A stretch of 64,000 nucleotides of DNA from Verrucomicrobiota bacterium. Lineage in GTDB: Bacteria > Verrucomicrobiota > Verrucomicrobiia > Limisphaerales > JAXMHQ01. The stretch is taken from the NCBI GenBank assembly GCA_046346665.1, contig JAXMHQ010000011.1, positions 55,147 to 119,146 of the forward strand, given 5' to 3'. Under the pieces are notes generated by a model that was given only the letters and a program-made list of their open reading frames with translations, did no database searches and had not been told where the DNA came from. Shown one piece after another: positions 1-64,000 of the stretch; within the stretch, counting starts at the first letter, position 1, and each line of letters begins with the position of its first letter. The translations under genes and the position numbers were made by a program.

Positions 1-203
1 ACCGTGGCAGCGAGTACACGGTCGATTTCCTCCCGAAAATCAAACTGGAAGTCGTGCTCTCGAACGAGCGCGTGGACCCGGCGATTGCCGCGATCATCAA
101 GGCGGCCAAGACGGGGAAGATCGGCGACGGCAAGGTCTTTGTGACGGCCGTTGAGGATTCCGTCCGGATCCGGACGGAGGAGAAAGGCGACAAGGCGCTG
201 TGA
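1..203 (+). CDS. glnK: Nitrogen regulatory protein P-II, C-terminal fragment (5' end outside window)
   Basis: Frame-3 translation [66 protein letters not shown] ends at TGA 201-203. Clear paralog of the complete P-II at 5003..5341. Lies directly upstream of an Amt gene. Confidence 0.9.
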   Translation, partial: RGSEYTVDFLPKIKLEVVLSNERVDPAIAAIIKAAKTGKIGDGKVFVTAVEDSVRIRTEEKGDKAL

Positions 204-243
204 GGCGCGGCAACCATTGATGGCGAGCATTTCAATCAAACCT

Positions 244-1968
244 ATGACCAAAAAATTCTTTTTACTGTTGGGCGCATGCGCCCTGATCAGCCTGGCGGGC
301 ATTTCGCGGGCCGCGGCAGACGACACGAACTCGATGGCCGGCATGACGAACGCGCCTGCGGAGGCGGCGCCGGCGGACACGGGTCCGAAGCCGGATCCGG
401 CGGGCACGGCCACGGGCATGGCTTCGGACGTGCCGGGTTTTGTGGTGAGCGCGCCGGCGGATCTGAGCCCGGACGACGCCAAGGACGCGGCGAAGAAGAA
501 GGCGTATGACGATGCGAAAAAGGCGTATGACGATTACGCGGCGCAGGCGAAGCTGGAGCCGCTGGCGGTGAAGCTGGCGGACGGGGTGGGGCACAATCGC
601 GTCGCGATCAACTTCATGTGGACGCTCGTGACGGGTTTCCTCGTGATGTTCATGCAAGCCGGGTTTGCGCTGGTGGAAACGGGGCTGTGTCGTGCGAAGA
701 ACGCCGGCCACACGATGGCGATGAACTTCATGATTTATCCCATGGGCATGCTTGGTTTCTACGTGTGCGGTTTCGCCTTCATGTTCGGCGGTCTTGGTGC
801 CATCGGCACCATGGGCGGCTACTCAGGTTTGAATCATGAGATTACGATCAACCTTTTCGGCAAGCCATTCGGGCTGCTGGGTTGGAAGGGATTCATGTTG
901 CAAGGAGCCGGCTACGACACGGCCGCCTTTGCGTTGTTCCTGTTCCAGATGGTGTTTATGGACACCACTGCGACCATTCCGACCGGTGGCGCCGCGGAGC
1001 GGTGGAAATTCTCCGCATTCATGATCTACGGCTGCTTCATTGGCACGGTGATGTATCCGTTGTTCGGGAACTGGGTTTGGGGCGGCGGCTGGCTCGCCCA
1101 GCTCGGGTCGAACTTCGGCCTCGGCCACGGGCACGTGGATTTCGCCGGCTCCTCGGTGGTGCACATGCAGGGCGGCGTGATTGCGCTGATCTTCTGCTGG
1201 TTGATCGGGCCGCGCGCAGGCAAGTATGACAAGACGGGGAAACTGGTTCACCCGATCGTTCCGCACAACCTGCCTTTCGTCATGCTGGGCACGTTCATCC
1301 TGGCCTTCGGCTGGTTCGGGTTCAACCCCGGCTCTACACTCGCGGGCACCGACCTGCGCATCGCGGTCGTTGCGGTGAACACCATGCTCGCCTCGGCCAC
1401 GGGCGCCCTCGCCGCCACCCTCCATATGTGGTGGTTCAAGACCAAGAAACCGGATCCGTCCATGATGTGCAACGGCATGCTGGCCGGCCTCGTGGCGATC
1501 ACCGCTCCCTGCGCGTTCGTCAGCGCCGGCGGCGCCTCGATCATCGGCATCATTTCAGGCATCCTCGTGGTGGAGTCCGTGTTCTTCTTCGAGAAGGCTG
1601 GCATTGACGACTGCGTCGGCGCCATCTCGGTTCACGGCGTCAACGGCGCCTGGGGCTGCCTCTCCATCGGCCTCTTCGCCGACGGCACATACGGGGACGG
1701 ATGGAACGGCGTGTCCGGCACCGTCACCGGGCTCTTCTACGGCGGCGGCATGAGCCAGTTCTGGGCCGAGCTGATCGGCGTCACCACCTGCTTCGTCACC
1801 CTGTCCGTGCTCTCGGTGATCGTCTATCAAATCGCGGAGAAAATCGTCGGCAACCGCGTGTCGATCGAGGTTGAAATCGAAGGCCTCGACGTGCCGGAAA
1901 TGGGTGTGCCGGGATATAACGGCATGGTCATGGACAAGCAGGCTGAAACTCCCATGGTCCGCGCCTAA
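244..1968 (+). CDS. amt: Ammonium transporter (Amt/MEP family) with signal peptide and ~120-aa Ala/Pro/Lys-rich N-terminal extension
   Basis: ORF 151..1968. Amt motifs FMQAGFALVETG, DFAGSSVVHMQGG, GWFGFNPGS, VHGVNGAWG. The ORF-track start at 151 would overlap the P-II gene, so ATG 244 (MTKKFFLLLGACALISLAG signal peptide) or ATG 220 is preferred. Confidence 0.9.
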   Translation: MTKKFFLLLGACALISLAGISRAAADDTNSMAGMTNAPAEAAPADTGPKPDPAGTATGMASDVPGFVVSAPADLSPDDAKDAAKKKAYDDAKKAYDDYAAQAKLEPLAVKLADGVGHNRVAINFMWTLVTGFLVMFMQAGFALVETGLCRAKNAGHTMAMNFMIYPMGMLGFYVCGFAFMFGGLGAIGTMGGYSGLNHEITINLFGKPFGLLGWKGFMLQGAGYDTAAFALFLFQMVFMDTTATIPTGGAAERWKFSAFMIYGCFIGTVMYPLFGNWVWGGGWLAQLGSNFGLGHGHVDFAGSSVVHMQGGVIALIFCWLIGPRAGKYDKTGKLVHPIVPHNLPFVMLGTFILAFGWFGFNPGSTLAGTDLRIAVVAVNTMLASATGALAATLHMWWFKTKKPDPSMMCNGMLAGLVAITAPCAFVSAGGASIIGIISGILVVESVFFFEKAGIDDCVGAISVHGVNGAWGCLSIGLFADGTYGDGWNGVSGTVTGLFYGGGMSQFWAELIGVTTCFVTLSVLSVIVYQIAEKIVGNRVSIEVEIEGLDVPEMGVPGYNGMVMDKQAETPMVRA

Positions 1969-2012
1969 GCTATTCGGGTGGCGGAGGGGTGTGGGAACCC
2001 TCCGCTCCCGCT

Positions 2013-2049
2013 GGGGTTGCGCGGACCGCCCTCCGCGCAACCCCGTTTT
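2013..2049 (+). terminator. Rho-independent terminator after amt
   Basis: 12-bp GC stem GGGGTTGCGCGG / CCGCGCAACCCC (2013-2024 / 2033-2044), 8-nt loop, followed by GTTTT. Confidence 0.7.
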
Positions 2050-2071
2050 AAAAACTGGAGCCAATCACTTT

Positions 2072-2401
2072 ATGAACTACAATCTGATCACCATGCTGCA
2101 ATCGCTCACCGCCCTCATCGCCGGCGGACTCATCGGGTTCGCCTTCGGGCTGGTCCAGGACGCCGCCCGGCGCCGCAACGAAAAGAAAATGGAATCCGGC
2201 GAAATGACCACCGCGTGGGCCGTGATGCCGGGATCCGGCGTGCGGGTGGCCTACCTCCTGGTGGCGCTCGTGCTGGTGCAGGTCGTGTGCCCGATGTTGT
2301 TTCGTGACGGTGTGCAGTGGTGGGTGAGCGGCGGTGTCGTGGCCGGATACGGCTTCACGCTTTACCGCCAGCTCCGGTCGAAGCTTGCCCGGAACAAGTA
2401 G
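2072..2401 (+). CDS. Small membrane protein, hypothetical (about 3 TM segments)
   Basis: ATG 2072 inside ORF 1871..2401. MNYNLITMLQSLTALIAGGLIGFAFGLV..., with two further hydrophobic stretches. No family recognised. Confidence 0.5.
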   Translation: MNYNLITMLQSLTALIAGGLIGFAFGLVQDAARRRNEKKMESGEMTTAWAVMPGSGVRVAYLLVALVLVQVVCPMLFRDGVQWWVSGGVVAGYGFTLYRQLRSKLARNK

Positions 2402-2823
2402 TTTGTCCGGGAGTGCCGGCGTCCTCGCCGGCCCGCGCATGCTCCCGGGTGGGAACTTGAAGGAAAGCTCGACGCGAATTGGCGCGCATTCTCACGAATT
2501 GAAATCCATTGGCGATAATTCGCGTCAAAGCATTTCCGCCTTTTTGCCGGGACTTGCATTCAAAACCTCCCGGCGCAATACTCTTTCAGGTAATTTTTGT
2601 CTGCCAAACGGTTCCGCAACATGACGGGACCGGCGGGGGAACCGATTGTGGCCGGCTGGCGGCCTTGGGGCTGACGATGCATGGCATCGGGAACACTTAA
2701 TGGTTCCAGCCCGACAGCTAACCTCGCAGGCGCGAACATTAAGGGCGAATGGCGGATTCCATTTTCCCGCACCGGTGAACGCCGGGGCTTTCGCGCAATT
2801 GGTCACGAGTTGAGCCATTTGCA

Positions 2824-4635
2824 ATGGAAATCGGCACTCATCGCCCCCGCAACGTCGGCTGGGCCCGGGCCGCGGCGCTGCTCTACGGCGACTGGGGCAC
2901 CAGCAAAGCCTACGTCATCGGCCTCGCTTTCGTCGCGGCCGGCTATTCCTCGTTCCCCATCATCCTTGCCGTCTGCGCCCTGACCGGCCTGGTCGGATAC
3001 AATTACATCATCATCTGCCGCCATTTCCCTGACGGCGGGGGCGTGTATTCGGCCGCGCGAGAACAAAGTCGCGTCCTGGCCGTCCTCGGATCCCTCCTGC
3101 TCCTGGCCGATTTCATCGTCACGGCGGCGATGAGTTGCTGGGATGCGATGCTGTATTTCGGTGTGCCTGGGGAATACCTGCGGCTGGCGACGATCGGGTG
3201 CATTTTGCTTATCGGCTACATCAATTATTTCGGTCCGAAACACTCCGGCAGTTTAGCGGTCACGCTGGCCATTCCCATGGTGCTGGTGGTCGTTTTCATT
3301 GTGGCGCTCAGCGTTCCGCACCTGACGCTCGCGCACCTCGAGCGGCCGCATTCGAGTTTCCGCGCCAACTGGGTCGCGTTCGTCGGCGTCATCCTTGCCC
3401 TCAGCGGCGTCGAGGCCATCGCCAATCTCACCGGCGTCATGAAACTCGACCCGGACGCCACCGCGGATGCGCCGCGCGTCGCGTCCACGTCGAAGAAGGC
3501 CATCTGGCCGGTCGCCATCGAGGTTGTGCTCGGCACCGCGCTGCTTGGGTGGGCGATGTTGTCGCTCCCGCAAACCTTCTCGGATGAATTGAAAGCCCGT
3601 TACGGCGACATGCTGCGGTTCCTCGGCGAGGAATACGGCACGATGTTCTGGAACCCGCATTTCGGCCACGTCTTCGGCGCCATCATCGGCCTCGTCGTCG
3701 GCATGCTGCTGCTCAGCGCCGTCAACACCGCGGTGGCCGCGATGATCGGGCTCATGTACATGCTGGCGCAGGACAAGGAAATGCCGCGCCCCTTCACCAG
3801 GCTCAACACTCACGGCGTGCCCTGGCTGCCGCTCATCGTCGCCATCGCCCTGCCTTCCATCCTCGTGCTCATCTCCGGCAACCTGGACGACCTTGCGGAC
3901 ATGTATGCCATCGGCGTGGTGGGGGCGATCACTGTGAACCTCGGCTCAAGCTGCTTCAACAAGCGGCTCAAGCTGAACTGGCGCGAATTCAGCATCATGC
4001 TCGTCACGTTCTGCATCCTGTTCTGCATCGAGGTGACGATCGCCAAGACCAAACCCGCCGCGTTGTTCTTCGCGGCCTGCGTGCTCGGCATCGGGTTCGC
4101 CCTGCGCTGGTATTCCATGAAGCGCGCCGGGGTGGAGACGGTGATTCTCTCGCGCGAAATGGCGGCGGTGATCCGGCCCGAACTGATGGACACCCTGCGA
4201 CCGAACTTCGCCCCGGGCCAGGCCATCCTCGTCGCCGCCCGCGGCATCACGCCCGTGCTCAAGTTCGCCCTCGAGGAAGCCAAACTGCGCAAAGGCAACC
4301 TCTACGTCCTCTACGTGAAACAACTCTCCGTCAACCTGCCCGGGCCCCTCGCCAGCAAGGAGCGTCCGCGATGGCAGAACGACCCGAATGCCGCCACGAT
4401 CATGTACGGCATGTTCGACCTCGCCCACGAATCCGGGATCACCGTCCTGCCGCTTTACGCGGTCAGCGACAATCCCGCAGGCACCATCCTCGACATCACC
4501 GCCACCCTGGGCGTCGACATCCTCATGCTCGGTTCGCCTCATCGCGGCGCCCTGACCAAGCTGCTCCGTGGCGACGTCGTGACCGAGGTCGCGGCCAACC
4601 TGCCGGAGAACATTCAGCTCGTGATTCACAGCTGA
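2824..4635 (+). CDS. APC-superfamily transporter fused to a C-terminal universal stress protein (USP) domain
   Basis: 603-aa ORF. The N-terminal ~430 aa contain ~11-12 hydrophobic helices, with TM1 motif LYGDWGTSKAYVIGLAF. The C-terminal ~150 aa (ILVAARGITPVLKFALEEAKLRKGNLYVLYVKQ ... VDILMLGSPHRGALTKLLRGDVVTEVAANLPENIQLVI) match the USP alpha/beta pattern. Confidence 0.7.
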   Translation: MEIGTHRPRNVGWARAAALLYGDWGTSKAYVIGLAFVAAGYSSFPIILAVCALTGLVGYNYIIICRHFPDGGGVYSAAREQSRVLAVLGSLLLLADFIVTAAMSCWDAMLYFGVPGEYLRLATIGCILLIGYINYFGPKHSGSLAVTLAIPMVLVVVFIVALSVPHLTLAHLERPHSSFRANWVAFVGVILALSGVEAIANLTGVMKLDPDATADAPRVASTSKKAIWPVAIEVVLGTALLGWAMLSLPQTFSDELKARYGDMLRFLGEEYGTMFWNPHFGHVFGAIIGLVVGMLLLSAVNTAVAAMIGLMYMLAQDKEMPRPFTRLNTHGVPWLPLIVAIALPSILVLISGNLDDLADMYAIGVVGAITVNLGSSCFNKRLKLNWREFSIMLVTFCILFCIEVTIAKTKPAALFFAACVLGIGFALRWYSMKRAGVETVILSREMAAVIRPELMDTLRPNFAPGQAILVAARGITPVLKFALEEAKLRKGNLYVLYVKQLSVNLPGPLASKERPRWQNDPNAATIMYGMFDLAHESGITVLPLYAVSDNPAGTILDITATLGVDILMLGSPHRGALTKLLRGDVVTEVAANLPENIQLVIHS

Positions 4636-4637
4636 TT

Positions 4638-4665
4638 GGAGTGCGGAATGCGGAGTGCGGAATGC
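4638..4665. repeat. Perfect 2 x 14-nt tandem GGAGTGCGGAATGC ('CGGAATGCGGAGTG' word family)
   Basis: Read directly. Related words recur at 21583-21614 (inside a CDS) and 57526-57561 / 57672-57707. Followed by ATCCATCAATCC-type words at ~4690-4745, which also recur at 11050-11085 and 15985-16020. Confidence 0.85.
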
Positions 4666-4879
4666 TGCCGGTTGCGGTAGGCGGCGCTTCTTTACTCGGC
4701 AATCCATCAATCCAATAATCCAGTAATCCATCAATCCACCGATCGGCCGGTTTCATTTTCACCAGCCCGATCAAAACTCGCCAGCGCGGGGCGGGGGATT
4801 CTGCGCAAAATTCCACAGCGGGATTTTTGGTACGCATTCTTTCTTCGAAAATTCAATGAATTCGGCGCATCAAAACGGA

Positions 4880-4895
4880 TGGCAGCCGGGCTGCT
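4880..4895 (+). promoter_or_regulatory. Sigma-54 (-24/-12) type promoter upstream of glnK-amtB
   Basis: TGGCAGCCGGGCTGCT has GG-N10-GC spacing and fits TGGCACG-N4-TTGCW at 9 of 12 defined positions. It lies 108 nt upstream of ATG 5003 and is near-identical to the element at 8776..8791. Confidence 0.55.
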
Positions 4896-4939
4896 AAAGG
4901 CCCCTCCGTTCGGGAGCCGGCCGGGGTCATACCGGTTAG

Positions 4940-5341
<402 letters not shown>

Positions 5342-5383
5342 GTTGAGTTTGAATTGAACCGAAAACCCCTGATCCCACAGATG

Positions 5384-6874
5384 AAAAAAATATTGTGTTT
5401 ATTGAGTTTCGCCGCTGTTTTGGCGGCGGGTTCCCTGACGATGCGGGCGGCGGACGCGCCTGCGGCGCCGGCGCCGAGTCTTGAGCAACGGGTGTCGTCG
5501 CTGGAAGCGTATGTGAACAACGGCGACCCGACCTCGGCGTTGAAAGACAAGGACGGGAAGATTCCGGACGGTTTGGTGACGCCGACGTCGGCGTCGGCAG
5601 GACCTGGACATAACGCGTGGATGATGGCCAGTTCTGCGCTGGTGCTGTTCATGACGTTGCCGGGGCTGTTCCTGTTCTACGGGGGCCTGGTGCGGCGGAA
5701 GAACATATTGTCGGTGGTGGCGCAATGCTTCGGGATCGCGGGGCTGGTGACGATCCTGTGGGTGGTGTTCGGCTACAGCATGGTGTTCGCCGACGGGGCG
5801 GACATCATCAAGGGAGTGGTGGGGAACATGAAGTTCTACTTTTTGGCGGGAGTGGATTCTGCGCCGAACACGAACTACGCGTATTGGGTGTCGCACAACG
5901 TGTTCAGCATGTATCAGCTGATGTTTGCGATCATCACGCCGGCGCTGATATTGGGAGCGATTGCCGAGCGCATCAAGTTCAGTTCGATGCTGCTGTTCAT
6001 GGGATTGTGGATGGTGATTGTGTATTTTCCGCTGGCGCACATGGTGTGGGGGGTGAATGGGGCGATGAACGGCGTGTGGAACGCGGGGGCGTCGATCAAG
6101 GCGATTGATTTTGCGGGCGGGACGGTGGTGCACATGTCGTCCGGGTGGTCGGCATTGATCCTGTGTTTGATTTTGGGCAAGCGGCTGGGATTTCCGAAGG
6201 AGCCGATGCCGCCGCACAGCATGGTGTTGTGCGCGATTGGCACAGGGATGCTGTGGGTGGGATGGTATGGATTTAACGCGGGCAGCGCCGTGGCTGCGGA
6301 CGGGGTGGCGGCCAACGCGTTCATGACGACGACGGTGGCGACGGCGGTGGCATCGTTTGTGTGGCCGCTGGCGGAATGGATGTTCCGGGGCAAGCCGAGC
6401 GTGCTGGGCTATTGCTCGGGGGCTGTGGCCGGGCTGGTGGTGATCACGCCTGCGTGCGGTTTTGTGACGGTGAAGGGAGCGTTTCTGATTGGGATCGCGG
6501 CGGGGCTGATTCCGTGGTTCTTCTGTTTCAAGGTGAAGGGGTGGTTTGGGTATGACGACGCGCTGGACACGTTTGGAGTGCACGCGGTGGGCGGGACGCT
6601 GGGAGCGCTGCTGACGGGATTCCTGGCGCGCAACGCGGCGAACGCGAACCTGGCGACGAACCTGAAGGGATATGTGACGGACAGCCTGTTTCAACCGCTG
6701 GTGATCGAGCAGTTGAAAGCGATCGCAGTGACGCTGGTATTGGCGGTGGTGGGAACGATCATCATCGCGTATGTGGTGAAGGCGATCCTGGGCCTGCGGC
6801 CGAGCGAGGAAGTGGAAACGGTGGGCCTGGACCTCTCCGAACACGGCGAGGAAGGCTACCACGCCGAGGCATAA
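5384..6874 (+). CDS. amtB: Ammonium transporter AmtB with signal peptide
   Basis: ORF 5354..6874. MKKILCLLSFAAVLAAG signal peptide (ATG 5384). Motifs LPGLFLFYGGLVR, DFAGGTVVHMSSG, WYGFNAGS, FGVHAVGGTLGALLTG. Confidence 0.95.
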   Translation, partial: KKILCLLSFAAVLAAGSLTMRAADAPAAPAPSLEQRVSSLEAYVNNGDPTSALKDKDGKIPDGLVTPTSASAGPGHNAWMMASSALVLFMTLPGLFLFYGGLVRRKNILSVVAQCFGIAGLVTILWVVFGYSMVFADGADIIKGVVGNMKFYFLAGVDSAPNTNYAYWVSHNVFSMYQLMFAIITPALILGAIAERIKFSSMLLFMGLWMVIVYFPLAHMVWGVNGAMNGVWNAGASIKAIDFAGGTVVHMSSGWSALILCLILGKRLGFPKEPMPPHSMVLCAIGTGMLWVGWYGFNAGSAVAADGVAANAFMTTTVATAVASFVWPLAEWMFRGKPSVLGYCSGAVAGLVVITPACGFVTVKGAFLIGIAAGLIPWFFCFKVKGWFGYDDALDTFGVHAVGGTLGALLTGFLARNAANANLATNLKGYVTDSLFQPLVIEQLKAIAVTLVLAVVGTIIIAYVVKAILGLRPSEEVETVGLDLSEHGEEGYHAEA

Positions 6875-6885
6875 GATGACGGGGA

Positions 6886-7076
6886 GGGACGCCGTCCCGG
6901 CGTCCCTGTCCCAAACGGCCGGAGAACACCCGCCGCACCGCAGGTCGAAAGACCCGGTGCGGCGGTTTTGTTTTGTGGGCCGGCGGGGACGCCAGCCCTC
7001 CCGTCGACGGGAGGGACGCCGTCCTCGGCGTCCCCATCATGTCGGAGGGATGTGTGGGACCGCGGGACGCGGTCCC
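6886..7076. repeat. Cluster of GC-rich hairpins/palindromes (GGGACGCC...GGCGTCCC word family)
   Basis: GGGACGCC/GGCGTCCC at 6886-6906 and 7013-7034. Perfect 20-nt palindrome CCCTCCCGTCGACGGGAGGG at 6996-7015. GGGACCGC/GCGGTCCC at 7056-7076. All lie in the gap between convergent amtB and the PP2C gene. Confidence 0.8.
6930..6975 (+). terminator. Rho-independent terminator after amtB
   Basis: Stem CCGCCGCACCG / CGGTGCGGCGG (6930-6940 / 6955-6965) followed by TTTTGTTTTG. Confidence 0.65.
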
Positions 7077-7089
7077 TCCCGGGGAGTGA

Positions 7090-7980
7090 TTACGCCACCC
7101 GGATTACCAGGGCGGTGGTGTTGTCGCGGCCGCTGTGGGCGACGGCGGCGTCGACGAGCAGCCGGGCGGGGTTGGTCCCCGGATCCGTGGCGGCGGCGGA
7201 TCGGAGCAATTCCTCGATCTGCTGGTTGTAAAGCCCGTCAACCAGTCCGTCGGTGCACAGCAGGAACATGTCGCCGGGTTCATACGACACGGCGCCGACC
7301 TGCGGGTCCACAAACTGATTCGATCCGCCCAGCGCCTTTTGAAGCGCGTGCCGGCGCGGGTGGGCCCGTGCCTCGCGTTCATTGATCTGGCCGTTCCGAA
7401 ACAGCCAGCCGACGTGGGTGTCGTCGTCGCTCAACTGCCGGATACCTCCCTGGGCTGGCAGGTAATAGACCCTGCTGTCGCCGATGTGGCCAAAATACAT
7501 CCAGGACGGGGTGAACCAGCAAAGGCTCAGAGTCGTCTCCATCCCGTGGCATTCCTCGTCGCTGCTGCCCAGGTAGGCGAGCGCGCGATGGATCTGGGAA
7601 AACAACTCCTCCAGGACGTCCTCGAATCCCGCGTCCCAGCCCGCCGCGGTGTGCTGGAAGGATTTTGGTAGCAGCACGGTGATTTTCTCCACCGCGACCT
7701 GGCTGGCGTATTCGCCCGATTTGGCGCCGCCCATGCCGTCGCTGACCGCGAACACAAAATCCATCGTGCGCGCCGTGGCCTGGCCGAGCCGGCCCAGGTG
7801 GTGCACTTCGCGCCCGTCGAATCTCAGGCCGAGAAACGAATCTTCATTGTTCGATCGCACTCGGCCGCGGTCCGTCCACCCGAACCAGTTCAAGGTCACT
7901 GGCGGCGGGGCGGGGCGCTGCGGATCTTTGGCCGGCCGGTCAGCCGGGCTGTGGGAGGAGTGTGGCGAGTTCAAAATCAA
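7090..7980 (-). CDS. PP2C-family Ser/Thr protein phosphatase
   Basis: Motifs RSNNEDSF, FAVSDGMGGAKSGEYAS, LLCTDGLVDGL, SGRDNTTALVIRV. The ORF-track start at 7980 is TTG and overlaps the upstream kinase-like gene by 41 nt. An alternative GTG start at 7899 removes the overlap. Confidence 0.9.
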   Translation of the reverse strand: MILNSPHSSHSPADRPAKDPQRPAPPPVTLNWFGWTDRGRVRSNNEDSFLGLRFDGREVHHLGRLGQATARTMDFVFAVSDGMGGAKSGEYASQVAVEKITVLLPKSFQHTAAGWDAGFEDVLEELFSQIHRALAYLGSSDEECHGMETTLSLCWFTPSWMYFGHIGDSRVYYLPAQGGIRQLSDDDTHVGWLFRNGQINEREARAHPRRHALQKALGGSNQFVDPQVGAVSYEPGDMFLLCTDGLVDGLYNQQIEELLRSAAATDPGTNPARLLVDAAVAHSGRDNTTALVIRVA

Positions 7981-8338
7981 TCAGGCAAAAACGGCCGTCC
8001 GATTGCCGGTAAGTGACGTTGCGCATGTCCGGGTCGTCGTGCCGCACCCCGAAGGGCAGCAATTCGGCGAATAATTCCTTGACCCGCTGCTCGTCCAGGT
8101 GCTCCACCCGGCTGCCGCAATTCGTCGTGACAATCCGCAGCCGGGCCGGGTCCGATTCCAGGAGCCGAGGCACAAAATTGCAGCCGCGTTCCTCGAGGAT
8201 TTTCAGGATCCGGACCTCGTTTTCAAATCGCTTCGCCGCGTCCGGGCCGTGGTACACCTTGATCACCCGGCCGTCAAAGGTCAGGTTCACAGTCGCTCTC
8301 AAGGTGTCTTTGACTTTCAGCATCAAGCAGGCCCGCAT
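7940..8338 (-). CDS. Minimal protein-kinase-like protein (132 aa)
   Basis: ATG 8338. The kinase core motifs occur in order: VIKVY (beta3 Lys), FENEVRIL (alphaC Glu), IVTTNCG (hinge), HDDPDMRNV (HxDxxxxN catalytic loop), LIDFE (DFG equivalent). The protein stops 9 residues after the IDFE motif. Confidence 0.55.
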   Translation of the reverse strand: MRACLMLKVKDTLRATVNLTFDGRVIKVYHGPDAAKRFENEVRILKILEERGCNFVPRLLESDPARLRIVTTNCGSRVEHLDEQRVKELFAELLPFGVRHDDPDMRNVTYRQSDGRFCLIDFELATLLPQPG

Positions 8339-8406
8339 CGCAGCCCGGACTCAGTATGTCGCATCCGGGGCCGGATGCAATGTCGGGTGCCGGAGGGGGT
8401 TTAAAC

Positions 8407-8561
8407 CACGGATGAACACGGGTGAACACGGATGGGGAAGGTTGACGCGAATTGACACGAATTTTCAGGGGCTTGCTCCGCGATCTGACGATGGCGGCTG
8501 TGGGGGTTGATCAGGGCTCGACGGAGTCTCGCCCCACCAGTTGGCGACAATTCGCGTCACG
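8407..8561. repeat. Composite intergenic repeat (CACGGATGAACACGG words, TTGACGCGAATTG inverted repeat, 28-mer TCAGGGCTCGACGGAGTCTCGCCCCACC)
   Basis: The 28-mer at 8511-8538 is identical to 11101-11128. TTGACGCGAATTG (8442-) pairs with CAATTCGCGTCA (8548-). The same word occurs at 2471-2480 / 2517-2526 and 11002-11018. Confidence 0.85.
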
Positions 8562-8775
8562 ATTTTTAGTTCAGATCGGTGTTCGTCCGTTGTCGAAATA
8601 GCCGCCAATTCCGGCTGAATGGTTTCGATCAGACTGGGCAACAATCGACAGTAAAACGGGCCGCCGGGCGGCTTGAAATCGGGTACCGAAAAAATGATTT
8701 GCCCCGGGTTAAACTGTTGGGATTGGGGGTGAAGCAAAAGAGGGGGACAAGATGCCAAAGTATGTTCTGGCCGGA

Positions 8776-8791
8776 CGGCACCTGGGCTGCT
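8776..8791 (+). promoter_or_regulatory. Sigma-54 (-24/-12) type promoter upstream of glnII
   Basis: CGGCACCTGGGCTGCT has GG-N10-GC spacing and lies 91 nt upstream of ATG 8882. It shares GGCAnCnGGGCTGCTAA with the glnK promoter at 4880. Confidence 0.55.
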
Positions 8792-8881
8792 AAGGATAAC
8801 GCGCGTTGATTTGAAATTGTTGCGTTTGGCTCAATTTGATCAACACCAAACCATAACCTTACATACAAATCCCCCACGCAC

Positions 8882-9907
8882 ATGGCGAAGTATAAACTGG
8901 AATATATATGGCTGGACGGTTATCAACCCGTCGCCAATCTCCGCGGCAAAACCCAGGTCAAGGAATTCGACAGCTTTCCGAAGCTCGAACAGCTCCCGAT
9001 GTGGGGCTTCGACGGCAGTTCGACCCGCCAGGCGGAGGGTCACAGCTCGGATTGCATGCTGAAACCCGTCGCGGTGTATCCGGACGTCACCAAGACCAAC
9101 GCCGGCCTGGTCATGTGCGAAGTCATGATGCCGGACGGCAAGACGCCGCATCCGAGCAACGCGCGCGCGACGATCCTCGACGATCCCGGCGCCTGGTTCG
9201 GTTTCGAGCAGGAATATTTTCTTTACAAGGACGGCGCCCCGCTCGGGTTCCCGGCCGGCGGCGGTTTCCCGCCTCCGCAGGGTGAGTACTACACCGGCGT
9301 CGGCTACAAAAACGTGGGCTGCATCGCCCGCGAGATTGTCGACACGCATCTCGATCTCTGTCTCGCCGCCGGCATCAACCACGAAGGCATCAACGCCGAA
9401 GTGGCGAAGGGCCAGTGGGAATTCCAGATCTTCGGCAAGGGTTCCAAGACCGCGGCCGACCAGATGTGGATGGCGCGCTACATCCTGCTCCGCCTCTGTG
9501 AAAAATACGGCGTGGACGTGAACTTCCATTGCAAACCCCTCGGCAAGGATGTCGACTGGAACGGCTCCGGCATGCACACCAACTTCTCGACGACGCACAT
9601 GCGCGAAGTCGGCGGCAAAGCCTACTTCGAAGCCCTCATGGCCGCGTTCGACAAATACAAGAACGAACACATCGCGGTCTACGGCCCGGACAATCACCTG
9701 CGCCTCACCGGCCTGCACGAAACGCAGTCGATCGACAAGTTCAACTACGGCGTGGCCAACCGCGGCGCCTCGGTCCGCGTCCCCCACAGTTTCGTCAACA
9801 ACGGCTACAAGGGTTACCTCGAAGACCGACGTCCGAATTCGCAGGGCGACCCCTACAAGATCACCAGCCGCATCCTCCAGACGATCGCCACCGTCCCGAC
9901 GAAGTAA
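8882..9907 (+). CDS. glnII: Glutamine synthetase type II (eukaryote-like GSII)
   Basis: 341 aa. MAKYKLEYIWLDG..., GFEQEYFL, NAEVAKGQWEFQI, NGSGMHTNFS, NRGASVRVP: diagnostic GSII length and motifs. Confidence 0.95.
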   Translation: MAKYKLEYIWLDGYQPVANLRGKTQVKEFDSFPKLEQLPMWGFDGSSTRQAEGHSSDCMLKPVAVYPDVTKTNAGLVMCEVMMPDGKTPHPSNARATILDDPGAWFGFEQEYFLYKDGAPLGFPAGGGFPPPQGEYYTGVGYKNVGCIAREIVDTHLDLCLAAGINHEGINAEVAKGQWEFQIFGKGSKTAADQMWMARYILLRLCEKYGVDVNFHCKPLGKDVDWNGSGMHTNFSTTHMREVGGKAYFEALMAAFDKYKNEHIAVYGPDNHLRLTGLHETQSIDKFNYGVANRGASVRVPHSFVNNGYKGYLEDRRPNSQGDPYKITSRILQTIATVPTK

Positions 9908-9931
9908 TCGGCGGCATCCAGTTTCTACGCC

Positions 9932-9966
9932 CAACGCGGCCCCTCACCGGGCCGCGTTGTTTTTTG
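9932..9966 (+). terminator. Rho-independent terminator after glnII
   Basis: Stem CAACGCGGCCC / GGGCCGCGTTG (9932-9942 / 9949-9959), loop CTCACC, then TTTTTT. Confidence 0.8.
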
Positions 9967-10146
9967 GGGGTGAAGTGATGGAGTGATGGAGTAGTGGAGT
10001 GGTGGAGTTACGTGCGGATCGTTCTCGTCCTCGTCCTCCTCCTCGTCCTCGAAAACAGGTCCCGAGGACGAGGACGAGCACGAGGACGAGCACGATGGGA
10101 TTTCGTTCCAGGATTCCATCACTCCAATTCGTCATTCGTCATTCGC
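9967..10146. repeat. Simple-word repeats and hairpin (GGAGTGATGGAGT words; CTCGTCCTCGTCC / GAGGACGAGGACGAG hairpin; GTCATTC x2)
   Basis: 10024-10051 pairs with 10063-10090 (~26 of 28 bp). Tandem GTGATGGAGT-type words at 9972-10005. A CGTCCTCGTC word also occurs at 16040-16070. Confidence 0.8.
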
Positions 10147-10202
10147 AATCCCCGGCGCCGTCGCGCTCTTGACCAGGCCAGACCGCCGGGTAGCTTGGTT
10201 CC

Positions 10203-10823
10203 ATGAATGTGCGCCTCTTCGGAAAGCGCCCGCGTCGGTTTTGCGCCTTTGCAGTTCCGCTCATCCTGTCCGCGCTCCTCATGGGTTGCGACACGCCGGC
10301 GGAGCGGCTCGAACCGGAAGCCGTGGCCACCATCCAGCCCGGTGTGACCACGAAGAAGCAGGTTCTCCAGGAATTCGGCCGACCCAAGGGCACCCTGACC
10401 GGTCGCGGCCGGACGTTGCTTTATTTCGAGCGCGATTACCAGGGCGGCCGCATGGGCATGGCTCCCACGGAACCGGTGAGCGTCGTGGGTTTGTCCGTGT
10501 TGTTCGACCAGAACGACCGGGTGATCCGGACGCTGTTGAGTTCGCACAACTGGGGCGTTATGCCCGCGCGCGGGGCGCCCATGGTCGGCACGCGGGTTTC
10601 ACCGGAGGCCATCGCCGCAATCCAGGTCGGCAAAACCACCCGCAAAGAACTCATCGCCATGATCGGCCAGCCGGACCGCGAAGCCCTCACGCTCGGAGGT
10701 TCCGTCGTGATTTCATGGAACTACTGGCAGCGCGTTCTGAATCGGCAATCGATCCAGTCGCTCCAGGTTTACCTCGATGACCAGGATGTCGTCAGCCAGG
10801 TGAAGACGATCGATGTTCCCTGA
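10203..10823 (+). CDS. Lipoprotein with two BamE/SmpA-OmlA-like domains
   Basis: Lipobox LLMGC. Two repeats of the BamE pattern: IQPGVTTKKQVLQEFGRPKG and IQVGKTTRKELIAMIGQPD. Confidence 0.6.
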   Translation: MNVRLFGKRPRRFCAFAVPLILSALLMGCDTPAERLEPEAVATIQPGVTTKKQVLQEFGRPKGTLTGRGRTLLYFERDYQGGRMGMAPTEPVSVVGLSVLFDQNDRVIRTLLSSHNWGVMPARGAPMVGTRVSPEAIAAIQVGKTTRKELIAMIGQPDREALTLGGSVVISWNYWQRVLNRQSIQSLQVYLDDQDVVSQVKTIDVP

Positions 10824-11145
10824 ACCGGTGTGCGGATGCCTCGAGCGATTTCAAGAAAAGTGTAGCCTTTTATTTGTCCGCAGATTTCGCAGATGAACGC
10901 AGATTATCTGCGAAATCAGTGTAATCTGCGGATGCTCTTTCAGGCACTTGCCGGCTATGGTTTAATTTGAATCCCTCTAGCCAGAATGAGGCAAAGAGGA
11001 CTTGACGCGAATTGTCGCTAATTTCTTCGGGCAGGATTCTGTCGAGCGGCGCCATCCACCAATCCACCGATCCATTTATCCAGCTAACCCGCGGCCCTGG
11101 TCAGGGCTCGACGGAGTCTCGCCCCACCTTCGCGCCAGAACTCCC

Positions 11146-11796
11146 TCAGCGGCGGACGGCGCGGGAGGCCGCGGCGACGAATTCCGCCGCGCGGCGCGTC
11201 AGCTCCGGCCAGTTCGATTCCTGCAGTAATTTCGCGGCTACCAGCGACCCCCCGACGCCGACCGCCGCGCAGCCTGCGTTGAGAAATTCCGCCACGTTGC
11301 CCACGTCCACCCCGCCTGTGGGAACGATTTTCAAATGCGGCAGCGGCGCGCGCAGGGCCTTGATGTAGCCGGGCCCCAGGCCGTCCGCGGGAAAAATCTT
11401 CACGAAATCGGCCCCCGCCTCATGAGCACGCTGCGCTTCGGTGGGCGTGTAGGCGCCCAGCATGACCGGGCGGTCTGATTTCCGGGCGACGGCGACCAGC
11501 TCCGGCCGGCAGATCGGGCTGACGACGAATTCCGCCCCGGCCTCGATCGCCGCGGCGCAGGTTGCTTCGTCGAGCACCGTTCCCACACCGATCAGGGCGC
11601 GGGCGCCAAGCGCGCGCGACGCCTCGCGGATCGCCGCGATGGCGTTCGGCGTCGTCAGGGTGATTTCAATGGCCACGACGCCGCCGGCCAGCAGCGCCTC
11701 CGAAAGCGGCAGCACCTGTTCGGCTTTTTGCGCGCGCACCACCGCGATGATTCCCGGGTGGGTCAGCAATGAAATGATTTCAGACTTCGATCGCAT
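11146..11796 (-). CDS. eda: 2-dehydro-3-deoxyphosphogluconate (KDPG) / KHG aldolase
   Basis: ATG 11796 within ORF 11146..11913. IIAVVRA, IEITLTTPNA, IGVGTVL, FVVSP and VKIFPA match the Eda family pattern. Confidence 0.85.
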   Translation of the reverse strand: MRSKSEIISLLTHPGIIAVVRAQKAEQVLPLSEALLAGGVVAIEITLTTPNAIAAIREASRALGARALIGVGTVLDEATCAAAIEAGAEFVVSPICRPELVAVARKSDRPVMLGAYTPTEAQRAHEAGADFVKIFPADGLGPGYIKALRAPLPHLKIVPTGGVDVGNVAEFLNAGCAAVGVGGSLVAAKLLQESNWPELTRRAAEFVAAASRAVRR

Positions 11797-11955
11797 GGGC
11801 AGATTAAACCAAAACCGGCAGGGTTCGGGAAAGCCAGAAGGCGTGGAGATCGCGCGAAGGATGCAAAGGGGGCGAAGTGGGAATGGCCTCGATTTACCCC
11901 GGGCATCCCTCAATCCCCCCCTTCGCTCCCGTCGCGTCCTTCGCGCGACATCTCC

Positions 11956-13443
11956 TTACTTTCGCAGCCCGTACCGCTGGATGCGCGAGGCGAGGGTGGT
12001 GGGGCGCATGCCGAGCAGGGCGGCGGCGCCGTCCGGGCCGTAGAGTTGCCCACCGGTTTGTTCCAGTGCGCGGGCGATGACTTCGCGCTCCTGCCGTTTC
12101 AAATCGGTCAGCGCCTGGCCGTCCACTTCCGGCGCCGGCGCCGCCGCCTTCCGGCCGGCCGCCAGCGAATCGCGGCTCAGCGCGAATTCCAGCCGGCCTT
12201 TGCTCGCCTGCAGAATCATCGCCCGCTCGATCACGTTTTGCAGTTCCCGCACATTGCCCGGCCAGTCGTAGGATTCCAATTGCCGGAGCTGGGCCGGGAA
12301 CAGGCGCGGTGCCCGGGCGCCGAGCCGTTGCGCGGATTGTTGAAGGAAAAATTCCGCCAGCGGCGCGATGTCCTCCCGGCGTTCGCGCAGCGGCGGCAGT
12401 TCAATCGGAAACACGCTCAGCCGGAAATACAGGTCCTGGCGGAAATGGCCCGCGCGCGCCTCGGCGTGCAGGTCCCGATTCGTGGCGGCAATCAGACGGA
12501 TATCCACCGTCCGGGTCTTTTCCTCGCCGACCTTCTCGAACTGGCCTTCCTGCAGCACTCGCAGCAGCTTCGCCTGGAGATCCAGCGGAATCTCGCCCAC
12601 CTCGTCCAGGAACAGCGTCCCGCCATGCGCCAGTTCGAATCGGCCGGTGCGATCCTTCACCGCCCCCGTGAACGCGCCCTTCACATGGCCGAAGAATTCG
12701 CTCTCGAACAAATCCTTTGGGATGCTGGCGCAATTCACCCGCACCAGCGGCTTGTCCCGGCGCGCGCTGTTCTCGTGAATCGCCCGCGCCACCAACTCCT
12801 TGCCGGTGCCGGATTCCCCCAGGATCAACACCCCCGCCGGCGTGGGCGCCACCACCCGGATCTGCTCCAGCACCTTTTTCAAGGCGTCGCTCCGGCCGAT
12901 GATGCTGCCGAAATTCGATTGCGACCGGACTTCGTCGAGCAGCCATTCGTTCTCGCGCTCAAGGGCCTTGGTCTTCTCGATGCACACCAGCGCGCCGATT
13001 GTCCCGACAATCCGCCCCTGTGCGTCCAGGTAGGGCGTTGCCATCACCTGGACCCAGCGCCGGCCGCCGCCTTTTTGCAGCAGCTCGTGCTCGTACATCT
13101 CGCACTTGCCCGACAGCCGTTCGCTCAGCCGCCGCCTCTGCTGCGGCCATTCCTCGGGCGCCAGCAGCAGCTCGTAGCTTGTCTTTCCAACCAGCTCGTC
13201 CTTCGTGTAGCCGGTGATGTCGCAGAACCGCCCGTTCGCATACACCACCCGGCTCTCTTCATCCGTGATCACCAGCCCCTCCGCCAGGCTCTCCAGCACC
13301 GTCCGGAAAAATTCCTCCCGGCCCGCCCGCGCCTGCTCCCACAATTCGCGCCCCCGGCGCCGCACCTCCCGCTCACGCCGGCCCAGCAACTCCGTGTCCG
13401 AAGACACCGCCGCCTTCACAGATCCCTGGCTCGATTTCGTCAT
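11956..13443 (-). CDS. Sigma-54-dependent transcriptional activator with N-terminal PAS domain (no receiver domain)
   Basis: PAS (ITDEESRVVYANGRFCDITGYTKDELVG). AAA+ Walker A GESGTGKELVARAIH. Sigma-54 contact motif GHVKGAFTGA. C-terminal Fis-type HTH AAALLGMRPTTLASRIQRYGL. Confidence 0.9.
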   Translation of the reverse strand: MTKSSQGSVKAAVSSDTELLGRREREVRRRGRELWEQARAGREEFFRTVLESLAEGLVITDEESRVVYANGRFCDITGYTKDELVGKTSYELLLAPEEWPQQRRRLSERLSGKCEMYEHELLQKGGGRRWVQVMATPYLDAQGRIVGTIGALVCIEKTKALERENEWLLDEVRSQSNFGSIIGRSDALKKVLEQIRVVAPTPAGVLILGESGTGKELVARAIHENSARRDKPLVRVNCASIPKDLFESEFFGHVKGAFTGAVKDRTGRFELAHGGTLFLDEVGEIPLDLQAKLLRVLQEGQFEKVGEEKTRTVDIRLIAATNRDLHAEARAGHFRQDLYFRLSVFPIELPPLRERREDIAPLAEFFLQQSAQRLGARAPRLFPAQLRQLESYDWPGNVRELQNVIERAMILQASKGRLEFALSRDSLAAGRKAAAPAPEVDGQALTDLKRQEREVIARALEQTGGQLYGPDGAAALLGMRPTTLASRIQRYGLRK

Positions 13444-13482
13444 GGACCGAACCTACGGCAGAATTCCCGCGGCGCAACGACA

Positions 13483-13530
13483 ATTCGTGTTTCTACAACG
13501 AAGATGCGTGAAAACACGAAAAAACGTTGT
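13483..13530. promoter_or_regulatory. Nested dyad symmetry, candidate activator (UAS) site
   Basis: TCGTGTTTC (13485-13493) with GAAAACACGA (13511-13520). ACAACG (13495-13500) with CGTTGT (13525-13530). Lies ~100 nt upstream of the sigma-54-like promoter at 13621. Confidence 0.35.
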
Positions 13531-13620
13531 GTCGACGCTGAAGTCGATCGGCCCTCAGTATGATTAGAAACATTTGATGCACAACGTCCTAAGAATGGTT
13601 CTTCGCAATTATTCATGAAT

Positions 13621-13636
13621 TGGCATGGCAGCAGCA
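13621..13636 (+). promoter_or_regulatory. Sigma-54 (-24/-12) type promoter upstream of the nitroreductase operon
   Basis: TGGCATGGCAGCAGCA has GG-N10-GC spacing and lies 52 nt upstream of ATG 13688, in an AT-rich gap divergent from the sigma-54 activator gene. Confidence 0.5.
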
Positions 13637-13687
13637 ATGGGAGATAATCGTAGAAACAACCAAACAATCTAAAGAACGACACAGACG

Positions 13688-14338
13688 ATGAGCACGACTT
13701 CGACACAGAACCTGGTGGGCGCTTTGAACTGGCGGTATGCGACCAAGGCGTTTGATCCGCAGCGGAAGATTCCGGCGGACGTATGGCAGACCCTGGTGCA
13801 GGCGCTGGTATTGACGCCGACCTCCTATGGATTGCAGCCGTACCGGTTCCTGGTGGTGAGCGACCCGGCGAAGCGCCAGGCGTTGCTGCCGCATAGCTGG
13901 AACCAGCGGCAGGTCGTCGACGCCTCCCAATATGTCGTGTTCGCGGCGCGCACGGGCGTGAGCGAATCGGATGTCGACCGCCTGATCGCCAAGACGAGCG
14001 AAGTGCGCCAGATCCCGGCGGCGGCGCTGTCGGGTTACCGCGACATGATGCTGGGCGACCTGGTGAAGGGGCCGCGCAGCGCGATCGCGAATCACTGGGC
14101 GGCGCGCCAGGCGTACATCGCCCTGGGCAACCTGCTGACCAGCGCGGCGCTGCTCGGCGTCGACGCGACTCCCATGGAAGGATTCAATCCGGCGGAATAC
14201 GACCGGATCCTGGAGTTGAACGGGACCGGCTACGCGGCCGTGGTGGCCTGCGCGCTGGGTTACCGGTCGGCCGAAGACAAATACGCCGCGCTGCCGAAGG
14301 TTCGTTACGAGACCTCGGAGCTCGTGCAGACGATTTAA
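13688..14338 (+). CDS. Nitroreductase-family NAD(P)H oxidoreductase
   Basis: RYATKAFDPQRKIP, LTPTSYGLQPYRFLVV and MEGF are typical of the NfsB/NfnB-like nitroreductase fold. Confidence 0.85.
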   Translation: MSTTSTQNLVGALNWRYATKAFDPQRKIPADVWQTLVQALVLTPTSYGLQPYRFLVVSDPAKRQALLPHSWNQRQVVDASQYVVFAARTGVSESDVDRLIAKTSEVRQIPAAALSGYRDMMLGDLVKGPRSAIANHWAARQAYIALGNLLTSAALLGVDATPMEGFNPAEYDRILELNGTGYAAVVACALGYRSAEDKYAALPKVRYETSELVQTI

Positions 14339-14380
14339 GACGGGCACAAACCTGAAACGCGGCAATGCCGCCCATGAAGT

Positions 14381-15076
14381 ATGATGACACTGCGCAAAGC
14401 CAAAGATCGCGGGCACGCCGACTATGGCTGGTTGGACACCTGGTATTCGTTTTCCTTTGCCGATTACCACGATCCCCGGCACATGGGATTTCGCAGCCTG
14501 CGGGTGATCAACGACGACACGGTCGCGGGCGGGGGTGGATTCGACATGCACCCGCATCGCGACATGGAGATCATCACCTATGTCCTGCGCGGGGCGCTTC
14601 AGCACCGCGACAGCATGGGGAACACCGCGGTGATGAAGGCGGGCGACGTCCAGCGCATCAGCGCCGGGACCGGGATTCTGCACAGCGAATTCAATTATTC
14701 GCCGATCGAACCGGTGCACCTGCTGCAGATGTGGATTTTCCCCGATGAAAAGGGCGTGAAACCCAGCTACGCGGAACGGTCGTTCGCCGGCGCGGAATCC
14801 GGGCGATTGCACCTGATCGCCTCCAAGTCCGGCCGTGACGGATCCGTGAGCATCCACCAGGACGCCGATGTTTATGTGGCGAAACTGGACGCGGGCAGCC
14901 GTGTCGAGCACGCGCTCAAGCCCGGCCGCCACGCCTGGCTGCAGCTCGCCGAGGGCGAAATGACCGTGAACGGCAAGCGCCTCACCGCCGGCGACGGCGT
15001 CGCGCTGAGCGATGAACCCGCCTTGAACCTGGCCGCCTCCGGCCCGGCCCAGGCCGTCGTGTTCGATATGAACTGA
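14381..15076 (+). CDS. Pirin-family protein
   Basis: RGHADYGWLDTWYSFSFADYHDP and GFDMHPHRDMEIITYVLRGALQHRDSMGN show the cupin metal-binding His pattern. Confidence 0.9.
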   Translation: MMTLRKAKDRGHADYGWLDTWYSFSFADYHDPRHMGFRSLRVINDDTVAGGGGFDMHPHRDMEIITYVLRGALQHRDSMGNTAVMKAGDVQRISAGTGILHSEFNYSPIEPVHLLQMWIFPDEKGVKPSYAERSFAGAESGRLHLIASKSGRDGSVSIHQDADVYVAKLDAGSRVEHALKPGRHAWLQLAEGEMTVNGKRLTAGDGVALSDEPALNLAASGPAQAVVFDMN

Positions 15077-15080
15077 AATC

Positions 15081-15347
15081 GTGCCGATGAAACGTTTCTG
15101 GATCCTGTTCCCGGCTGCGCTCGCGCTTGCCGCCACGGTTTACTGGCTGGCGGCGGGTGCGCACCGGGGCTGGACCCGGACCAGCCTGGTGCGCGTGCAA
15201 GTGGACGAAGTCACCGGCATCGAAGGCCGCACCTATGTGCCCGGCTTCGTGCCGGGGATCGATTTTCTCGCGGCTTCCTGGGGCGCCTCCGCGCTGCTCG
15301 GTGCCGCCGGATGGTTCGTCGCCCGCCGTTTCTCCAAATCAACCTGA
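15081..15347 (+). CDS. Small membrane protein, hypothetical
   Basis: 88 aa with two hydrophobic helices. Tightly packed between the pirin and YceI genes. Confidence 0.45.
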   Translation: MPMKRFWILFPAALALAATVYWLAAGAHRGWTRTSLVRVQVDEVTGIEGRTYVPGFVPGIDFLAASWGASALLGAAGWFVARRFSKST

Positions 15348-15366
15348 CTCTCAAACCCAAAACTCC

Positions 15367-15978
15367 ATGAAAACAAAAATCCTCCTCTGTTCCATTCTCG
15401 CATTGTCCGCGCGCCTGGCCTTGGCGGCTCCTGAAACGTTCGATTTCAAGGATCCCAAGGGCGTCAACAACGCGGTGTTCAAACTCGACGCGCCGCTCGA
15501 AGCCATCAATGGCAGCGCCAGCGGCGTCTCGGGCACCGTCACCTTCGATCCCGAAAATCCCGGCGCCACCAAGGGCACGATCGTCGTGACCAGTTCATCG
15601 CTCACCGTTCCCAATGCGATGCAGCAGGGCCATATGCACGGGCCCATGTGGCTCGATGTGGCCAAATATCCCGAGATCAGCTTCGAAGCCAAAAAGCTGT
15701 CCAACGTCAAGACCGACGGCAACGTCACCATGGCCGACGCCGCCGGCACGTTCACGTTGAAAGGCGTCGCCAAGGACATCACCGTCCCGGTTAAACTGAC
15801 TTATTTGAAGGACAAGCTGGGCGCCCGCATCCCGAACATGAAAGGCGACCTGCTTGTGATTCGTTCCACCTTCACCATCAAGCGCAGCGATTTCAACATC
15901 CAGCCGCATCAGATGGAGGAGAAAGTTTCGGACGACATCGAGATCACCCTGAGCATCGCCGGCGCGGCGGCCAAGTGA
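15367..15978 (+). CDS. YceI-family periplasmic protein
   Basis: ATG 15367 within ORF 15127..15978. Signal peptide MKTKILLCSILALSARLALA. YceI pattern FDFKDPKG..., GTVTFDPENP, MWLDVAKYPEISFEAKK, GTFTLKGVAKDITVPV. Confidence 0.8.
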   Translation: MKTKILLCSILALSARLALAAPETFDFKDPKGVNNAVFKLDAPLEAINGSASGVSGTVTFDPENPGATKGTIVVTSSSLTVPNAMQQGHMHGPMWLDVAKYPEISFEAKKLSNVKTDGNVTMADAAGTFTLKGVAKDITVPVKLTYLKDKLGARIPNMKGDLLVIRSTFTIKRSDFNIQPHQMEEKVSDDIEITLSIAGAAAK

Positions 15979-16162
15979 GCAGGGGGGGATGGATTGATGG
16001 ATTAATGGATTAATGGATAGAAGGGAACACCGCGCTCGTAATCGTCCTCGTCGTCGTCCTCGTCCTCGGTTCCCAGTTCTGGCCCGGGCATCGAGGCCAG
16101 CGCTCCCCGACGGCATTTCCCCCGCTTGAATCCCGCCCCATTCGATCCTATTGTGCGCCCGC

Positions 16163-19100
16163 ATGTCGAAATCGTCACCGCCGCCCGCCATTCGGCTCCG
16201 CGGCGTTCGCCAGAATAACCTGAAGGGATTCGACCTGGACCTGCCGCAAAACCAGTTGATCGTCGTCACTGGTTTGAGCGGGTCCGGGAAAAGTTCCCTC
16301 GCCTTCGACACCCTCTTTGCCGAGGGGCAGCGGCGTTACATCGAGACCTTCTCCCCCTACGCCCGGCAGTTCTTCGACCGGATGGACAAGCCCCAGGTGG
16401 ATCGCATCGAGGGAATCCCGCCGGCCATCGCGATCGAACAGCGCAATTCCGTCCGGACGACGCGCTCCACCGTGGGGACGATGACGGAGATTTGCGATTA
16501 CATGAAGGTGCTGTGGCCGCACCTGGCCCGACTTCATTGCCGTTCCTGCGGACGGCCCGTCCGGAAAGAGGCGCCCGGGGATGTTTACGCCCGGTTCGAA
16601 GCCGTCGCCGCCGAAGTCCTGGTTGCCTTCGACCTGCCGTTGTCCGACAAACTGTCCCTGCAGGATTCGCTGGCGCTTGTGGCGAAGCAGGGATATCAAC
16701 GCCTGCTGGTCGACGGCCGGGTGATCCGGCTGGAGGAAGCTGCCGGGGCGCTGTCGAAACCGGACAAACTGCTCACGCTCACCCTGGTCCAGGACAGACT
16801 GCGGGCCGGCAAAGACACGCGCGCCCGGTTCGTCGAGGCTTGCGAGCAGGCTTATCATTTCGGCAAGGGCAAGCTCGCCATCCACACCGCCGACCCTCAG
16901 CAGGCCGGCGCCTGGAAGCTCACGCGACGGTTTTCGAACCGGCTGCATTGCGCCGATTGCGACCTGGATTACCGGGATCCATCCACGGCCTTGTTCAGTT
17001 TCAATCATCCGCTCGGCGCGTGTCCGTCGTGCAAGGGATTCGGCCGGATTATCACAATCGATTTCAACCTGGCGATACCGGACCGATCGCTGACGCTTGC
17101 TGCGGGCGCGGTGAAACCCTGGCGGAGCGGATTCAGCGCGGAATGCCAGAAGGATCTCGCCCGGTTCTGCAAAAAACGGGGCGTGCCCATGGACGTGCCG
17201 TTCAACAGGCTGCCGGCCGCGCAGCAGAAATGGGTGCTGGAAGGCGACGCCGGATACGGCAGCGACAAGGCTCACGAATGGCCGAACGCGTGGTACGGCG
17301 TCCAGGGCTACTTCCGCTGGCTCGAAGGCAAGTCCTACAAAATGCACGTGCGCGTGCTCCTGTCCCGATACCGTTCCTACGTGCCGTGCCCCGACTGCCG
17401 GGGCGCGCGCTTTCAGCCGGACGCGTTGTTGTATCGGCTCGACGGCGCCCCCGAGTCGGGGAAGGGGATGAGCCTGGCCGAGTTTTACCAGTTGCAGGTG
17501 CAGCAGGCGCGGCCGTTGCTGGAGAGTTTTCTGAAATCGCGGCGTTCCCGTTCGTCGTCACCATCCCGCAGCCCCGTGACGCTCGCGCTCGAGGAGGTCG
17601 TGTCGCGGCTGCAGTACCTCGACCAGGTCGGGCTTGGGTATCTCACGCTGGATCGCCCGACCCGCTCGCTCTCGGGCGGCGAGACGGAGCGGGTGAATCT
17701 CACCACCTGCCTCGGTACGCGGCTGGTTCACACGCTGTTCGTGCTCGACGAACCCAGCGTCGGCCTGCACGCGCGCGACACCGAGCGCCTGGTCGAAGTG
17801 CTGCTCCAGTTGCGCTCGGCCGGCAACACCGTCGTCGTGGTCGAACACGAACCCGCCGTCATGCGCGCGGCGGACCAGGTCATCGATCTCGGCCCCGGAC
17901 ACGGCGCTTCCGGCGGGAGCGTGCAATTCCAAGGCGCCTATCCTGAATTGCTGCGATGCGCGGAAAGTCTCACCGGCCAATACCTCTCGGGCCGGCGCCG
18001 GCAGGACCGGCCCCCGCGGCGGTCCGTCGCAGGAAACAAAGTGCCCTGGCTCATCGTGCACGAGGCCACGGCTCATAACCTGAAAGGTTTGCGGGTCGAC
18101 ATTCCCCTGCAGCGGCTGGTCTGTTTGAGCGGCGTCAGCGGCTCCGGCAAATCCACGCTGCTGCGCGATATCTTACTGCCCGCGCTCCAGCAGGCCCTGC
18201 ATTCCACGCCCGATTCGGGCGCGGGTGCGGACGAGGAAACCGATTCTCCCGATCCCGCAACCCCGGTCGTGCCCGCCGCGCGACTGGAAGGGTGCGGGCA
18301 CCTCGCGCGGGCCGTGTGGGTGGACCAGTCCAGTCTCGGCCGCACGCCTCGATCCAACCCGGCGGTGTACATCGGGGCGTTCGAGGAGATCCGGGATGTG
18401 TTCGCGCAGACGGAAGGCGCGCGCCGGCGCGGATTGAACTCGAGCGCGTTCAGCTTCAATTCCGGCCAGGGCCAGTGCGAACGCTGCCGCGGAGCGGGCT
18501 TCGAAAAAATCGAGATGCAATTTCTCAGCGATGTGTTTGTGCGCTGCCCGGAATGCAACGGCCGCCGTTACCGGCCGCACATTCTCGAGGTGAAATTGCG
18601 CGCCGCCGGCCGCGACTGGAGCATCGCCGACCTGCTGGAAAGCACGGTCGACGAGGCGGTCGGGGTGATGGCCGCTTTCGAAGGATCCCGCGCCGCGGCC
18701 CGCGCGCGGCAGAGGCTGGCGCTGCTTCAGGAAGTCGGTTTGGGTTATCTCAGCCTCGGACAACCCGTCAATACGCTGTCGGGTGGCGAAAGCCAGCGGC
18801 TGAAACTTGTGAGGCATCTTGTCGATGCCTCAGTCGAGAGTCGAGAGTCGAGAGTCGAGGGTAGGTTGGTTGCTGGCGCTCGACCTTCGACCCTCGACTC
18901 TCGACCGACCTTGTTCCTGTTCGACGAGCCGACGACGGGCCTGCATTTCGAGGACGTCCGCGTGTTGCTGAAAGTTTTTCAGCGGCTGGTGGACGCCGGG
19001 CATTCGGTCCTGGTGGTGGAGCACAACCTGGACGTGATCCGCGCGGCGGACTGGGTGATCGACCTGGGGCCGGAGGCGGCTGAGCGGGGCGGGACCATTG

Positions 19101-19195
19101 TGGCAGCGGGTCCGCCGGAAGTGATCATGGCGTGTGAAGCGAGCCACACCGGGCGCGCGCTGGGCCGGTCCCGGAGCCGGAAAGGACGCGCATGA
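16163..19195 (+). CDS. uvrA: UvrA-family ABC ATPase, divergent paralog 1 (retains an insertion-domain-sized segment)
   Basis: [34 protein letters not shown]. Zn modules CRSCG, CADCD...[17 protein letters not shown] and CERCRGAG...CPECNGRRY. Two LSGGE signatures and two Walker B motifs ([20 protein letters not shown]). Confidence 0.9.
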   Translation: [1010 protein letters not shown]

Positions 19196-21927
19196 TTTCG
19201 ATCCACGGCGCCCGCGAGCACAATCTGAAGGACATTTCGTTGGAGATCCCGACCGGCCGGTTTGTTGTGATCACAGGCGTGAGCGGTTCGGGCAAAAGCA
19301 CACTCGCGTTCGACCTGCTGTTCGCCGAGGGTCAGCGCCGGTTCCTGGATTCCATGAACCTTTATGCCCGGCAATTCGTGGAGCAACTGGCGCGGCCCGA
19401 TGTCGACCGCATCGCCGGGCTGCCGCCGACGGTCAGCATCGAGCAGCGCAATTCCCGCGGCGGCGGGAAAAGCACCGTCGCTACCGTGACCGAGGTGCAT
19501 CATTTTGTCCGGCTGCTGTTCGCCCGGTTGGGCGTCCAGCATTGCCCGGATTGCGGTGTGGCGGTCGAGGCGCAAACGCGCGACGCCCTGGCCCGGCGGC
19601 TGGAACAGGAAACCCGGAAGCGCGGCGACCTGCTGTTGTTGGCACCGGTTGTCCGCAACCGGAAAGGGTTTCATTCCGACATCGCGGCCTGGGCGGCGAA
19701 AGAGGGCTATGCCGAACTCCGCGCGGACGGACGGATGTATTCCACGGCGGAAAAATTCCGCCTGGACCGGTTCCGGGAACACAACATCGAAATCGTCACC
19801 GGCGTCCTGGAAAAGTCCCGCAAAAAACAACCGGGAGGGACGAGCTACCGCGAGTCCCTGGATAAAGCAGATCGGGGACTCGCAGGAGCTCGGCCCTCCG
19901 AATTGATTGACGCCACCCTGAAGCTGGGGCAGGGCACGTTGTTCGCGCTCGACAATCATGGCGTGCAGACAGTGTTTTCCACGGAGCGCTGCTGCCCGGA
20001 CTGCGGGAGGTCGTTCGAGCCGCTCGACCCGAAGCATTTCAGTTACAATTCGCCCCAGGGCTGGTGCCCGCGCTGCCGCGGGTTCGGCGAATTGTTTTAC
20101 ATGCCCGAAGATGTCGACCGCGGAGCGCGCGAGGATGCCATCGCAGAATCCTGGTACGGCTGGCATGAAGGCGAACGCGAATTGTGCCCCGACTGCGGCG
20201 GCGCGCGGCTGAATCCGGTCGCCCGAGCCGTCCGACTGCCCCACAATCTGAAATTTCAAATCTCAAATTTCAAATCATCCATCGACGCCGGGCTCACCCC
20301 GGTGGCCTTCGGGGCCTTGTCGGTTGCGGCCGCGGCGGAGTATTTTCAGTCGGTTCGATACCAGGGCCGCGAAGCCGAGATTGCGCGGGACATTCTTCCG
20401 GAGATCCGGGAGCGGCTGAAGTTTCTGTCCAGGGTGGGACTGGGTTACCTCGAACTCGGTCGCGGCGTGCCGACGCTTTCCGGCGGTGAAGCCCAGCGCA
20501 TCCGCCTGGCGGCGCAGCTCGGATCCAATCTCAGTGGCGTTTGTTACATTTTGGACGAACCCACCATCGGCCTGCACGCGCGCGACAACGACCTGCTGCT
20601 GGACACGCTGGAAACCCTGCGATCCAAGGGCAACTCGGTGTTGGTGGTGGAGCACGACGAGGAAACGATGCGGCGCGCGGACCATATCATCGATCTCGGC
20701 CCGGCGGCCGGCGTGCTGGGCGGCCGGGTGGTCGCGTCGGGAACGCTGGCCGAATTGATGCAGCACCCGGAATCCGTCACCGGCCAGTGCCTCCGCCAGC
20801 ACCGCAACTATCCGGCGCGCGGATCGCGCCGTCCTCTTTCGGATGCCGCCTGGCTGAGCCTGTCCGGCGCCGCCCGGCACACGTTGAAAAATCTCACCGC
20901 CCGGTTTCCGCTGGGCCGGCTCGTGTGCGTGACCGGGGTCAGCGGTTCGGGCAAGAGCACGCTGGTTCGCGAATGTCTTTTCCCGGCGCTCCAGGAAGCG
21001 CTTCGTAAACCCTCCCGATCACGCGCGGAAAAGGGCGCTGCTCCCGGCGCCGCGCGCCTCTCGGGCTTCGAATCCTTGAAAGCCGTTTACGAAGTCGATC
21101 AATCGCCCATCGGCCGCACCCCGCGGTCGATTCCGGCGACGTATGTCGGCTTTTTCGACGACATCCGCGCGTTGTTTGCGCAGGTGCCGGAGTCGCGGCT
21201 GCGGGGTTATTCGCCGGGACGATTTTCCTTCAACAGCCCGCAGGGGCGCTGCCCGGGATGCGACGGCGCGGGGCAGATCAAGCTGGAGATGAATTTCCTG
21301 CCGCCGGCGTTTGTGCCCTGCGAACAATGCGGCGGCACGCGGTTCAACGCGGAAACACTGGATATTGAATATCGCGGCCGCAACATCGCGCAGGTGCTGG
21401 AATTGTCGGTGACCGAGGCGTTGGAAGTGTTCGGCGGCATTCCCAAAATCCGCGCCGCGCTCCAGGCGCTGGTGGACACCGGCCTGGGTTATCTCAAGCT
21501 CGGCCAGCCGAGCCCGACGCTTAGCGGCGGCGAAGCCCAGCGCGTGAAACTCGTCACGCACCTGCTGACGGGACTCAAGGAAGTGCGGAGTGCCGAGAGG
21601 GGAGTGCGGAATGGCCAGGCGGGAAGTCCGTCCGCGAGCGTTTTCATCCTGGAAGAACCGACGATTGGATTGCACATGAGCGATGTGCGGCGGCTGGTGG
21701 AGGTGTTGCAGCGGCTCGTGGACGTCGGGCACACGGTTGTTGTCATTGAACATAATCTGGACCTGGTGGCGGAGGCGGACTGGGTGATCGATCTCGGGCC
21801 GGAAGGCGGGGCGGACGGGGGGCGGATTGTGGCCGAGGGCACGCCGGAGCAACTGGCGCGGGACGGAACGAAACGGGGCTCGCATACGGGACGGTATCTG
21901 GGCAAACTGCTGCCGCGCCCCGCGTGA
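19192..21927 (+). CDS. uvrA: UvrA-family ABC ATPase, paralog 2 (insertion domain reduced to ~25 aa)
   Basis: [51 protein letters not shown]. The start overlaps the upstream stop (ATGA, 19192-19195). [49 protein letters not shown] replaces the ~110-aa insertion domain that I recall from E. coli UvrA. Confidence 0.9.
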   Translation: [911 protein letters not shown]

Positions 21928-21945
21928 TGCCCCCGGCGATCCGCC

Positions 21946-22437
21946 GTGCGCGACATGAGCGAGTCGTACGAAGAGATGCTGGAAGGAGAGAGGCTGATCC
22001 GCCGTCCGCCCGGCGCGCGGCACGAATTGATTTGCCGCCGCCTGTACGCGTGCGTGCTGGCCAGCGTGGCCAATTTCACCAGCACCCGGCTGTTGCCCGT
22101 GCGGTCGGAAGTGATCCTCGCCGCCGGGACGCGATTGCGTCCCGACCTCGCGCTGGTGGCTGAGCCGACCGGCAAACTCTGGCTCGCCGCCGAAGTGGTC
22201 AGCTCCGACGATCACCGCGTCGACACCGTGGTCAAAAAGGAGATTTACGAATCCACGAGGCTGCCGCGGTTGTGGATGGTGGATCCCCGTTATGACAACG
22301 TGGAGATCTACCATGGCACCGCGCACGGCCTCGTGTTGAAAGGCATTCTCGCCGGGCGCGAAACCCTCACCGAAAAGCTCCTGCCCGAGTTCGAACTCGC
22401 GATTTCGGAATTGTTCAAACCACCGGATCCCGCCTGA
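21946..22437 (+). CDS. Uma2-family (DUF820) PD-(D/E)xK nuclease-like protein
   Basis: GTG 21946 or ATG 21955, 19-28 nt after uvrA paralog 2. Pattern RPDLALV ... AAEVVSS ... VKKEIYESTRLPRLWMVDP matches the Uma2 D...E-x-x-S...K core. Confidence 0.75.
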   Translation: MRDMSESYEEMLEGERLIRRPPGARHELICRRLYACVLASVANFTSTRLLPVRSEVILAAGTRLRPDLALVAEPTGKLWLAAEVVSSDDHRVDTVVKKEIYESTRLPRLWMVDPRYDNVEIYHGTAHGLVLKGILAGRETLTEKLLPEFELAISELFKPPDPA

Positions 22438-22521
22438 TATTGAACCGCGGGTAAGAGAGGACAACCCGCTGAATCGGGGTCATCCCCAGCCAAGCCATTC
22501 CTCAGCAGAAACGAGCGCCCG

Positions 22522-22584
22522 AAAATTCACAATTATAGGACTGACCCCTTCGTCAAAGGGGTCAGTCCTATAATTGTGAATTTT
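22522..22584. repeat. Perfect 29-bp-stem AT-rich palindrome (possible bidirectional terminator or palindromic element)
   Basis: AAAATTCACAATTATAGGACTGACCCCTT (22522-22550), loop CGTCA, exact reverse complement at 22556-22584. Confidence 0.95.
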
Positions 22585-22704
22585 GTTGAAGCACGGCTGG
22601 CGTTCGGTGCCGTCCCACCGGTTTGCTGGATTGTTTATTCTTGATATTACCGTCCTTTATGGTGTATCAACAGCAGGTCCCAAGCGATTTACCAAAGGAT
22701 TTGT

Positions 22705-25700
22705 ATGAAGCGTGCGGTTGCCTTTTTGGGGCTGGGTATTTTGTCCGGCCTGGTATCCGGGGGTATGGCGCAGACGTTTGTCGGGTCGAACGTGCCGGGG
22801 CAGGGAACCAACTATACGTTCACCATCGGCGCCGGCGCGACCAACCTGTCGCTGGTCATCTCCAACAATGCGACGGCCTATTCCTATTTGCTGTTGAGCA
22901 AGGGCGGCGTGCCGACGGACGCGGCGTATGACTACGGGTCGCGGCTGGCAGGGGTGACGAACCGGATCAACCTGGAGCTCCCGGAATTTTCAACGGGCAG
23001 TTACGGACTCCGGGTGTCGACGCCTGCGGGGTCGCTGGCGCAATCGTTCACGGTGGTGTTGACGACCAATCGATCGGATTTGCGGACGGCGGCGAACCCG
23101 GTGTCGAAGCCGCTGGTGTTTTCCACGACGGGCTCCTTGACGAACACGGGATCGGGCGCGTGGCATTATTTCCAGGTGGACGTGGGGTCGAACCTGGTGA
23201 CGGGGTGGCGGATTGTTTTGAGTTCCACCAACGCGACGACGCCGGGGCTGTATGTGCGGCGGGGTCAATTGCCGAACACCGGGGCGTATGACAAGGCAGT
23301 GGCGCCCGGGCTGCCCGTGGAGACCATTACCTTTCGGGATTACGAGGCGACCAATTCGACTTATTTCATTGGGGTCTACCAGCCTTCCGGCGCGGCGAGC
23401 GTGGCCGGCTACACGCTGAGCGCGGAGCTGGCATCGGTGACCACGCTGACGTGGGATCCGGGGACGGCGGATGCGGGGACGCAGGTGTTCACGAACAAGA
23501 GCGTGACGGGGGGCGACTATTATTTTGCGATCACGACGCAGACGACGGCGGACCAGGTATGGCGGACGGCGTTGACGGTCGTGAGCAACGAGGCGGACGT
23601 GTACCTGGCCCTGGGGACGCTGCCGACGACGGGATCCTACGGTTACGCGTCGACGCGGGTGGGATCGGATGGTTTTGTGTTATCGCAGACCCATCAATGG
23701 ACGCCGGGGCAGACCTGGTATTTGATGGTGCATGCGGCGCCGGGGGCGCAATGGAGGCTGGTGACGGGCGAGGCGTATGTGCAGCCGCTGCCGGCGCTTG
23801 CGGCGGATGCGAGCAGCGGGGCGACGGCGGCGATCGGGCCGGAGGGGATGCGATTTTTCAAAACCACCATCACGACGAACACGCTGGCCTGGCGGCTGGG
23901 ATTGAACGGGCTGGGTAATCAACTGTATGTGAAGCAGTCCGCCGCGCCGCATCCGTACAGCACCTCCACCTATGACCTCACGCAGCCGGGCCAGATGCTG
24001 GTGGTGCCGACGTATCTCAATGTGGGCAGCCAGTATTTCGTTGGGGTCTCGGGCAACCCGGGTCAGGCCTTCACGCTGGATTCGAGGCAGCAGGCGGTGA
24101 CCAACCTGAATTTCAACGCAACGACGAATTTCACCGTCACGGGTTATGGTTACACGACGTTCCTGGTGCAGGTGCCCGTGCAGCAGATCGCGTGGCAGGT
24201 GAACGTGACACCGATTTCGGGCAACGCCAGCGTGGCGGTGCGGCGCGACAATGTGCCGAACGAATTCGTCAACGACGCCTTTTCCGAGCCGCCGGCCGGC
24301 ACGGGGGCGAGCCTGACGCTGGTGCCGCCGACCCTGAGCAACGGGTCGTTTTATGTGACGGTATACGGGACCGGGCCTTACACGGTGAGCCTGTTCAATG
24401 GCCAGCCGGTGATCACGACGGTGGATTATGTGTTCAACATCACCAACGACGCGCCGTCGCGGGTGGGCTGGCGGTATTACACCGTCATCAACACGGCCGA
24501 GCAGCTCAGCACGTTGGGCTGGGGTCTGGATCTTTCGAACCAGGTGCCGGGCACCATGATTGCCATCCGGCGCAACGCGGTTCCCGGGCAGTGGAATTAC
24601 AGGAACAATCCCTACGATTACTACGGCTCTTCGACATCCGGCTACATGGACCTGTCCGGGACGCTGGGTTTTCTTCAGCAGCCGAATCACCAGGCGGACG
24701 TCTGGTATATCGGGGTCTACACCCCGGCGGCGGCGCTGGGCAACTTTGTGCTGACCGGGTCGCAACTGACCGGTCCGCCGGTCGGATTCGACGGGTCGGG
24801 CAGCGCGATGAGCGTCACGAACCAGCCGTCAGGCAAATTCCAGTATTTCACTTTCACGGTGCCTTCCGGCGCGCTGGGCTGGGACGTGCGCCTGACGAAT
24901 GTGACCGCCGGCCAGCCCGCGCTCGTGGTGTGCCGCGACCAGTTGCCCTACGACCTGGGGACCCACACGTCGCAGGGATACGCGTGGTATCCTTACACGA
25001 CCACGACCTGGCTGAGCGGCAACCAGTGGGGCGCGGCCTATGATTGGACGAGTTATTATTACAGTCCCACCAACGGGATTCGCTATGGGCAGATGCTCGA
25101 AATGGGAATGGGAAATCCGCTCCAGCCGGGGACGTATTATGTCGGGGTGTTCAACTACGGCAGTTCCGGTCCGATGAGCTATACGCTCTGGAGCCGCGGC
25201 ATCGGTTCCGGGATGAGCATTCCGGTGAACACCTTGACATTCTCCAACGGCGTGGTGAGCAGTCCCGGCCTGCCGGCCGGCGAGGCGGCGTATTATTCCA
25301 TCGTGGTGCCGACGAACCTGCCGAGCTGGCGGCTGGAGTTGAACACCAACAGCGGCGAGAGCCTGTTGATGCTGCAAAAGGATTATTTGCCGAGTGTTTC
25401 CGCCGGCGGGGGTGCGCCTTACAATGTGAGTGGCGGCCGGAAACTGCAAAAATCCGGGAACGAGCAGTATCTCCTCATGCCCGCCTACAACCAGAGCAAC
25501 ATTGTGGCGGGCACCTATTATCTCGCGGTGGCCGCCGAGGGTCAGAATCCCTACAACTCCACCATCGGCAGCAATTCCAGCTCGTTCACCCTGCACAGTT
25601 ACGGCGTGCAGGGGGTGACGAACCTGGGCGCGGTGGATCCCACCGGCGTCACGGAGATCCTGGTGACCAACAGCAGCGAAGCCGGCCAGCTCAGCACGTT

Positions 25701-28700
25701 CCAGTTCAACGTGCCCGCCGGCACCCTCGGGTTCACCGTGTCGCTCTCGAACCGGGTCGGAAACCCCATGATGATCCTGCGGACGGATTCGCAACTGACG
25801 GGCGGCTACGACGGTTACGGGGTGGATGGCGGCCAAGGTTACAGTTGGGTGAATCAAAACATGATCAACCAGATCGATCCGCCCGTGACGAATTACACGT
25901 TGATGATCCAGGCGATTGCCTCCGGCGGGGACGCGAGTTATGTGCTGCACATCCGGGCGATGGGGGCGCAGCCGGTGACATTTGACGGCGGCAAATACAG
26001 CGTCACCAACCAGTTGATTGGCACATGGCGGTTCTTCAACATCACGGTTCCGCCGGATTCATTCGGCTGGGATGTCCGGCTGACCAACGTGACCAGCGGC
26101 GCGCCGGTGCTCGCCATCTGCCGCGATCTGGCGCCTTACGATCTCGGCACGCATACGCCGCAGGGTTACGCGTGGTATCCCTACCAGTCGACAACCTGGC
26201 CGAGCGGCAACCAATGGGGCGCGGGTTACGACTGGACCCAGTATTATTATGACCCGGACGGCACCGTCCGGTATGGGCAGATGCTGCAGATGGGGATGGG
26301 CAACCCGTTGCAGCCGGGCAACTACATTGTCGGAGTGATCAACAGCGGCGGCGCGGCGCCGATGAGCTACACACTGTGGAGCCGCGGCATCGGGACGAAT
26401 CAAACCATCCCGGTCGGGTCGCTGACATTCTCGAACGGTGTGGTCAGCAATCCCGCGTTGCTGGCGGGCGAGGCGGCCTATTATTCGATCGTCGTGCCGA
26501 CGAACCTGCCGAGCTGGCGCCTGGAGCTGAACACAAACGGCGGCGAAGGCGTGTTGATGCTGCAGAAGGATTACCTGCCGAATGTGTCCGCCGCGGGGGG
26601 CGTTCCCTACAATGTGAACGGCGGCAGGCGCATCCAGAAATCCGGCAACGAACAATACCTGCTGATGCCGGCTTACAACCAGTCGAACATCGTGGCGGGG
26701 ACGTATTACCTGGCGGTGGCCGCCGAAGGCCGGAATCCCTACAGCTCCTACATCGGCAGCAATTCGACCACGTTCACCCTGCACAGCTACGGCGTGCTCG
26801 GCGTCACGAACGTGGGAACGGTGGACAACACCGGCCTGACGGACATTCTGGTAACCAACAGCGCCGAAGCCGGACAGTTGAACGCCTACGAGTTTGTCGT
26901 TCCACCGGGAACGCTCAGCCTGACGCTGTCGCTGTCGAACCGCGTCGGCAGCCCCATCATGATTCTGCGCACCGGGTCCCAGTTGACGGGGGGCTACGAT
27001 GGCTACGGCGTGGATGGCGGACAGAGTTACAGCTGGGTGAATCAGAACCTGATCAACATCGCCAACCCGGTCGCGACGAATTACACCATCATGATCCAGG
27101 CGATTGCATCCGGGGGCGACGCGAGTTGCGTGCTTTACCTGCATGCGCAGGGGCCCCAGCCGGTGGGATTTGACGGGGGCAGTTACCCGGTCGTGGGCCA
27201 GTCGCTGAACACCTGGCGTTACTTCAGCGTGACGGTCCCGGCGACCGCGTTCGGCTGGGATCTCCGGTTGACGAACATCACCAGCGGATCGCCGGGCCTG
27301 GCGGTTTGCCGCGACCTGACACCGTCCGACCTCGGCACGCACACTTCCCAGGGCTACGCCTGGTATCCCCAGCTGTCGACCAGTTGGCCCAGCGGGAACC
27401 AGTGGGGCGCCGGGTATGATTGGACCCAATATTATTACGACCCCAACGGGGCGGTCCGGTATCAGCAAACCTTGCAGATGGGAATGGGCAACCCCCTGCA
27501 GCCGGGCAACTACATTGTCGGCGTGATCAACAACGGCGGCAGCGCTGCGATGAGTTACACGTTGTTGAGCCGCGGCATCGGCACCAACCTGTCCATCCCG
27601 ATCCTGCCGCTTGTGTTCACGAACGGCGCGATCACCAATTCCGGGTTGCTCGGCCGCGACGCGGCGTATTACTCGATCGTGGTTCCAACAAATCTGCCCT
27701 CGTGGTCGCTTGAATTGAGCAACGGGGTGGGTGAATCCCTGCTCATGCTGCAGAAGGATTATCTCCCGAGCGTGGCGGCGGCCGGCGCGGCGCCTTACAC
27801 GGTCAACGGCGGAAAACGAATGCAAAAACCCGGCAATGAACAATACACGATGCTGCCCGTGTCCGGACAATCGAACATCGCCGCCGGCACCTATTACATC
27901 GCGATCGCCAGCGAGGGCATGAATCCCTACAACTCGTATCTCGGGACCAACTCGAGTTCATTCGTCCTTTACAGTTACGGCGTGAAAGGCGTGACCAACT
28001 TCGGACCGGTGGGAGGCGTCGACCTGCTGTCCACCAACACCCTGCGCGGCGGCCAGGACGCGTTCTATCGGTTCAACATACCGAACGGCGCTCAAGCGGT
28101 CGAGGTGCGCCTGGACAACGTGACGGGAGGGCCCTACCTGACCCTGGCCGCGGGGAGCAATCTGCCGACGCCGTATTACAATTACGGCTATGACGGCGGC
28201 GTGCCTTACAGTTGGTATTCGCCGACGCTCATCACGCTGCCCAACCCGGTGTTCACGAATTACAGCCTCACGCTGCAGGCATCGGCCAATGTCTCGAGCA
28301 CTTACCTGGACGCGCAGGCGACAGTGCATATCCGTCAAATGCCGGTGCCGCAACTCGCGTTCGACGGGAGCTTGAATGGCGGGGGAGTGTCGAACAGCGC
28401 CAGCGACACGGTGATCAACGGGCAAAGCGCGTTTTACCAGGTCACCGTCCCCGCAACGCTGAACGGCCAGCCGGTGATCGGCTGGAAGCTCGACCTCATC
28501 GCCAGTGTCGGGTCGCCCAGCCTTAGGGTCCGTCCCGGCGCGCTGCCGGACGATTATAACTCCTACTACGACGGCACCACGCCCTGGGTGAAGCCGGAGG
28601 CAATCATTGTGCCGCCATTCCTGACCCCGGGAACCTGGTACATTGAGGTGCGTGGATCGGGCATCAGCACCTACACCCTGACCAGCAGCGCGCTGCAACT

Positions 28701-30108
28701 CAAGCGCCCGGCCTGGATCATGCCGCCCGTTGGCGGCCTGGTCACGACACCGGGATTGCCCTCGGCCGGTCCGCTGTTTGGCGACACAGGTGTTGATACC
28801 AACGGCGTGCCGCTGGCGGGCGACCAGGGGATCGACCTGGCACAGGGCGCATTCGATTATTACGCCATCGTGGTTCCCGCCAACAACACCGCCGTGCTTC
28901 GAACCCGGCTGGACGCCATCAGCGGCAATCCAAATCTTTTCATCCGCGTCGGCGCCCCGTCCACGCTCAGCCACTATTTGAATGGCAGCTCTGGCGCGAC
29001 GTTGTATGATCGGTCGCTAAACGCCAGCGGGGGCAGCGAGTATGGCAATTGGGTTCCGCTCAACGGCCGGTTTGAGGTCGCCCTCACCAGCGGCACCTGG
29101 TACGTGGCGGTGCAGGCGGGCGGCAATTCAAACGTCCGCTACCGGTTGCGGTTCGACACCGGCACGATCAAACCCCTCGCGTTGAACGGCGGCAGTTACT
29201 CCGCCCAGACGCTGGTGGCCGGCGACTTCGCCTATTATGCCGTTCAGATTCCCTCCAATGCGCCGCTTTCCTGGAACATTACCTACAGCGTCCAGTTCGG
29301 CAACATGGTGGTGTCCATCCGCGACCGCGTCCCGCCGGGCCAGGCCACGACGACCTCCGACTTCCGCGACTGGAGCTCCGGCCTGGACAGCAAGAACGCG
29401 GGGCCGTATCCGTCCTACAGTCTGCCCGGCACCTACACGGTCCATTCCCCGCCGCTGCGCCCGGGCAACACATATTATCTCGGGTTCCGCGCGCTGATCG
29501 ACTCGACATTCGCGCTGAGCTGCAACACGAATGTTGGCACGATCGATTTCACCAACGTCATCCCGTTCTATCACGGGTTCGCTTCCAGCAACCTGCCGGC
29601 GTTTGGATCGGTGAAATACCGTGTGGATGTTCCGCCGGACGCGGTGCGATGGATTCATTTCTGCACCAATGCGTCGTCGGTGTGGCTCTACCTGGAGCAG
29701 GGAACGGTGCCGACGCTGACGACATCGGATCACTGGTACGCCCAATACGCGAACAACTCGCTGAACCTCTTTCTCCAGACGCCGGGTTTCTGGCCGTGGC
29801 AGCCGGGGTATTCGTATTACCTGGTGGCGACCAACACCAGCGGCGCCGTCCAGCCGTTCACTCTCGTGTTGAACGGGGAAGGCCCGGGATCGGGACCGTT
29901 CGGATTCACGAACTCGGTCTACCTCGGCGGCGGGAGTGTCCAGCTCGGAATCTACCTGGTTCCAGGCCTGACTTACGCACTTCAGACCTCGACCAACCTG
30001 GTGAACTGGACCGTGGTGAACACGCTGACTCCCGTGACGAACCTGCTGTATTACACCGACACCCAACCCGTACAGCCCGCGCGGTTCTACCGGCTGCTGG
30101 AACAGTAG
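22705..30108 (+). CDS. Giant secreted protein (2467 aa) built of ~20 PPC-like (pre-peptidase C-terminal/collagenase-type) beta-sandwich domains, with a C-terminal FYRL domain
   Basis: Signal peptide MKRAVAFLGLGILSGLVSGGMAQ. The recurring pattern x-Y-[YF]-x-[FIV]-x-V-P ... W-x-[LV]-x-L ... [LV]-x-[VLM]-x-[RK] appears about every 120-130 aa. No catalytic motifs seen. Confidence 0.8.
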   Translation: MKRAVAFLGLGILSGLVSGGMAQTFVGSNVPGQGTNYTFTIGAGATNLSLVISNNATAYSYLLLSKGGVPTDAAYDYGSRLAGVTNRINLELPEFSTGSYGLRVSTPAGSLAQSFTVVLTTNRSDLRTAANPVSKPLVFSTTGSLTNTGSGAWHYFQVDVGSNLVTGWRIVLSSTNATTPGLYVRRGQLPNTGAYDKAVAPGLPVETITFRDYEATNSTYFIGVYQPSGAASVAGYTLSAELASVTTLTWDPGTADAGTQVFTNKSVTGGDYYFAITTQTTADQVWRTALTVVSNEADVYLALGTLPTTGSYGYASTRVGSDGFVLSQTHQWTPGQTWYLMVHAAPGAQWRLVTGEAYVQPLPALAADASSGATAAIGPEGMRFFKTTITTNTLAWRLGLNGLGNQLYVKQSAAPHPYSTSTYDLTQPGQMLVVPTYLNVGSQYFVGVSGNPGQAFTLDSRQQAVTNLNFNATTNFTVTGYGYTTFLVQVPVQQIAWQVNVTPISGNASVAVRRDNVPNEFVNDAFSEPPAGTGASLTLVPPTLSNGSFYVTVYGTGPYTVSLFNGQPVITTVDYVFNITNDAPSRVGWRYYTVINTAEQLSTLGWGLDLSNQVPGTMIAIRRNAVPGQWNYRNNPYDYYGSSTSGYMDLSGTLGFLQQPNHQADVWYIGVYTPAAALGNFVLTGSQLTGPPVGFDGSGSAMSVTNQPSGKFQYFTFTVPSGALGWDVRLTNVTAGQPALVVCRDQLPYDLGTHTSQGYAWYPYTTTTWLSGNQWGAAYDWTSYYYSPTNGIRYGQMLEMGMGNPLQPGTYYVGVFNYGSSGPMSYTLWSRGIGSGMSIPVNTLTFSNGVVSSPGLPAGEAAYYSIVVPTNLPSWRLELNTNSGESLLMLQKDYLPSVSAGGGAPYNVSGGRKLQKSGNEQYLLMPAYNQSNIVAGTYYLAVAAEGQNPYNSTIGSNSSSFTLHSYGVQGVTNLGAVDPTGVTEILVTNSSEAGQLSTFQFNVPAGTLGFTVSLSNRVGNPMMILRTDSQLTGGYDGYGVDGGQGYSWVNQNMINQIDPPVTNYTLMIQAIASGGDASYVLHIRAMGAQPVTFDGGKYSVTNQLIGTWRFFNITVPPDSFGWDVRLTNVTSGAPVLAICRDLAPYDLGTHTPQGYAWYPYQSTTWPSGNQWGAGYDWTQYYYDPDGTVRYGQMLQMGMGNPLQPGNYIVGVINSGGAAPMSYTLWSRGIGTNQTIPVGSLTFSNGVVSNPALLAGEAAYYSIVVPTNLPSWRLELNTNGGEGVLMLQKDYLPNVSAAGGVPYNVNGGRRIQKSGNEQYLLMPAYNQSNIVAGTYYLAVAAEGRNPYSSYIGSNSTTFTLHSYGVLGVTNVGTVDNTGLTDILVTNSAEAGQLNAYEFVVPPGTLSLTLSLSNRVGSPIMILRTGSQLTGGYDGYGVDGGQSYSWVNQNLINIANPVATNYTIMIQAIASGGDASCVLYLHAQGPQPVGFDGGSYPVVGQSLNTWRYFSVTVPATAFGWDLRLTNITSGSPGLAVCRDLTPSDLGTHTSQGYAWYPQLSTSWPSGNQWGAGYDWTQYYYDPNGAVRYQQTLQMGMGNPLQPGNYIVGVINNGGSAAMSYTLLSRGIGTNLSIPILPLVFTNGAITNSGLLGRDAAYYSIVVPTNLPSWSLELSNGVGESLLMLQKDYLPSVAAAGAAPYTVNGGKRMQKPGNEQYTMLPVSGQSNIAAGTYYIAIASEGMNPYNSYLGTNSSSFVLYSYGVKGVTNFGPVGGVDLLSTNTLRGGQDAFYRFNIPNGAQAVEVRLDNVTGGPYLTLAAGSNLPTPYYNYGYDGGVPYSWYSPTLITLPNPVFTNYSLTLQASANVSSTYLDAQATVHIRQMPVPQLAFDGSLNGGGVSNSASDTVINGQSAFYQVTVPATLNGQPVIGWKLDLIASVGSPSLRVRPGALPDDYNSYYDGTTPWVKPEAIIVPPFLTPGTWYIEVRGSGISTYTLTSSALQLKRPAWIMPPVGGLVTTPGLPSAGPLFGDTGVDTNGVPLAGDQGIDLAQGAFDYYAIVVPANNTAVLRTRLDAISGNPNLFIRVGAPSTLSHYLNGSSGATLYDRSLNASGGSEYGNWVPLNGRFEVALTSGTWYVAVQAGGNSNVRYRLRFDTGTIKPLALNGGSYSAQTLVAGDFAYYAVQIPSNAPLSWNITYSVQFGNMVVSIRDRVPPGQATTTSDFRDWSSGLDSKNAGPYPSYSLPGTYTVHSPPLRPGNTYYLGFRALIDSTFALSCNTNVGTIDFTNVIPFYHGFASSNLPAFGSVKYRVDVPPDAVRWIHFCTNASSVWLYLEQGTVPTLTTSDHWYAQYANNSLNLFLQTPGFWPWQPGYSYYLVATNTSGAVQPFTLVLNGEGPGSGPFGFTNSVYLGGGSVQLGIYLVPGLTYALQTSTNLVNWTVVNTLTPVTNLLYYTDTQPVQPARFYRLLEQ
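24778..28341 (+). repeat. Three tandem ~1.19-kb coding super-repeats (398/396/394 codons) inside the giant gene
   Basis: Units start at 24778 (PVGFDGSGSAMSV), 25972 (PVTFDGGKYSV) and 27160 (PVGFDGGSYPV). The next unit boundary is at 28342 (PVPQLAFDGS). Each unit holds three PPC-like domains. By-eye protein identity is ~70-80% between units 1 and 2 and lower for unit 3. Confidence 0.9.
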
Positions 30109-30201
30109 CAGGAAAACGCGGAGGCAGGGGCGGCGCGTTGCGCCGACCGGGGACACCGCAGCGCGGCGTCCCTGCCAAAGTCACAGTGTCCTGGAAAGGC
30201 C

Positions 30202-33200
30202 TTAGTAACTGAGCCGGTAGAACTGTGCCGCCGTGGCGCCGGGGATGACGGTGTAGGGCGAGGTCGCCGAAGGGACATCCGTGTAAGGCCCCTGGACGCT
30301 GGAGGCGGACTGCAGGGTGCCGAACGACCACGTGATCTGGAGCTGGGTGGCGGACAGCCGCTGCGCGCTGATCGTGACGGGCGGGCTCACGTAACTCAGG
30401 TGATTGCTCGCCGCCGCGCTGTAAATCGACGCGGCTTCCAGCGGCGTCAGCGCTTTTCGCCAGACGCCCAGGTCGTCGATGTCGCCGCTGCCGGTTTCGC
30501 CGTAGCGCCCCGTCGGATCCTGCCCGATCACCGCCGCAAGGCCGGTGTCGATGTTGCCCGCATCCTTCAGGTTGCTGCCCCCCAGCGTCTTCACGTAATG
30601 CGCCGGAACGCCGTCGAGGTAGGTGATCGTCGTGCCCGCCGCGCGATCGAACACGTGCGCCAGGTGATGCCATTGACCGTCGTTGATCGAGGCCAGGTCG
30701 CCGTAGATGCGGAATCCGCCGCCGGCGCCGTAGATGGATTCACCCCAGCCGCCGTAATTTTCCGGGGACGGAAACGGTTGGGGATCGGCGGTGCCGAAGC
30801 CGTAAGCGGGTGCGAAGACGAATCCGCGGTTGCCGGTGGCGCCGGCGGCGTCGGTGAAGAAGGGCAGGTCGCCGCCGAAATAATCCTGCGGCAGGCGGAT
30901 CCAGTAGGCGACGGAGAAATTCACCGTGGAACCGAATTGCAGGTCGGGCCGGACGCCGAGGGTGACGTATTGGGCGTCGGTGGCGATGGAGGTGTTGCCG
31001 CCGGTGTTTTCGGCGGTGGTGGCGTAATGCAACGCCTGGCCGAGCGGACCGGAGACGAAGGTGGCGGCGGCGGTGTTGCTGCTGATCGAGGTGGTGTGAA
31101 TGGCCGTGCCGCCATTGCCGCGGCCCGAGGCGTCGGCCAGCGTGTTGTCAAAGGTGAGGTGGACGACCAGGCCGGGGATGGACGGGGCCGACGCCGGGGG
31201 CGACAGAACCGTGAGGGCTGCGGCGGGGCTGTTGGTGCTGTTGACCGAGTTGCTGACGCGGACGGAGTAGTTCGCGGCATCCCCTGTCGACAGATTGGTC
31301 AACGTCAGGGTTCGCGAAGTGGCCCCGTCGATGTCCACATTGTTTTTTCTCCATTGATACGACAGCGGCTGCGAACCGGACGCGGTCACCTGGAAGGTGG
31401 CCCGCAACCCGGCATAATTCGTCGTCGGGACCGGTGCGACCTGGATGGACGGGGCCATGTTTTCGCCGAATGCGGAGCTGTAATGCGCCTGGACCGTGGC
31501 GGGATCGAGTACGTATCCATACACCGCCACCTCGTCGACCGTCCCGTTGAACGTGTCGTCATAGGGCGTGCTGGAGCCCGAGCGCTTGGACCCGATGCTG
31601 ATCGGGGTGGTGGTGGTGATCAGGCCGTAGGGGCGGATGGGAGCCGTGCCCTGGAGTTCGCCGTTCACGTAAATATACAACACGAACCCGCCGCTCAGCA
31701 GGTCGTCGGAATCGTAGACGCCCACCACGTGTTGCCAGGCGCCGTTCGGGCCTTCGGTGGCCGACGCGGCGTAAACGGTGGAATCGCCTGAGGTGAAGAA
31801 GCGGTAGACGCCCTCGGCGACGTCGAGGCCGAATTGTTCGGTGCGGTTGGAGCCATTGGGACCGTTGCCCTTGGCGATGATGGTGGCTTCGTGGGCCTGT
31901 CCGGCGGGGGCTTTGACCCAGGCTTCCAGGGCGAAGTTCGTGTCGCCCCAGAAATTGATCCCGGTGCCGCTGATGCCGCCGACGTAGCTGTTGGTGCCGC
32001 TGAAGGCGACGGCGGTGTCGGAGTCCAGGGGAGAATAGCCCGGCAACCCGAGCGTCGTGCTGTTGTAGGTGCCGTTGTTGCCGCCGACGCTGTCCTGCGC
32101 GGCGGTGCCGCTGTGTTCGCCGAGGCGCCAGTAGGCGACGGGGCCGCTCGCCAGAACGGCGTCGCTGTAGGCGGCGGGCAGGCCGCTGACCGTGAGCTGC
32201 GCGGGAGCGGAATTCGTGGTGCCGAACGAATTGCTGACGATGCAGGAATAGGTGCCGGCGTTTGCCACGCTGGCAATCCCACTGTAGGTCGGCGAGGAAC
32301 CCGCCTGTACGACCGTGGATCCGAGTTTCCAGAAATACTTCAGCGGCTGCGATCCGTCGGCGCCGACGGTGAAGCTGAAGGGATAGCCGGTGAACCGGGT
32401 TGCGGGCACGGGCTGGGCGGTGAGGACAGGCTGGGAGGACACCACGTTGAATGCAATGGAGGAAGTTACGGCGCCGTAATTATTGGTGACCACGACCGAG
32501 ACGGTTTTGGCGCCCGCGGTGAGGTTGTTCAGGACGATGTTCGTGGCGGTGGCGCCGATGGCGACGCCGTTGCTGTACCAGGCGTAGCGGAGCGTGGGAT
32601 TGCCCTCGGCCCAGACCGACAGGGCGAGCGAGGAACCGCTGTAGACGGTGCCGGGAGCCTGGGGCGGCTGCGTGATGACCGGCGGCACCTGTGCGGCCGT
32701 GTAAAGACCCGCGATTTCCGCAGGCGAAAGAGCGCGATCGAACACCGCCGGTTCGTCGATGTAACCCGCGAAGAACATGCTCTGCCCGGGAGGCGGATCG
32801 CTGCGCGAACCGATCACCCACCGGTTCGTGACGTCAAACGCGCCGGTGTCGGCGGCGGAAGGCGCCACGGAACCGACCAGCACGCCGTTGCGGTAGAGGT
32901 TCCAGGCGGCGCCGTCAAACGTGCCGGCCAGGAAAACCCAGTTGCCGATGTCGCCCGGCGGGATCGGGAAATAGACCGAGTCATAATAGTTGTTCCCGTC
33001 GTTGACGCCGACTTCGTAATAGTAGCCGGTGCCGTAACCGAGGGTGCCGCCTCCGCGGGAAATGCGCAGGAAGGTCTCGCCTTCATAGCTGCCAAACCCG
33101 TGGCTGATGATGTCGCGGAAGAAATCCTTCTGTGTGGGTTTGACCCAGGCCATCATTGTGATGTTGCCGGTGATGCGCAGGGCCGGCGTGTCGTTGACTT

Positions 33201-34314
33201 GGAAATAACCATTCTCGCCATCGAAAAACACCGACTTGTTGCCGATGCCAAACCCGCCGTAGCCGGTTCCGGGTTGCGCGGCGAGCGTGCCCCATTGGTT
33301 CGTGCCGTTCGCGGCGGCGCCGAGAGTGCCGAGGTTGACGGCGACGGGAAGGGCGGAGGGGCTGGGCGGGGTGGCGGCGGGCTCATCGAGGGTCCAGTAG
33401 CCTGCGGGTCCGTCGGCGATAACCTGGGCGTGGTAACCCGCGTTGTTGGTGCTGACGGCGGCGTAATGGGCGGCGATGGCGGGACCGGAGAGGATTTTCG
33501 GATAGATGGCCAGTTCGTCGACCCAGCCGTCGTAGCCGCGGTTGCCGTTGTTGCTGGAGGAGGAAATGTAAGGGGCGCTGGCGCCGGAGCCGTTGAGCGG
33601 GGTGCCGCCGATGCGGAGGAACGACACGGAATTGCTCATCCAGGCGCCGGGGGTGACGCTGGCGGTGCCGATCAGCGTGGCGTTGGCGTAGAGGTTCATG
33701 TTCGTGCCGTCGAACGTGGCGACGATGTGCTGCCAGACGCCGGGGGCGGCGTTGCCGGTGGAGGCGAAGATGTTGCCGATGGTGCCGGACGTGTTGCCGA
33801 GCCGGAAAGACCAGCGGCCCAGGTAATCGCAGTAAAACAGCCAGCCGGACCTGTTATTCGGATAATTGTTAGGATCGAAATTCGACAGCGGGCAGGTGCC
33901 GGGATCGTTCGGCAGGACCAGCGATCCGAGCGTGTTGGGCCTGGCCCAGAACTCGATCGAGAAAGGCGCGCCTGGGTTGAACGCGGGGTTGAACGGCACG
34001 TCGATCTTCCCGCCGAGATACGTGACGGAGACGTTGTTGCTCGGGTTGGTGAAGCGGGCGCTGTTGCCGACGATGCCGGGCTGGCCCTTGAGCGCGTTGC
34101 CGACGGCGTAGCCTTCGCCCGCGGGGGCGGCCGAGCCGGAGTTGGCGACGGAATTCAGCGGGGGCGACGCCGCGGTGTCGTCGAATCGCCAGTAACCCAG
34201 CGGGCTGAGCGCCTGGACGCTGGACTGGTAATCCGCCCGGCCGGCGAAGGGCAGGGCGAGCAGGGTGGCGGCCGCGAGGAAGGCGGCCCGGAGGCTGGAG
34301 GGGATCGGGTTCAT
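30202..34314 (-). CDS. Secreted 1370-aa protein with multiple LamG/ConA-like lectin domains and Ig-like domains, with a C-terminal FYRL domain
   Basis: Signal peptide MNPIPSSLRAAFLAAATLLALPFAG. LamG pattern W-x-H-[IV]-x-x-x-[FY]-D...L-Y-x-N-G seen at least 4 times (WQHIVATFDGTNMNLYANA, WVFLAGTFDGAAWNLYRNG, WQHVVGVYD...YIYVNG, WHHLAHVFD...TYLDG). Ig-like modules carry QPLKYFWK and QPLSYQWRKNN. Confidence 0.8.
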   Translation of the reverse strand: MNPIPSSLRAAFLAAATLLALPFAGRADYQSSVQALSPLGYWRFDDTAASPPLNSVANSGSAAPAGEGYAVGNALKGQPGIVGNSARFTNPSNNVSVTYLGGKIDVPFNPAFNPGAPFSIEFWARPNTLGSLVLPNDPGTCPLSNFDPNNYPNNRSGWLFYCDYLGRWSFRLGNTSGTIGNIFASTGNAAPGVWQHIVATFDGTNMNLYANATLIGTASVTPGAWMSNSVSFLRIGGTPLNGSGASAPYISSSSNNGNRGYDGWVDELAIYPKILSGPAIAAHYAAVSTNNAGYHAQVIADGPAGYWTLDEPAATPPSPSALPVAVNLGTLGAAANGTNQWGTLAAQPGTGYGGFGIGNKSVFFDGENGYFQVNDTPALRITGNITMMAWVKPTQKDFFRDIISHGFGSYEGETFLRISRGGGTLGYGTGYYYEVGVNDGNNYYDSVYFPIPPGDIGNWVFLAGTFDGAAWNLYRNGVLVGSVAPSAADTGAFDVTNRWVIGSRSDPPPGQSMFFAGYIDEPAVFDRALSPAEIAGLYTAAQVPPVITQPPQAPGTVYSGSSLALSVWAEGNPTLRYAWYSNGVAIGATATNIVLNNLTAGAKTVSVVVTNNYGAVTSSIAFNVVSSQPVLTAQPVPATRFTGYPFSFTVGADGSQPLKYFWKLGSTVVQAGSSPTYSGIASVANAGTYSCIVSNSFGTTNSAPAQLTVSGLPAAYSDAVLASGPVAYWRLGEHSGTAAQDSVGGNNGTYNSTTLGLPGYSPLDSDTAVAFSGTNSYVGGISGTGINFWGDTNFALEAWVKAPAGQAHEATIIAKGNGPNGSNRTEQFGLDVAEGVYRFFTSGDSTVYAASATEGPNGAWQHVVGVYDSDDLLSGGFVLYIYVNGELQGTAPIRPYGLITTTTPISIGSKRSGSSTPYDDTFNGTVDEVAVYGYVLDPATVQAHYSSAFGENMAPSIQVAPVPTTNYAGLRATFQVTASGSQPLSYQWRKNNVDIDGATSRTLTLTNLSTGDAANYSVRVSNSVNSTNSPAAALTVLSPPASAPSIPGLVVHLTFDNTLADASGRGNGGTAIHTTSISSNTAAATFVSGPLGQALHYATTAENTGGNTSIATDAQYVTLGVRPDLQFGSTVNFSVAYWIRLPQDYFGGDLPFFTDAAGATGNRGFVFAPAYGFGTADPQPFPSPENYGGWGESIYGAGGGFRIYGDLASINDGQWHHLAHVFDRAAGTTITYLDGVPAHYVKTLGGSNLKDAGNIDTGLAAVIGQDPTGRYGETGSGDIDDLGVWRKALTPLEAASIYSAAASNHLSYVSPPVTISAQRLSATQLQITWSFGTLQSASSVQGPYTDVPSATSPYTVIPGATAAQFYRLSY

Positions 34315-34368
34315 GTAATGCGTTCCTGACTTCTGATTGGTAAAACGGGTGCTGCGAGTGCGAAAAAT

Positions 34369-35274
34369 CTATTTCGGCCGGACCGAGACATCCTGGAGCC
34401 ATGCGACGTCCTCGTTGCGCGGGACGGGGTAGACGCCAAGCGACAGCTTGGCCTGGTATTTCAGCGCGGGCATCGTGCGGGAATCCAGCCAGTGATGCGT
34501 CTCGGCATGGCCGTCCGCGAAGGAAAATCCGCCCGACTTGTGATGGTAACTTCCGGGGAGGTCCTCGTTGAACTGGTATTGCGCGGGGCTGGCGGGCGAC
34601 TTGTCGGTCGGATAACCCGCCATGATCGTCATGTAATTGCCGGCGTTGATGGTGTCCTCGCGTTCGTCGAGGAACACAAAGGTCTTCGCCAGCCCGGGAG
34701 ATTTGCCGAGGTTCAATTGCGGGAACCTCGTGTAGATCGGGTACTGGCTCGCCCAGCTCCCCACGGCGGCCAGCGTCGCATCGCGCCCGGCAAATCCGCC
34801 CAGGTAGAAATTCATCGCCATGCTCCGCAGCCGCGGTTTGCGCTCTCCGGCCGCGGTGGTGACGTATGAACGGTCCGACGGGCATTTGTAGACCTGCGTG
34901 TCGTGCGCGTAATTCCACAGCGGACGTTTCATGAGGTCGATCGACGGATCCCAGTTCGCCGGGTTCGAGCTGAAGTCGAGCGTGGTCCCGATCCAGGCCG
35001 CGGCATTCAGCGGGTTGGCGGGGTTCTTGTCGATCGTCGACGGGGTGAGGAATTCGTTGTTGTCGTCGGCGTACATCCTCCAGGCCAGGGCGAGCTGGCG
35101 ATGGTTGTTCATGCACTGGATGCCCTGGGCTTTTTGTTTGGCGGACGACAGGGCGGGCAGCAGCAGGCCCGCGAGGATCGCGATGATGGCAATGACGACG
35201 AGCAGTTCAATCAGCGTGAACGCTCCCGGCGGCCGGGTTTTCGTTTGTCGCATTTTCATAGGTTCAAATTTCAT
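34369..35274 (-). CDS. DUF1559 / prepilin-type N-terminal cleavage-methylation domain protein (pseudopilin-like, H-X9-DG type)
   Basis: [27 protein letters not shown]-terminal methylation motif. C-terminal [12 protein letters not shown]. Confidence 0.9.
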
Positions 35275-35296
35275 GGAAATATTTTCGCCATTTAAA

Positions 35297-38047
35297 TCAT
35301 TGGATCTGCAGCCGGAAAAACCGCTGCAAGGACGCGGTCACCGGGATGGTTGCCGTCTGAACCTGCCCGTCGCCCGGCTGCGACTGCCACGTCTGCCACA
35401 TCGCGTCGCCGAGCGAATCCTTGAACTGCACGACATAGGTGAAGCCGGCCGTGGTCGGGTAGGAGAAACTCAGGTTGGTGCCGGCGAGCGTCACATTTTG
35501 CAGGGTCGGCGGCTGGACCGTCACGGAGACCAGGTTTGTGAGAGTCAGGGTTGCGGACCCGGCCAGGTTGGTGACCGTGAGGGCCACCGTGTAAACTCCA
35601 GGATTTGCGTATTCGTGGTTGGGATTGGATTCGCTGCTGTTGCTGCCGTCGCCGAAATCCCACAGCCAGCTTTCGGCCCCGGCGGAACCATCGCTGAAGC
35701 TCACGTCCAGCGGGGCCGGCCCGCTTGATGGCGCGGCGATGAACCCCGCCTGCGGCGCGAGGTCCGCCACCAGTTGAAAATTGCCCGATCCAAAAACCCG
35801 TTTGATCACCAGGAACGCTTCGGTGTTCGCCGGCGGGAGATAATTGAGAAACTCGTCCAGGCCCGGCCCGGTTGCGGTGCTCGACGCCAGGATCACCGGC
35901 TTGCCGTAGGTGCCCGGCGCGAAGCTGTAGAGGTAGACATCGAAATCGCCCGTGCCCGGCACTGTCAGGCTGGCGGCAAAAGCCCGGCCGGCCGCCAGGC
36001 TGACGTGGCGCGCCCACGCGCGGCGCTCGGTCGCGCCGGAGGCAAACGCGTCATTGTTCGTGCCCGGAACCAGGGGGACGGTCGCGGCCTCGACGGCGGC
36101 GTCCGGATTGATCATGCCGTAGCCTTCGTATTGATCCTTGCCGGCCGGGAATCCGTTGGTGCCGGGATTTGCGCGCTGCAGGGTGGGGTTGTTCAGATTG
36201 TTTTCCCGGTTCTGGTTGGATTCCGAAGCGGTGGCGCACAAAAGCATCTTCACCAGCATCGGGTGTTGCGACGAGTTGAAGTCCCAGGCGAGGCCGTGCT
36301 GCTGAAGGGCATCAATGACGAGCGCCGCCGCCCCGGCCGCAAACGGCGCCGCCACGGAGGTTCCCTGCGTCGCCCAATAATCGTTCGACTGCTGGTCCGC
36401 GAAGGACGGGCCGTCGCCGGAATTGCTGTCCACCGCGACGATCGCCGAATAAAAACTGGAACCGCCGGGCGCCATCAGGTCGGGCTTGTAATCCTCCTCC
36501 TGCCCGGTGACCGCGCTCGGCGAGCCGAATCCCTGGCTGGAATAATCCGTCAACTGGTTCACATCATTGGCCGCCGCCACCGTCAGCGCCATCGCCGCGC
36601 GGCCCGGGTCGTCGGTCTCCCTCGATGCCGCCGGGGATAACAAACCGTCGTTGCCGCCGGAACAGGTCACGAGGATGCCGTTGTTCACGGCGGAATTCAC
36701 CTTCTGGCGCGTGGTGGTGGAGATGCCGGGATTGCCGGTCGCACCGAGGCTGAGATTCATCACCTTGATCTGGTCCGTGACGCGGTTGGCAACGAGATCG
36801 TCAATGGCCGCCGCGGTCCAGCTCAGCAGGCCGCTGCTGTCGTTTGCAAAAACCTTGGCCGCCGCCCAGTTGCAACCCGGCGCCACGCCCCGCATCCGGT
36901 TGAACCCGTCGATGCCTGGATATTGCGGGATGACGAAACGAATGACGTAATCGCTCATCGAGCCGTTGGACACCAGGACGGGCGAATATTCCTTCCCGAC
37001 ACTGCCGGTGACGGTGGTGGTCAGGGTCAGCGGCGAGGGGCCGGTGGCGGTTGTTCCATCCACCGCCCAACCCGTCTTGGTCCCCTTGTTGTGCGAAACG
37101 ATTTCCAGCGTGCCGTTGCCGCCGCCGATCCACGTCGCGACGGCGGTGAGGGAGATCGTGTTGGTTGGGAATTCGAAGGCCGTGGTCACGAAGTTTCCAT
37201 TGAACACCCCGGACAGACTGCCTTCGAGCGTCACGGGCAGCGGGCCGGTTGCGTTGCCGCCCGCGGCGCCCGTGCCGAAAGCGACCGACGCCACGTGCGA
37301 ACCGTGCTGCGTCATGTCCACCGGCGTCGCGCTGTTGTCCGTCGAATAATCCTTCCAATACAACCCGCGCCCCGCGAGATCGGTGTGCGCGGCGTCGATG
37401 CCGGAGTCCACGATCGCGATGGTGATGTTGGTGCCTCCGCTGAACCCGGACGGTTTGCCGGCAAAGCCGGCCGACCACACCGGCCGGGCCCGGCCGGTGC
37501 GCGTGGCGAGGTCCAGGTGCATTTTCGACGCGCGGGATTCCTCGACGAGCACGAGTGAAGCGCCGAGTGCCGCGGGCAGGTCCGGCAGCCGCTCGAGCGG
37601 CACGCGGCCGTTCCATCCGTAGGAAACCGCCTTGTAAAGATGCTGGATCCGGCCGCCGAGCCTCTGGAACTCGTCGATTTGCGCCTGGGTCACCTGGCGG
37701 TCGAACACCAGTTCCACGTCGACCGGGGACGAGAGCCGGTTTCGTGCGGCGGCTTTCCCGGCGGCACCGGCCGCGTTCTTTAGTTCCGTCGCCGCGGCGG
37801 CGCAGCGTTCGGACAGGGCATCTTCGATCGGGCCGCCCCGCGTGCAATTCGGGTAGGACCGGGCGATGCGCGGGGGAATGCGCGGCTCGGGCGGCGCGAT
37901 CCAGGTTTCCTGGGCCGGGGCGGGCGCCGGTTGCAGCAGAAAAAGGAGAAGGATTCCCGTCGGGCGAAGCGCCGCGGGGATTTCAAGGCCTCGCCCGCGG
38001 AGGGTGCGACGAAGCCGGGCAGCCAGGCTTAGCAGACCTTCGGACAT
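35297..38047 (-). CDS. Secreted S8 (subtilisin-family) serine peptidase with PPC-like and PKD domains and a C-terminal FYRL domain
   Basis: Catalytic triad contexts IAIVDSGID (Asp), HGSHVASV (His), [15 protein letters not shown] (Ser). PKD: [10 protein letters not shown]...WDFGDGS...[18 protein letters not shown]-terminus ...[10 protein letters not shown]. Confidence 0.9.
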
Positions 38048-38295
38048 ATTACCGCAGGACTACAAAAGGCGCTGGTGCACGTGGGTTGCCCAGGCAAACA
38101 TTGATTGATATTTAGCACACGGCAAGCCATGCGTAAATTCCCGCGAAAATCCGGCGAACCGCTGCGGGAGGCATGCGCAAAATAAAGCATCGTGATCAGT
38201 AATCCCCAAGCACTTTGGGCAAATCTCATCATGCGCCCGGCGGTGCCTTGCTGAATAGCCGCACAAATATGCGGTTTCCAAAACCCAACCCGTTC

Positions 38296-38311
38296 TGGTA
38301 TGCTGCTTGCT
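38296..38311 (+). promoter_or_regulatory. Sigma-54 (-24/-12) type promoter upstream of the PEP-CTERM gene
   Basis: TGGTATGCTGCTTGCT matches TGGCACG-N4-TTGCW at 10 of 12 defined positions and lies 83 nt upstream of ATG 38394. Confidence 0.6.
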
Positions 38312-38393
38312 CGACGGATTATAGTGGTGTTGCGGGCGCCGCGTGGGCCCTGCAATTCCAGAAGAACCAAACAAATCAGAAAGCTGTAACCTT

Positions 38394-39077
38394 ATGCGCA
38401 ATCTTTGCGTCCTCACACTGCTGGCCGCGTCCGCGGCCTTTTACCCGATGGCCTCCCAGGCCACTGTTCACTCCACAGTTCTCGGCTCGCCTTTGACGAC
38501 CGATCCCAACCCCGGCGGCGGCGACAACGACGGCACCGGTGTCTGGTTCAACCCGTTGACCGGTTATTCCGAAAGCCGCGGTTATTATTTTCCCAACCCG
38601 CTGTTTGAGGACGGGAAGTATTTCCTGGTGATGGACACCCAATATGCCCAGACCGAGGCCGAAGTGTTCACCGAAGGCTTCTTCTCGCGCGGCAACGGCG
38701 TGATCTACGCCAGCGCCGGCAACCTGAACCCGGCCCGATTCGGCGACGGCGTCAGCATCGGACCCAGCTCCGGTTACCAGTCGCCCGGCGCCGGTTACAC
38801 GGATCTCGGCCCCACGTTCGGCAACTGGGCCGCAGGCGGCCACGGCTATCTCGGCCTCACCATCCGCAACCCGCTGGGCGCCACGTCGAGCGACATCTTC
38901 TACGGCTACGCCGAAATCAATGTGAATCCCGATTTCAGCATCACGCTGTTGAGCTTCGCCTACAACGACGTTGAGAACGCGGCGATCACGACCGTGTCCA
39001 CCGTTCCGGAACCCGCCACGATGAGCCTGGCGCTGCTGGGCCTCGGCGCCCTGGCGCTGCGCCGCCGCCGCGCCTGA
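38394..39077 (+). CDS. PEP-CTERM sorting-domain secreted protein
   Basis: Signal peptide MRNLCVLTLLAASAAFYPMASQA. C-terminus VPEPATMSLALLGLGALALRRRRA is the PEP motif + TM helix + Arg cluster. Confidence 0.9.
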   Translation: MRNLCVLTLLAASAAFYPMASQATVHSTVLGSPLTTDPNPGGGDNDGTGVWFNPLTGYSESRGYYFPNPLFEDGKYFLVMDTQYAQTEAEVFTEGFFSRGNGVIYASAGNLNPARFGDGVSIGPSSGYQSPGAGYTDLGPTFGNWAAGGHGYLGLTIRNPLGATSSDIFYGYAEINVNPDFSITLLSFAYNDVENAAITTVSTVPEPATMSLALLGLGALALRRRRA

Positions 39078-39245
39078 ACCCTCTTGAACTGCACGGCGCC
39101 GGGATTCTCTCCCGGCGCCTTTTTCTTGTACCCACCTCCGTGTGGATCCATGTTCATCCGTGGCTGAAATGAATAGGCTGGCCGCCGAAGCGCGGGAAAA
39201 AGATTGCGCAATCGGCGCGGGTTCGGCCAGATTATCGGGCCCGGT

Positions 39246-39336
39246 GGAGAGATGGCTGAGTGGTTTAAAGCGCACGCCTGGAAAGCGTGAGTAGGTCAAA
39301 AGCCTACCGGGGGTTCGAATCCCCCTCTCTCCGCCA
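39246..39336 (+). tRNA. tRNA-Ser (anticodon GGA), CCA encoded
   Basis: Acceptor GGAGAGA/TCTCTCC. Anticodon arm CACGC-CTGGAAA-GCGTG. Long variable arm (TAGG...CCTA). T arm GGGGG-TTCGAAT-CCCCC. Discriminator G followed by CCA. Confidence 0.95.
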
Positions 39337-39549
39337 GTCTTCGCTCGCCGCGTAGCAAAAGCGAAGACTGCCGCGCCGTAGTGAAACGCAGGCGGGCGGG
39401 GAGCGAAAGTGGTTGCGATGTCGGCGAGCTACGACCGGGCATACCAGTTCTGCGAAGTAGTTTCAACGGGATTTCCGATGGGGGTTCTCTACGCGTGCAT
39501 TCCACCAAGCAGGTCCGATCCACACCGTTTTTATGTGGGTTCCAGCTCC

Positions 39550-39610
39550 AAATGTTGAATGTCTAGATGTGACACCAGGTCCCGGTGTCACATCTAGACA
39601 TTCAACATTT
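39550..39610. repeat. Perfect 27-bp-stem AT-rich palindrome
   Basis: AAATGTTGAATGTCTAGATGTGACACC (39550-39576), loop AGGTCCC, exact reverse complement at 39584-39610. Lies between tRNA-Ser (+) and the 3' end of the minus-strand Mla operon. Confidence 0.95.
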
Positions 39611-39713
39611 GGGCGGGGGGACGGGAAAAAAACTGTTTTCGGATCCGTGTGAATCCGTGTGATCCGTGGTTAAAAAGGGTTTTGGTTTGAGTCTCCTGAC
39701 GTCGACGCCTACA

Positions 39714-40346
39714 TCACCTGGTCGTCCTGGACGAGGCCAGATCGGCGGTGAGTTGTTTCATGATTTGGGCGAGCGCTTCGTCGTAGCCGGCGACCAGGCA
39801 GGCGGCGGTGTTGTCCTTGAGGGCGATGCGGCTGGAGTAATCTTTGTTCAACAAAATGGCGGGCGTGGCGGTGTTGTTCGGCTGAACCACGAGGGCGTGG
39901 AGCGACAGCACGGCCCCGGGGGGGGCGGATTTGCGAAAGTCTCCATATAATTCCGAGACCCGGATTTCGATGACTAGCTCCGGTTTCAGCGGACTGTCTT
40001 CCAGCACCACATCCTGAAAGAGGCCGCTATTCCGGAGGTAACTGCGAATCGGGATCGCCAGCGTCCGCTCCGGCGGGATCAGGAATCCGGCGTAGGGATC
40101 CAATTCGTAGGAATCGGATCCGGTGCGGTAGACCAGCGCGCGGCGGGCGAACAGGGGGGAGATGCCGGGCGTGCGCATTTCGAGCACGGGTCCCGAGTTT
40201 GTCTGGCGATCTTCCGCCGGCGGGTTTTGCAGCGCGAAGTTTTGGCGGGTGAGGGCGGGTCGGGAAAGGCAGCCGGAGACCAGGATTCCGAGGCAGCAAA
40301 CGAGCATGGCCGGACGTCGGGCGCAGAGGGCGTTCATTGTTCTCAT
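39714..40346 (-). CDS. ABC-type transport auxiliary lipoprotein (PqiC/YmbA-like, DUF330)
   Basis: Lipobox ILVSGC. ~200 aa. Last gene of the MCE operon, the typical position for this family. Confidence 0.6.
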   Translation of the reverse strand: MRTMNALCARRPAMLVCCLGILVSGCLSRPALTRQNFALQNPPAEDRQTNSGPVLEMRTPGISPLFARRALVYRTGSDSYELDPYAGFLIPPERTLAIPIRSYLRNSGLFQDVVLEDSPLKPELVIEIRVSELYGDFRKSAPPGAVLSLHALVVQPNNTATPAILLNKDYSSRIALKDNTAACLVAGYDEALAQIMKQLTADLASSRTTR

Positions 40347-40361
40347 AATATCAGTGGGGAA

Positions 40362-41309
40362 TCAGTGTGTTTCCGGGCGGACGCTGCTGGCGGGGATCGG
40401 AGGGGCGCCGAAAATGAAACCGGATGGGTATTGTTTCAGCTCGATGAGGACCTCGTTGAGGGTGCGCACGGCCTGGCGAATGTCGTCGATGGTGCCCGCC
40501 ACCGGTGCCTGGTTGGCGTGATTCAGCAGCACCTGGAGCTTGTCGTTGGTTTGCTGCAGTCCGGTGATCAGCGCGTCGGCGTTGCGGCCCGTCTTGTCGA
40601 GGTGCATCCCCTTGATGGTTTCCTTCACCTCCATCACCACCTGGTTCAGTTGAATGAGCAGTGCGTTCGCGTTGGTTCCAATGGACGTCAGGTTGACATG
40701 TTCCAGTTCCTCGGTCATCCGGGTCATGCCGGAGAGCACGTTGGTGACGCCTTTGGTCACTGCGACGAAGTCGATCTGCTCGACATCGTGGAGCGATTTT
40801 TCGATCGCTTCCAGGAGCCGGGTGAACTGGCTGGGTGCGGAGGGGATGTAGAAATGGTTCGGGGTGAAATCGATTTCCGGGGGCGGGTATTGATCGGGGT
40901 CCAGGTAATCCAGCGAGACGATGCAGGTGCCGGTGATGCCCTGGCCCTTGACGATGGCGCGGAGTCCACGTTTGATCTCACGTTTCAGCACGGCGCCGCG
41001 CTCGTTGGCGGTGACACTCGGCAGGATGTGCTGTTCCACTTCGAATTCGACGATGATATAGCCGTTGGTGGCGCCGGGGTAGAGGCTCCAGTCGAAACCG
41101 ATCCGGCTGACTTTGCCGATGGGAACGCCGCGCAATTCGACGGCGGACCCGACGGACAATCCGGCGACGTCGCCGAGGATGGCTGTTTCCGCGAGGTTTT
41201 TGGCGGTGAACAGGCTTCGGGCGCCGAAAGCCAGCAGGCCGGCGACGAGCAGGGCAATTGAGCCCAGCACAAAGAATCCGATTCTGACATTGTTGGCTTT
41301 CGTGCTCAT
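40362..41309 (-). CDS. mlaD: MCE/MlaD-family substrate-binding protein
   Basis: ATG 41309. N-terminal TM helix VRIGFFVLGSIALLVAGLLAFG. MCE core GLSVGSAVELRGVPIGKV. Confidence 0.85.
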   Translation of the reverse strand: MSTKANNVRIGFFVLGSIALLVAGLLAFGARSLFTAKNLAETAILGDVAGLSVGSAVELRGVPIGKVSRIGFDWSLYPGATNGYIIVEFEVEQHILPSVTANERGAVLKREIKRGLRAIVKGQGITGTCIVSLDYLDPDQYPPPEIDFTPNHFYIPSAPSQFTRLLEAIEKSLHDVEQIDFVAVTKGVTNVLSGMTRMTEELEHVNLTSIGTNANALLIQLNQVVMEVKETIKGMHLDKTGRNADALITGLQQTNDKLQVLLNHANQAPVAGTIDDIRQAVRTLNEVLIELKQYPSGFIFGAPPIPASSVRPETH

Positions 41310-41311
41310 AA

Positions 41312-42094
41312 CTATTTGGCGGCGGCCGGTTGAGGCGCGGTGGCCTGGCGATTGAAGAACTGTCGCACCCACGGATTGTCCGAGTGATCCCGCAAATCCC
41401 GGGGCAGTCCTTCGCCGATGATGCCCCGGGACTTGGCGTCCAGCATGATGACCCGGTCCGCGATGGCGAAAATGCTCTGCAATTCGTGGGTGACGACGAC
41501 GAAGGTGATCCCGAGGTTTTTGGACAAATCCCGGATCACCTCGTCGAGGCCGGCGGAGGTGATCGGGTCGAGGCCTGCGGACGGTTCATCCAGGAAGAGA
41601 ATCCCGGGATCCAGGGCCATGGCGCGGGCGATGGCGGCGCGTTTCTGCATGCCGCCGCTGAGTTCGCCCGGCATTTTGTCGGCAGCGGTTTCCATGGACA
41701 CCAGTTTGAGTTTCATGAGGGCGATGACCTCGACCGCTTCCGGGGGCAGGTCGGTGAACTCGTTCAACGGCATGGAGACGTTTTCCAGGACGGTCATGGA
41801 GCCGAAGAGCGCGCCGCTTTGGTACATCACGCCGAACTTGCGCAAAATCCGGAGGCGATCCTCGCCTTGCGCGGCCGCCAGGTTGTCCTGTCCAAACCAG
41901 ATTTCGCCCGAGAGGGGCGGGTAGAGGCCGATGAGGTGTTTCAGCAGCGTGCTTTTGCCGCAGCCGGATCCGCCGAGGATCACGAAGACCTCCCCGCGGC
42001 GCACGCTGAAATTGAGGTTCTCGAGGAGGGGCGTTTGACCGTAGCCAATCGCCAGGTTTTTCGCGGTGATGACCGTGTCGCTCGAGCCGCTCAT
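41312..42094 (-). CDS. mlaF: ABC transporter ATP-binding protein (MlaF-like)
   Basis: ATG 42094 overlaps the mlaE stop (ATGA). Walker A GGSGCGKST, signature LSGGMQKRAAIARA, Walker B ILFLDEPSAGLD. The longer ORF-track form (to 42754) is an out-of-frame extension through mlaE. Confidence 0.9.
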   Translation of the reverse strand: MSGSSDTVITAKNLAIGYGQTPLLENLNFSVRRGEVFVILGGSGCGKSTLLKHLIGLYPPLSGEIWFGQDNLAAAQGEDRLRILRKFGVMYQSGALFGSMTVLENVSMPLNEFTDLPPEAVEVIALMKLKLVSMETAADKMPGELSGGMQKRAAIARAMALDPGILFLDEPSAGLDPITSAGLDEVIRDLSKNLGITFVVVTHELQSIFAIADRVIMLDAKSRGIIGEGLPRDLRDHSDNPWVRQFFNRQATAPQPAAAK

Positions 42095-43254
42095 AGGTGG
42101 AGGAAATAGAGAAGGACGGCCACGACGGCGTCGGCGATGATGATGAGGAGGATGCCGCTGACGACGGAGCGGGTGGTGGATTCGCCGACGGCGCTCGGGC
42201 CTTGTCGGGTTTGGAGGCCGCGCAGGCAGCCGATGCCCGCGATGAGAGCGCCGAAGATGACGCCTTTGCCGACCCCGATCAGGATGTCGCGGTAATGGAG
42301 CGTCTGGGCCATTTGATTGTAGATGGTGACGAGGGGAAAGCCCATGGCCATCATGACCAGGACGCCGCCGGCGATGGAGACAAAGATGGAATAAACGGTC
42401 AGCAACGGCGTGAGCAGGATGCCGGCGAGGACGCGTTGAACGACCAGGAATTGCACCGGGCTCAGTCCCATGGTTTCGAGCGCGTTGAGCTCCTCGTTGA
42501 CTTTCATGGTGCCCAGTTCGGCGGCGAAGGCGGAACCGGAGCGGCCGGCGAGGATGATGCCGGTGACCAGGCCGCTCAATTCCCGCGCCATGATGATCCC
42601 GAGCATGTTGGCGATAAAGATCTGCGCGCCGAACATGGCGAACGGAGTGGCGGCTTCGAAGGCGATGATCAAGCCCATCAACAGGCTGATCATCGACACG
42701 ATCGGCAGGGCGTTGACGCCGGCGGTTTCGAAAATGCGGCGGACTTCGCCCCACCGCATTTTCTTGGGTGCAACCAGGTTCGCGGCGAGCGCCGTGGAGA
42801 CTTCGCCCACGAAGGCGACCTCCTCCTTCCAGTCCTGGATGGCGGCAACAACCGTGTCCCCGACCTGTTCCGTGATGCGCGGCCGGGGCCGGCTTTTCGA
42901 AATGTTCTGCCGGAAATCTTCCGCGCTGAACCGGCTGAACTCGGATTCAAACTGTGGATGCAAACCCGAGATCGTGACCGTGGCCCCGGCGGGGGTCATT
43001 CCGCCGAATTGGAGGAAATGCAGCAAGGCCAGGCCGGCTCCATCGCAATGCTCCAGGCCGGCGGCATTGATCTCCAGGGTTGTGACCCTGTTTTGGCCAA
43101 GCTGGCGTTGCAGATCCTGCCAGATCGCCGCGGTCGTATGAATGTCCAGCGTGCCGAGCAGGTTCAAGCTCGCGGCGCCCGGGGCACCCGGGCTCAATTG
43201 GAATCTCGCGGCGGCATCGGGTGTCGCCCCGGCGTTCGATGTTCCAGCATTCAT
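42091..43254 (-). CDS. mlaE: MlaE-like ABC permease with N-terminal STAS (MlaB-like) domain
   Basis: N-terminal ~110 aa LNLLGTLDIHTTAAIWQDLQRQL...LEINAAGLEHCDGAGLALLHF fit the STAS pattern. The C-terminal ~260 aa are a 5-6 TM MlaE permease (FGAQIFIANMLGIIMARELSGLVTGIILAGRSGSAFAAELGTMKVNEELNALETMG). Confidence 0.85.
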   Translation of the reverse strand: MNAGTSNAGATPDAAARFQLSPGAPGAASLNLLGTLDIHTTAAIWQDLQRQLGQNRVTTLEINAAGLEHCDGAGLALLHFLQFGGMTPAGATVTISGLHPQFESEFSRFSAEDFRQNISKSRPRPRITEQVGDTVVAAIQDWKEEVAFVGEVSTALAANLVAPKKMRWGEVRRIFETAGVNALPIVSMISLLMGLIIAFEAATPFAMFGAQIFIANMLGIIMARELSGLVTGIILAGRSGSAFAAELGTMKVNEELNALETMGLSPVQFLVVQRVLAGILLTPLLTVYSIFVSIAGGVLVMMAMGFPLVTIYNQMAQTLHYRDILIGVGKGVIFGALIAGIGCLRGLQTRQGPSAVGESTTRSVVSGILLIIIADAVVAVLLYFLHL

Positions 43255-43439
43255 GGCCGCTTAATGCCGGCAAGGATGCCGGGAGGCACGGCCGCTGGCG
43301 AAATAAATCTGCGATCGGAAGGCGCGGAGATGCCGATTGTTTGCCGATTCAAACGTACTCGGGGCAACTTCTTCTGGGCCAAAATCACCCTGGTGTTTTA
43401 AACGTAATCAAGGTCTCGGGGCCGTTCATGCGCTGCTAT

Positions 43440-45461
43440 TCACTGAATGTCCGGCAACGCCTGTCCGTAAGTCTTCACGGGGCCGATGCGGGGCGGTTTC
43501 ACCGGGCCGGCCACGCCGTAGAGTATGGTCAGCCCTGAGCCGCCGCCCCAGGTTGAAACGGCGAATGGCGGTTTCTCCTCCGCCGCACCTGCCAGCGAGT
43601 TCCAGTTGTTTGCGACCCAGACATTGCCGGCCGGATCAATCGCAGCATCCGTAATCATCTGAATGCTGCCGCCGGTAAACTGGTGGAGAAGGTCGCCGGG
43701 TTTTGTGCCGGCCGGGTGGCCTTTCGTTTCGTCGCCGGCCAGAACCACCACCGAGCGGTTCTTGATCATGCCCACCCAGACGTCGCCGTTCCCGTCAATA
43801 TTCAAACCCCAGGCGCCGTCAATGGCCCCGCCGCCATCGAAGTTCGACTGTGTGCCATCGGGACGAATCAGGGTGACGATGCCGGTGGGTTTGGGATAGT
43901 TGAAGGCGGCGTGCGCCAGAATTTGGAATTGCTCCATGATGCTTGCGCCGACCGGCATTTTCGGCACGGGGAAATCCGGGGACAAATTACTGGCCACCCA
44001 CAGGTTTCCCTTCTTGTCGATGTCCATGGCGCGGACGCTGATTCCGACATGAAACGTCTCGACTTTCGTCGGATCGCCGGCGGGGAATCTCAGCACGGTG
44101 TCCGCCTGCGAGTTGCTCACCCAGACACGATTCTGCGGGTCAATGATGACGTCGAAAGGAGAGGCCAGGCCCTCGACATTGACGATTTTTCCGTCTTTGA
44201 TCCGTCCGCCGGGGAAGTAGAGCATCCGATTGTCCGAACCGTCGCAGACCCAGACATCGCCGTTCGGCGCGACGCCGACGCCCATCAAGCCAAACATTTT
44301 CTCCTTGAACGGGAAATCGTGCTCCGTTCCAACCGGCCGCCCGTCCAGGTCCATCACCAGGATCTTGCCGTTGAAACCCGAAGCCCAAACCCGGTCCATC
44401 GCCACGGCGGTGCCCCAGCCCACGCCGTCCAGGCCCATGCCCCGGAAACCGGTGATGGGCGGCGAGAGGGGAGTGCCGTTGGGCGACATCTTGAGCACGC
44501 CACCGCCGATGTTACGAATGACTCCGGACTGCGAACCCGGCATCCAGTTCTGGCCGCACCAGAGATTCCCGTCTTTGTCGAACATCAATCGTCCGTTGGC
44601 ATACATGCCGCCGCCGGCAAAACACAGGCTCAACGCGAAATCCGGCGGCTCCAAACTGAGGTAAGGCAGGAAGGGCGCTGGCCGGTTCCCGCCCTCTTTG
44701 GGTTCGGGATAGGCTTCGTTGAACAGCGCAAACAATTCTTTCGGATGAGCCCACGGTTGACGAGCGATGCCGGCCATCGCTTCGATAGTGTTGCCCGGCG
44801 TCGCCCCGCCGGCCGGCGTGGCCGCGCTGAAAAGGCGCGCGCGCCAGTTGTCGTCGCCGACCGTGGCGCAGGCGGTGATGAGCGAACCCAGCATGTCCAG
44901 GGTCGCCAGAGTCGCGGTCTGAGTGCTGTTCAGCGGGTCCAGCAATGTCTTGCCCCACTTGCCCGTGGCCGGGTCCACCAGGTTCGGAGCGTTGCCGGCG
45001 GCGATACGCAGGCCCAGCGGATTGCCGGAGATCGCATCTCCGTTGATGAACTGCGCGGCCGTGTAAGCTGACGCCACCGTTGTCAGTTCATTGACCGTGA
45101 TCGTTCCCGGCGGGGTCGGCCCGAGCACCGACAGCAATTTCACGGAGTCATTCGGCCCCGAAGCAACCACGTAAAGCACGCTGTCGCCGGGCGCATGGCT
45201 GGTGTCCAATCGAAACTCGCCTTTGTCGTCCGTCTTCGCTTCGGCCACGGTCGTGGGCGTCCCGGCGCCTGCCGCGCGGAGCGTCACGGTCGAGCCGGCG
45301 ATGGGTTTGCCGGCCAGCTGAACGGTCCCGGCCAGTTGCCCGTCGGAAGCGGCAGTTTGCGCCTGGCGGGCGGGTTGTGTCATCGAGCAACCGGTGATCA
45401 GGCCTAAACCCGCCGCCGCAGCCAGCAGTACATTGCCCGGTTTGAATTTTCTGAAGTTCAT
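43440..45461 (-). CDS. Lipoprotein with carboxypeptidase-regulatory-like domain and NHL-type beta-propeller
   Basis: Lipobox LITGC. GTVQLAGKPIAGSTVTLRAAG...DDKGEFRL. Repeated D-x-x-G-N-[LV]-W-V blades (DKDGNLWCG, APNGDVWVCD, DPQNRVWVSN, DKKGNLWVAS, DGNGDVWVG, DPAGNVWVAN). Confidence 0.7.
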   Translation of the reverse strand: MNFRKFKPGNVLLAAAAGLGLITGCSMTQPARQAQTAASDGQLAGTVQLAGKPIAGSTVTLRAAGAGTPTTVAEAKTDDKGEFRLDTSHAPGDSVLYVVASGPNDSVKLLSVLGPTPPGTITVNELTTVASAYTAAQFINGDAISGNPLGLRIAAGNAPNLVDPATGKWGKTLLDPLNSTQTATLATLDMLGSLITACATVGDDNWRARLFSAATPAGGATPGNTIEAMAGIARQPWAHPKELFALFNEAYPEPKEGGNRPAPFLPYLSLEPPDFALSLCFAGGGMYANGRLMFDKDGNLWCGQNWMPGSQSGVIRNIGGGVLKMSPNGTPLSPPITGFRGMGLDGVGWGTAVAMDRVWASGFNGKILVMDLDGRPVGTEHDFPFKEKMFGLMGVGVAPNGDVWVCDGSDNRMLYFPGGRIKDGKIVNVEGLASPFDVIIDPQNRVWVSNSQADTVLRFPAGDPTKVETFHVGISVRAMDIDKKGNLWVASNLSPDFPVPKMPVGASIMEQFQILAHAAFNYPKPTGIVTLIRPDGTQSNFDGGGAIDGAWGLNIDGNGDVWVGMIKNRSVVVLAGDETKGHPAGTKPGDLLHQFTGGSIQMITDAAIDPAGNVWVANNWNSLAGAAEEKPPFAVSTWGGGSGLTILYGVAGPVKPPRIGPVKTYGQALPDIQ

Positions 45462-45555
45462 AATACGATCAGCCGCAGGGAGTGCTGCGGAATTGAGTGA
45501 TCTCCCGCGGGGAGCCTCATCGTGGGTTTCATAGGAACGTCGTTTCCAGGCAGGC

Positions 45556-47277
45556 CTACTGGCCTTCGTGCTGCCTGATCATGGCTTCGACTTTCCTTTT
45601 GACTTCATCGAGATTGAACGAGGCCGGATCCTGCATCGGCGGGAACTCGACGGCGGTCATGGCGAGCTGGCCCACGTATTTCTGGACCATGACGAAACGC
45701 CAGAATTCCCGGGCGAAGAAATCGTTCCCGTAACCGAAGGCCGAGTTGTTCGAGCTTTCGCCCCGGATCGAAGGCGTGCGTTCGAAGGGATCCTGCCGCA
45801 GGTTCACGATGGTCGGCATGTCCGTGGTGACCTTTTCACCCGGCCAGCCCCAGGGCTGCTGGAAAAACTGGTATTTGAAATCGTCAATGCGGAGAGCTCC
45901 GAGGCTCGGTCCGCCGAAATAAAACAGTTCGTGGCGTTTCGAAGGCCCGTTGCCCGTGATCAAATCCATCTGGTCATAACCGTCCAGGTGGTTCTTGTAG
46001 GTGCGCCCGGCGAGTTCGACTCCCTTGAGCAGTTGCTCGGTGATGTTGGGGTTGCCGGCGGCGTTGCAGAGGGTCGGGAACCAGTCGAGCCCCGAGAAGA
46101 TGCCGTTTTCCACTTTGCCGGCGGGGACGTGTCCCGGCCAGCGAATGATGCAGGGCACCCGGAAGCCGCCTTCGTACACGGTTCCCTTGGTCGCGCGGAA
46201 GGGCGTCATGCCGCCGTCCGGCCACGTGAACACCTCGGCGCCGTTGTCGGTCGTGAAAATGACGATGGTGTTGTCCGCCTCGCCGATGTCCTCCAGATGT
46301 TTCAGGAGCGCTCCGATCGAATCATCCATCTGCGCGAGGCCCGCTTCCTCCACGTTGTAGTTGCTTTCCGGGTTCATCATCTTCTGGTATTTGGGAGGTA
46401 GATAGGTGAACACGTGCATGCGGGTGGTGTTGTGCCAGACGAAGAACGGTTTGCCGTCCTTCTTGGCCTTGTCCATGAAGTTGCACGAATTGGTCACGAG
46501 CACTTCGTCGAAGGTTTCCATGTCGTACTTGGCCGCCAGTCCCTCCTGCCAGTTCTGCATGTTCTTCATGTTCGGAAAGGGCGCCAGCGGGCCCTCATCC
46601 ACAATCCTCTGCTTTCCAATCTTTCCCCAGCGCGGCTGTTCCGTCGGGTCATCCGTGTCCGCCGCCCAGCAATGCACCAGGTGGCGCGGGCCGGTCTTGT
46701 CCAGCCAGTCCTGCGGATAATCGAACCAGTAAGGATCCGACATGGCGTCGAGGTGATAGAGGTAACCGAAGAACTCGTCGAATCCGTGGACGGTGGGAAG
46801 GAATTTGTTCAGGTCGCCGAGGTGATTTTTGCCGAACTGGCCCGTGGCGTAGCCTTGCGCCTTGAGGGCGGTGGCGAGGGTACAGGCCTGTGCGGGCAAA
46901 CCCACGTCGGCCCCGGCCTGGCCCACCGTGGTGAGCCCGGTGCGCAGGGGGATTTCGCCCGTGATGAAATTCGCGCGGCCCGCGGTGCAGCTCGCTTCGG
47001 CGTAATAATCGGTGAAGCGCATTCCCTGGCTGGCCAGCCTGTCGAGGTTCGGGGTCCGGCCCGACAGGATGCCCTGGTGATAACAGCTCAGGTTGAACCA
47101 GCCGACGTCGTCGCCCATGATGACGAGGATGTTTGGTTTTTTGCCGGGGGAAGAGGCTGTGGCCGAGGTTTGGTTTTGCGCGCTGCCGGTCTGTGCGCTT
47201 TGGCAGGAGGAACAGAGCAGGGCGCCGAGCGCGGTCGTGGCGGCGGTCGCGAGGAAATTCCACGAATGACGTTTCAT
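45556..47277 (-). CDS. Arylsulfatase (formylglycine-dependent, Cys-type)
   Basis: ATG 47277 (MKRHSWNFLATAATTALGALLCSSC). PNILVIMGDDVGW. Sulfatase signature SCTAGRANFITG (C-x-A-x-R). Confidence 0.9.
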   Translation of the reverse strand: MKRHSWNFLATAATTALGALLCSSCQSAQTGSAQNQTSATASSPGKKPNILVIMGDDVGWFNLSCYHQGILSGRTPNLDRLASQGMRFTDYYAEASCTAGRANFITGEIPLRTGLTTVGQAGADVGLPAQACTLATALKAQGYATGQFGKNHLGDLNKFLPTVHGFDEFFGYLYHLDAMSDPYWFDYPQDWLDKTGPRHLVHCWAADTDDPTEQPRWGKIGKQRIVDEGPLAPFPNMKNMQNWQEGLAAKYDMETFDEVLVTNSCNFMDKAKKDGKPFFVWHNTTRMHVFTYLPPKYQKMMNPESNYNVEEAGLAQMDDSIGALLKHLEDIGEADNTIVIFTTDNGAEVFTWPDGGMTPFRATKGTVYEGGFRVPCIIRWPGHVPAGKVENGIFSGLDWFPTLCNAAGNPNITEQLLKGVELAGRTYKNHLDGYDQMDLITGNGPSKRHELFYFGGPSLGALRIDDFKYQFFQQPWGWPGEKVTTDMPTIVNLRQDPFERTPSIRGESSNNSAFGYGNDFFAREFWRFVMVQKYVGQLAMTAVEFPPMQDPASFNLDEVKRKVEAMIRQHEGQ

Positions 47278-47615
47278 AGCAGGACACCTTTCATGCGTAT
47301 TGGTTGTTAGCCGACCCGAACGGTTGCCCGGCGACATCCCAACGAACGTCGTCCTTTCCTGTCGAATCAACGTTCCACCCTCAACTCGCCGCGGGCGCAA
47401 AGAAGACAGCGCCGCGACGAAGCGACATGAACAGTGGAGACAAAAGAGTTTTATTACGAACCGCCGATCTTGTCAATTGAGCAGATTATATTTCACATAA
47501 GATAAACTGTCGATTATGGGGGCGTGTTGGATTGGGGTTGTCCGGGCACTTGTTGCTGTCCGTGGTGCAGCAACCGTTCCTTGCGGGGTCCGGCGGTTTG
47601 TGGCTCACTTGCGGC

Positions 47616-47837
47616 ATGAAGAAGAATCTTCGGATGCTGCTGTTGTTGCTTTGCCTCGCGCTGTTCTCGGGCGGTTGCGTGGCGTCGGTGGGCAGCGGGC
47701 CCAAGACGCAAACCACTTATCCGACGATGGGCCAGCAATTAATCGACCTTCAGCGCGCCCGGGATCACGGGGCCATTACGCCGGCCGAATACGATGCGGC
47801 GAAGAACCGCATTTTGAATTCGCCCTGGCCGCAGTAG
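47616..47837 (+). CDS. Small lipoprotein with SHOCT-like C-terminal domain
   Basis: MKKNLRMLLLLLCLALFSGGC lipobox. C-terminal LIDLQRARDHGAITPAEYDAAKNRIL fits the SHOCT pattern. Confidence 0.55.
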   Translation: MKKNLRMLLLLLCLALFSGGCVASVGSGPKTQTTYPTMGQQLIDLQRARDHGAITPAEYDAAKNRILNSPWPQ

Positions 47838-48265
47838 CGGAGAGGGCGGGGGAACTGGATGCGAAGCGGTTCAATCCGCTGCGTGGACCAAGCTGGCCGA
47901 TGTCCCTGCGCCGGCCCCGAACCAGTTGGTGCAGGTCAACGACAGCCGGGGCGCGACGCAGACGCGGTTCTACGGGCTTGTGACACCGGCGACGCAATGA
48001 TCGCCGGTGCCGGCAGCCGCGCTTCTCCGCGCGACTGCCGGCTTTGAGCAGCCCGGCCGTCTGCGGTGGGGTTTCCGCTCAAGTCCGGTTATGCGCCGCC
48101 GATGAATTGAGTTGGTCCCCCGGCGACGGCGGGGGACGGGCATGGTTATGGGTGAAATTAAGGGCAGTCGTCAGCAATCATCAGGTCTTCTCCTCGATTC
48201 GTCGAATTCGACAGTCCCGCTCGCTGTTTTCCCGGGCCGATCCCGCTGTTGGAAGGAGTCAATTC

Positions 48266-49180
48266 ATGAAACGACTTAAATCCAGACACGGCGACACCGC
48301 GGTCGCGGAACGGCCCGTCGCGGCCGCGCCCGATGAAAATGCGAAGCTCGCGGCCTACGTCAAATCGGTCCGGCACCTGCCGCCCGCCCCGCAACTCATC
48401 GGCGAGCTGCTTCCGTTGTTCAATCAGCCGGACCGCGACGTGGACCGCATCGTGAAGCTGTTGTATCACGATCCGGCGATGACGGCCGAGGTCTTGAAGA
48501 CCTGCAACAATTCCGCGTTCAGCGGCGGCGAAAAGTGCACGGACATGTTCGAGGCGGTCATGAGGCTGGGATTGTACGAGGTATTCCGAATCGTGATCGC
48601 GGTGTCGGGATCGCACATGATCTCGAAATCAAATGCGGCGGCGGGGTTGAACGTGTTGAAGATGTGGCGGCATTCGGTGGTGTGCGCTGTCGCCGCCTCG
48701 ACCATTGCCGCCCGGGTGCACCAGCCCGAGGCCTCGGCGTTCACGGCCGGGCTGCTTCACGACGTGGGCCGCCTGGTGTTCGCTTCCGCCGAAGGTATCG
48801 AATACAGCCGGCTGCTGGCCCGGGCGGGGAAGGACCGGCTGGACGTCGTCGAGCTGGAGCGGACGGTTTATGGATTTGACCACGCTGAGATGGGTGCGCA
48901 CCTGCTGCGGCGGTGGCATTTACCCGAGGGAATCGTCGGCGGCGTCCGGTTTCATCATCATCCGGCCGATGCCGGCGATCACCTGATCCTGGCCGCCGTG
49001 CTGCACCTCGCCAACGTGTTTTCGCATTCCATCGACGATTTCTTCGCCGATCCGAAAGTGACGCTGGGCAACGGGACGGAATCGAGCTGGCTGCTGCGGC
49101 TGCGACCGGCGGAACTGCCGGCGCTGCTGGCCGCGACGCGGAAGGGTTTGGACGACGCGAAGGACCTGCTGGTGCTCTGA
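48266..49180 (+). CDS. HDOD domain-containing signalling protein
   Basis: ATG 48266 preceded by GGAAGGAG. LPPAPQLIGELLPLFNQPDRDVDRIVKLLYHDPAMTAEVLKTCNNSAF, GLLHDVGRLVF, FDHAEMGAHLLRRWHLP. Confidence 0.8.
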   Translation: MKRLKSRHGDTAVAERPVAAAPDENAKLAAYVKSVRHLPPAPQLIGELLPLFNQPDRDVDRIVKLLYHDPAMTAEVLKTCNNSAFSGGEKCTDMFEAVMRLGLYEVFRIVIAVSGSHMISKSNAAAGLNVLKMWRHSVVCAVAASTIAARVHQPEASAFTAGLLHDVGRLVFASAEGIEYSRLLARAGKDRLDVVELERTVYGFDHAEMGAHLLRRWHLPEGIVGGVRFHHHPADAGDHLILAAVLHLANVFSHSIDDFFADPKVTLGNGTESSWLLRLRPAELPALLAATRKGLDDAKDLLVL

Positions 49181-49714
49181 TCAATAAACGATCAGCGAGC
49201 GCACCGGGAATCCCTGCAGCTTGCCGCGGCCGTTGAGGAATTTCAGTTCGATCAGGAACGACGCTTCGACGATGGTGGCGCCGAGTTTCTGGACCAGGGC
49301 GGCGGCAGCCGCGGCCGTCCCGCCCGTGGCCAGCAAATCGTCCACCAGAAGCACCCGGCTGCCGGGCTTCAGTGCGTCCTCATGGATCGCCACCGTCGCG
49401 GTGCCGTATTCAAGCGCGTATTCCTTCTCGATCGTGCGGTAGGGAAGCTTGCCTTTCTTACGGACCGGGATGAAGCCCGCGCGCAGCCGCGCCGCGGCGG
49501 CCGCGCCGAAAATGAACCCGCGCGCGTCGATCCCCACCACCGCGTCCACCGAGCCCGGCTGGTAATCGGCCGTCAACAGTTCAATTGCTCCGGAAAACAA
49601 CCGCGCATCCGCCAGAACCGGCGTGATGTCCTTGAATTGAATGCCCGGCGTGGGGAAATCCGGGATGTTCCGAATCGCGCGCTCGATGTCCGCAGCCTGA
49701 ATGGTGGTGTTCAT
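49181..49714 (-). CDS. apt: Adenine phosphoribosyltransferase
   Basis: ATG 49714. [25 protein letters not shown] motif [14 protein letters not shown]. Confidence 0.9.
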
Positions 49715-49874
49715 GGTCCGGGCGGGTTGTACCGCGGAATGCGATTCCGCGCAAGCGTGCGTTGGATGGAGCCGGCACGATTCCGGATCAATTGCCACAG
49801 AGACACAGAGGCCAAAGAGCGGAGACTCCCGGATTCTTCTCTGAGATCTCTGTGCCTCTGTGGCCGGTTGAGTT

Positions 49875-52800
49875 TTACTCCCCCGGAAACAGCATGTCGA
49901 ACGTGGCGTTGGCGAGCGCCACCTCCGCCTGGGCCCAGAAACGGTGATAACGGTATTCGGGCGATTGGAAGTCGCCGGATTTGCCGCCCGCCACCCAGGC
50001 GCTATAGGCGTTGGTCAACGCCGGGAACGCCGGGTCCTGCAGGTATTTTGATCGCAACCCGAGGAAGGTCACGTTGTTTGTGATGGTATCTCCGTTCGGC
50101 ATATGGCCGATCCAGCCCGGTGGCGTGTAGACGGTCTGCTCGAAAAACCGGGTGTAATCCTGCCGGTGCTCCGGGGCGGACACGCCCAGGGCGTCGCGGT
50201 TAAGCATCCAGAGCCGGTCGAGCAGGGCTTGGGCGGCGGCCTTGGAGGCGGTGTCCTGGACGGCCCAGCGTTTGGTGCCGGCGCTGTAGTACAACAAGGT
50301 GCGCGCCAGCGAAGCCGTGATGCCGAGGTCCTGTCCCCAGTTGCTGATGGTGACGTGCAGGCCCGTGTTCGCGCCCGGCGCGGACGGATTCCACGCATCC
50401 GGCTGGCCGCTCCAGGCCAGGTCGCCCGGGATGGCGAACGAACCATCATCCGGTAATTGTATGTTAGGCAGCACCCAGGCGACCCATTTGTCGAGGACCT
50501 GTTTCGCGAGGGGATCATTGGACAGGTAATAATATTCGGCGACGCGTTCCATGGACCATGTCTGCATGCCGAACCAGCGCGTGCTGGGCGGATCCTCGTA
50601 GACGGGGGATTCCAGGTAGGCCATGCCGTAGAAGGTGCTGGTGCCGGCGGGGGGCGTTTCGTAGCGGCCGTTCCAACTGCTGGTCGCGCCGCCCGCGATG
50701 GCGCCTTCGTCCGATTGCAGCCAGCGGTAGAATTCCAACTGGCGCCGCAGGCTGTTGGTCCAGTCCTGGCGGGCGGTGGGCGAGGCGGGGATGAATCCCG
50801 GCGCGTTGCCGAGGGCCCAGGCGGCCATGGGATTCTGGTAGCCAAAATGGCTGTGGCTGCAGCCGATCCGCCAGGACCATCCGCCGGCATTGTTGGTGGA
50901 ACCGCCCCAGGCGTAATACCACGAGATCAGATAATGACACGCCTGCCGGCCCGAGCCTGCCTGCGACGAATTGGTGACATTCCGAAAGTATTTGTCGAAA
51001 AGCGAATACCGCAGGCAATCGCCCATGCGCGAGGCCTTCGCCGCCAGACCGTTCACCACGCTCGATCCGCCCTGCGCATCCGCCCAGCTCTTGGCCCAGT
51101 AAATCGCCTGGATCGCCCGCGCGTCCGCGTCGGGCGCCGTCGTGTATTTCCATTGGCGCGTGTAAGTCGAGTCGCCGGTGAACAGGTCGAGATACCCGTT
51201 CGGTCCGCCCCAGCGGAACACATCCCAGCAAGGCTGCGGGATAGTTTCCCACACCGACTCCTGTTTGCCGCGCTGGAACGTGTTGATGAACGACGGGCGC
51301 GTCGTGCCGTCGCCGCGCTGGCCGAACCCGTACCAGTTGTCCACATCCATGATCCAGTGCATGCCGTAAAGGTCCGAGGTGCCGTAGGTGGATTTCAATT
51401 CGGCGTAGAGCGGATCGGCGCCGACGGGCGCGGCGGAGTTGATCTGGGCGGGATACAGGCTGGGCAATTCCCATTCGGGCGCATAGGTCGCGGGTTTGGA
51501 TTGCGTGTAATTGTCGTTCGACGGCTGGTCGGCGTGCGTCGGGATCATGTAGGTTTCCATGTTGGTCCACGCGGCCGCCAATCGGCTCCAGTCGCCCGTC
51601 AACCGTCCGTACATGGCCTCGATGAGAAGGTAATACGACCACGCCTCGGAGGTGGTTTCGTGGCCGTAATCGGGCGCCTCGCACAACAACGTTTCCGGCG
51701 AGTGATACGGGATGCCGTTGGTGCTGAAGTAGCCGTTCGCGGGGTTGTGCAGGTCGGCGTAATGCTGGAGGAACCGGGCGGCGTGGGCCAGGGGCGTGAC
51801 GCGCAGGGACAAATAGCGGGACGGAATCCCGGGCGCGGCAACGCTGGCGGTCACCAGGTAGCCGCTCGCGATCTCGGCAATTCCATTCGTGGTCCAGGAG
51901 AGCAAATCGTCGGAAGTCATCACCCGGTACGCGATGTCGGGACGATACCGGGGATAGGTCAACTTGAGCAGCCCGTTTTCCACCCGCTGCGACAGGGGGG
52001 AATTCGAGGCGTCGGCCAGCAGCGGGTTCAAGGCGAGCACATATTCCGACACCGTATTGAACCCGTCGGCGTCGGCATCGTCGCCGTCGCCGACGCCGGC
52101 CGGGACGTTGTTGTTCGCGCGCCAGTCGGGATAAGTGGTGACCACCAGTGTCTGGTAAGGGCGAATGGTTCCGACGGCGGCACTGCGGCTGAAAGTGGCG
52201 TTGGACACGTTGCTGAGCTGAACGTTGAAGAACAACTCCGGTTTGGGGGAGGAGCTGCCGACAACGCTGACCTGGATCACTTGCTGGGTGGTTCCCACGG
52301 CAAAGCTGATGTCGCCCGAGGCGGCAAGGTAATCCTGGCCGGCGACGGCGGTTCCGTCGACCGTGGCGAAATGCACCGTCACGATGTTGGTGGCCGGGTA
52401 GGTGAGGATCACCGGAAAACTCATCGGCGATGTCCCGGAGCCGCCGGCTGTGACCGAGGCGTCGGCGATGGCCAGCGTCACCGGCGGAACATAGCCGGCG
52501 AGAGGGACGCCGTTGATGGTGTAATTGGTGGGCTGCGCGCCGTTGAGACCGCCGGGATTGACCTGCATGTCGAAGTGGAACGAGGTCCCGGGCGGCACGA
52601 TGGTGGGATAATACGACTCGTTGGTCAGGCCGTAATGATTGCCGGTATGCGAGGCGATGCGGAGATTGTTGTAAGGCGTGATGGAACGGTCGAAATCGAA
52701 TCCCAACAGGTTATTCGTGATTGTCGTGGAGCCGGTGTTGGTGATCCAGAGCGTCGCATTCGCGCCTGCGCCCCAGTCGCCGGTGACTTCGAACCGGGTG

Positions 52801-52958
52801 GCCGCGGTGACGGTCTGGGCCCGGCCGGTCGCGCCGATCCACAGCACCATCAGCGGCAGGATCGCCGCGACGGCGCAGCGCGGGGAGCACAGTCGGCGGC
52901 AGGAGAAAACGAATGCATGCATGGGGAGAGTGGGGATGGAAGCGAGTTTGAAGAACAT
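49875..52958 (-). CDS. Glycoside hydrolase family 48 enzyme with N-terminal CBM2-like and Calx-beta domains and an internal FYRL-like domain
   Basis: The catalytic region [62 protein letters not shown] matches the conserved GH48 N-terminal block. CBM2-like: [21 protein letters not shown]...INGVPL. Calx-beta: [28 protein letters not shown]. The start (52958 or 52922) is uncertain. Confidence 0.8.
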
Positions 52959-53101
52959 GGTTCGAAACCGCTCGCTCCATTCTGCGCGGTCTCGCGCCGC
53001 GCTGTCCAGACATTATGCGTCCGCAGTTCAGCGGACGCGGAGGGGAGGGCGGGTTCCGAAGAGACGGAAGGGACGCGAAGGACTTAAAGGACGCAAGGAC
53101 G

Positions 53102-54172
53102 TCAAACCTTGGTCGATTCCAGTTTTTCGATCATCTTGCGCAGTTTTCGCAAGGCGATGTTCTGGATCTGGCGGACGCGTTCGCGGGTGACGCCGAAACG
53201 GGCGCCGACTTCCTCGAGGGTTTTCTCGCTGCCGCCGTCCAGGCCGAACCGGTAGCGCAGGATCGTGGCCTCGCGCGGGTCGAGCGTCTTGACCATTTCC
53301 TGCAGCATTTTTGTGACGGTCTTTTCCTCGAGCTGTTCGTAAGGCGTGTCGGCCGCCTCGTCCTCGACCACCTCGGCAAAATTGTTCGAGTCCTCATCCC
53401 CGATGGGCGCGTCGAGGGACGTCGGCCGGACGGCGGCCATGCGCATCTGCGACACGCGCGAGGCGGACATCCCGAGATCCTCGCCCAATTCCTCGTCGGT
53501 CGGTTCGCGCCCGAGTTCCTCCTGCAGGCGCATCGCGGTCCGGCGCATGCGCGAAATCTTGTCGACCAGGTGGACGGGGAGCCGGATGGTCTTGGACTGA
53601 TTGGCGAGGGCGCGTTTGATGGATTGCTTGATCCACCAGGAGCCGTACGTCGAGAGTTTGCCGCCCTTGGAGGGATCGAATCGCTCGACGGCTTTCATAA
53701 GGCCGATGTTGCCTTCGCTGATGAGGTCGAGCAGGGGGAGTCCGATGCCTTCGTAATCGCGCGCGATTTTGACCACGAGCCGGAGGTTGGCTTTGATCAT
53801 CTGTTCGCGGGCTTTTTTGTCGCCCTTTTTGATTTTGGCGGCGAGATCGATTTCCTCCTGCGGGGTGAGGAGTTTCACCTGTCCGATTTCGCGCAGGTAA
53901 AGCTTGATGGCCGTGTCGCCGTCATAACTCGAGCGTTCGCGCTCGGTCGGTGCGAGTTCCTGGACGGTCACGGTGACCGGTTCGGTCGCGGGCTTTTCGG
54001 CGCCATCGAGGGCCGGGACCTGCAGTGCCAGCGGCGCTTCCTGCGCGGCACCCGGCGCGGCTGGTGCCTTCGCGGCGGTCCCGCGTCCGGCGCGGGCGCG
54101 CGAATCCGGGCGTGTGGCGAATGCACGCGTGCGGGAGCGCTGTTGAATTTTAGCGGGCATAGGGATTGCCAT
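53102..54172 (-). CDS. rpoD: RNA polymerase sigma-70 factor (RpoD/SigA type, short N-terminus)
   Basis: YLREIGQVKLLTPQEEIDLA, ANLRLVVKIARDY, DLISEGNIGLMKAVERFD, STYGSWWIKQSI and EEVGARFGVTRERVRQIQNIALRKLR cover regions 1.2-4.2. Confidence 0.9.
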   Translation of the reverse strand: MAIPMPAKIQQRSRTRAFATRPDSRARAGRGTAAKAPAAPGAAQEAPLALQVPALDGAEKPATEPVTVTVQELAPTERERSSYDGDTAIKLYLREIGQVKLLTPQEEIDLAAKIKKGDKKAREQMIKANLRLVVKIARDYEGIGLPLLDLISEGNIGLMKAVERFDPSKGGKLSTYGSWWIKQSIKRALANQSKTIRLPVHLVDKISRMRRTAMRLQEELGREPTDEELGEDLGMSASRVSQMRMAAVRPTSLDAPIGDEDSNNFAEVVEDEAADTPYEQLEEKTVTKMLQEMVKTLDPREATILRYRFGLDGGSEKTLEEVGARFGVTRERVRQIQNIALRKLRKMIEKLESTKV

Positions 54173-54228
54173 AGAGATTCCCGGATTGTTTGTTGGCGTG
54201 CAAGTTAATTTGCCATTCGGGTTCGCGT

Positions 54229-54924
54229 TCAGCTCCGGTTGTTTCGCGCCGCGGAGATGAAATACATCAGTTGCAGCGCGCTGGTCACGAGCGCGGCCAC
54301 GTAGGTGAGCGCCGCGGCGCCGAGCACGCTGCTCACACCGCTCCGCTCCCTTTCTGATACGAGGCCCAGCCGGAACAATTGTTCCTTCGCCCGCCGGCTC
54401 GCGTCGTATTCCACCGGCAGGGTCACCAGTTGAAACAGAGTCATCACCCCAAAAATCGCGATCGCTAGCAGCAGGAACACCGACGACAGCTTGAGGATCA
54501 TGCTCACCAGGATCACTCCCACCCAGGCGTAGCTCGCAATCTGCGTTACCGGCACCAGCGCCATCCGCAATTGAAACATCGCGTCCGCCTGCTGGTGCTG
54601 CAACGCGTGCCCCGCCTCGTGCGCCGCCACTCCCACCGCCGCAATCGTCCGGCCTTCAAAATTTTCCGACGACAACCGCAACACCCGATGCGTCGGATCG
54701 TAATGATCCGTCAAATGTCCCGGCACCTCTTCCACCGGCACCGATCGCAATCCCGCGTTATCCAGGATCCGCCGCGCCGCGTCAGCCCCGCTCAAACCGG
54801 ACTCCGTTTCCACCCGGCTATACTTGGCGTAAGCCGAAGACAACCGGATCTGCGCCCAGAGACCTATCAGTATTCCGGGCACCATGAACATCCAGTAGAC
54901 CGGGTCCCAATGCATCATCATCAT
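54229..54924 (-). CDS. Membrane zinc metallopeptidase (neutral zinc metallopeptidase family, COG2738-like)
   Basis: HEAGHALQH zinc motif. N- and C-terminal TM helices. ~230 aa. Confidence 0.75.
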   Translation of the reverse strand: MMMMHWDPVYWMFMVPGILIGLWAQIRLSSAYAKYSRVETESGLSGADAARRILDNAGLRSVPVEEVPGHLTDHYDPTHRVLRLSSENFEGRTIAAVGVAAHEAGHALQHQQADAMFQLRMALVPVTQIASYAWVGVILVSMILKLSSVFLLLAIAIFGVMTLFQLVTLPVEYDASRRAKEQLFRLGLVSERERSGVSSVLGAAALTYVAALVTSALQLMYFISAARNNRS

Positions 54925-55172
54925 AATGAGTACCTTCTTCCAAATCGTATGCGGGGTCTTTACCCCAGGATTCTAGTTGTTGACACCCTTGAACCGCCCG
55001 CTGTTCAAATCCTAAGCCTGAGCCGTGCCATCATGAAGGCAATATTAATGCCATCAAATTCAGCCACTTGGCAGGAATTGAACTCCTGTGGATTGCGACA
55101 GTCCGTCCCGGTCAAATCGAAGGTGGGGCAATCTGGCGCAGGCGAATCGAACCGGTGCGGCAGGGCTGCCGG

Positions 55173-56306
55173 TCAGATTTCGAGAACTTTTTCGAACCGC
55201 GTCAGGTTGCGGGGCGCGCCGCCCGTGATGACGGCCACGTCTTCCAGCCGGACGCCGCCGATGGACGGGTAATAAAGTCCGGGTTCGACGGTGACGACCT
55301 GGCCGGGTTGAAGTTTGCCGCTGGAGGTGGCGCCGACGCGCGGGGCTTCGTGAATTTCCAGGCCCAGGCCGTGGCCCGTGCCGTGAAAAAATCCCTGCAT
55401 GCGACCGCCGACGCGGCCGGTCTTGTAGCCTGAGCGATGGAACAGATCCTGGATCGCGCCGTGAATGGAAGCCGACTCCGTTCCGGGCCGCATCCGGCTG
55501 AACCCGAGTTGTTGTCCATCGAATACGGTTTGATAGAGCCGCCGGATCGCCTCCGACGCGCGGCCGCGAACGACGGTGCGGGTGATGTCGCCGAAATAAC
55601 CGGTCTCCTGGCAACGCGGGAAAATATCCAGGATGATGGGTTCGTGGGCCCGCAGGGGACCGTGTCCGCCCTCATGGGGATCGCAGCCTTGCTTTCCGCC
55701 GGCGACGATGGTGTGGCTGGCCTGCCCGCCCGCCTGGAGAACCGCGGTATCGATGGCCGAGCGGAGTCGTTCCGACGTAAGCGGGCGTCCGCCGTGGATC
55801 AGGCGTTTGGCGGGTCCGATGCGCGAAGCCTTGAGCATCCGGATGCCCGCGGCCATCCCGGCTTCCGCCATGCGCACTGCCGCGGTCAGCTTGCGGATTT
55901 CATCGGCCGATTTGAACTCGCGCGCGGGGAACAGGCTGCCGGCCGCGGCTTGCAGCCGGATGCCGAGCCGCTGCAATTCCAGCGCGAGCCCGAGGGGGAA
56001 ATTGCGGGGAACGACAAAACTGCGCGCGCCTTTTTCGCGCGCGAGCAGGTCGATGATCGCGGCTGCCCCGATGGATTTGCCGCCGCGCGCGGCGACTTTT
56101 TTCTGGCAGGCGCTGAGGGAAATGACCTGGCAATGCGGCGCCTGGTGCTTGGCGCGATCGATCTCGAGGTCGCTCATCACGACGCAAGCGCGGCCGCGGA
56201 TCCGGAGGTAAATAAACGGATCGGGCACGAACATGCCGACCGCGTAGAGCATGTCGGCGTCGTGTTCGCTGTCCGCGAACATCAATAAATTCGGGGTGGA
56301 CTTCAC
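55173..56306 (-). CDS. M24-family Xaa-Pro aminopeptidase/dipeptidase
   Basis: GYFGDITRT, HGTGHGLGLEIHE, VTVEPGLYY and GGVRLED are the pita-bread-fold metal ligand contexts. GTG start at 56306. Confidence 0.85.
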   Translation of the reverse strand: MKSTPNLLMFADSEHDADMLYAVGMFVPDPFIYLRIRGRACVVMSDLEIDRAKHQAPHCQVISLSACQKKVAARGGKSIGAAAIIDLLAREKGARSFVVPRNFPLGLALELQRLGIRLQAAAGSLFPAREFKSADEIRKLTAAVRMAEAGMAAGIRMLKASRIGPAKRLIHGGRPLTSERLRSAIDTAVLQAGGQASHTIVAGGKQGCDPHEGGHGPLRAHEPIILDIFPRCQETGYFGDITRTVVRGRASEAIRRLYQTVFDGQQLGFSRMRPGTESASIHGAIQDLFHRSGYKTGRVGGRMQGFFHGTGHGLGLEIHEAPRVGATSSGKLQPGQVVTVEPGLYYPSIGGVRLEDVAVITGGAPRNLTRFEKVLEI

Positions 56307-56323
56307 GATCGCACCGAAGCGAG

Positions 56324-57463
56324 CTAATGCAGGTAGGTGGGCGACAGGAAATACAGCCGGCCGGCCTGGAGCTTGGGGGCTTCCATCCCGAGATCCACTT
56401 TTACGACAGCCGATTTCTCTGTCTTTCCGAAAAGTCGCAGCACATCCCCCAGGTCGTAGCGCTGGCGGTATTGAACCAGGTTGACCTCGTTGGTGATGGA
56501 CGCGAGGTCTTTCGCCGCCTCCACGGCGTCGTCGAATCCACCCAACTGATCCACGAACCCGAGGTCATAAGCCTGTTTGCCGGACAACACGCGCCCGTCC
56601 GCGTAATCCTTCCAGTCCGGCGCCAGAGGGCGGGCGTCCTCGGTGAACTTGACCGCGTTGCCTCGTCCTTCCTGCACCACTTGCTTGAACCGGGTGTATG
56701 TTTCGTTGATGAGATTCTGAACCATCTCGCGTTCTTCCGGCGTGATATCCGCCGGTTTGCGCTCGCCGCTGAGCATGTCCTTGAACTTGCCGCTTTTGTA
56801 AACCTCCGGCAGCAAACCCACCTTGTCCATCAGGTTGCGATAATTCCAACTGTGCAAGATCACCCCGATGCTGCCCGTCAGCGTCAGTTCGTTCGCCACA
56901 ATCCAGCTTGAGCCGACGGAAATGTAATAGCCGCCTGACGCCGCAAGGGCGCCCATCGACGTCACCACCGGCTTGTCGGTGTCGGATTGAAAATCCGAGA
57001 TCGCCCGGTAAATGTCGTCCGACGCCAGCACCTCGCCGCCCGGGGAATCCATGCGGATGATCACCGCCTTGACCTTGTTGTCCTTCGCGGCGCGGTCGAG
57101 TTGGGACTTGATCAGATCCACCATCGTGTAGCCGTTCTGGTCGATTTCCTGGTCGGAGATGATGCCGTTGATGTCGATGACGGCGATCTTCGCGGAGGCG
57201 TCGTTGTCTTCCATCACGACCTCGTCCAGCTTGGGCCCGTAAGTGCCCGAGCGGGAGGAGTCGATGCGCAGCACGCGGGAGGCGAATTGTCCGAGATTAA
57301 GAAAGAGGCTGATTCCGAGCAGCGCGAGCAGGATGAGCGCGAACATCATCCAGCCGCGGCCGCGCCGCGGCGCGGGCGGCGGCGGAGGCGTGATGAGCGG
57401 GGGCGGAACGGGCGGCGCGGGCGGCGGTGCGGCAAAACTCGGCGGCATGTCTTGGCTGTCCAT
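56324..57463 (-). CDS. sppA: Signal peptide peptidase SppA (S49, 36K type)
   Basis: Pro-rich N-terminus + TM helix. AVIIRMDSPGG. ALAASGGYYISVGSSWIVANELTLTGSIGV (catalytic Ser context). Confidence 0.85.
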   Translation of the reverse strand: MDSQDMPPSFAAPPPAPPVPPPLITPPPPPAPRRGRGWMMFALILLALLGISLFLNLGQFASRVLRIDSSRSGTYGPKLDEVVMEDNDASAKIAVIDINGIISDQEIDQNGYTMVDLIKSQLDRAAKDNKVKAVIIRMDSPGGEVLASDDIYRAISDFQSDTDKPVVTSMGALAASGGYYISVGSSWIVANELTLTGSIGVILHSWNYRNLMDKVGLLPEVYKSGKFKDMLSGERKPADITPEEREMVQNLINETYTRFKQVVQEGRGNAVKFTEDARPLAPDWKDYADGRVLSGKQAYDLGFVDQLGGFDDAVEAAKDLASITNEVNLVQYRQRYDLGDVLRLFGKTEKSAVVKVDLGMEAPKLQAGRLYFLSPTYLH

Positions 57464-57525
57464 ATGATTCAGCCGAAACTAATGCAACCACCTCGACCCG
57501 GCAAGGCAGTTCGGAAGCGCGGAGC

Positions 57526-57707
57526 GCGGAATGCGGAATGCGGAATGCGGAATCCTGGCGGATTTGCCTCGTTCTCTTGTAGGAGCCGACGTAAGGAGGC
57601 TCTAACTTATAAGTAAAAACGGAAGCGTGAGCCTCCTGACGTCGGCTCCAACAATTGGACGTAAAAGCGGCCCGCCAGGATTCCGCGTTCCGCACTCCGC
57701 ATTCCGC
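57526..57707. repeat. Nested double hairpin (outer ~36-bp CGGAATGCGG-word stem, inner 21-bp GGAGCCGACGTnAGGAGGCTC stem)
   Basis: Outer arms 57526-57561 / 57672-57707, with a 15-bp perfect core GCGGAATCCTGGCGG / CCGCCAGGATTCCGC. Inner arms 57582-57602 / 57629-57649 with one mismatch. A half-copy of the inner word lies at 39689-39713. Confidence 0.9.
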
Positions 57708-57710
57708 ATT

Positions 57711-59060
57711 TCATACCCCCTTCATTCCCGGCGCCAGGATCGCGTCGGTCATGCCGTGGATGATTTTCTTGTCGGCCGGACAGATCGTGGCCAGCAGTCC
57801 GCACCATTCCGCGCGCGCGGCGTCGCCGTCGCCTGACACAAAATAATACGGACACAACCGCGCCCGGCCTTTCATCGGGGTTAGTTCCTCCCGATCGAAA
57901 TCGAACCACGCGGCATCCACCAGGGCGGGTTTGTGGTAGCGCTGCAGGACGCTGGGATGGCGCTCGAAACCGGCGATGGCGTCGTCCACCGCGCGGCTCC
58001 ACGCGTCGTGGGGCAGGTCGCTGCCGAGGTGAACCCCGCGCGCGCCCCACGCCAGTTCCGAATAACCGGACACCTTCAGAATCAAATCGCGCTCCTTTTG
58101 CGACAGCAATTTCAACTGGGACCAGTCGGTGAGATTCAATTCCGGGATGGCGCCCTGCGGCGGGAGCGGGGCGGGATCGAGCAGCCACGTGCGCGGAGTG
58201 ATTTGCAGCATCCGCTGGAAAAAGCTTTCACCGAGTTCCTGGCGCCAGAAGCCCTGCAGGTTCCGGTTCCACAACAACGCGAACAGCATCTTCTCCTCGA
58301 AGACAGGCTTGGGCGGCGGCGTCAGCCGGATCTCCCGGGCAGCGGCTTTCGCGAACAGCGCCGCCGCCGACGGGACCTGGGGCAAATCGAACAACTCGAA
58401 AAACCGGTAGACCGCGTCGCCCGGCGCGAATTCCAGAAAATCGGGCGGCCGCACCGCGTATCGCCCGGGACTCGTTTCGTTCAACCGCGCAACGATCCAG
58501 TCCATTTCCGGCCGATACGACGCCGACTCCTCGGACACGACGATGTGGACGCGCGGGGCGGATCCGAAGATTCCGGCGAACCCCCGGATCATGGCGTCGG
58601 CGCCGCCGATCAATCGCCCTGCGACATCGGGCGGCGAGATCTTCGAGTAAGTCGCGTTCAGCCAGGCGGTGAGCCCGATGCCGCCCGGGACCGAATCGAG
58701 TTCCGTCACGCGAATGCCGTCGTCGGTGAGCAGCAGGTCCGGGCGGATGACGCGGGGGATTTCGTTCTTGAGCGACTGCGACCGCTGGAGTTCGATGAGT
58801 TCGCGGGGTTTCCCGAGGTCGAGCCAGCGGGCGACCCAATCCGGTTGTTTCCCTTCGGCGCTCTTGCGGTAAAGCAGGTTGGCAGCGCGGTAGAACTGGA
58901 GAAAAACGCGGCCGAGCGACTCGAGTTCTTTGACGATCGCGGGATCGAGCGGAAAGGGTTCCGGCGAGATTCGCCAGGATTGGCCCGCAAACAGGCCGCC
59001 TTCGGGCAGTGCCGATCGCACCGCCCGGGCGGTTTCCCGGGATGAAGCGGCTGCGTTCAT
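57711..59060 (-). CDS. Hypothetical protein, possibly a glutathione-synthetase-like / circularly permuted ATP-grasp enzyme
   Basis: 449 aa. IRPDLLLTDDGIRVTELDSVPGGIGLTAWL resembles the R-x-D...[IV]E[IL]N/D...GG block of eukaryote-type GSH synthetases. LKVSGYSELAWGARGVHLG may be the Gly-rich loop. Assignment is from memory only. Confidence 0.3.
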   Translation of the reverse strand: MNAAASSRETARAVRSALPEGGLFAGQSWRISPEPFPLDPAIVKELESLGRVFLQFYRAANLLYRKSAEGKQPDWVARWLDLGKPRELIELQRSQSLKNEIPRVIRPDLLLTDDGIRVTELDSVPGGIGLTAWLNATYSKISPPDVAGRLIGGADAMIRGFAGIFGSAPRVHIVVSEESASYRPEMDWIVARLNETSPGRYAVRPPDFLEFAPGDAVYRFFELFDLPQVPSAAALFAKAAAREIRLTPPPKPVFEEKMLFALLWNRNLQGFWRQELGESFFQRMLQITPRTWLLDPAPLPPQGAIPELNLTDWSQLKLLSQKERDLILKVSGYSELAWGARGVHLGSDLPHDAWSRAVDDAIAGFERHPSVLQRYHKPALVDAAWFDFDREELTPMKGRARLCPYYFVSGDGDAARAEWCGLLATICPADKKIIHGMTDAILAPGMKGV

Positions 59061-59067
59061 CCGGGCT

Positions 59068-60354
59068 TCATCCGCGCACCTGCCCGGTCCCGATGCCGAT
59101 CCATTTGTAGCTCGTCAATTCGTCGAGACCCATCGGTCCGCGCGCGCCGACTTTGTCGGTGCTGATCCCGATCTCCGCGCCCATGCCGAATTCGCCGCCG
59201 TCCGTGAACCGCGTCGAGGCGTTCCAGTAAACCGCCGCGGAATCGACCGATCCCAGGAACCGCTGCGCGCGCGCCTCGTTGCGTGTGACGATGCTGTCGG
59301 AATGCGCGGAGCCGTAGCGATGAATGTGGTCCACCGCGGCGTCCACGCCGTCGACGATCCGCACGTTCAGGATGTAATCGTTGTATTCCGTGCTCCAGTC
59401 CTGTTCCGCGGCCGGCTTGACCGGCGCCTGGCGCCCGGCGATGGCGGGCTGCAGGATCCGCAGCGATTCCGCGTCGCAGCGCAATTCGACTTTGTGCCCG
59501 TCCAATTGCCGTGCGATGGACGGCAGGAACGCCGCGGCCGCGGCCTTGTCGACCAGCAGCGTTTCCATCGAATTGCAGACGGCGGGGCGCTGCACCTTGG
59601 CGTTGAGCACGATTTTTTCGGCCATGCCGAGGTCGGCGTCGGCGTCGACGTAGACGTGGCACACGCCCTTGTAATGTTTGATCACCGGCACCTTGGAACA
59701 CTCGGTCACGGCCCGGATCAACCCCTCTCCGCCGCGCGGCATGCAAAGGTCCACGTACTGGGTGAGCGACAGCAGGGCGGGGATGGCTTCGCGATCGGCG
59801 ACGGGAACGACCTGGATGGCGTGTGCGGGAAACGAGGGCAGGGCGGCGCGGGCGGCGTCGACCATGATTCGCGCGATGATGCGGTTGGAATTCAGCGCTT
59901 CCTTGCCGCCCCGAAGAATGGTGGCGTTGCCGGATTTGAAGCACAGCGCGGCGGCGTCGGCGGTGACGTTCGGGCGCGATTCGTAAATGATCACGACGAC
60001 GCCGATGGGCGTGGAGATTTTGCGGAGCTTAAGGCCGTTGGGCCGGACGCGCTCGTCGAGCACGCGGCCGACGGGATCGGGCAGGGCGGCGACTTCACGG
60101 ACGCCTTTGGCCATTCCCTGGATCCGCTTGTCGTCGAGTTTCAGCCGGTCGAGCATCGCGGAGCTCAGCCCGCTTTTCGCCGCGGCGTCCATGTCCAGGC
60201 TGTTGGCTTCGCGGATGGCCGCCGCGTTTTGGACCAGGGCATCGGCCATGGCGAGCAGGCAGCGATTCTTGTCGTCCGTCGACATCACGGCCAGCGCGCG
60301 CGACGCCTCGCGGGCGTCCCGGGCCAGTTGCGTCATTTGCTCAAGCAACGTCAT
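59068..60354 (-). CDS. proA: Gamma-glutamyl phosphate reductase (glutamate-5-semialdehyde dehydrogenase)
   Basis: 428 aa. PIGVVVIIYESRPNVT, ILRGGKEA, AVCNSMETLLV and HSDSIVT (HTD-like) fit the ProA pattern. Confidence 0.9.
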   Translation of the reverse strand: MTLLEQMTQLARDAREASRALAVMSTDDKNRCLLAMADALVQNAAAIREANSLDMDAAAKSGLSSAMLDRLKLDDKRIQGMAKGVREVAALPDPVGRVLDERVRPNGLKLRKISTPIGVVVIIYESRPNVTADAAALCFKSGNATILRGGKEALNSNRIIARIMVDAARAALPSFPAHAIQVVPVADREAIPALLSLTQYVDLCMPRGGEGLIRAVTECSKVPVIKHYKGVCHVYVDADADLGMAEKIVLNAKVQRPAVCNSMETLLVDKAAAAAFLPSIARQLDGHKVELRCDAESLRILQPAIAGRQAPVKPAAEQDWSTEYNDYILNVRIVDGVDAAVDHIHRYGSAHSDSIVTRNEARAQRFLGSVDSAAVYWNASTRFTDGGEFGMGAEIGISTDKVGARGPMGLDELTSYKWIGIGTGQVRG

Positions 60355-60500
60355 GGAAGTGGAAGGTAGTCCAAATCGGCTGTCTGAAAAGTGTGAAGTA
60401 ACGTAAAAGCCGGTCGCCTCCGCCGATTGTTCTGGTTATCAAGGAATTAACACACAACCGCCGGGCGGCGCATTGGCTTGGCGCGTGCTTCTGACGCGGC

Positions 60501-61304
60501 ATGGCTCAATATAGTATTTGGCGGCGCCTGGCTGCGGCGATCTTCGCGGCCGCCCTGGTGCCGGCTTTCGCATCCGGCGCGGAGCCGGCCTTCAAGATTC
60601 TCCAGGCCGGCGATGAAACGTACACCAATGTCGTCGTTACCAGCGTGACCGCGACGGATTTGTATTTCACGCACTCCCGCGGCATGGGCAATGTGAAGCT
60701 CAAGTTGTTGAGTCCCGATCTCCAGAAACAATTCAACTTTAACGCGGGCAAGGCGGCGGCGATTCAGACCGCGCGCGCGGCCGGCAACGAACAGTTCCGA
60801 TCCGACTACGCCGCCCGAAGCGTGGTGGCCGTTAAAACCAACAGCGGGCCGCAACTGGATGACGACGGCAATTTCATCCCGGCCAAACTGTACGCGAAAT
60901 CCTTTCTCGGCGAGAAATCGCCGCGCATCATTGTTCCCGAATGGCTGACGCCGCCGCCCGACGTGAACGGCAAGTTCGTGCTGGTGGAATTCTGGGCGAC
61001 CTGGGGCGAGCCGTGCCGCAAAATTATTCCATACCTCAACAAGTTTCACGAAAAGTACAAGGATCGACTGGTGATCATCGGGCTCTCCGAAGAACCCGCC
61101 GACACCGTCCGGACCGCGCAATACCCGCATCCCGACTATTCCATCGGTGTGGATCCGGCCGGTTACACCTGGTCGGCATTCGAAGTCGAGGGCGTGCCTC
61201 ACGCCGTGCTCATCGACCCCAAGGGGATCGTGCGCTTCGAAGGCGTGCCGGATTACCTGACCGAGGAAGGCCTCGGCCGGTTGATGGATCGCTACGCCAA
61301 TTAA
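60501..61304 (+). CDS. Secreted thioredoxin-fold (TlpA/redoxin-like) protein with degenerate active site
   Basis: Signal peptide. C-terminal domain FVLVEFWATWGEPCRKIIPYLNKFHEKYKDRLVIIGLS carries WGEPC in place of WCxPC. Confidence 0.65.
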   Translation: MAQYSIWRRLAAAIFAAALVPAFASGAEPAFKILQAGDETYTNVVVTSVTATDLYFTHSRGMGNVKLKLLSPDLQKQFNFNAGKAAAIQTARAAGNEQFRSDYAARSVVAVKTNSGPQLDDDGNFIPAKLYAKSFLGEKSPRIIVPEWLTPPPDVNGKFVLVEFWATWGEPCRKIIPYLNKFHEKYKDRLVIIGLSEEPADTVRTAQYPHPDYSIGVDPAGYTWSAFEVEGVPHAVLIDPKGIVRFEGVPDYLTEEGLGRLMDRYAN

Positions 61305-61464
61305 TCGTCCGCAGCAGCGATCGCAAGATCGCAATCCCCCAAGCCAACCCGGCCTCCGCGATTTTACAATCGCGGCTACGGAGCGCCCTGTAGCCGCGAT
61401 CGTCCGATCGCGGATCCCTTTCAGCAGGAAACTCCCAGCGAGACGCCGACCGCATCGATACGAA

Positions 61465-62382
61465 TTAGAATCGGCAGTTCAACGCCGCCCGGATGCGGTA
61501 GTTCGGGACCAGCATGTCGCCGCTGCTCACGATGCTCACCGGAAGATCGCCCTCGGCTTCCAGGCTCCAGTTTTCAGCCCAGGTGAAGTTCACCCGCGGT
61601 CCGAGGTAGACGATCCGTTCCGCCGTATCATCCATCGGCACGCCTGCCACGGTGTCTTGTCCCTTGGTTTCACCCGAGACCACCGCCTGCACGGAGCAAC
61701 TTGCCGAATCCTGGAGCCACACATAAAAGCCGGGGCCGCCCGACCACGACCAGTCGTTTGCGAACCGGTATTGAAACGCCCCCTCGCTGCGCAGGCCGTA
61801 TTGCATCGAGGCGCTGAGAAACAACCGCTGGAACCGTCCGAACAGGGTGGTTCCAAACAGCCCGTCGTAGGAACCGGAGCCCAGCGCCAGGTCGTGCCCG
61901 CCGATGCCCGCGGCGAATTCCGGCAGCGCCGGATTCAACTGTGCCGGGTCGCCCGTGGGAAATTTCACTCCGGCCATGGCGGTCCAGGTGAGGGTGAGAT
62001 CCGTGGTGCGATGCTGCCAGAGGCGGACATTGCCGGCGAGCGACAGGTCCCCGATGCCGGCTTCGCTGGCCTGAACGCCGGTCTTGCCGTAGGCGCGGTA
62101 GATGACGGGAAGATTCAACTGGACGCCCAGCCAATCGGTGAAGTTGTAGCCGGCATACACCTGCGAATTCAGGCTGTGCATGTATTCGCCGTCGGGGTTG
62201 GCAGCGGGCTGGCCGCCGGATTGAAACGTGTCGAACCAGGTGTATTGCTCCGCCAACCCGGCAAAAAACCCGGTCCCGGCGATGCCTTCCGCCTGCTGGG
62301 CGGCATACATCGCGCAAAAATCGCATCCGAATCCCCGGCCGGCGCCGGCCAGGGCCAATATCGAACAAATCCAAAATTTCAT
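61465..62382 (-). CDS. Outer-membrane beta-barrel protein (transporter/MetA-pathway-like family)
   Basis: ATG 62382 (MKFWICSILALAGAG signal peptide). Alternating beta-strand pattern with a C-terminal aromatic residue (..ALNCRF). A CDFC motif follows the signal peptide directly. Confidence 0.55.
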   Translation of the reverse strand: MKFWICSILALAGAGRGFGCDFCAMYAAQQAEGIAGTGFFAGLAEQYTWFDTFQSGGQPAANPDGEYMHSLNSQVYAGYNFTDWLGVQLNLPVIYRAYGKTGVQASEAGIGDLSLAGNVRLWQHRTTDLTLTWTAMAGVKFPTGDPAQLNPALPEFAAGIGGHDLALGSGSYDGLFGTTLFGRFQRLFLSASMQYGLRSEGAFQYRFANDWSWSGGPGFYVWLQDSASCSVQAVVSGETKGQDTVAGVPMDDTAERIVYLGPRVNFTWAENWSLEAEGDLPVSIVSSGDMLVPNYRIRAALNCRF

Positions 62383-62475
62383 AAGTCGCAAGCTGCCGCG
62401 GGAAAGGCCCGCGGAAAAAAATCAAAAAGGAAACCGCAACCCCGAACGGGGCTGCACAACAGGAATGGGAATCGG

Positions 62476-62853
62476 TCAGGAAACCAAGCGGGGCGGCGGG
62501 ACGGGCGGGCTTTCGGAGCGAGCGGCGGGGACCAGCGGGGGATCTGTCACCTTCCGATAATCCCGCGGCGAACCAAACACCAGGGTCACCGGCCAGTGGG
62601 CGAATTCAAGGCGCACATGCGCCGCCTTCTGCGGCGCCTGCTTTTCCGAACGCCGGGCCCGGTCGATCTGGCGGCACAGTTTGCAGGGATGCCGGCCGTC
62701 GAAAGTGCGCTCCACCGCCTCCGAAAAGGATCCGCGCCGGAGATTGTCGGCCAGCATGCCGGTCCAGGCGACCGATTGCAGCAATGTCCAGTTTCCGCCC
62801 GCGGTCGACAGCAACGCGGCAAGCATCAGCCAATGGCAGAAACGGGTGGACAC
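62476..62853 (-). CDS. Small membrane protein, hypothetical (CxxC motif)
   Basis: 125 aa. N-terminal TM helix WLMLAALLSTAGG, HPCKLCRQID, Pro-rich tail. Lies upstream of, and on the same strand as, the barrel gene. Confidence 0.4.
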   Translation of the reverse strand: MSTRFCHWLMLAALLSTAGGNWTLLQSVAWTGMLADNLRRGSFSEAVERTFDGRHPCKLCRQIDRARRSEKQAPQKAAHVRLEFAHWPVTLVFGSPRDYRKVTDPPLVPAARSESPPVPPPRLVS

Positions 62854-63008
62854 GGAGGCAACATTAACTCCTCGACGGCGAAATTCAAGCTCCGGCAGAG
62901 AGGCGTAATGTCTTAATTTGAATTCGCGTCTTCGAGCGATCAGACGGTTTGGTAGGGCGCCGCTCCGCGGCGCCGGCCGCGCGGAGCGCAGCCCTGCCGC
63001 GGCAGGTT

Positions 63009-63068
63009 CGCGGTAGCTCGTCCCTCCCGGGAGTGGAGAGGCACAGTCGGGAGGGACGAGCTACCGCG
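63009..63068. repeat. Perfect 21-bp-stem hairpin (CGCGGTAGCTCGTCCCTCCCG word)
   Basis: Arms 63009-63029 / 63048-63068. The 27-mer at 63048-63074 is identical to 19832-19858 inside uvrA paralog 2. Preceded by the CTGCCGCGGCAG palindrome (62994-63005) and a CGCTCCGCG/CGCGGAGCG hairpin. Confidence 0.9.
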
Positions 63069-63079
63069 AGTCCCCATCC

Positions 63080-63649
63080 TCACCCGATCCACACCAGCGT
63101 TCCAGACGGCGTCGTGTCGAACAACGGCACGAGGTCGGCCGCGGCGAGGTGGACGCAGCCGCACGACGCCGGCCGGCCCAGCGTTGTTTCATCGCCGGTG
63201 CCGTGGATGTAGATGTAGCGCTCGTGTGAATCCACGCCGTTGCCGCGGTTGAATCCGGGTTCAAGCCCCTCGAGCCAGAGGATGCGGGTGGTGATTTTGG
63301 CGTCGGGCATTCCCTGCCAGGTGCAGCCGACCGGTTGCCGGCTGCGAAAGGCGGTTCCCGACGGCCAGCCGTGGCCGATTTTTTCCGCGACGCGATGCAA
63401 GCCCAGCGGGGTTTGATTGGACCCGGCCTGTTGGCCGGTGCCGAATCGCGAAGTGGAGCAGCGAAACCGGCGCCGGACATGGTAACCGCCCGGATAGAAG
63501 AAACGGGGCAGGCGTTCCAGCAAGGTGAGGCGTTGCGGGCCGGCCTCGACGATCAGGACGCGCGGGGTGGGGGAGACGTGGTGCCGGCGGCAGGCGTTCG
63601 CGAAGGCGGCGACCAGGCGCGAGTTCAGTTGCTGGCGCGGCCAGGACAT
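63080..63649 (-). CDS. L,D-transpeptidase (YkuD) catalytic-domain protein
   Basis: IYIHGTGDETTLGRPASCGCVHL matches H-G-[ST]...S-x-G-C-[IV]-[RH]-[LM]. Confidence 0.75.
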   Translation of the reverse strand: MSWPRQQLNSRLVAAFANACRRHHVSPTPRVLIVEAGPQRLTLLERLPRFFYPGGYHVRRRFRCSTSRFGTGQQAGSNQTPLGLHRVAEKIGHGWPSGTAFRSRQPVGCTWQGMPDAKITTRILWLEGLEPGFNRGNGVDSHERYIYIHGTGDETTLGRPASCGCVHLAAADLVPLFDTTPSGTLVWIG

Positions 63650-63665
63650 GCGCGCTTCTCCGGGA

Positions 63666-64000
63666 TCAGGCGGCGGGCCTGGCGAGTTTCTTCACCAGCA
63701 CCTTCGAATTGCGGCCGCTCTGGTCGTATTTCTCGCGCCGCGCCGGCGGCAGATCGTCCGGCGTGCCTTCGGCAAACCCGCCCTTCGATTGAAAATACGT
63801 GAACGCCTGGGTCGACAGCGTGATCAGCTCGTTCAACCCGAGTTCGCGCGCCTTGTTTTCGATGAACTGGATCAGCTTGCGGCCGATGCCCTGGTTTTCG
63901 TGCGAAGGATCGACATAGAGGCACGCCAGCTCGCCCTTCTTTTGTTCCGTGTAGAGATGCAGCGCCGCGCAGGCGACCACGTTGCGGTCGATTTCGAACA
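63666..64000 (-). CDS. GNAT-family N-acetyltransferase (ArgA C-terminal-domain-like), 5' end outside window
   Basis: LYVDPSHENQGIGRKLIQFIENKARELG carries the acetyl-CoA motif Q-x-x-G-x-G. The reading frame stays open to the window edge. Confidence 0.7.
   Translation of the reverse strand, partial: FEIDRNVVACAALHLYTEQKKGELACLYVDPSHENQGIGRKLIQFIENKARELGLNELITLSTQAFTYFQSKGGFAEGTPDDLPPARREKYDQSGRNSKVLVKKLARPAA

Follow-up and report, generated by a model that had tools for sequence, protein, structure and literature searches.

A reduced protein-kinase-like domain coupled to a PP2C phosphatase beside glutamine synthetase genes in Verrucomicrobiota and Planctomycetota

A protein-kinase-like domain of about 125 residues, here called the mini-kinase, is encoded together with a PP2C phosphatase and beside genes of nitrogen assimilation in a 64,000-nucleotide stretch of a Verrucomicrobiota genome (contig JAXMHQ010000011.1; the whole stretch is referred to as the window). 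The domain ends shortly after its metal-binding loop, is conserved in length and in its catalytic residues across two phyla, and occurs in many Planctomycetota as one polypeptide with the phosphatase. Our preferred reading, which we hold with somewhat more confidence than doubt, is that the mini-kinase is an active minimal kinase and forms with the PP2C a reversible phosphorylation switch on nitrogen assimilation, the leading candidate target being the GlnII-type glutamine synthetase (GS) and the second candidate the P-II protein. The features of the window discussed below are as follows.

4964..5341, (+) strand: P-II (GlnB/GlnK) gene, likely start at 5003 (MKKLEAII)
5354..6874, (+) strand: AmtB ammonium transporter gene, convergent with the PP2C gene
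7090..7980, (-) strand: PP2C (PPM) phosphatase gene, Stp1/IreP-like, overlapping or abutting the 3' end of the mini-kinase gene
7940..8338, (-) strand: mini-kinase gene, a 132-aa ORF with ePK subdomains I-VII only
8776..8791, (+) strand: sigma-54-type -24/-12 box CGGCAC-N5-CTGCT, a consensus match about 90 nt before the GS ATG
8882..9907, (+) strand: GlnII-type glutamine synthetase gene, 341 aa, divergent from the mini-kinase operon, 370 bits against NF041605

The translation of the mini-kinase ORF contained V25-I-K27-V-Y, E39-N-E41-V, H100-D-D102-P-D-M-R-N107-V and I120-D121-F-E123, in an order and at a spacing like those of kinases, and terminated at G132, nine residues past E123. The original prediction, which had read kinase motifs in canonical order and spacing and a stop nine residues after IDFE, was correct on both points, all of the motifs being present in this ORF far beyond chance expectation. 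It had also described a protein of 132 residues. An ORF of that length is present, but the first conserved position among 48 split-form sequences was an invariant Met matching M6, and because conservation begins there, the coding sequence is likely to be 7940..8323, with a true product of 127 aa starting from M6 at 8323. The start of the PP2C gene in the window is uncertain, with a TTG at 7980 and a GTG at 7899 as the candidates. The former gives a 41-nt overlap with the mini-kinase gene, in agreement with the overlap described originally, but the latter would leave a 40-nt gap.

Structural analysis showed that the mini-kinase has the fold of a kinase N-lobe followed by the catalytic and metal-binding loops. 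The AlphaFold2 model (alignment A1) was confident and compact (pLDDT 89.5, pTM 0.83) and consisted, in order, of β1-β3, a long αC helix (34-50), β4-β5, a helix at 83-91, the catalytic loop, two short strands and the DFE loop, after which a short conserved tail ended the protein. K27 was located in the strand 24-29 and E41 in the helix 34-50, as in the β3 Lys-αC Glu pair of kinases, and the invariant residues included the H-x-D-x4-N catalytic loop and the metal-binding D-F-E that characterize the kinase superfamily. By the model and by Foldseek, the five-stranded sheet and αC of the N-lobe were followed by αE, the catalytic loop and β7-β8. The helical C-lobe core from αF onward and the activation segment were absent from the modelled mini-kinase, in which 83-91 was the sole helix after the hinge. 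In the alignment, the Gly-rich GxGxxG loop was also absent from the β1-β2 region, where K10, T12 and R14 were invariant instead.

Comparison of the model with the PDB by Foldseek gave 270 matches at E<=0.001, and all of the 50 matches listed were kinases or kinase-like domains. The best match was ArkI (8yv4/8yv5), the 173-aa RNA kinase of G. acetivorans from family AQ578/COG2112, an archaeal tRNA 2'-kinase (E=7e-7, TM 0.69 normalised to the query, 23% identity); it was followed among the listed matches by Rio2, Bud32/PRPK, CK2-alpha, WbdD and a LanKC kinase domain, and the Foldseek probability was 1.00 for ArkI, Rio2, Bud32/PRPK, CK2 and WbdD. A sequence search of the PDB found no significant similarity to the mini-kinase, the best kinase having an E-value of 0.2. 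Among the profiles, Pfam APH (PF01636), a family largely of small-molecule kinases, matched with E=2.3e-7 and 31.2 bits (cut-off 23.2). This match covered only positions 141-199 of the 239 in the profile, which correspond to the catalytic loop and metal loop of the mini-kinase, and it is therefore a match to the common catalytic core and not to the architecture of the family. Weak Pfam matches to ABC1, Kdo and choline kinase fell on the same stretch, and the NCBIfam matches to Bud32 (TIGR03724, 23.8 bits against a cut-off of 125), LanKC and Kdo kinase were all far below threshold. Membership of the Bud32, Rio, Kdo kinase, LanKC or ABC1 families was rejected, all of these being weak, sub-threshold matches to the common catalytic core. 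With the profile match, the confident model of the protein alone, the Foldseek matches and the invariant catalytic residues all in agreement, the kinase fold without a C-lobe that had been proposed from the motifs is well supported.

The family was found to be large, short and tight. When 5.8 billion clusters were searched, homologues at E<=1e-3 were found in 7,357 clusters of 90% identity, almost all of them 125-135 aa long. The best 120 of these homologues shared 80-100% identity with the protein of the window, and their commonest lengths were 127 aa (42/120) and 132 aa (23/120). HMMER, run exhaustively against 1.84 billion representatives at 50% identity, produced only 282 matches, which means that the family is a tight one. 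When one genome per GTDB species was scanned, relatives were encoded by at least 573 genomes, and the carriers belonged to Verrucomicrobiota and Planctomycetota. In the split-form alignment (48 sequences with 54-89% identity to the protein of the window), K27, E41, H100, D102, N107, D121, F122 and E123 were invariant in all 48 members, as were the residues of the β1-β2 region mentioned above and the cysteines C53, C74 and C118. The equivalent catalytic residues were also invariant in 34 fused-form proteins from Planctomycetota. Across the related loci, the median identity to the window was 73% for the mini-kinase, 63% for the PP2C and 86% for GS, so that the mini-kinase is better conserved than its partner phosphatase. 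The family is under purifying selection.

These results bear directly on whether the mini-kinase arose by decay of a full-length kinase and is now, in this genome, a non-functional pseudogene or pseudokinase, one of the two explanations that the original prediction had offered. The protein is certainly very short for a kinase, and in P0208, a distant member, N107 is lost and DFE is replaced by DFQ. However, the short length and the catalytic residues are kept in thousands of sequences from two phyla, and the alignment of orthologues that had been suggested as a check showed both to be conserved in the split and fused forms alike. No full-length kinase orthologue, the finding by which truncation would have been recognized, appeared among the homologues searched. 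Apart from fragments and mis-called starts, the longer HMMER matches were only proteins of about 400 aa with the mini-kinase at residues 2-125, and a Pfam scan identified those that were checked (P0134, P0135, P0140, P0150, P0154, P0167, P0178 and P0207) as whole or incomplete PP2C fusions. The confident, compact model also stands against decay. Truncation is effectively refuted by the conserved length and residues, and we regard a non-functional remnant as extremely improbable.

The mini-kinase is closely tied to the PP2C. A set of 167 non-redundant related loci was assembled from genomes, metagenomes and individual look-ups; the loci were chosen by similarity and are not phylogenetically independent. 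At 158 of the 159 loci with sufficient downstream sequence, a PP2C was encoded directly downstream on the same strand or was fused in frame. In the Verrucomicrobiota relatives the two genes overlapped by 4 nt or were only a few bases apart, which would be compatible with coupled translation. Planctomycetota usually had the two as a single mini-kinase-PP2C protein of about 420 aa, including in the complete genomes of Planctomicrobium isolates. In the 34 fused-form proteins, the domains were joined by a linker of 25-35 residues that was of low complexity and variable in sequence, and the metal-binding motifs of the PP2C were conserved in the fused-form alignment. The PP2C of the window itself was Stp1/IreP-like at 176.9 bits (NCBIfam). 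The gene fusion is strong evidence that the mini-kinase and the PP2C form a functional unit. Two distant members with 41-43% identity (P0196 and P0208) were orphan mini-kinases without PP2C or GS, and the association with these partners therefore holds for the core clade, at identities of about 50% or more, and stops short of the fringe of the superfamily.

The second of the original explanations was that the mini-kinase needs a partner, possibly the PP2C, to complete its active site. Only the pairing itself was strongly supported, by the 158 of 159 loci and by the natural fusions. Modelling together with the PP2C, which had been recommended, was carried out on the natural fusion P0412 (AlphaFold2, alignment A2). 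Both domains were well folded, but the pTM was 0.64 and residues 130-146 of the linker had a pLDDT below 50. With a variable linker predicted to be disordered and this pTM, no fixed packing of the mini-kinase against the PP2C is predicted, and no fixed domain interface was obtained. Completion of the active site by the PP2C is not backed by these features, nor by the existence of orphans that have no PP2C. The PP2C or the linker as the missing C-lobe likewise found no support in the model, with the linker of low confidence and unconserved, although this does not amount to a strict refutation.

The neighbouring genes indicated that the module probably acts in nitrogen assimilation. In the window, the mini-kinase/PP2C pair was flanked by the divergent GlnII GS gene on one side and the convergent glnB-amtB genes (4964-6874) on the other. 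Beyond glnB-amtB, the window also contains a second Amt gene and a fusion of an amino-acid permease with Usp. A GlnII GS gene was present within 1 kb upstream at 106 of the 129 loci with sufficient upstream sequence, 97 times in divergent orientation (median spacing about 310 bp) and 9 times co-directionally (median about 150 bp). This association held in both phyla and for split and fused forms alike, and GlnII was the most conserved neighbour of the module. About 18% of the loci had no GS within 1 kb, and a minority, for example L002 and L090, had no nitrogen gene nearby at all. P-II/AmtB genes were found downstream at 46/115 loci, mostly of Limisphaerales, the PP2C gene lying within 3 kb of glnB in these 46; at the locus L086, P-II was nearby in another arrangement. 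The P-II of the window contained the T-loop YRGSEY with Ser49 and Tyr51. This T-loop, with both residues, was conserved in the neighbouring P-II of the related loci, Ser49 being present at 52 of 53. Divergent GlnII, which the original prediction had overlooked, is the strongest contextual link, and P-II is a secondary, lineage-restricted neighbour. The neighbourhood by itself cannot tell GS from P-II or another protein as the target.

The intergenic region upstream of GS was analysed too. The sigma-54-type box faces the GS gene. Among 108 related intergenic regions, at least 41 had it as well, which fits a nitrogen-regulated glnII. An Rfam search of the region between the mini-kinase and GS genes found nothing relevant and no glutamine riboswitch, and a scan of positions 6800-9000 for sigma-70 promoters and terminators gave no excess over shuffled sequence.

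On the preferred reading, the mini-kinase would be a complete, functional member of a minimal protein-kinase-like family of about 125 aa. Its domain, as modelled, comprises β1-β5, αC, one αE-like helix, the H-x-D-x4-N loop and the D-F-E loop, and would operate without an activation segment and without the αF-αI core. Together with the PP2C it would constitute one unit, built from adjacent genes in Verrucomicrobiota or as one polypeptide with a flexible linker in Planctomycetota. We infer that the mini-kinase is catalytically active: ATP-Mg would be bound through K27/E41, N107 and D121, and D102 would mediate transfer of the phosphate to a target protein at a Ser/Thr. Removal of this phosphate by the tethered PP2C would then make the module a self-contained reversible switch. 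The likeliest target would be the adjacent GlnII-type GS, the leading candidate since no other neighbour of the module is as well conserved in the two phyla and in either orientation; the alternative would be P-II at Ser49.

The same features might instead describe a nucleotide-sensing regulator or ATPase that is not a protein kinase. Such a domain would bind ATP/ADP or hydrolyse ATP and would allosterically switch the attached PP2C, which would dephosphorylate GS or P-II already phosphorylated by another kinase. The mini-kinase indeed has none of the substrate-binding elements of protein kinases and is permanently joined to a single enzyme or translated together with it. Bud32 and Rio, which are among its closest folds, act mainly as ATPases, Bud32 hydrolysing ATP in KEOPS. 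However, the catalytic base D102, N107 and the whole metal loop are invariant across two phyla, and residues of this set are usually lost in part by pseudokinases and by domains that only sense nucleotides. In addition, the long, variable linker, predicted to be disordered, is ill-suited to tight allosteric coupling, and orphan members exist without any PP2C to switch. We consider a sensor or ATPase unlikely, but it is the main rival of the preferred reading. The resemblance to Bud32/PRPK and Rio is itself partial. They share with the mini-kinase the lack of an activation loop and the H-x-D-x4-N catalytic loop, and they depend on partners (Kae1/Cgi121 and the ribosome, respectively), but they are at least 200 aa long and have a helical C-lobe. 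No genes of Kae1/KEOPS or of ribosome biogenesis were found near the mini-kinase gene, whose neighbours are PP2C, GS and AmtB.

A kinase of small molecules or RNA, of the APH/choline/Kdo or ArkI type, with a substrate in glutamine metabolism and with an unrelated or regulatory role for the PP2C, is improbable by comparison with the protein-directed reading. It draws on the profiles, in which 48/48 split-form members matched Pfam APH and 38 matched Kdo, and on ArkI as the best structural match. Like the mini-kinase, ArkI is ePK-like and small, its metal loop is DFE, and subdomains VIII and X are missing from it. The profile matches, however, were confined to the universal catalytic core, and the similarity to ArkI amounted to 23% identity with a non-significant sequence E-value of 0.2. 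ArkI retains subdomains IX and XI and has HGQ instead of HxD (PMC9095486). ArkI proteins, at 171-216 aa, also differ from the mini-kinase in possessing the helices α6 and α7, a P-loop and a basic RNA-binding surface, whereas the mini-kinases end after subdomain VII, contain the HxD loop, have no such helices and are neutral to acidic (median pI 6.0). The genetic linkage differs too, the ArkI gene being linked to a tRNA nucleotidyltransferase gene and the mini-kinase gene to those of PP2C and GS. On these grounds an ArkI-like RNA kinase was judged unlikely, and the obligate fusion with a protein phosphatase suits a protein phosphorylation cycle much better than a small-molecule or RNA substrate.

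Several features speak against the preferred reading: the Gly-rich loop is lacking, the best Pfam match is to a family largely of small-molecule kinases, and the closest solved structure is that of an RNA kinase. In addition, we know of no kinase without αF that is active alone; ArkI, OspG/NleH and Bud32 all retain C-terminal helices. OspG and NleH show kinase activity although subdomains VIII-XI are missing from them, and the activity of OspG requires its bound partner E2~ubiquitin (PMC12756638). They resemble the mini-kinase as stripped-down kinases, and OspG offers a precedent for dependence on a partner. Unlike the mini-kinase, however, they are proteins of about 170-200 aa that are secreted as virulence factors to work inside host cells and are not paired with a phosphatase, and their sequence similarity to the mini-kinase was not significant (4lrj, E=0.4). 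The mini-kinase, ending after subdomain VII, is smaller than ArkI, OspG and NleH.

The pairing of a kinase gene with an Stp1/IreP-like PP2C gene recalls the Stk/Stp systems (PknB/PstP, PrkC/PrpC). In these, a Ser/Thr kinase and a PP2C come from one transcript and oppose each other on substrates that they share. The Stk kinases are full Hanks-type enzymes of about 270 aa with subdomains I-XI and with transmembrane and PASTA sensor parts, whereas the mini-kinase has 127 aa and subdomains I-VII only, is soluble, has its gene upstream of that of the PP2C and in many cases forms a fusion with it. A second parallel is found in cyanobacteria, where the PP2C PphA dephosphorylates P-II-Ser49-P and the P-II kinase has never been identified (PMC8042125). 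As in that system, a PP2C lies here beside glnB-amtB and the P-II has the YRGSEY T-loop with Ser49. In contrast to it, adjacency to P-II is limited to 46/115 loci, mostly in Limisphaerales, and the link to GS is the stronger one. In concept, the module would also be comparable to adenylylation by GlnE and to IF7/IF17 as a dedicated post-translational on/off control of GS, but those systems use wholly different chemistry and proteins and act on type I GS, whereas the neighbour here is of type II (GlnII).

Neither Pfam nor NCBIfam contained a model specific to the mini-kinase family, and no description of the family or of a GlnII-kinase-PP2C link was found in the literature, within which subscription journals were poorly covered. 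The protein-kinase-like fold and the pairing of a kinase with a PP2C are already known; what is new is the unusually reduced version of the fold, its fixed new architecture and the testable link to GlnII and P-II. Public labels for the mini-kinases are inconsistent or wrong ('serine/threonine protein phosphatase', 'Bud32', 'RdoA'), and the 'Bud32' labels of JGI are over-annotations. Thousands of entries are misnamed in this way, the stand-alone form as 'serine/threonine protein phosphatase' or 'Bud32' and the fusion as 'PP2C domain protein'.

If the mini-kinase is active, it would redefine the minimal requirements of a protein kinase, because it has no αF core, activation segment or Gly-rich loop, and it would serve structural studies and protein engineering as a compact scaffold. 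The way in which two large, poorly studied environmental phyla control GS would come to light as well, and the module offers a concrete, testable link to the long-standing question of which enzyme phosphorylates P-II at Ser49. The boldest version of the preferred reading, which we put forward as tentative and possible rather than probable, is that subdomains I-VII, within about 125 aa, make up the smallest known protein kinase domain that is catalytically competent, and that with its tethered PP2C it acts as a dedicated bifunctional writer/eraser which turns GlnII, or P-II through Ser49, on and off in both phyla. If true, GS would have a third mode of post-translational control that had so far gone unrecognized, and the module might hint at the kind of enzyme behind the elusive P-II kinase.

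The part of the window around the module is a larger nitrogen-uptake gene cluster, since it also carries a second ammonium transporter and a fusion protein that joins an amino-acid permease with a universal stress protein domain. These genes, and three ORFs on the other side of the type II glutamine synthetase gene that had no Pfam match at E<=1e-3, are as follows:

151-1968 (+), second ammonium transporter with an N-terminal extension of ~150 aa
2824-4635 (+), amino-acid permease-universal stress protein fusion
11462-12043 (+), ORF of 193 aa
12046-13563 (+), ORF of 505 aa
13613-15136 (-), ORF of 507 aa

In one Verrucomicrobiota lineage (loci L087/L088), a GGACT (gamma-glutamyl cyclotransferase-like) gene (9240-9629 of the locus) followed the PP2C gene in the same apparent operon, which is a further tie of the module to glutamyl and glutamine metabolism.

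The T-loop of the P-II protein adjoining the module, a stretch of 20 residues, was almost invariant among the window and the P-II genes of 53 related loci, with Ser49 kept in 52 of the 53, and contained both Ser49, the phosphorylation site of cyanobacterial P-II, and Tyr51, the uridylylation site of proteobacterial P-II. The P-II gene of the window occupies 4964-5341 (+), although its true start is likely at 5003 rather than at the GTG at 4964.

Two elements flanked the glutamine synthetase gene (glnII):

8776-8791 (+), sigma-54-type -24/-12 box, xGGCAC-N5-xTGCT
10018-10096 (and 9935-9966), long hairpin between glnII and the BamE-like gene

The box was oriented toward glnII, which started ~90 nt beyond it, and a box of this type was found in at least 41 of the 108 related kinase-glutamine synthetase intergenic regions (loci L001-L170). 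This recurrence suggests that glnII is under NtrC/sigma-54 control in the bacteria carrying the module. The stem of the hairpin at 10018-10096 (~38 bp, dG -59 kcal/mol, z -5.8) was made up of the hexamer repeats (CGTCCT)n/(AGGACG)n, and a terminator-like GC hairpin with a T-run stood immediately before it. The Rfam miRNA matches were spurious and were produced by the hexamer-repeat hairpin.

Three cysteines of the mini-kinase (7940-8338, -), C53 after αC, C74 at the hinge and C118 three residues before the Asp of the DFE motif, were invariant in split and fused forms alike. A redox or metal site made up of these residues is possible. Two distant relatives showed 41-43% identity and lengths of 145-149 aa:

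L173 6001-6450, P0196, from Pirellulales
L174 6001-6438, P0208

Both were orphans, with neither PP2C nor glutamine synthetase in their neighbourhoods. P0208 may be a pseudokinase offshoot, because its catalytic-loop Asn was lost and it had DFQ.

Among the homologues (P0002, P0003, P0011, P0062, P0094 and others), the stand-alone mini-kinases were labelled "serine/threonine protein phosphatase" by NCBI and "Bud32" or "RdoA" by JGI, and the fused kinase-PP2C proteins carried only the name "PP2C domain-containing protein". Thousands of entries of the mini-kinase family are thus systematically mis-annotated or under-annotated.

Follow-up and report, generated by a model that had tools for sequence, protein, structure and literature searches.

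In-frame repeat elements in loops of a tandem uvrA gene pair from a Verrucomicrobiota bacterium

Repeats inserted in frame into bacterial genes have been described before, and the closest case comes from another verrucomicrobium. In Opitutus terrae, both uvrA genes contain in-frame GTAG/CGTC REPs (Di Nocera, De Gregorio and Rocco 2013, BMC Genomics 14:522; PMC3733652). The palindromes are mostly intergenic; their intragenic copies, frequently dimeric and occurring twice in a gene, give inserts of 7-30 amino acids. A bias towards excision-repair and recombination genes was already noted in that study, which proposed that the inserts lie in flexible linkers. The classic example is that of the Rickettsia palindromic elements (RPEs; Ogata et al. 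2000), which the available accounts in PMC3733652 and PMC10969869 present as selfish palindromes residing in frame in many functional genes, at positions thought to be tolerated by the fold. As described there, RPEs are ~100-150 bp long, encode conserved family consensus peptides and belong to the reduced genomes of intracellular alpha-proteobacteria. For surface loops carrying RPEs, a search of the literature gave no relevant paper. Heptameric SSRs are known from cyanobacteria and from bacteria with large GC-rich genomes (Rehm et al. 2015, PMC4692102), and TAACTGA repeats from Beggiatoaceae (PMC4679880).

We analysed a 64-kb stretch of DNA (the window) from a metagenome-assembled genome of a Verrucomicrobiota bacterium. 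It carries two uvrA-like genes on the plus strand, P1 (16163-19195, 1010 aa) and P2 (19192-21927, 911 aa), which adjoin as a tandem pair with the ATG of P2 overlapping the stop codon of P1 (ATGA). P1 is identical to protein P0001 of the NCBI metagenome-assembled genome and P2 to P0121, and a collection of 5.8 billion proteins holds no relative of either that is closer than ~67-73% protein identity. P1 and P2 score 909 and 973 bits against TIGR00630, which has a curated cut-off of 730 bits, and both fall below the stricter cut-off of NF001503. Solved UvrA structures align over the full length of each (E-values of 1e-212 for P1 and 5e-242 for P2). Beyond these scores, both proteins have the two ABC modules, Walker A/B and signature motifs, and zinc modules of UvrA, and all ATPase and zinc motifs are intact. 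P1 has the full domain set, with UvrA_inter at residues 163-243, UvrA_DNA-bind at 300-364 and two ABC ATPase modules. In P2, the UvrA_inter match stops at residue 213 and the insertion domain (UvrA_DNA-bind) is undetectable in a Pfam search. AlphaFold models have a mean pLDDT of 80.2 for P1 and 72.5 for P2.

P1 hosts element a (18830-18908, plus strand). It is a heptamer-armed hairpin, detected by inverted-repeat scan, by folding energy and by TRF, with arms formed of tandem heptamers, (GTCGAGA)n against (CYTCGAC)n, that place TCGA every 7 nt. The 5' arm reads (GTCGAGA)x3 followed by GTCGAGG from 18833, and a perfect 16-bp stem joins 18847-18862 to 18890-18905. The full inverted repeat (18830-18859 / 18879-18908) has arms of 30 nt that are 87% complementary and an MFE of -52.2 kcal/mol (z -5.15); none of 200 shuffled sequences folds as well. 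Element a encodes approximately residues 891-915 of P1, between the signature-II helix and the Walker-B strand, and pLDDT falls below 50 at residues 894-911. The word that makes up element a matches the window four times (0.13 expected), always within the element, and there is no second copy elsewhere in the 64 kb. At least 120 metagenome loci contain it, 67 in non-coding DNA, 53 in long ORFs and none in uvrA. The long ORFs include alpha-2-macroglobulin, Mfd, a pair of UbiD homologs that carry the word at one and the same site, and a PKS linker. Some of the metagenome copies are in frame in other proteins, Mfd among them. At least 13 orthologs share element a with identical boundaries, so its arrival was either an old or a site-specific event.

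The homologous loop of P2 holds element b (21580-21614, plus strand), a degenerate array of five in-register heptamers of the GGARTGC family that was found by a heptamer-run search; four of the five units fit the family with at most one mismatch. Its translation, EVRSAERGVRNG (P2 residues 797-808), falls in the loop from signature II to Walker B, where residues 797-811 have a pLDDT below 50, and the P1/P2 alignment places it at the site of element a. Runs of this family occur in the window only here and in two intergenic regions (4631-4665 and 57514-57712), and in none of 40 Markov simulations. The first of these intergenic relatives, (GGAGTGC GGAATGC)x2 at 4638-4665 on the plus strand, lies directly 3' of the stop codon of the ORF at 2824-4635. 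The other is a nested palindrome (57516-57712, from repeat and inverted-repeat scans) in which (GCGGAAT)x5 arms at 57516-57557 and 57680-57712 enclose a GTAG-type REP dimer (57570-57661). Protein relatives have EVRSEKGEGR...PSPFSLHTS at the position of element b. Element d (20245-20278, plus strand) is likewise a heptamer array, AT-rich with the unit AAATYTC in ~4.6 copies: TRF reports period 7 and 4.6 copies at 20245-20276, and AAATTTCAAATC occurs twice at 20251-20276. It encodes NLKFQISNFKSS (P2 residues 352-363) in a region with a pLDDT below 50 (residues 353-364). Its site aligns to P1 residues 424-434, which is the P1 hot spot following LLYRL (around residue 426). The closest P2 homologs (P0128, P0155 and P0159) bear near-identical peptides, and the slot at this site is always 13 aa long, with heptamer units that differ between genomes. 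The only other match to the element d word in the window, at 8808 between genes, is a single chance 12-mer and was discarded as a copy. Neither b (z +0.7) nor d (z -1.4) has an inverted partner or forms a hairpin.

Element c (19825-19908, plus strand) is an imperfect hairpin found by inverted-repeat scan and folding energy, with 34-nt arms (19825-19858 / 19875-19908) that are 79% complementary and an MFE of -49.0 (z -7.65). An initial annotation of this DNA had described it as a 27-mer followed by a 9-bp hairpin; the 27-mer and the stem are both present, the latter being only the inner stem of the longer structure. Part of its 5' arm (19832-19858) is identical at 27 of 27 positions to 63048-63074, and a 26-mer search with its word gives two matches in the window against zero expected. 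The copy belongs to a hairpin with a perfect 22-bp stem (63008-63074, MFE -59.7, z -9.1), intergenic on the gene map and 43 kb from element c, which is built from the same unit with the arm order reversed. On the other strand the unit reads GGGACTCGCG-GTAG-CTCGTCCCTCCCG, with GTAG inside the paired arm. Element c encodes approximately residues 214-237 of P2, at the distal end of the UvrB-binding (UvrA_inter) domain, and residues 211-230 have a mean pLDDT of ~50. The particular variant at this site is the only one of the four elements that looks recent.

The four elements are all in frame, and every coordinate and peptide listed in the initial annotation is present in the sequence. Its proposal that one homologous loop had been occupied twice is borne out by elements a and b. 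In the AlphaFold models, every element maps to a low-confidence loop between confident secondary structure elements, and the element sites appear as gaps against solved UvrA structures. Repeat words do sit in permissive loops of intact genes, but fresh invasion does not fit a, b and d, for which subsets of orthologs share identical boundaries. The description of all four as mobile hairpin words applies as far as hairpins go to a and c (rounded z values of -5.2 and -7.7), whereas b and d are one-armed and partly degenerate heptamer arrays. Mobility itself is an inference.

We next surveyed the window and 80 ortholog loci from 80 Limisphaerales genomes. Folding energies of segments cut out by alignment occupancy gave weak z-scores (median -0.2) because cutting had truncated the stems, and hairpins were counted instead by scanning entire loci directly for inverted repeats. 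Intergenic DNA has 0.275 hairpins and 0.066 period-7 arrays per kb, and other coding sequences 0.059 and 0.037. The cores of P1 and P2 have 0.017 and 0.018 hairpins per kb and no period-7 arrays, whereas their variable blocks reach 0.53 and 1.44 hairpins and 1.61 and 1.44 arrays per kb. Period 7 is the sole period enriched in the variable blocks. The density in the variable blocks had suggested that uvrA is the main home of heptamer arrays, which is ruled out by the absence of uvrA from the 120 occurrences of the element a word. Of the 12 strong hairpins in the window, 10 lie between genes and the other two are the uvrA elements. Permissiveness alone does not account for the uvrA genes having such elements at about the intergenic density when the ~51 kb of other coding sequence in the window has none. 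In-gene and intergenic hairpins are alike in size, with a stem of ~22 bp, ~8% mismatch, a loop of ~21-27 nt and a total length of ~75-80 nt. The heptamer arrays comprise 3-6 units (four in 57 of 138) and use ~89 different units; they are scattered, with an excess in non-coding DNA near ORF ends.

In-frame repeat elements in uvrA loops are real and widespread in the order Limisphaerales. Aligned orthologs reveal gain and turnover of inserts at the same loops. The hot spots of P1 and P2 coincide and include the linker between the ATPase modules (around residue 621 in P1 and 551 in P2). The C-terminal linker ranges from 26 to 97 aa whereas that of the N-terminal module is always 22 aa long, and many orthologs have a bare linker of 13 aa. 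Sister genomes that are 87-89% identical have unrelated inserts. One ortholog (L056) carries a 38-nt arm, with a single mismatch, at two hot spots of the same gene.

The phenomenon is not new, having been reported for Opitutus terrae in 2013 (PMC3733652), and its description in the initial annotation as rarely documented was an overstatement. The two cases share a phylum and a gene family, and Oter_2709 of O. terrae is a double UvrA of 1995 aa that resembles a P1-P2 fusion. Judging from coordinates, its sites at 638-644 and 1601-1623 appear to lie near the inter-ATPase-linker hot spots. Like REPs, the present elements are multi-copy, dispersed and mostly intergenic, as judged from the copy of c, the intergenic share of hairpins and the metagenome loci of the element a word. 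Unlike GTAG/CGTC REPs, whose units carry the tag at one end and outside the stem, elements a, b and d are tandem heptamers without a GTAG or CGTC tag. Element c is ambiguous in this respect, with a GTAG that lies only inside the stem. The 2013 study compared single genomes, without the ortholog turnover, paralog site homology or nucleotide-level arm conservation described here. The elements work similarly to RPEs but are not members of that family: they are 35-84 nt long, come from Verrucomicrobiota and have no sequence relation to RPEs, which in the available accounts lack a tandem-heptamer architecture. Nor are they MITEs, since hairpins a and c consist essentially of stem with a 16-19-nt loop and have no flanking direct duplication. 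Heptameric SSRs (at least three tandem 7-nt copies) are present at 18832-18859, 18879-18906 and 20245-20276, and in element b, with four of its five units within one mismatch. They resemble the published ones (PMC4692102, PMC4679880) in unit length, short arrays, a preference for four units, and dispersal in non-coding DNA near ORF ends; they differ in often forming inverted pairs that make hairpins, in their diversity of units, and in their concentration in the loops of one gene family. Three things are new: hairpins with heptamer arms as a type, a map of the hot spots across the order, and the conservation of the element a arms at the nucleotide level.

We think it probable, at roughly 0.75, that copies of dispersed repeats entered permissive uvrA loops, were kept in frame, are translated as disordered peptides, and turn over at hot spots. 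The genome would hold families of short, mainly intergenic repeats, either REP-like palindromes or hairpins with arms of tandem 6-8-nt units, chiefly heptamers. Copies would have entered both uvrA-like genes at a small number of loops where the structure tolerates them and been retained only where the frame was preserved and no stop codon arose. The inserts are presumably translated, giving disordered surface peptides with a net gain of ~12-24 residues each that may be near-neutral for protein function. These loops would be long-lived hot spots across Limisphaerales in both paralogs. Elements would be inherited and then decay, b and d having lost an arm, or be replaced or re-homogenised by the genome's own repeat families, as at c and b. 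Copying could proceed by enzyme-driven transposition or by gene conversion between dispersed copies. A Pfam screen of eight small ORFs in the window found no REP-associated (RAYT/Y1) transposase, and no target-site duplication is visible, there being no direct duplication flanking 18830-18908 or 19825-19908.

An alternative that imports nothing is that the segments are fast-evolving low-complexity linkers whose periodicity and palindromy arose in place by replication slippage and template switching, with correction of quasi-repeats and quasi-palindromes. Units within one arm can indeed shift together: in one ortholog (L202), all four 3' units of element a read CTCGCC in place of CTCGAC, a concerted change. 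The lack of another window copy of element a, its fixed boundaries in 13 orthologs, and the constant slot at site d with genome-specific units are also as expected from local origin. Against it stand the 27/27 match of element c to a copy 43 kb away, the occurrence of the element a word in at least 120 unrelated metagenome contexts, the near-identical arm at two hot spots in L056, and the equal dimensions of in-gene and intergenic hairpins. The element b array, moreover, fits the intergenic family of its own window (GGAGTGC), whereas its relatives seem, from back-translation of their peptides, to carry GGAGTGA-type units. Local origin is consequently unlikely in our judgement. Decay of the uvrA genes under relaxed selection, which the initial annotation had offered as its alternative, or assembly artefact, might be suspected from the metagenomic source of the DNA and the missing insertion domain of P2. 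Nine P1 pairs and five P2 pairs from the family have core dN/dS values of 0.06-0.16 (for the window genes themselves dS is saturated), which indicates purifying selection and leads us to reject relaxed selection. In 53 and 59 homologs there is no variation in the Walker A/B, signature or zinc-finger residues, both ORFs are uninterrupted, and inserts of the same kinds occupy the same loops in ~200 independently assembled genomes and contigs. Decay or artefact is accordingly very improbable.

The elements might instead be selected as nucleic acids, either as mRNA or DNA hairpins that tune how the uvrA pair is expressed or processed, or as heptamer frameshift switches that generate mutators. All three codon positions of the element a arms show conservation of 0.65-0.85 while its loop drifts at 0.45-0.49, and third positions in the arms (0.66) exceed those of the gene core (0.54; P ~0.007). 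Such conservation is not expected of a purely neutral passenger unless the arms are re-homogenised. Repair genes are preferred hosts both here (Mfd) and in PMC3733652, and the enrichment of period 7 alone in the variable blocks would also suit a function of this kind. Compensatory covariation is nevertheless absent from the 13 orthologous copies of element a (paired cells 79.8% against 80.1% in shuffled alignments; covariation score 0.107 against 0.108), and the RNAalifold covariation term is unfavourable. The hairpin is largely lost in three orthologs (L203, L204 and L208), many others do with the bare linker, sister genomes fill the same loop with unrelated families, and the uvrA genes have no Rfam match. 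For a frameshift switch, arrays of mostly four units are short for efficient slippage, and no array in the 80 loci coincides with a frameshift in the ortholog; the only gene that is split (L074) carries an in-frame stop. We hold such selection to be rather improbable.

Entry of dispersed repeats into permissive loops leaves over the uvrA bias, the 7-nt restriction and the nucleotide-level conservation of the arms, and only these three leads have the potential for something new. It is a speculative possibility that heptamer-armed hairpins, with TCGA or another core recurring every 7 nt, represent a type of Verrucomicrobiota repeat that has yet to be described and that propagates or homogenises itself, and that their strong concentration in the uvrA family and in other excision-repair genes (Mfd) reflects targeting or selection at the nucleic-acid level rather than tolerance alone. 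If so, the repeats may persist by attenuating or modulating repair that would act on hairpin or slipped DNA, or the 7-nt arrays may be frameshift switches yielding transient mutators; the excess synonymous-site conservation of the element a arms would be the first trace.

For the UvrA family, the finding means that defined loops of a conserved repair ATPase absorb genomic repeats repeatedly while the gene is kept, as observed in the ~200 independent assemblies. The hot spots provide a natural map of the insertion-tolerant sites of UvrA. They also call for caution in the annotation and alignment-based phylogeny of Verrucomicrobiota proteins, and they strengthen the unexplained observation of 2013 that intragenic palindromic repeats occur by preference in genes for excision repair.

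The repeat-derived segments lie in frame within two tandem uvrA-like genes arranged head to tail. P1 (16163-19195, + strand) encodes 1010 residues and contains UvrB-binding and insertion domains. P2 (19192-21927, + strand) encodes 911 residues, contains the UvrB-binding domain only, and begins at an ATG that overlaps the P1 stop codon (ATGA). Both exceed the TIGR00630 UvrA cut-off and can be aligned over their whole length to solved UvrA structures. The exact proteins match records from the NCBI MAG, and their best relatives, at ~65% identity, belong to the Verrucomicrobiota order Limisphaerales; G+C of the window is ~63%. The reading frames are open, the Walker, signature and zinc-finger residues are all invariant across 53 P1 and 59 P2 homologs, and core codons give dN/dS values of 0.06-0.16 (ortholog pairs: nine for P1, five for P2). 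P1 and P2 are therefore intact, and relaxed selection, offered as an alternative by the initial annotation, is rejected.

The ATGA overlap, fusions elsewhere and the missing P2 insertion domain suggest that the two proteins may form an obligate heterodimeric 'double UvrA'. P1-P2 is a single ORF of 1976-2145 residues in seven other genomes (L006, L009, L010, L023, L032, L050 and L054), resembling Oter_2709 of Opitutus terrae, and Proteobacteria and Desulfobacterales have fused homologs of ~1750 residues at 47-50% identity. The arrangement differs in some relatives, where P1 and P2 have a 66-aa DUF3185 gene between them or are not neighbours. Directly after P2 comes a Uma2-family putative endonuclease gene (21946-22437), then a 2467-aa ORF (22705-30108).

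All four previously noted sequence items are present in the window exactly as described. Element a (18830-18908, + strand), in P1, is an inverted repeat with 30-nt arms of tandem heptamers; it contains a 16-bp perfect stem and folds at -52.2 kcal/mol (z -5.15). Element c (19825-19908, + strand), in P2, is larger than was first recognized, being an imperfect hairpin with 34-nt arms (MFE -49.0, z -7.65). Its 5' arm is identical at 27/27 positions to one arm of a perfect intergenic hairpin (63008-63074), which identifies the element c word as a dispersed repeat. Elements d (20245-20278, + strand) and b (21580-21614, + strand), also in P2, are direct arrays of period 7 that lack an inverted partner, and hairpins are ruled out for both (z -1.4 and +0.7, respectively). 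The GGARTGC unit of element b is shared with intergenic arrays at 4638-4665 and 57516-57712, so this word is likewise dispersed; these three places are the only ones in the window with GGARTGC-type runs, and 0/40 simulated sequences contain any. No further copy of the element a or element d word lies within the 64 kb.

The window contains further repeats. The array at 57516-57712 is a nested palindrome between two genes, convergent or tandem, with (GCGGAAT)x5 arms around a GTAG-type dimer (57570-57661) of the REP class of palindromic repeats. Two intergenic clusters, at 9960-10150 and 15987-16069, hold period-8 arrays (AGTGATGG, ATGGATTA), period-6 TCGTCC / CGAGGA (a palindrome with 34-nt arms) and period-7 ATTCGTC; one of them is directly upstream of P1. 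Long palindromes from other families, perfect or nearly so, lie at 22522-22584 (29-bp AT-rich arms, between the Uma2-family gene and the 2467-aa ORF) and 39548-39612 (32-bp arms, 97% complementary). A c-di-AMP riboswitch (2592-2748, + strand; 51 bits, gathering score 38) precedes the ORF at 2824-4635, and a tRNA gene occupies 39246-39333 (+ strand).

All four elements align to gaps in the solved UvrA structures. In the AlphaFold model of P1 (pLDDT 80.2), pLDDT falls below 50 at residues 894-911 (element a), a stretch preceded by the signature-II helix (874-897) and followed by the Walker-B strand (916-921). For P2 (model pLDDT 72.5), it falls below 50 at residues 353-364 (element d) and 797-811 (element b) and averages ~50 at 211-230 (element c), each segment being flanked on both sides by confident secondary structure. 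Mapping the insertions on UvrA models, as had been proposed, thus places them in low-confidence loops. When P1 and P2 are aligned, element b lies opposite element a, and element d opposite the P1 segment after 'LLYRL'.

We compared the density of strong hairpins and of period-7 arrays of at least three units across the window and 80 ortholog loci. Intergenic DNA has 0.275 hairpins and 0.066 arrays per kb, and other coding sequence 0.059 and 0.037. The well-aligned cores of P1 and P2 have 0.017 and 0.018 hairpins per kb and no arrays, and their variable blocks reach 0.53 hairpins and 1.61 arrays per kb in P1 and 1.44 of each in P2. These blocks show no enrichment of periods 6 and 8. Hairpin dimensions and mismatch fraction are the same in genes as between them. 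Period-7 arrays are present in 33/81 genes, at most nine per gene, with 89 distinct units and a preference for four copies. Counts within the window are 10 hairpins and 4 arrays between genes (~6.9 kb), 2 hairpins and 3 arrays in uvrA (5.8 kb), and none of either in the remaining coding sequence (~51 kb).

A scan of metagenome contigs for (GTCGARR)3GTCGA found the element a word at 120 or more loci. Among the matches listed, 67 are in non-coding DNA or short ORFs, 53 are in long coding-like ORFs, and none is in a uvrA-like gene; 31 of the 53 are well within the ORF and read as VESRESRVE or RPSTLDPRPSTL. Proteins that carry the word, mostly between Pfam domains, include Mfd/TRCF, a MiaB-like enzyme, an FHA protein, an alpha-2-macroglobulin and a polyketide synthase (in its KS-AT linker). 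Two UbiD homologs on different contigs (L097 and L103) carry it at one shared site. The Mfd/TRCF copy is in frame at residue ~1142 (L110:2748-6704); Mfd is another excision-repair factor.

The 80 species-representative loci yielded 79 P1 and 25 P2 orthologs. Length is hypervariable at ~8 hot spots of P1 (close to window residues 146, 195, 247, 426, 461, 621, 813 and 893), and the core around them comprises 894 well-aligned columns. The C-terminal signature-to-Walker-B linker spans 26-97 residues, and its N-terminal counterpart is always 22. P2 orthologs are similarly variable at five sites, of which three correspond by homology to P1 hot spots. Repeat DNA read in one of its open frames is recognizable in the P1 inserts: VGDDVRSL...PHVVSY comes from GTAG-type REP dimers resembling that at 57570-57661, NAERGTGNAE...ALRTPHSAL from the GCGGAAT family and VESRESRVE...RPSTLDPR from the element a family, and VISESVISNQ...SLITDSLITD and ECGDLSPL...GDKSPHSK also occur. 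In a neighbour-joining tree, inserts at the same loop are unrelated between sister genomes of 87-89% identity, and a bare 13-aa linker is widespread. One gene (L056) holds a single variant at two hot spots (38 nt, 1 mismatch).

Three further patterns were seen among the orthologs. The P2 slot after 'ARAVRL' (window 20221-20280; L001, L002, L005, L019) is a constant 13 residues in 7/25 orthologs, with heptamers AAATYTC in the window, GGAGTGC in L001 and AATTCAA in L005, and looks like replacement at unchanged length. In sister genomes at dS 0.44, hairpins at a shared P1 hot spot (L051:8629-8760, L053:8737-8859) differ in concert in both arms (CAGTGTT/AACACTG versus TAGTGAT/ATCACTA), reflecting either overwriting by a genome-specific variant or structure-preserving change. 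The peptide L-x-L-[NH]-[DE]-A-x-P, absent from the window, recurs within inserts of ~20 P1 orthologs at two hot spots, the inter-ATPase linker (L011, L014, L034, L045, L058, L059, L061, L072, L075) and residue 461 (L047, L052, L056); it may represent either a short linear motif or a further repeat family read as protein.

Ortholog alignment, the proposed means of dating the insertions, separates the elements. The VESRESRVEG...RPSTLDxR insert is present in 10/52 further P1 homologs from a wider protein sample and in L018, L006 and L013, always with identical boundaries and nearly identical length; element a is thus probably old. The nearest P2 homologs have close counterparts of element d (P0128, P0155, P0159) and element b (P0128, P0148, P0152, P0155, P0159), and back-translation suggests that the element b site there encodes both hairpin arms (EVRSEKGEGR / PSPFSLHTS). 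The element c variant is unique to the window, with related families at that site in other genomes. Judged from these distributions, elements a, b and d are inherited, b and d in decayed form, and c looks recently written or overwritten.

Upkeep of the element a arms was assessed in 13 orthologous DNA copies, nine of them additionally fetched. Four 6-bp helices are 79.8% paired, against ~30% in slid registers and 80.1% after shuffling of the 3' letters between copies. Covariation scores are equal for real and shuffled data, the RNAalifold covariation term is unfavourable, and the fold is nearly lost in L203, L204 and L208. Conservation is 0.65-0.85 at all three codon positions of the arms and 0.45-0.49 in the loop, TCGA cores being best conserved; third positions score higher in the arms (0.66) than in the gene core (0.54; resampling P ~0.007). 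In our reading, something other than the protein would keep the arm sequence; candidates are selection at the nucleotide level and repeated homogenization, either inside an array or by copies dispersed elsewhere.

In-gene palindromic repeats have precedents, the classic earlier case being the Rickettsia palindromic elements (RPEs; PMC3733652, PMC10969869). In a catalogue of GTAG and CGTC REPs, Di Nocera et al. (2013; PMC3733652) reported some that are wholly intra-ORF and encode 7-30 residues, many of them in replication and excision-repair genes; no other species has as many such cases as the verrucomicrobium Opitutus terrae. Each of its two uvrA genes has a pair of inserts, at 638-644 and 1601-1623 in Oter_2709 (1995 aa) and at 224-239 and 440-462 in Oter_3168 (999 aa); the authors proposed a flexible-linker location and speculated on mutator effects. 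Heptameric SSRs of Xanthomonas and Nostoc also prefer four units and are mostly non-coding (PMC4692102). Elements a, b and d lack the GTAG/CGTC tag and hence are not members of those REPs. The literature covered, which is incomplete, did not yield a description of tandem-heptamer-armed hairpins from Verrucomicrobia. Since the Opitutus terrae REPs, RPEs and heptameric SSRs were already known, the present case is a further member of a described phenomenon and its novelty is modest.

The low-pLDDT loops, intact genes, dispersed words and turnover among orthologs support the interpretation of the initial annotation, and we favour, at a probability of roughly 0.75, the trapping and turnover of dispersed repeats in permissive loops. 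A purely local origin would suit the lack of a second copy of the element a word within the window; given the intergenic partners of b and c and the metagenome copies of a, we consider it improbable. A selected nucleic-acid function is slightly less probable still: the third-position conservation of the element a arms is compatible with it, and the 13 copies provide no positive evidence of selection on base pairing as such. Gene decay or artefact is very improbable in view of the open frames, invariant motifs and low dN/dS. Trapping in permissive loops does not of itself account for the upkeep of the arm sequences, for the accumulation of 7-nt units only, or for uvrA-family genes being such strong sinks.
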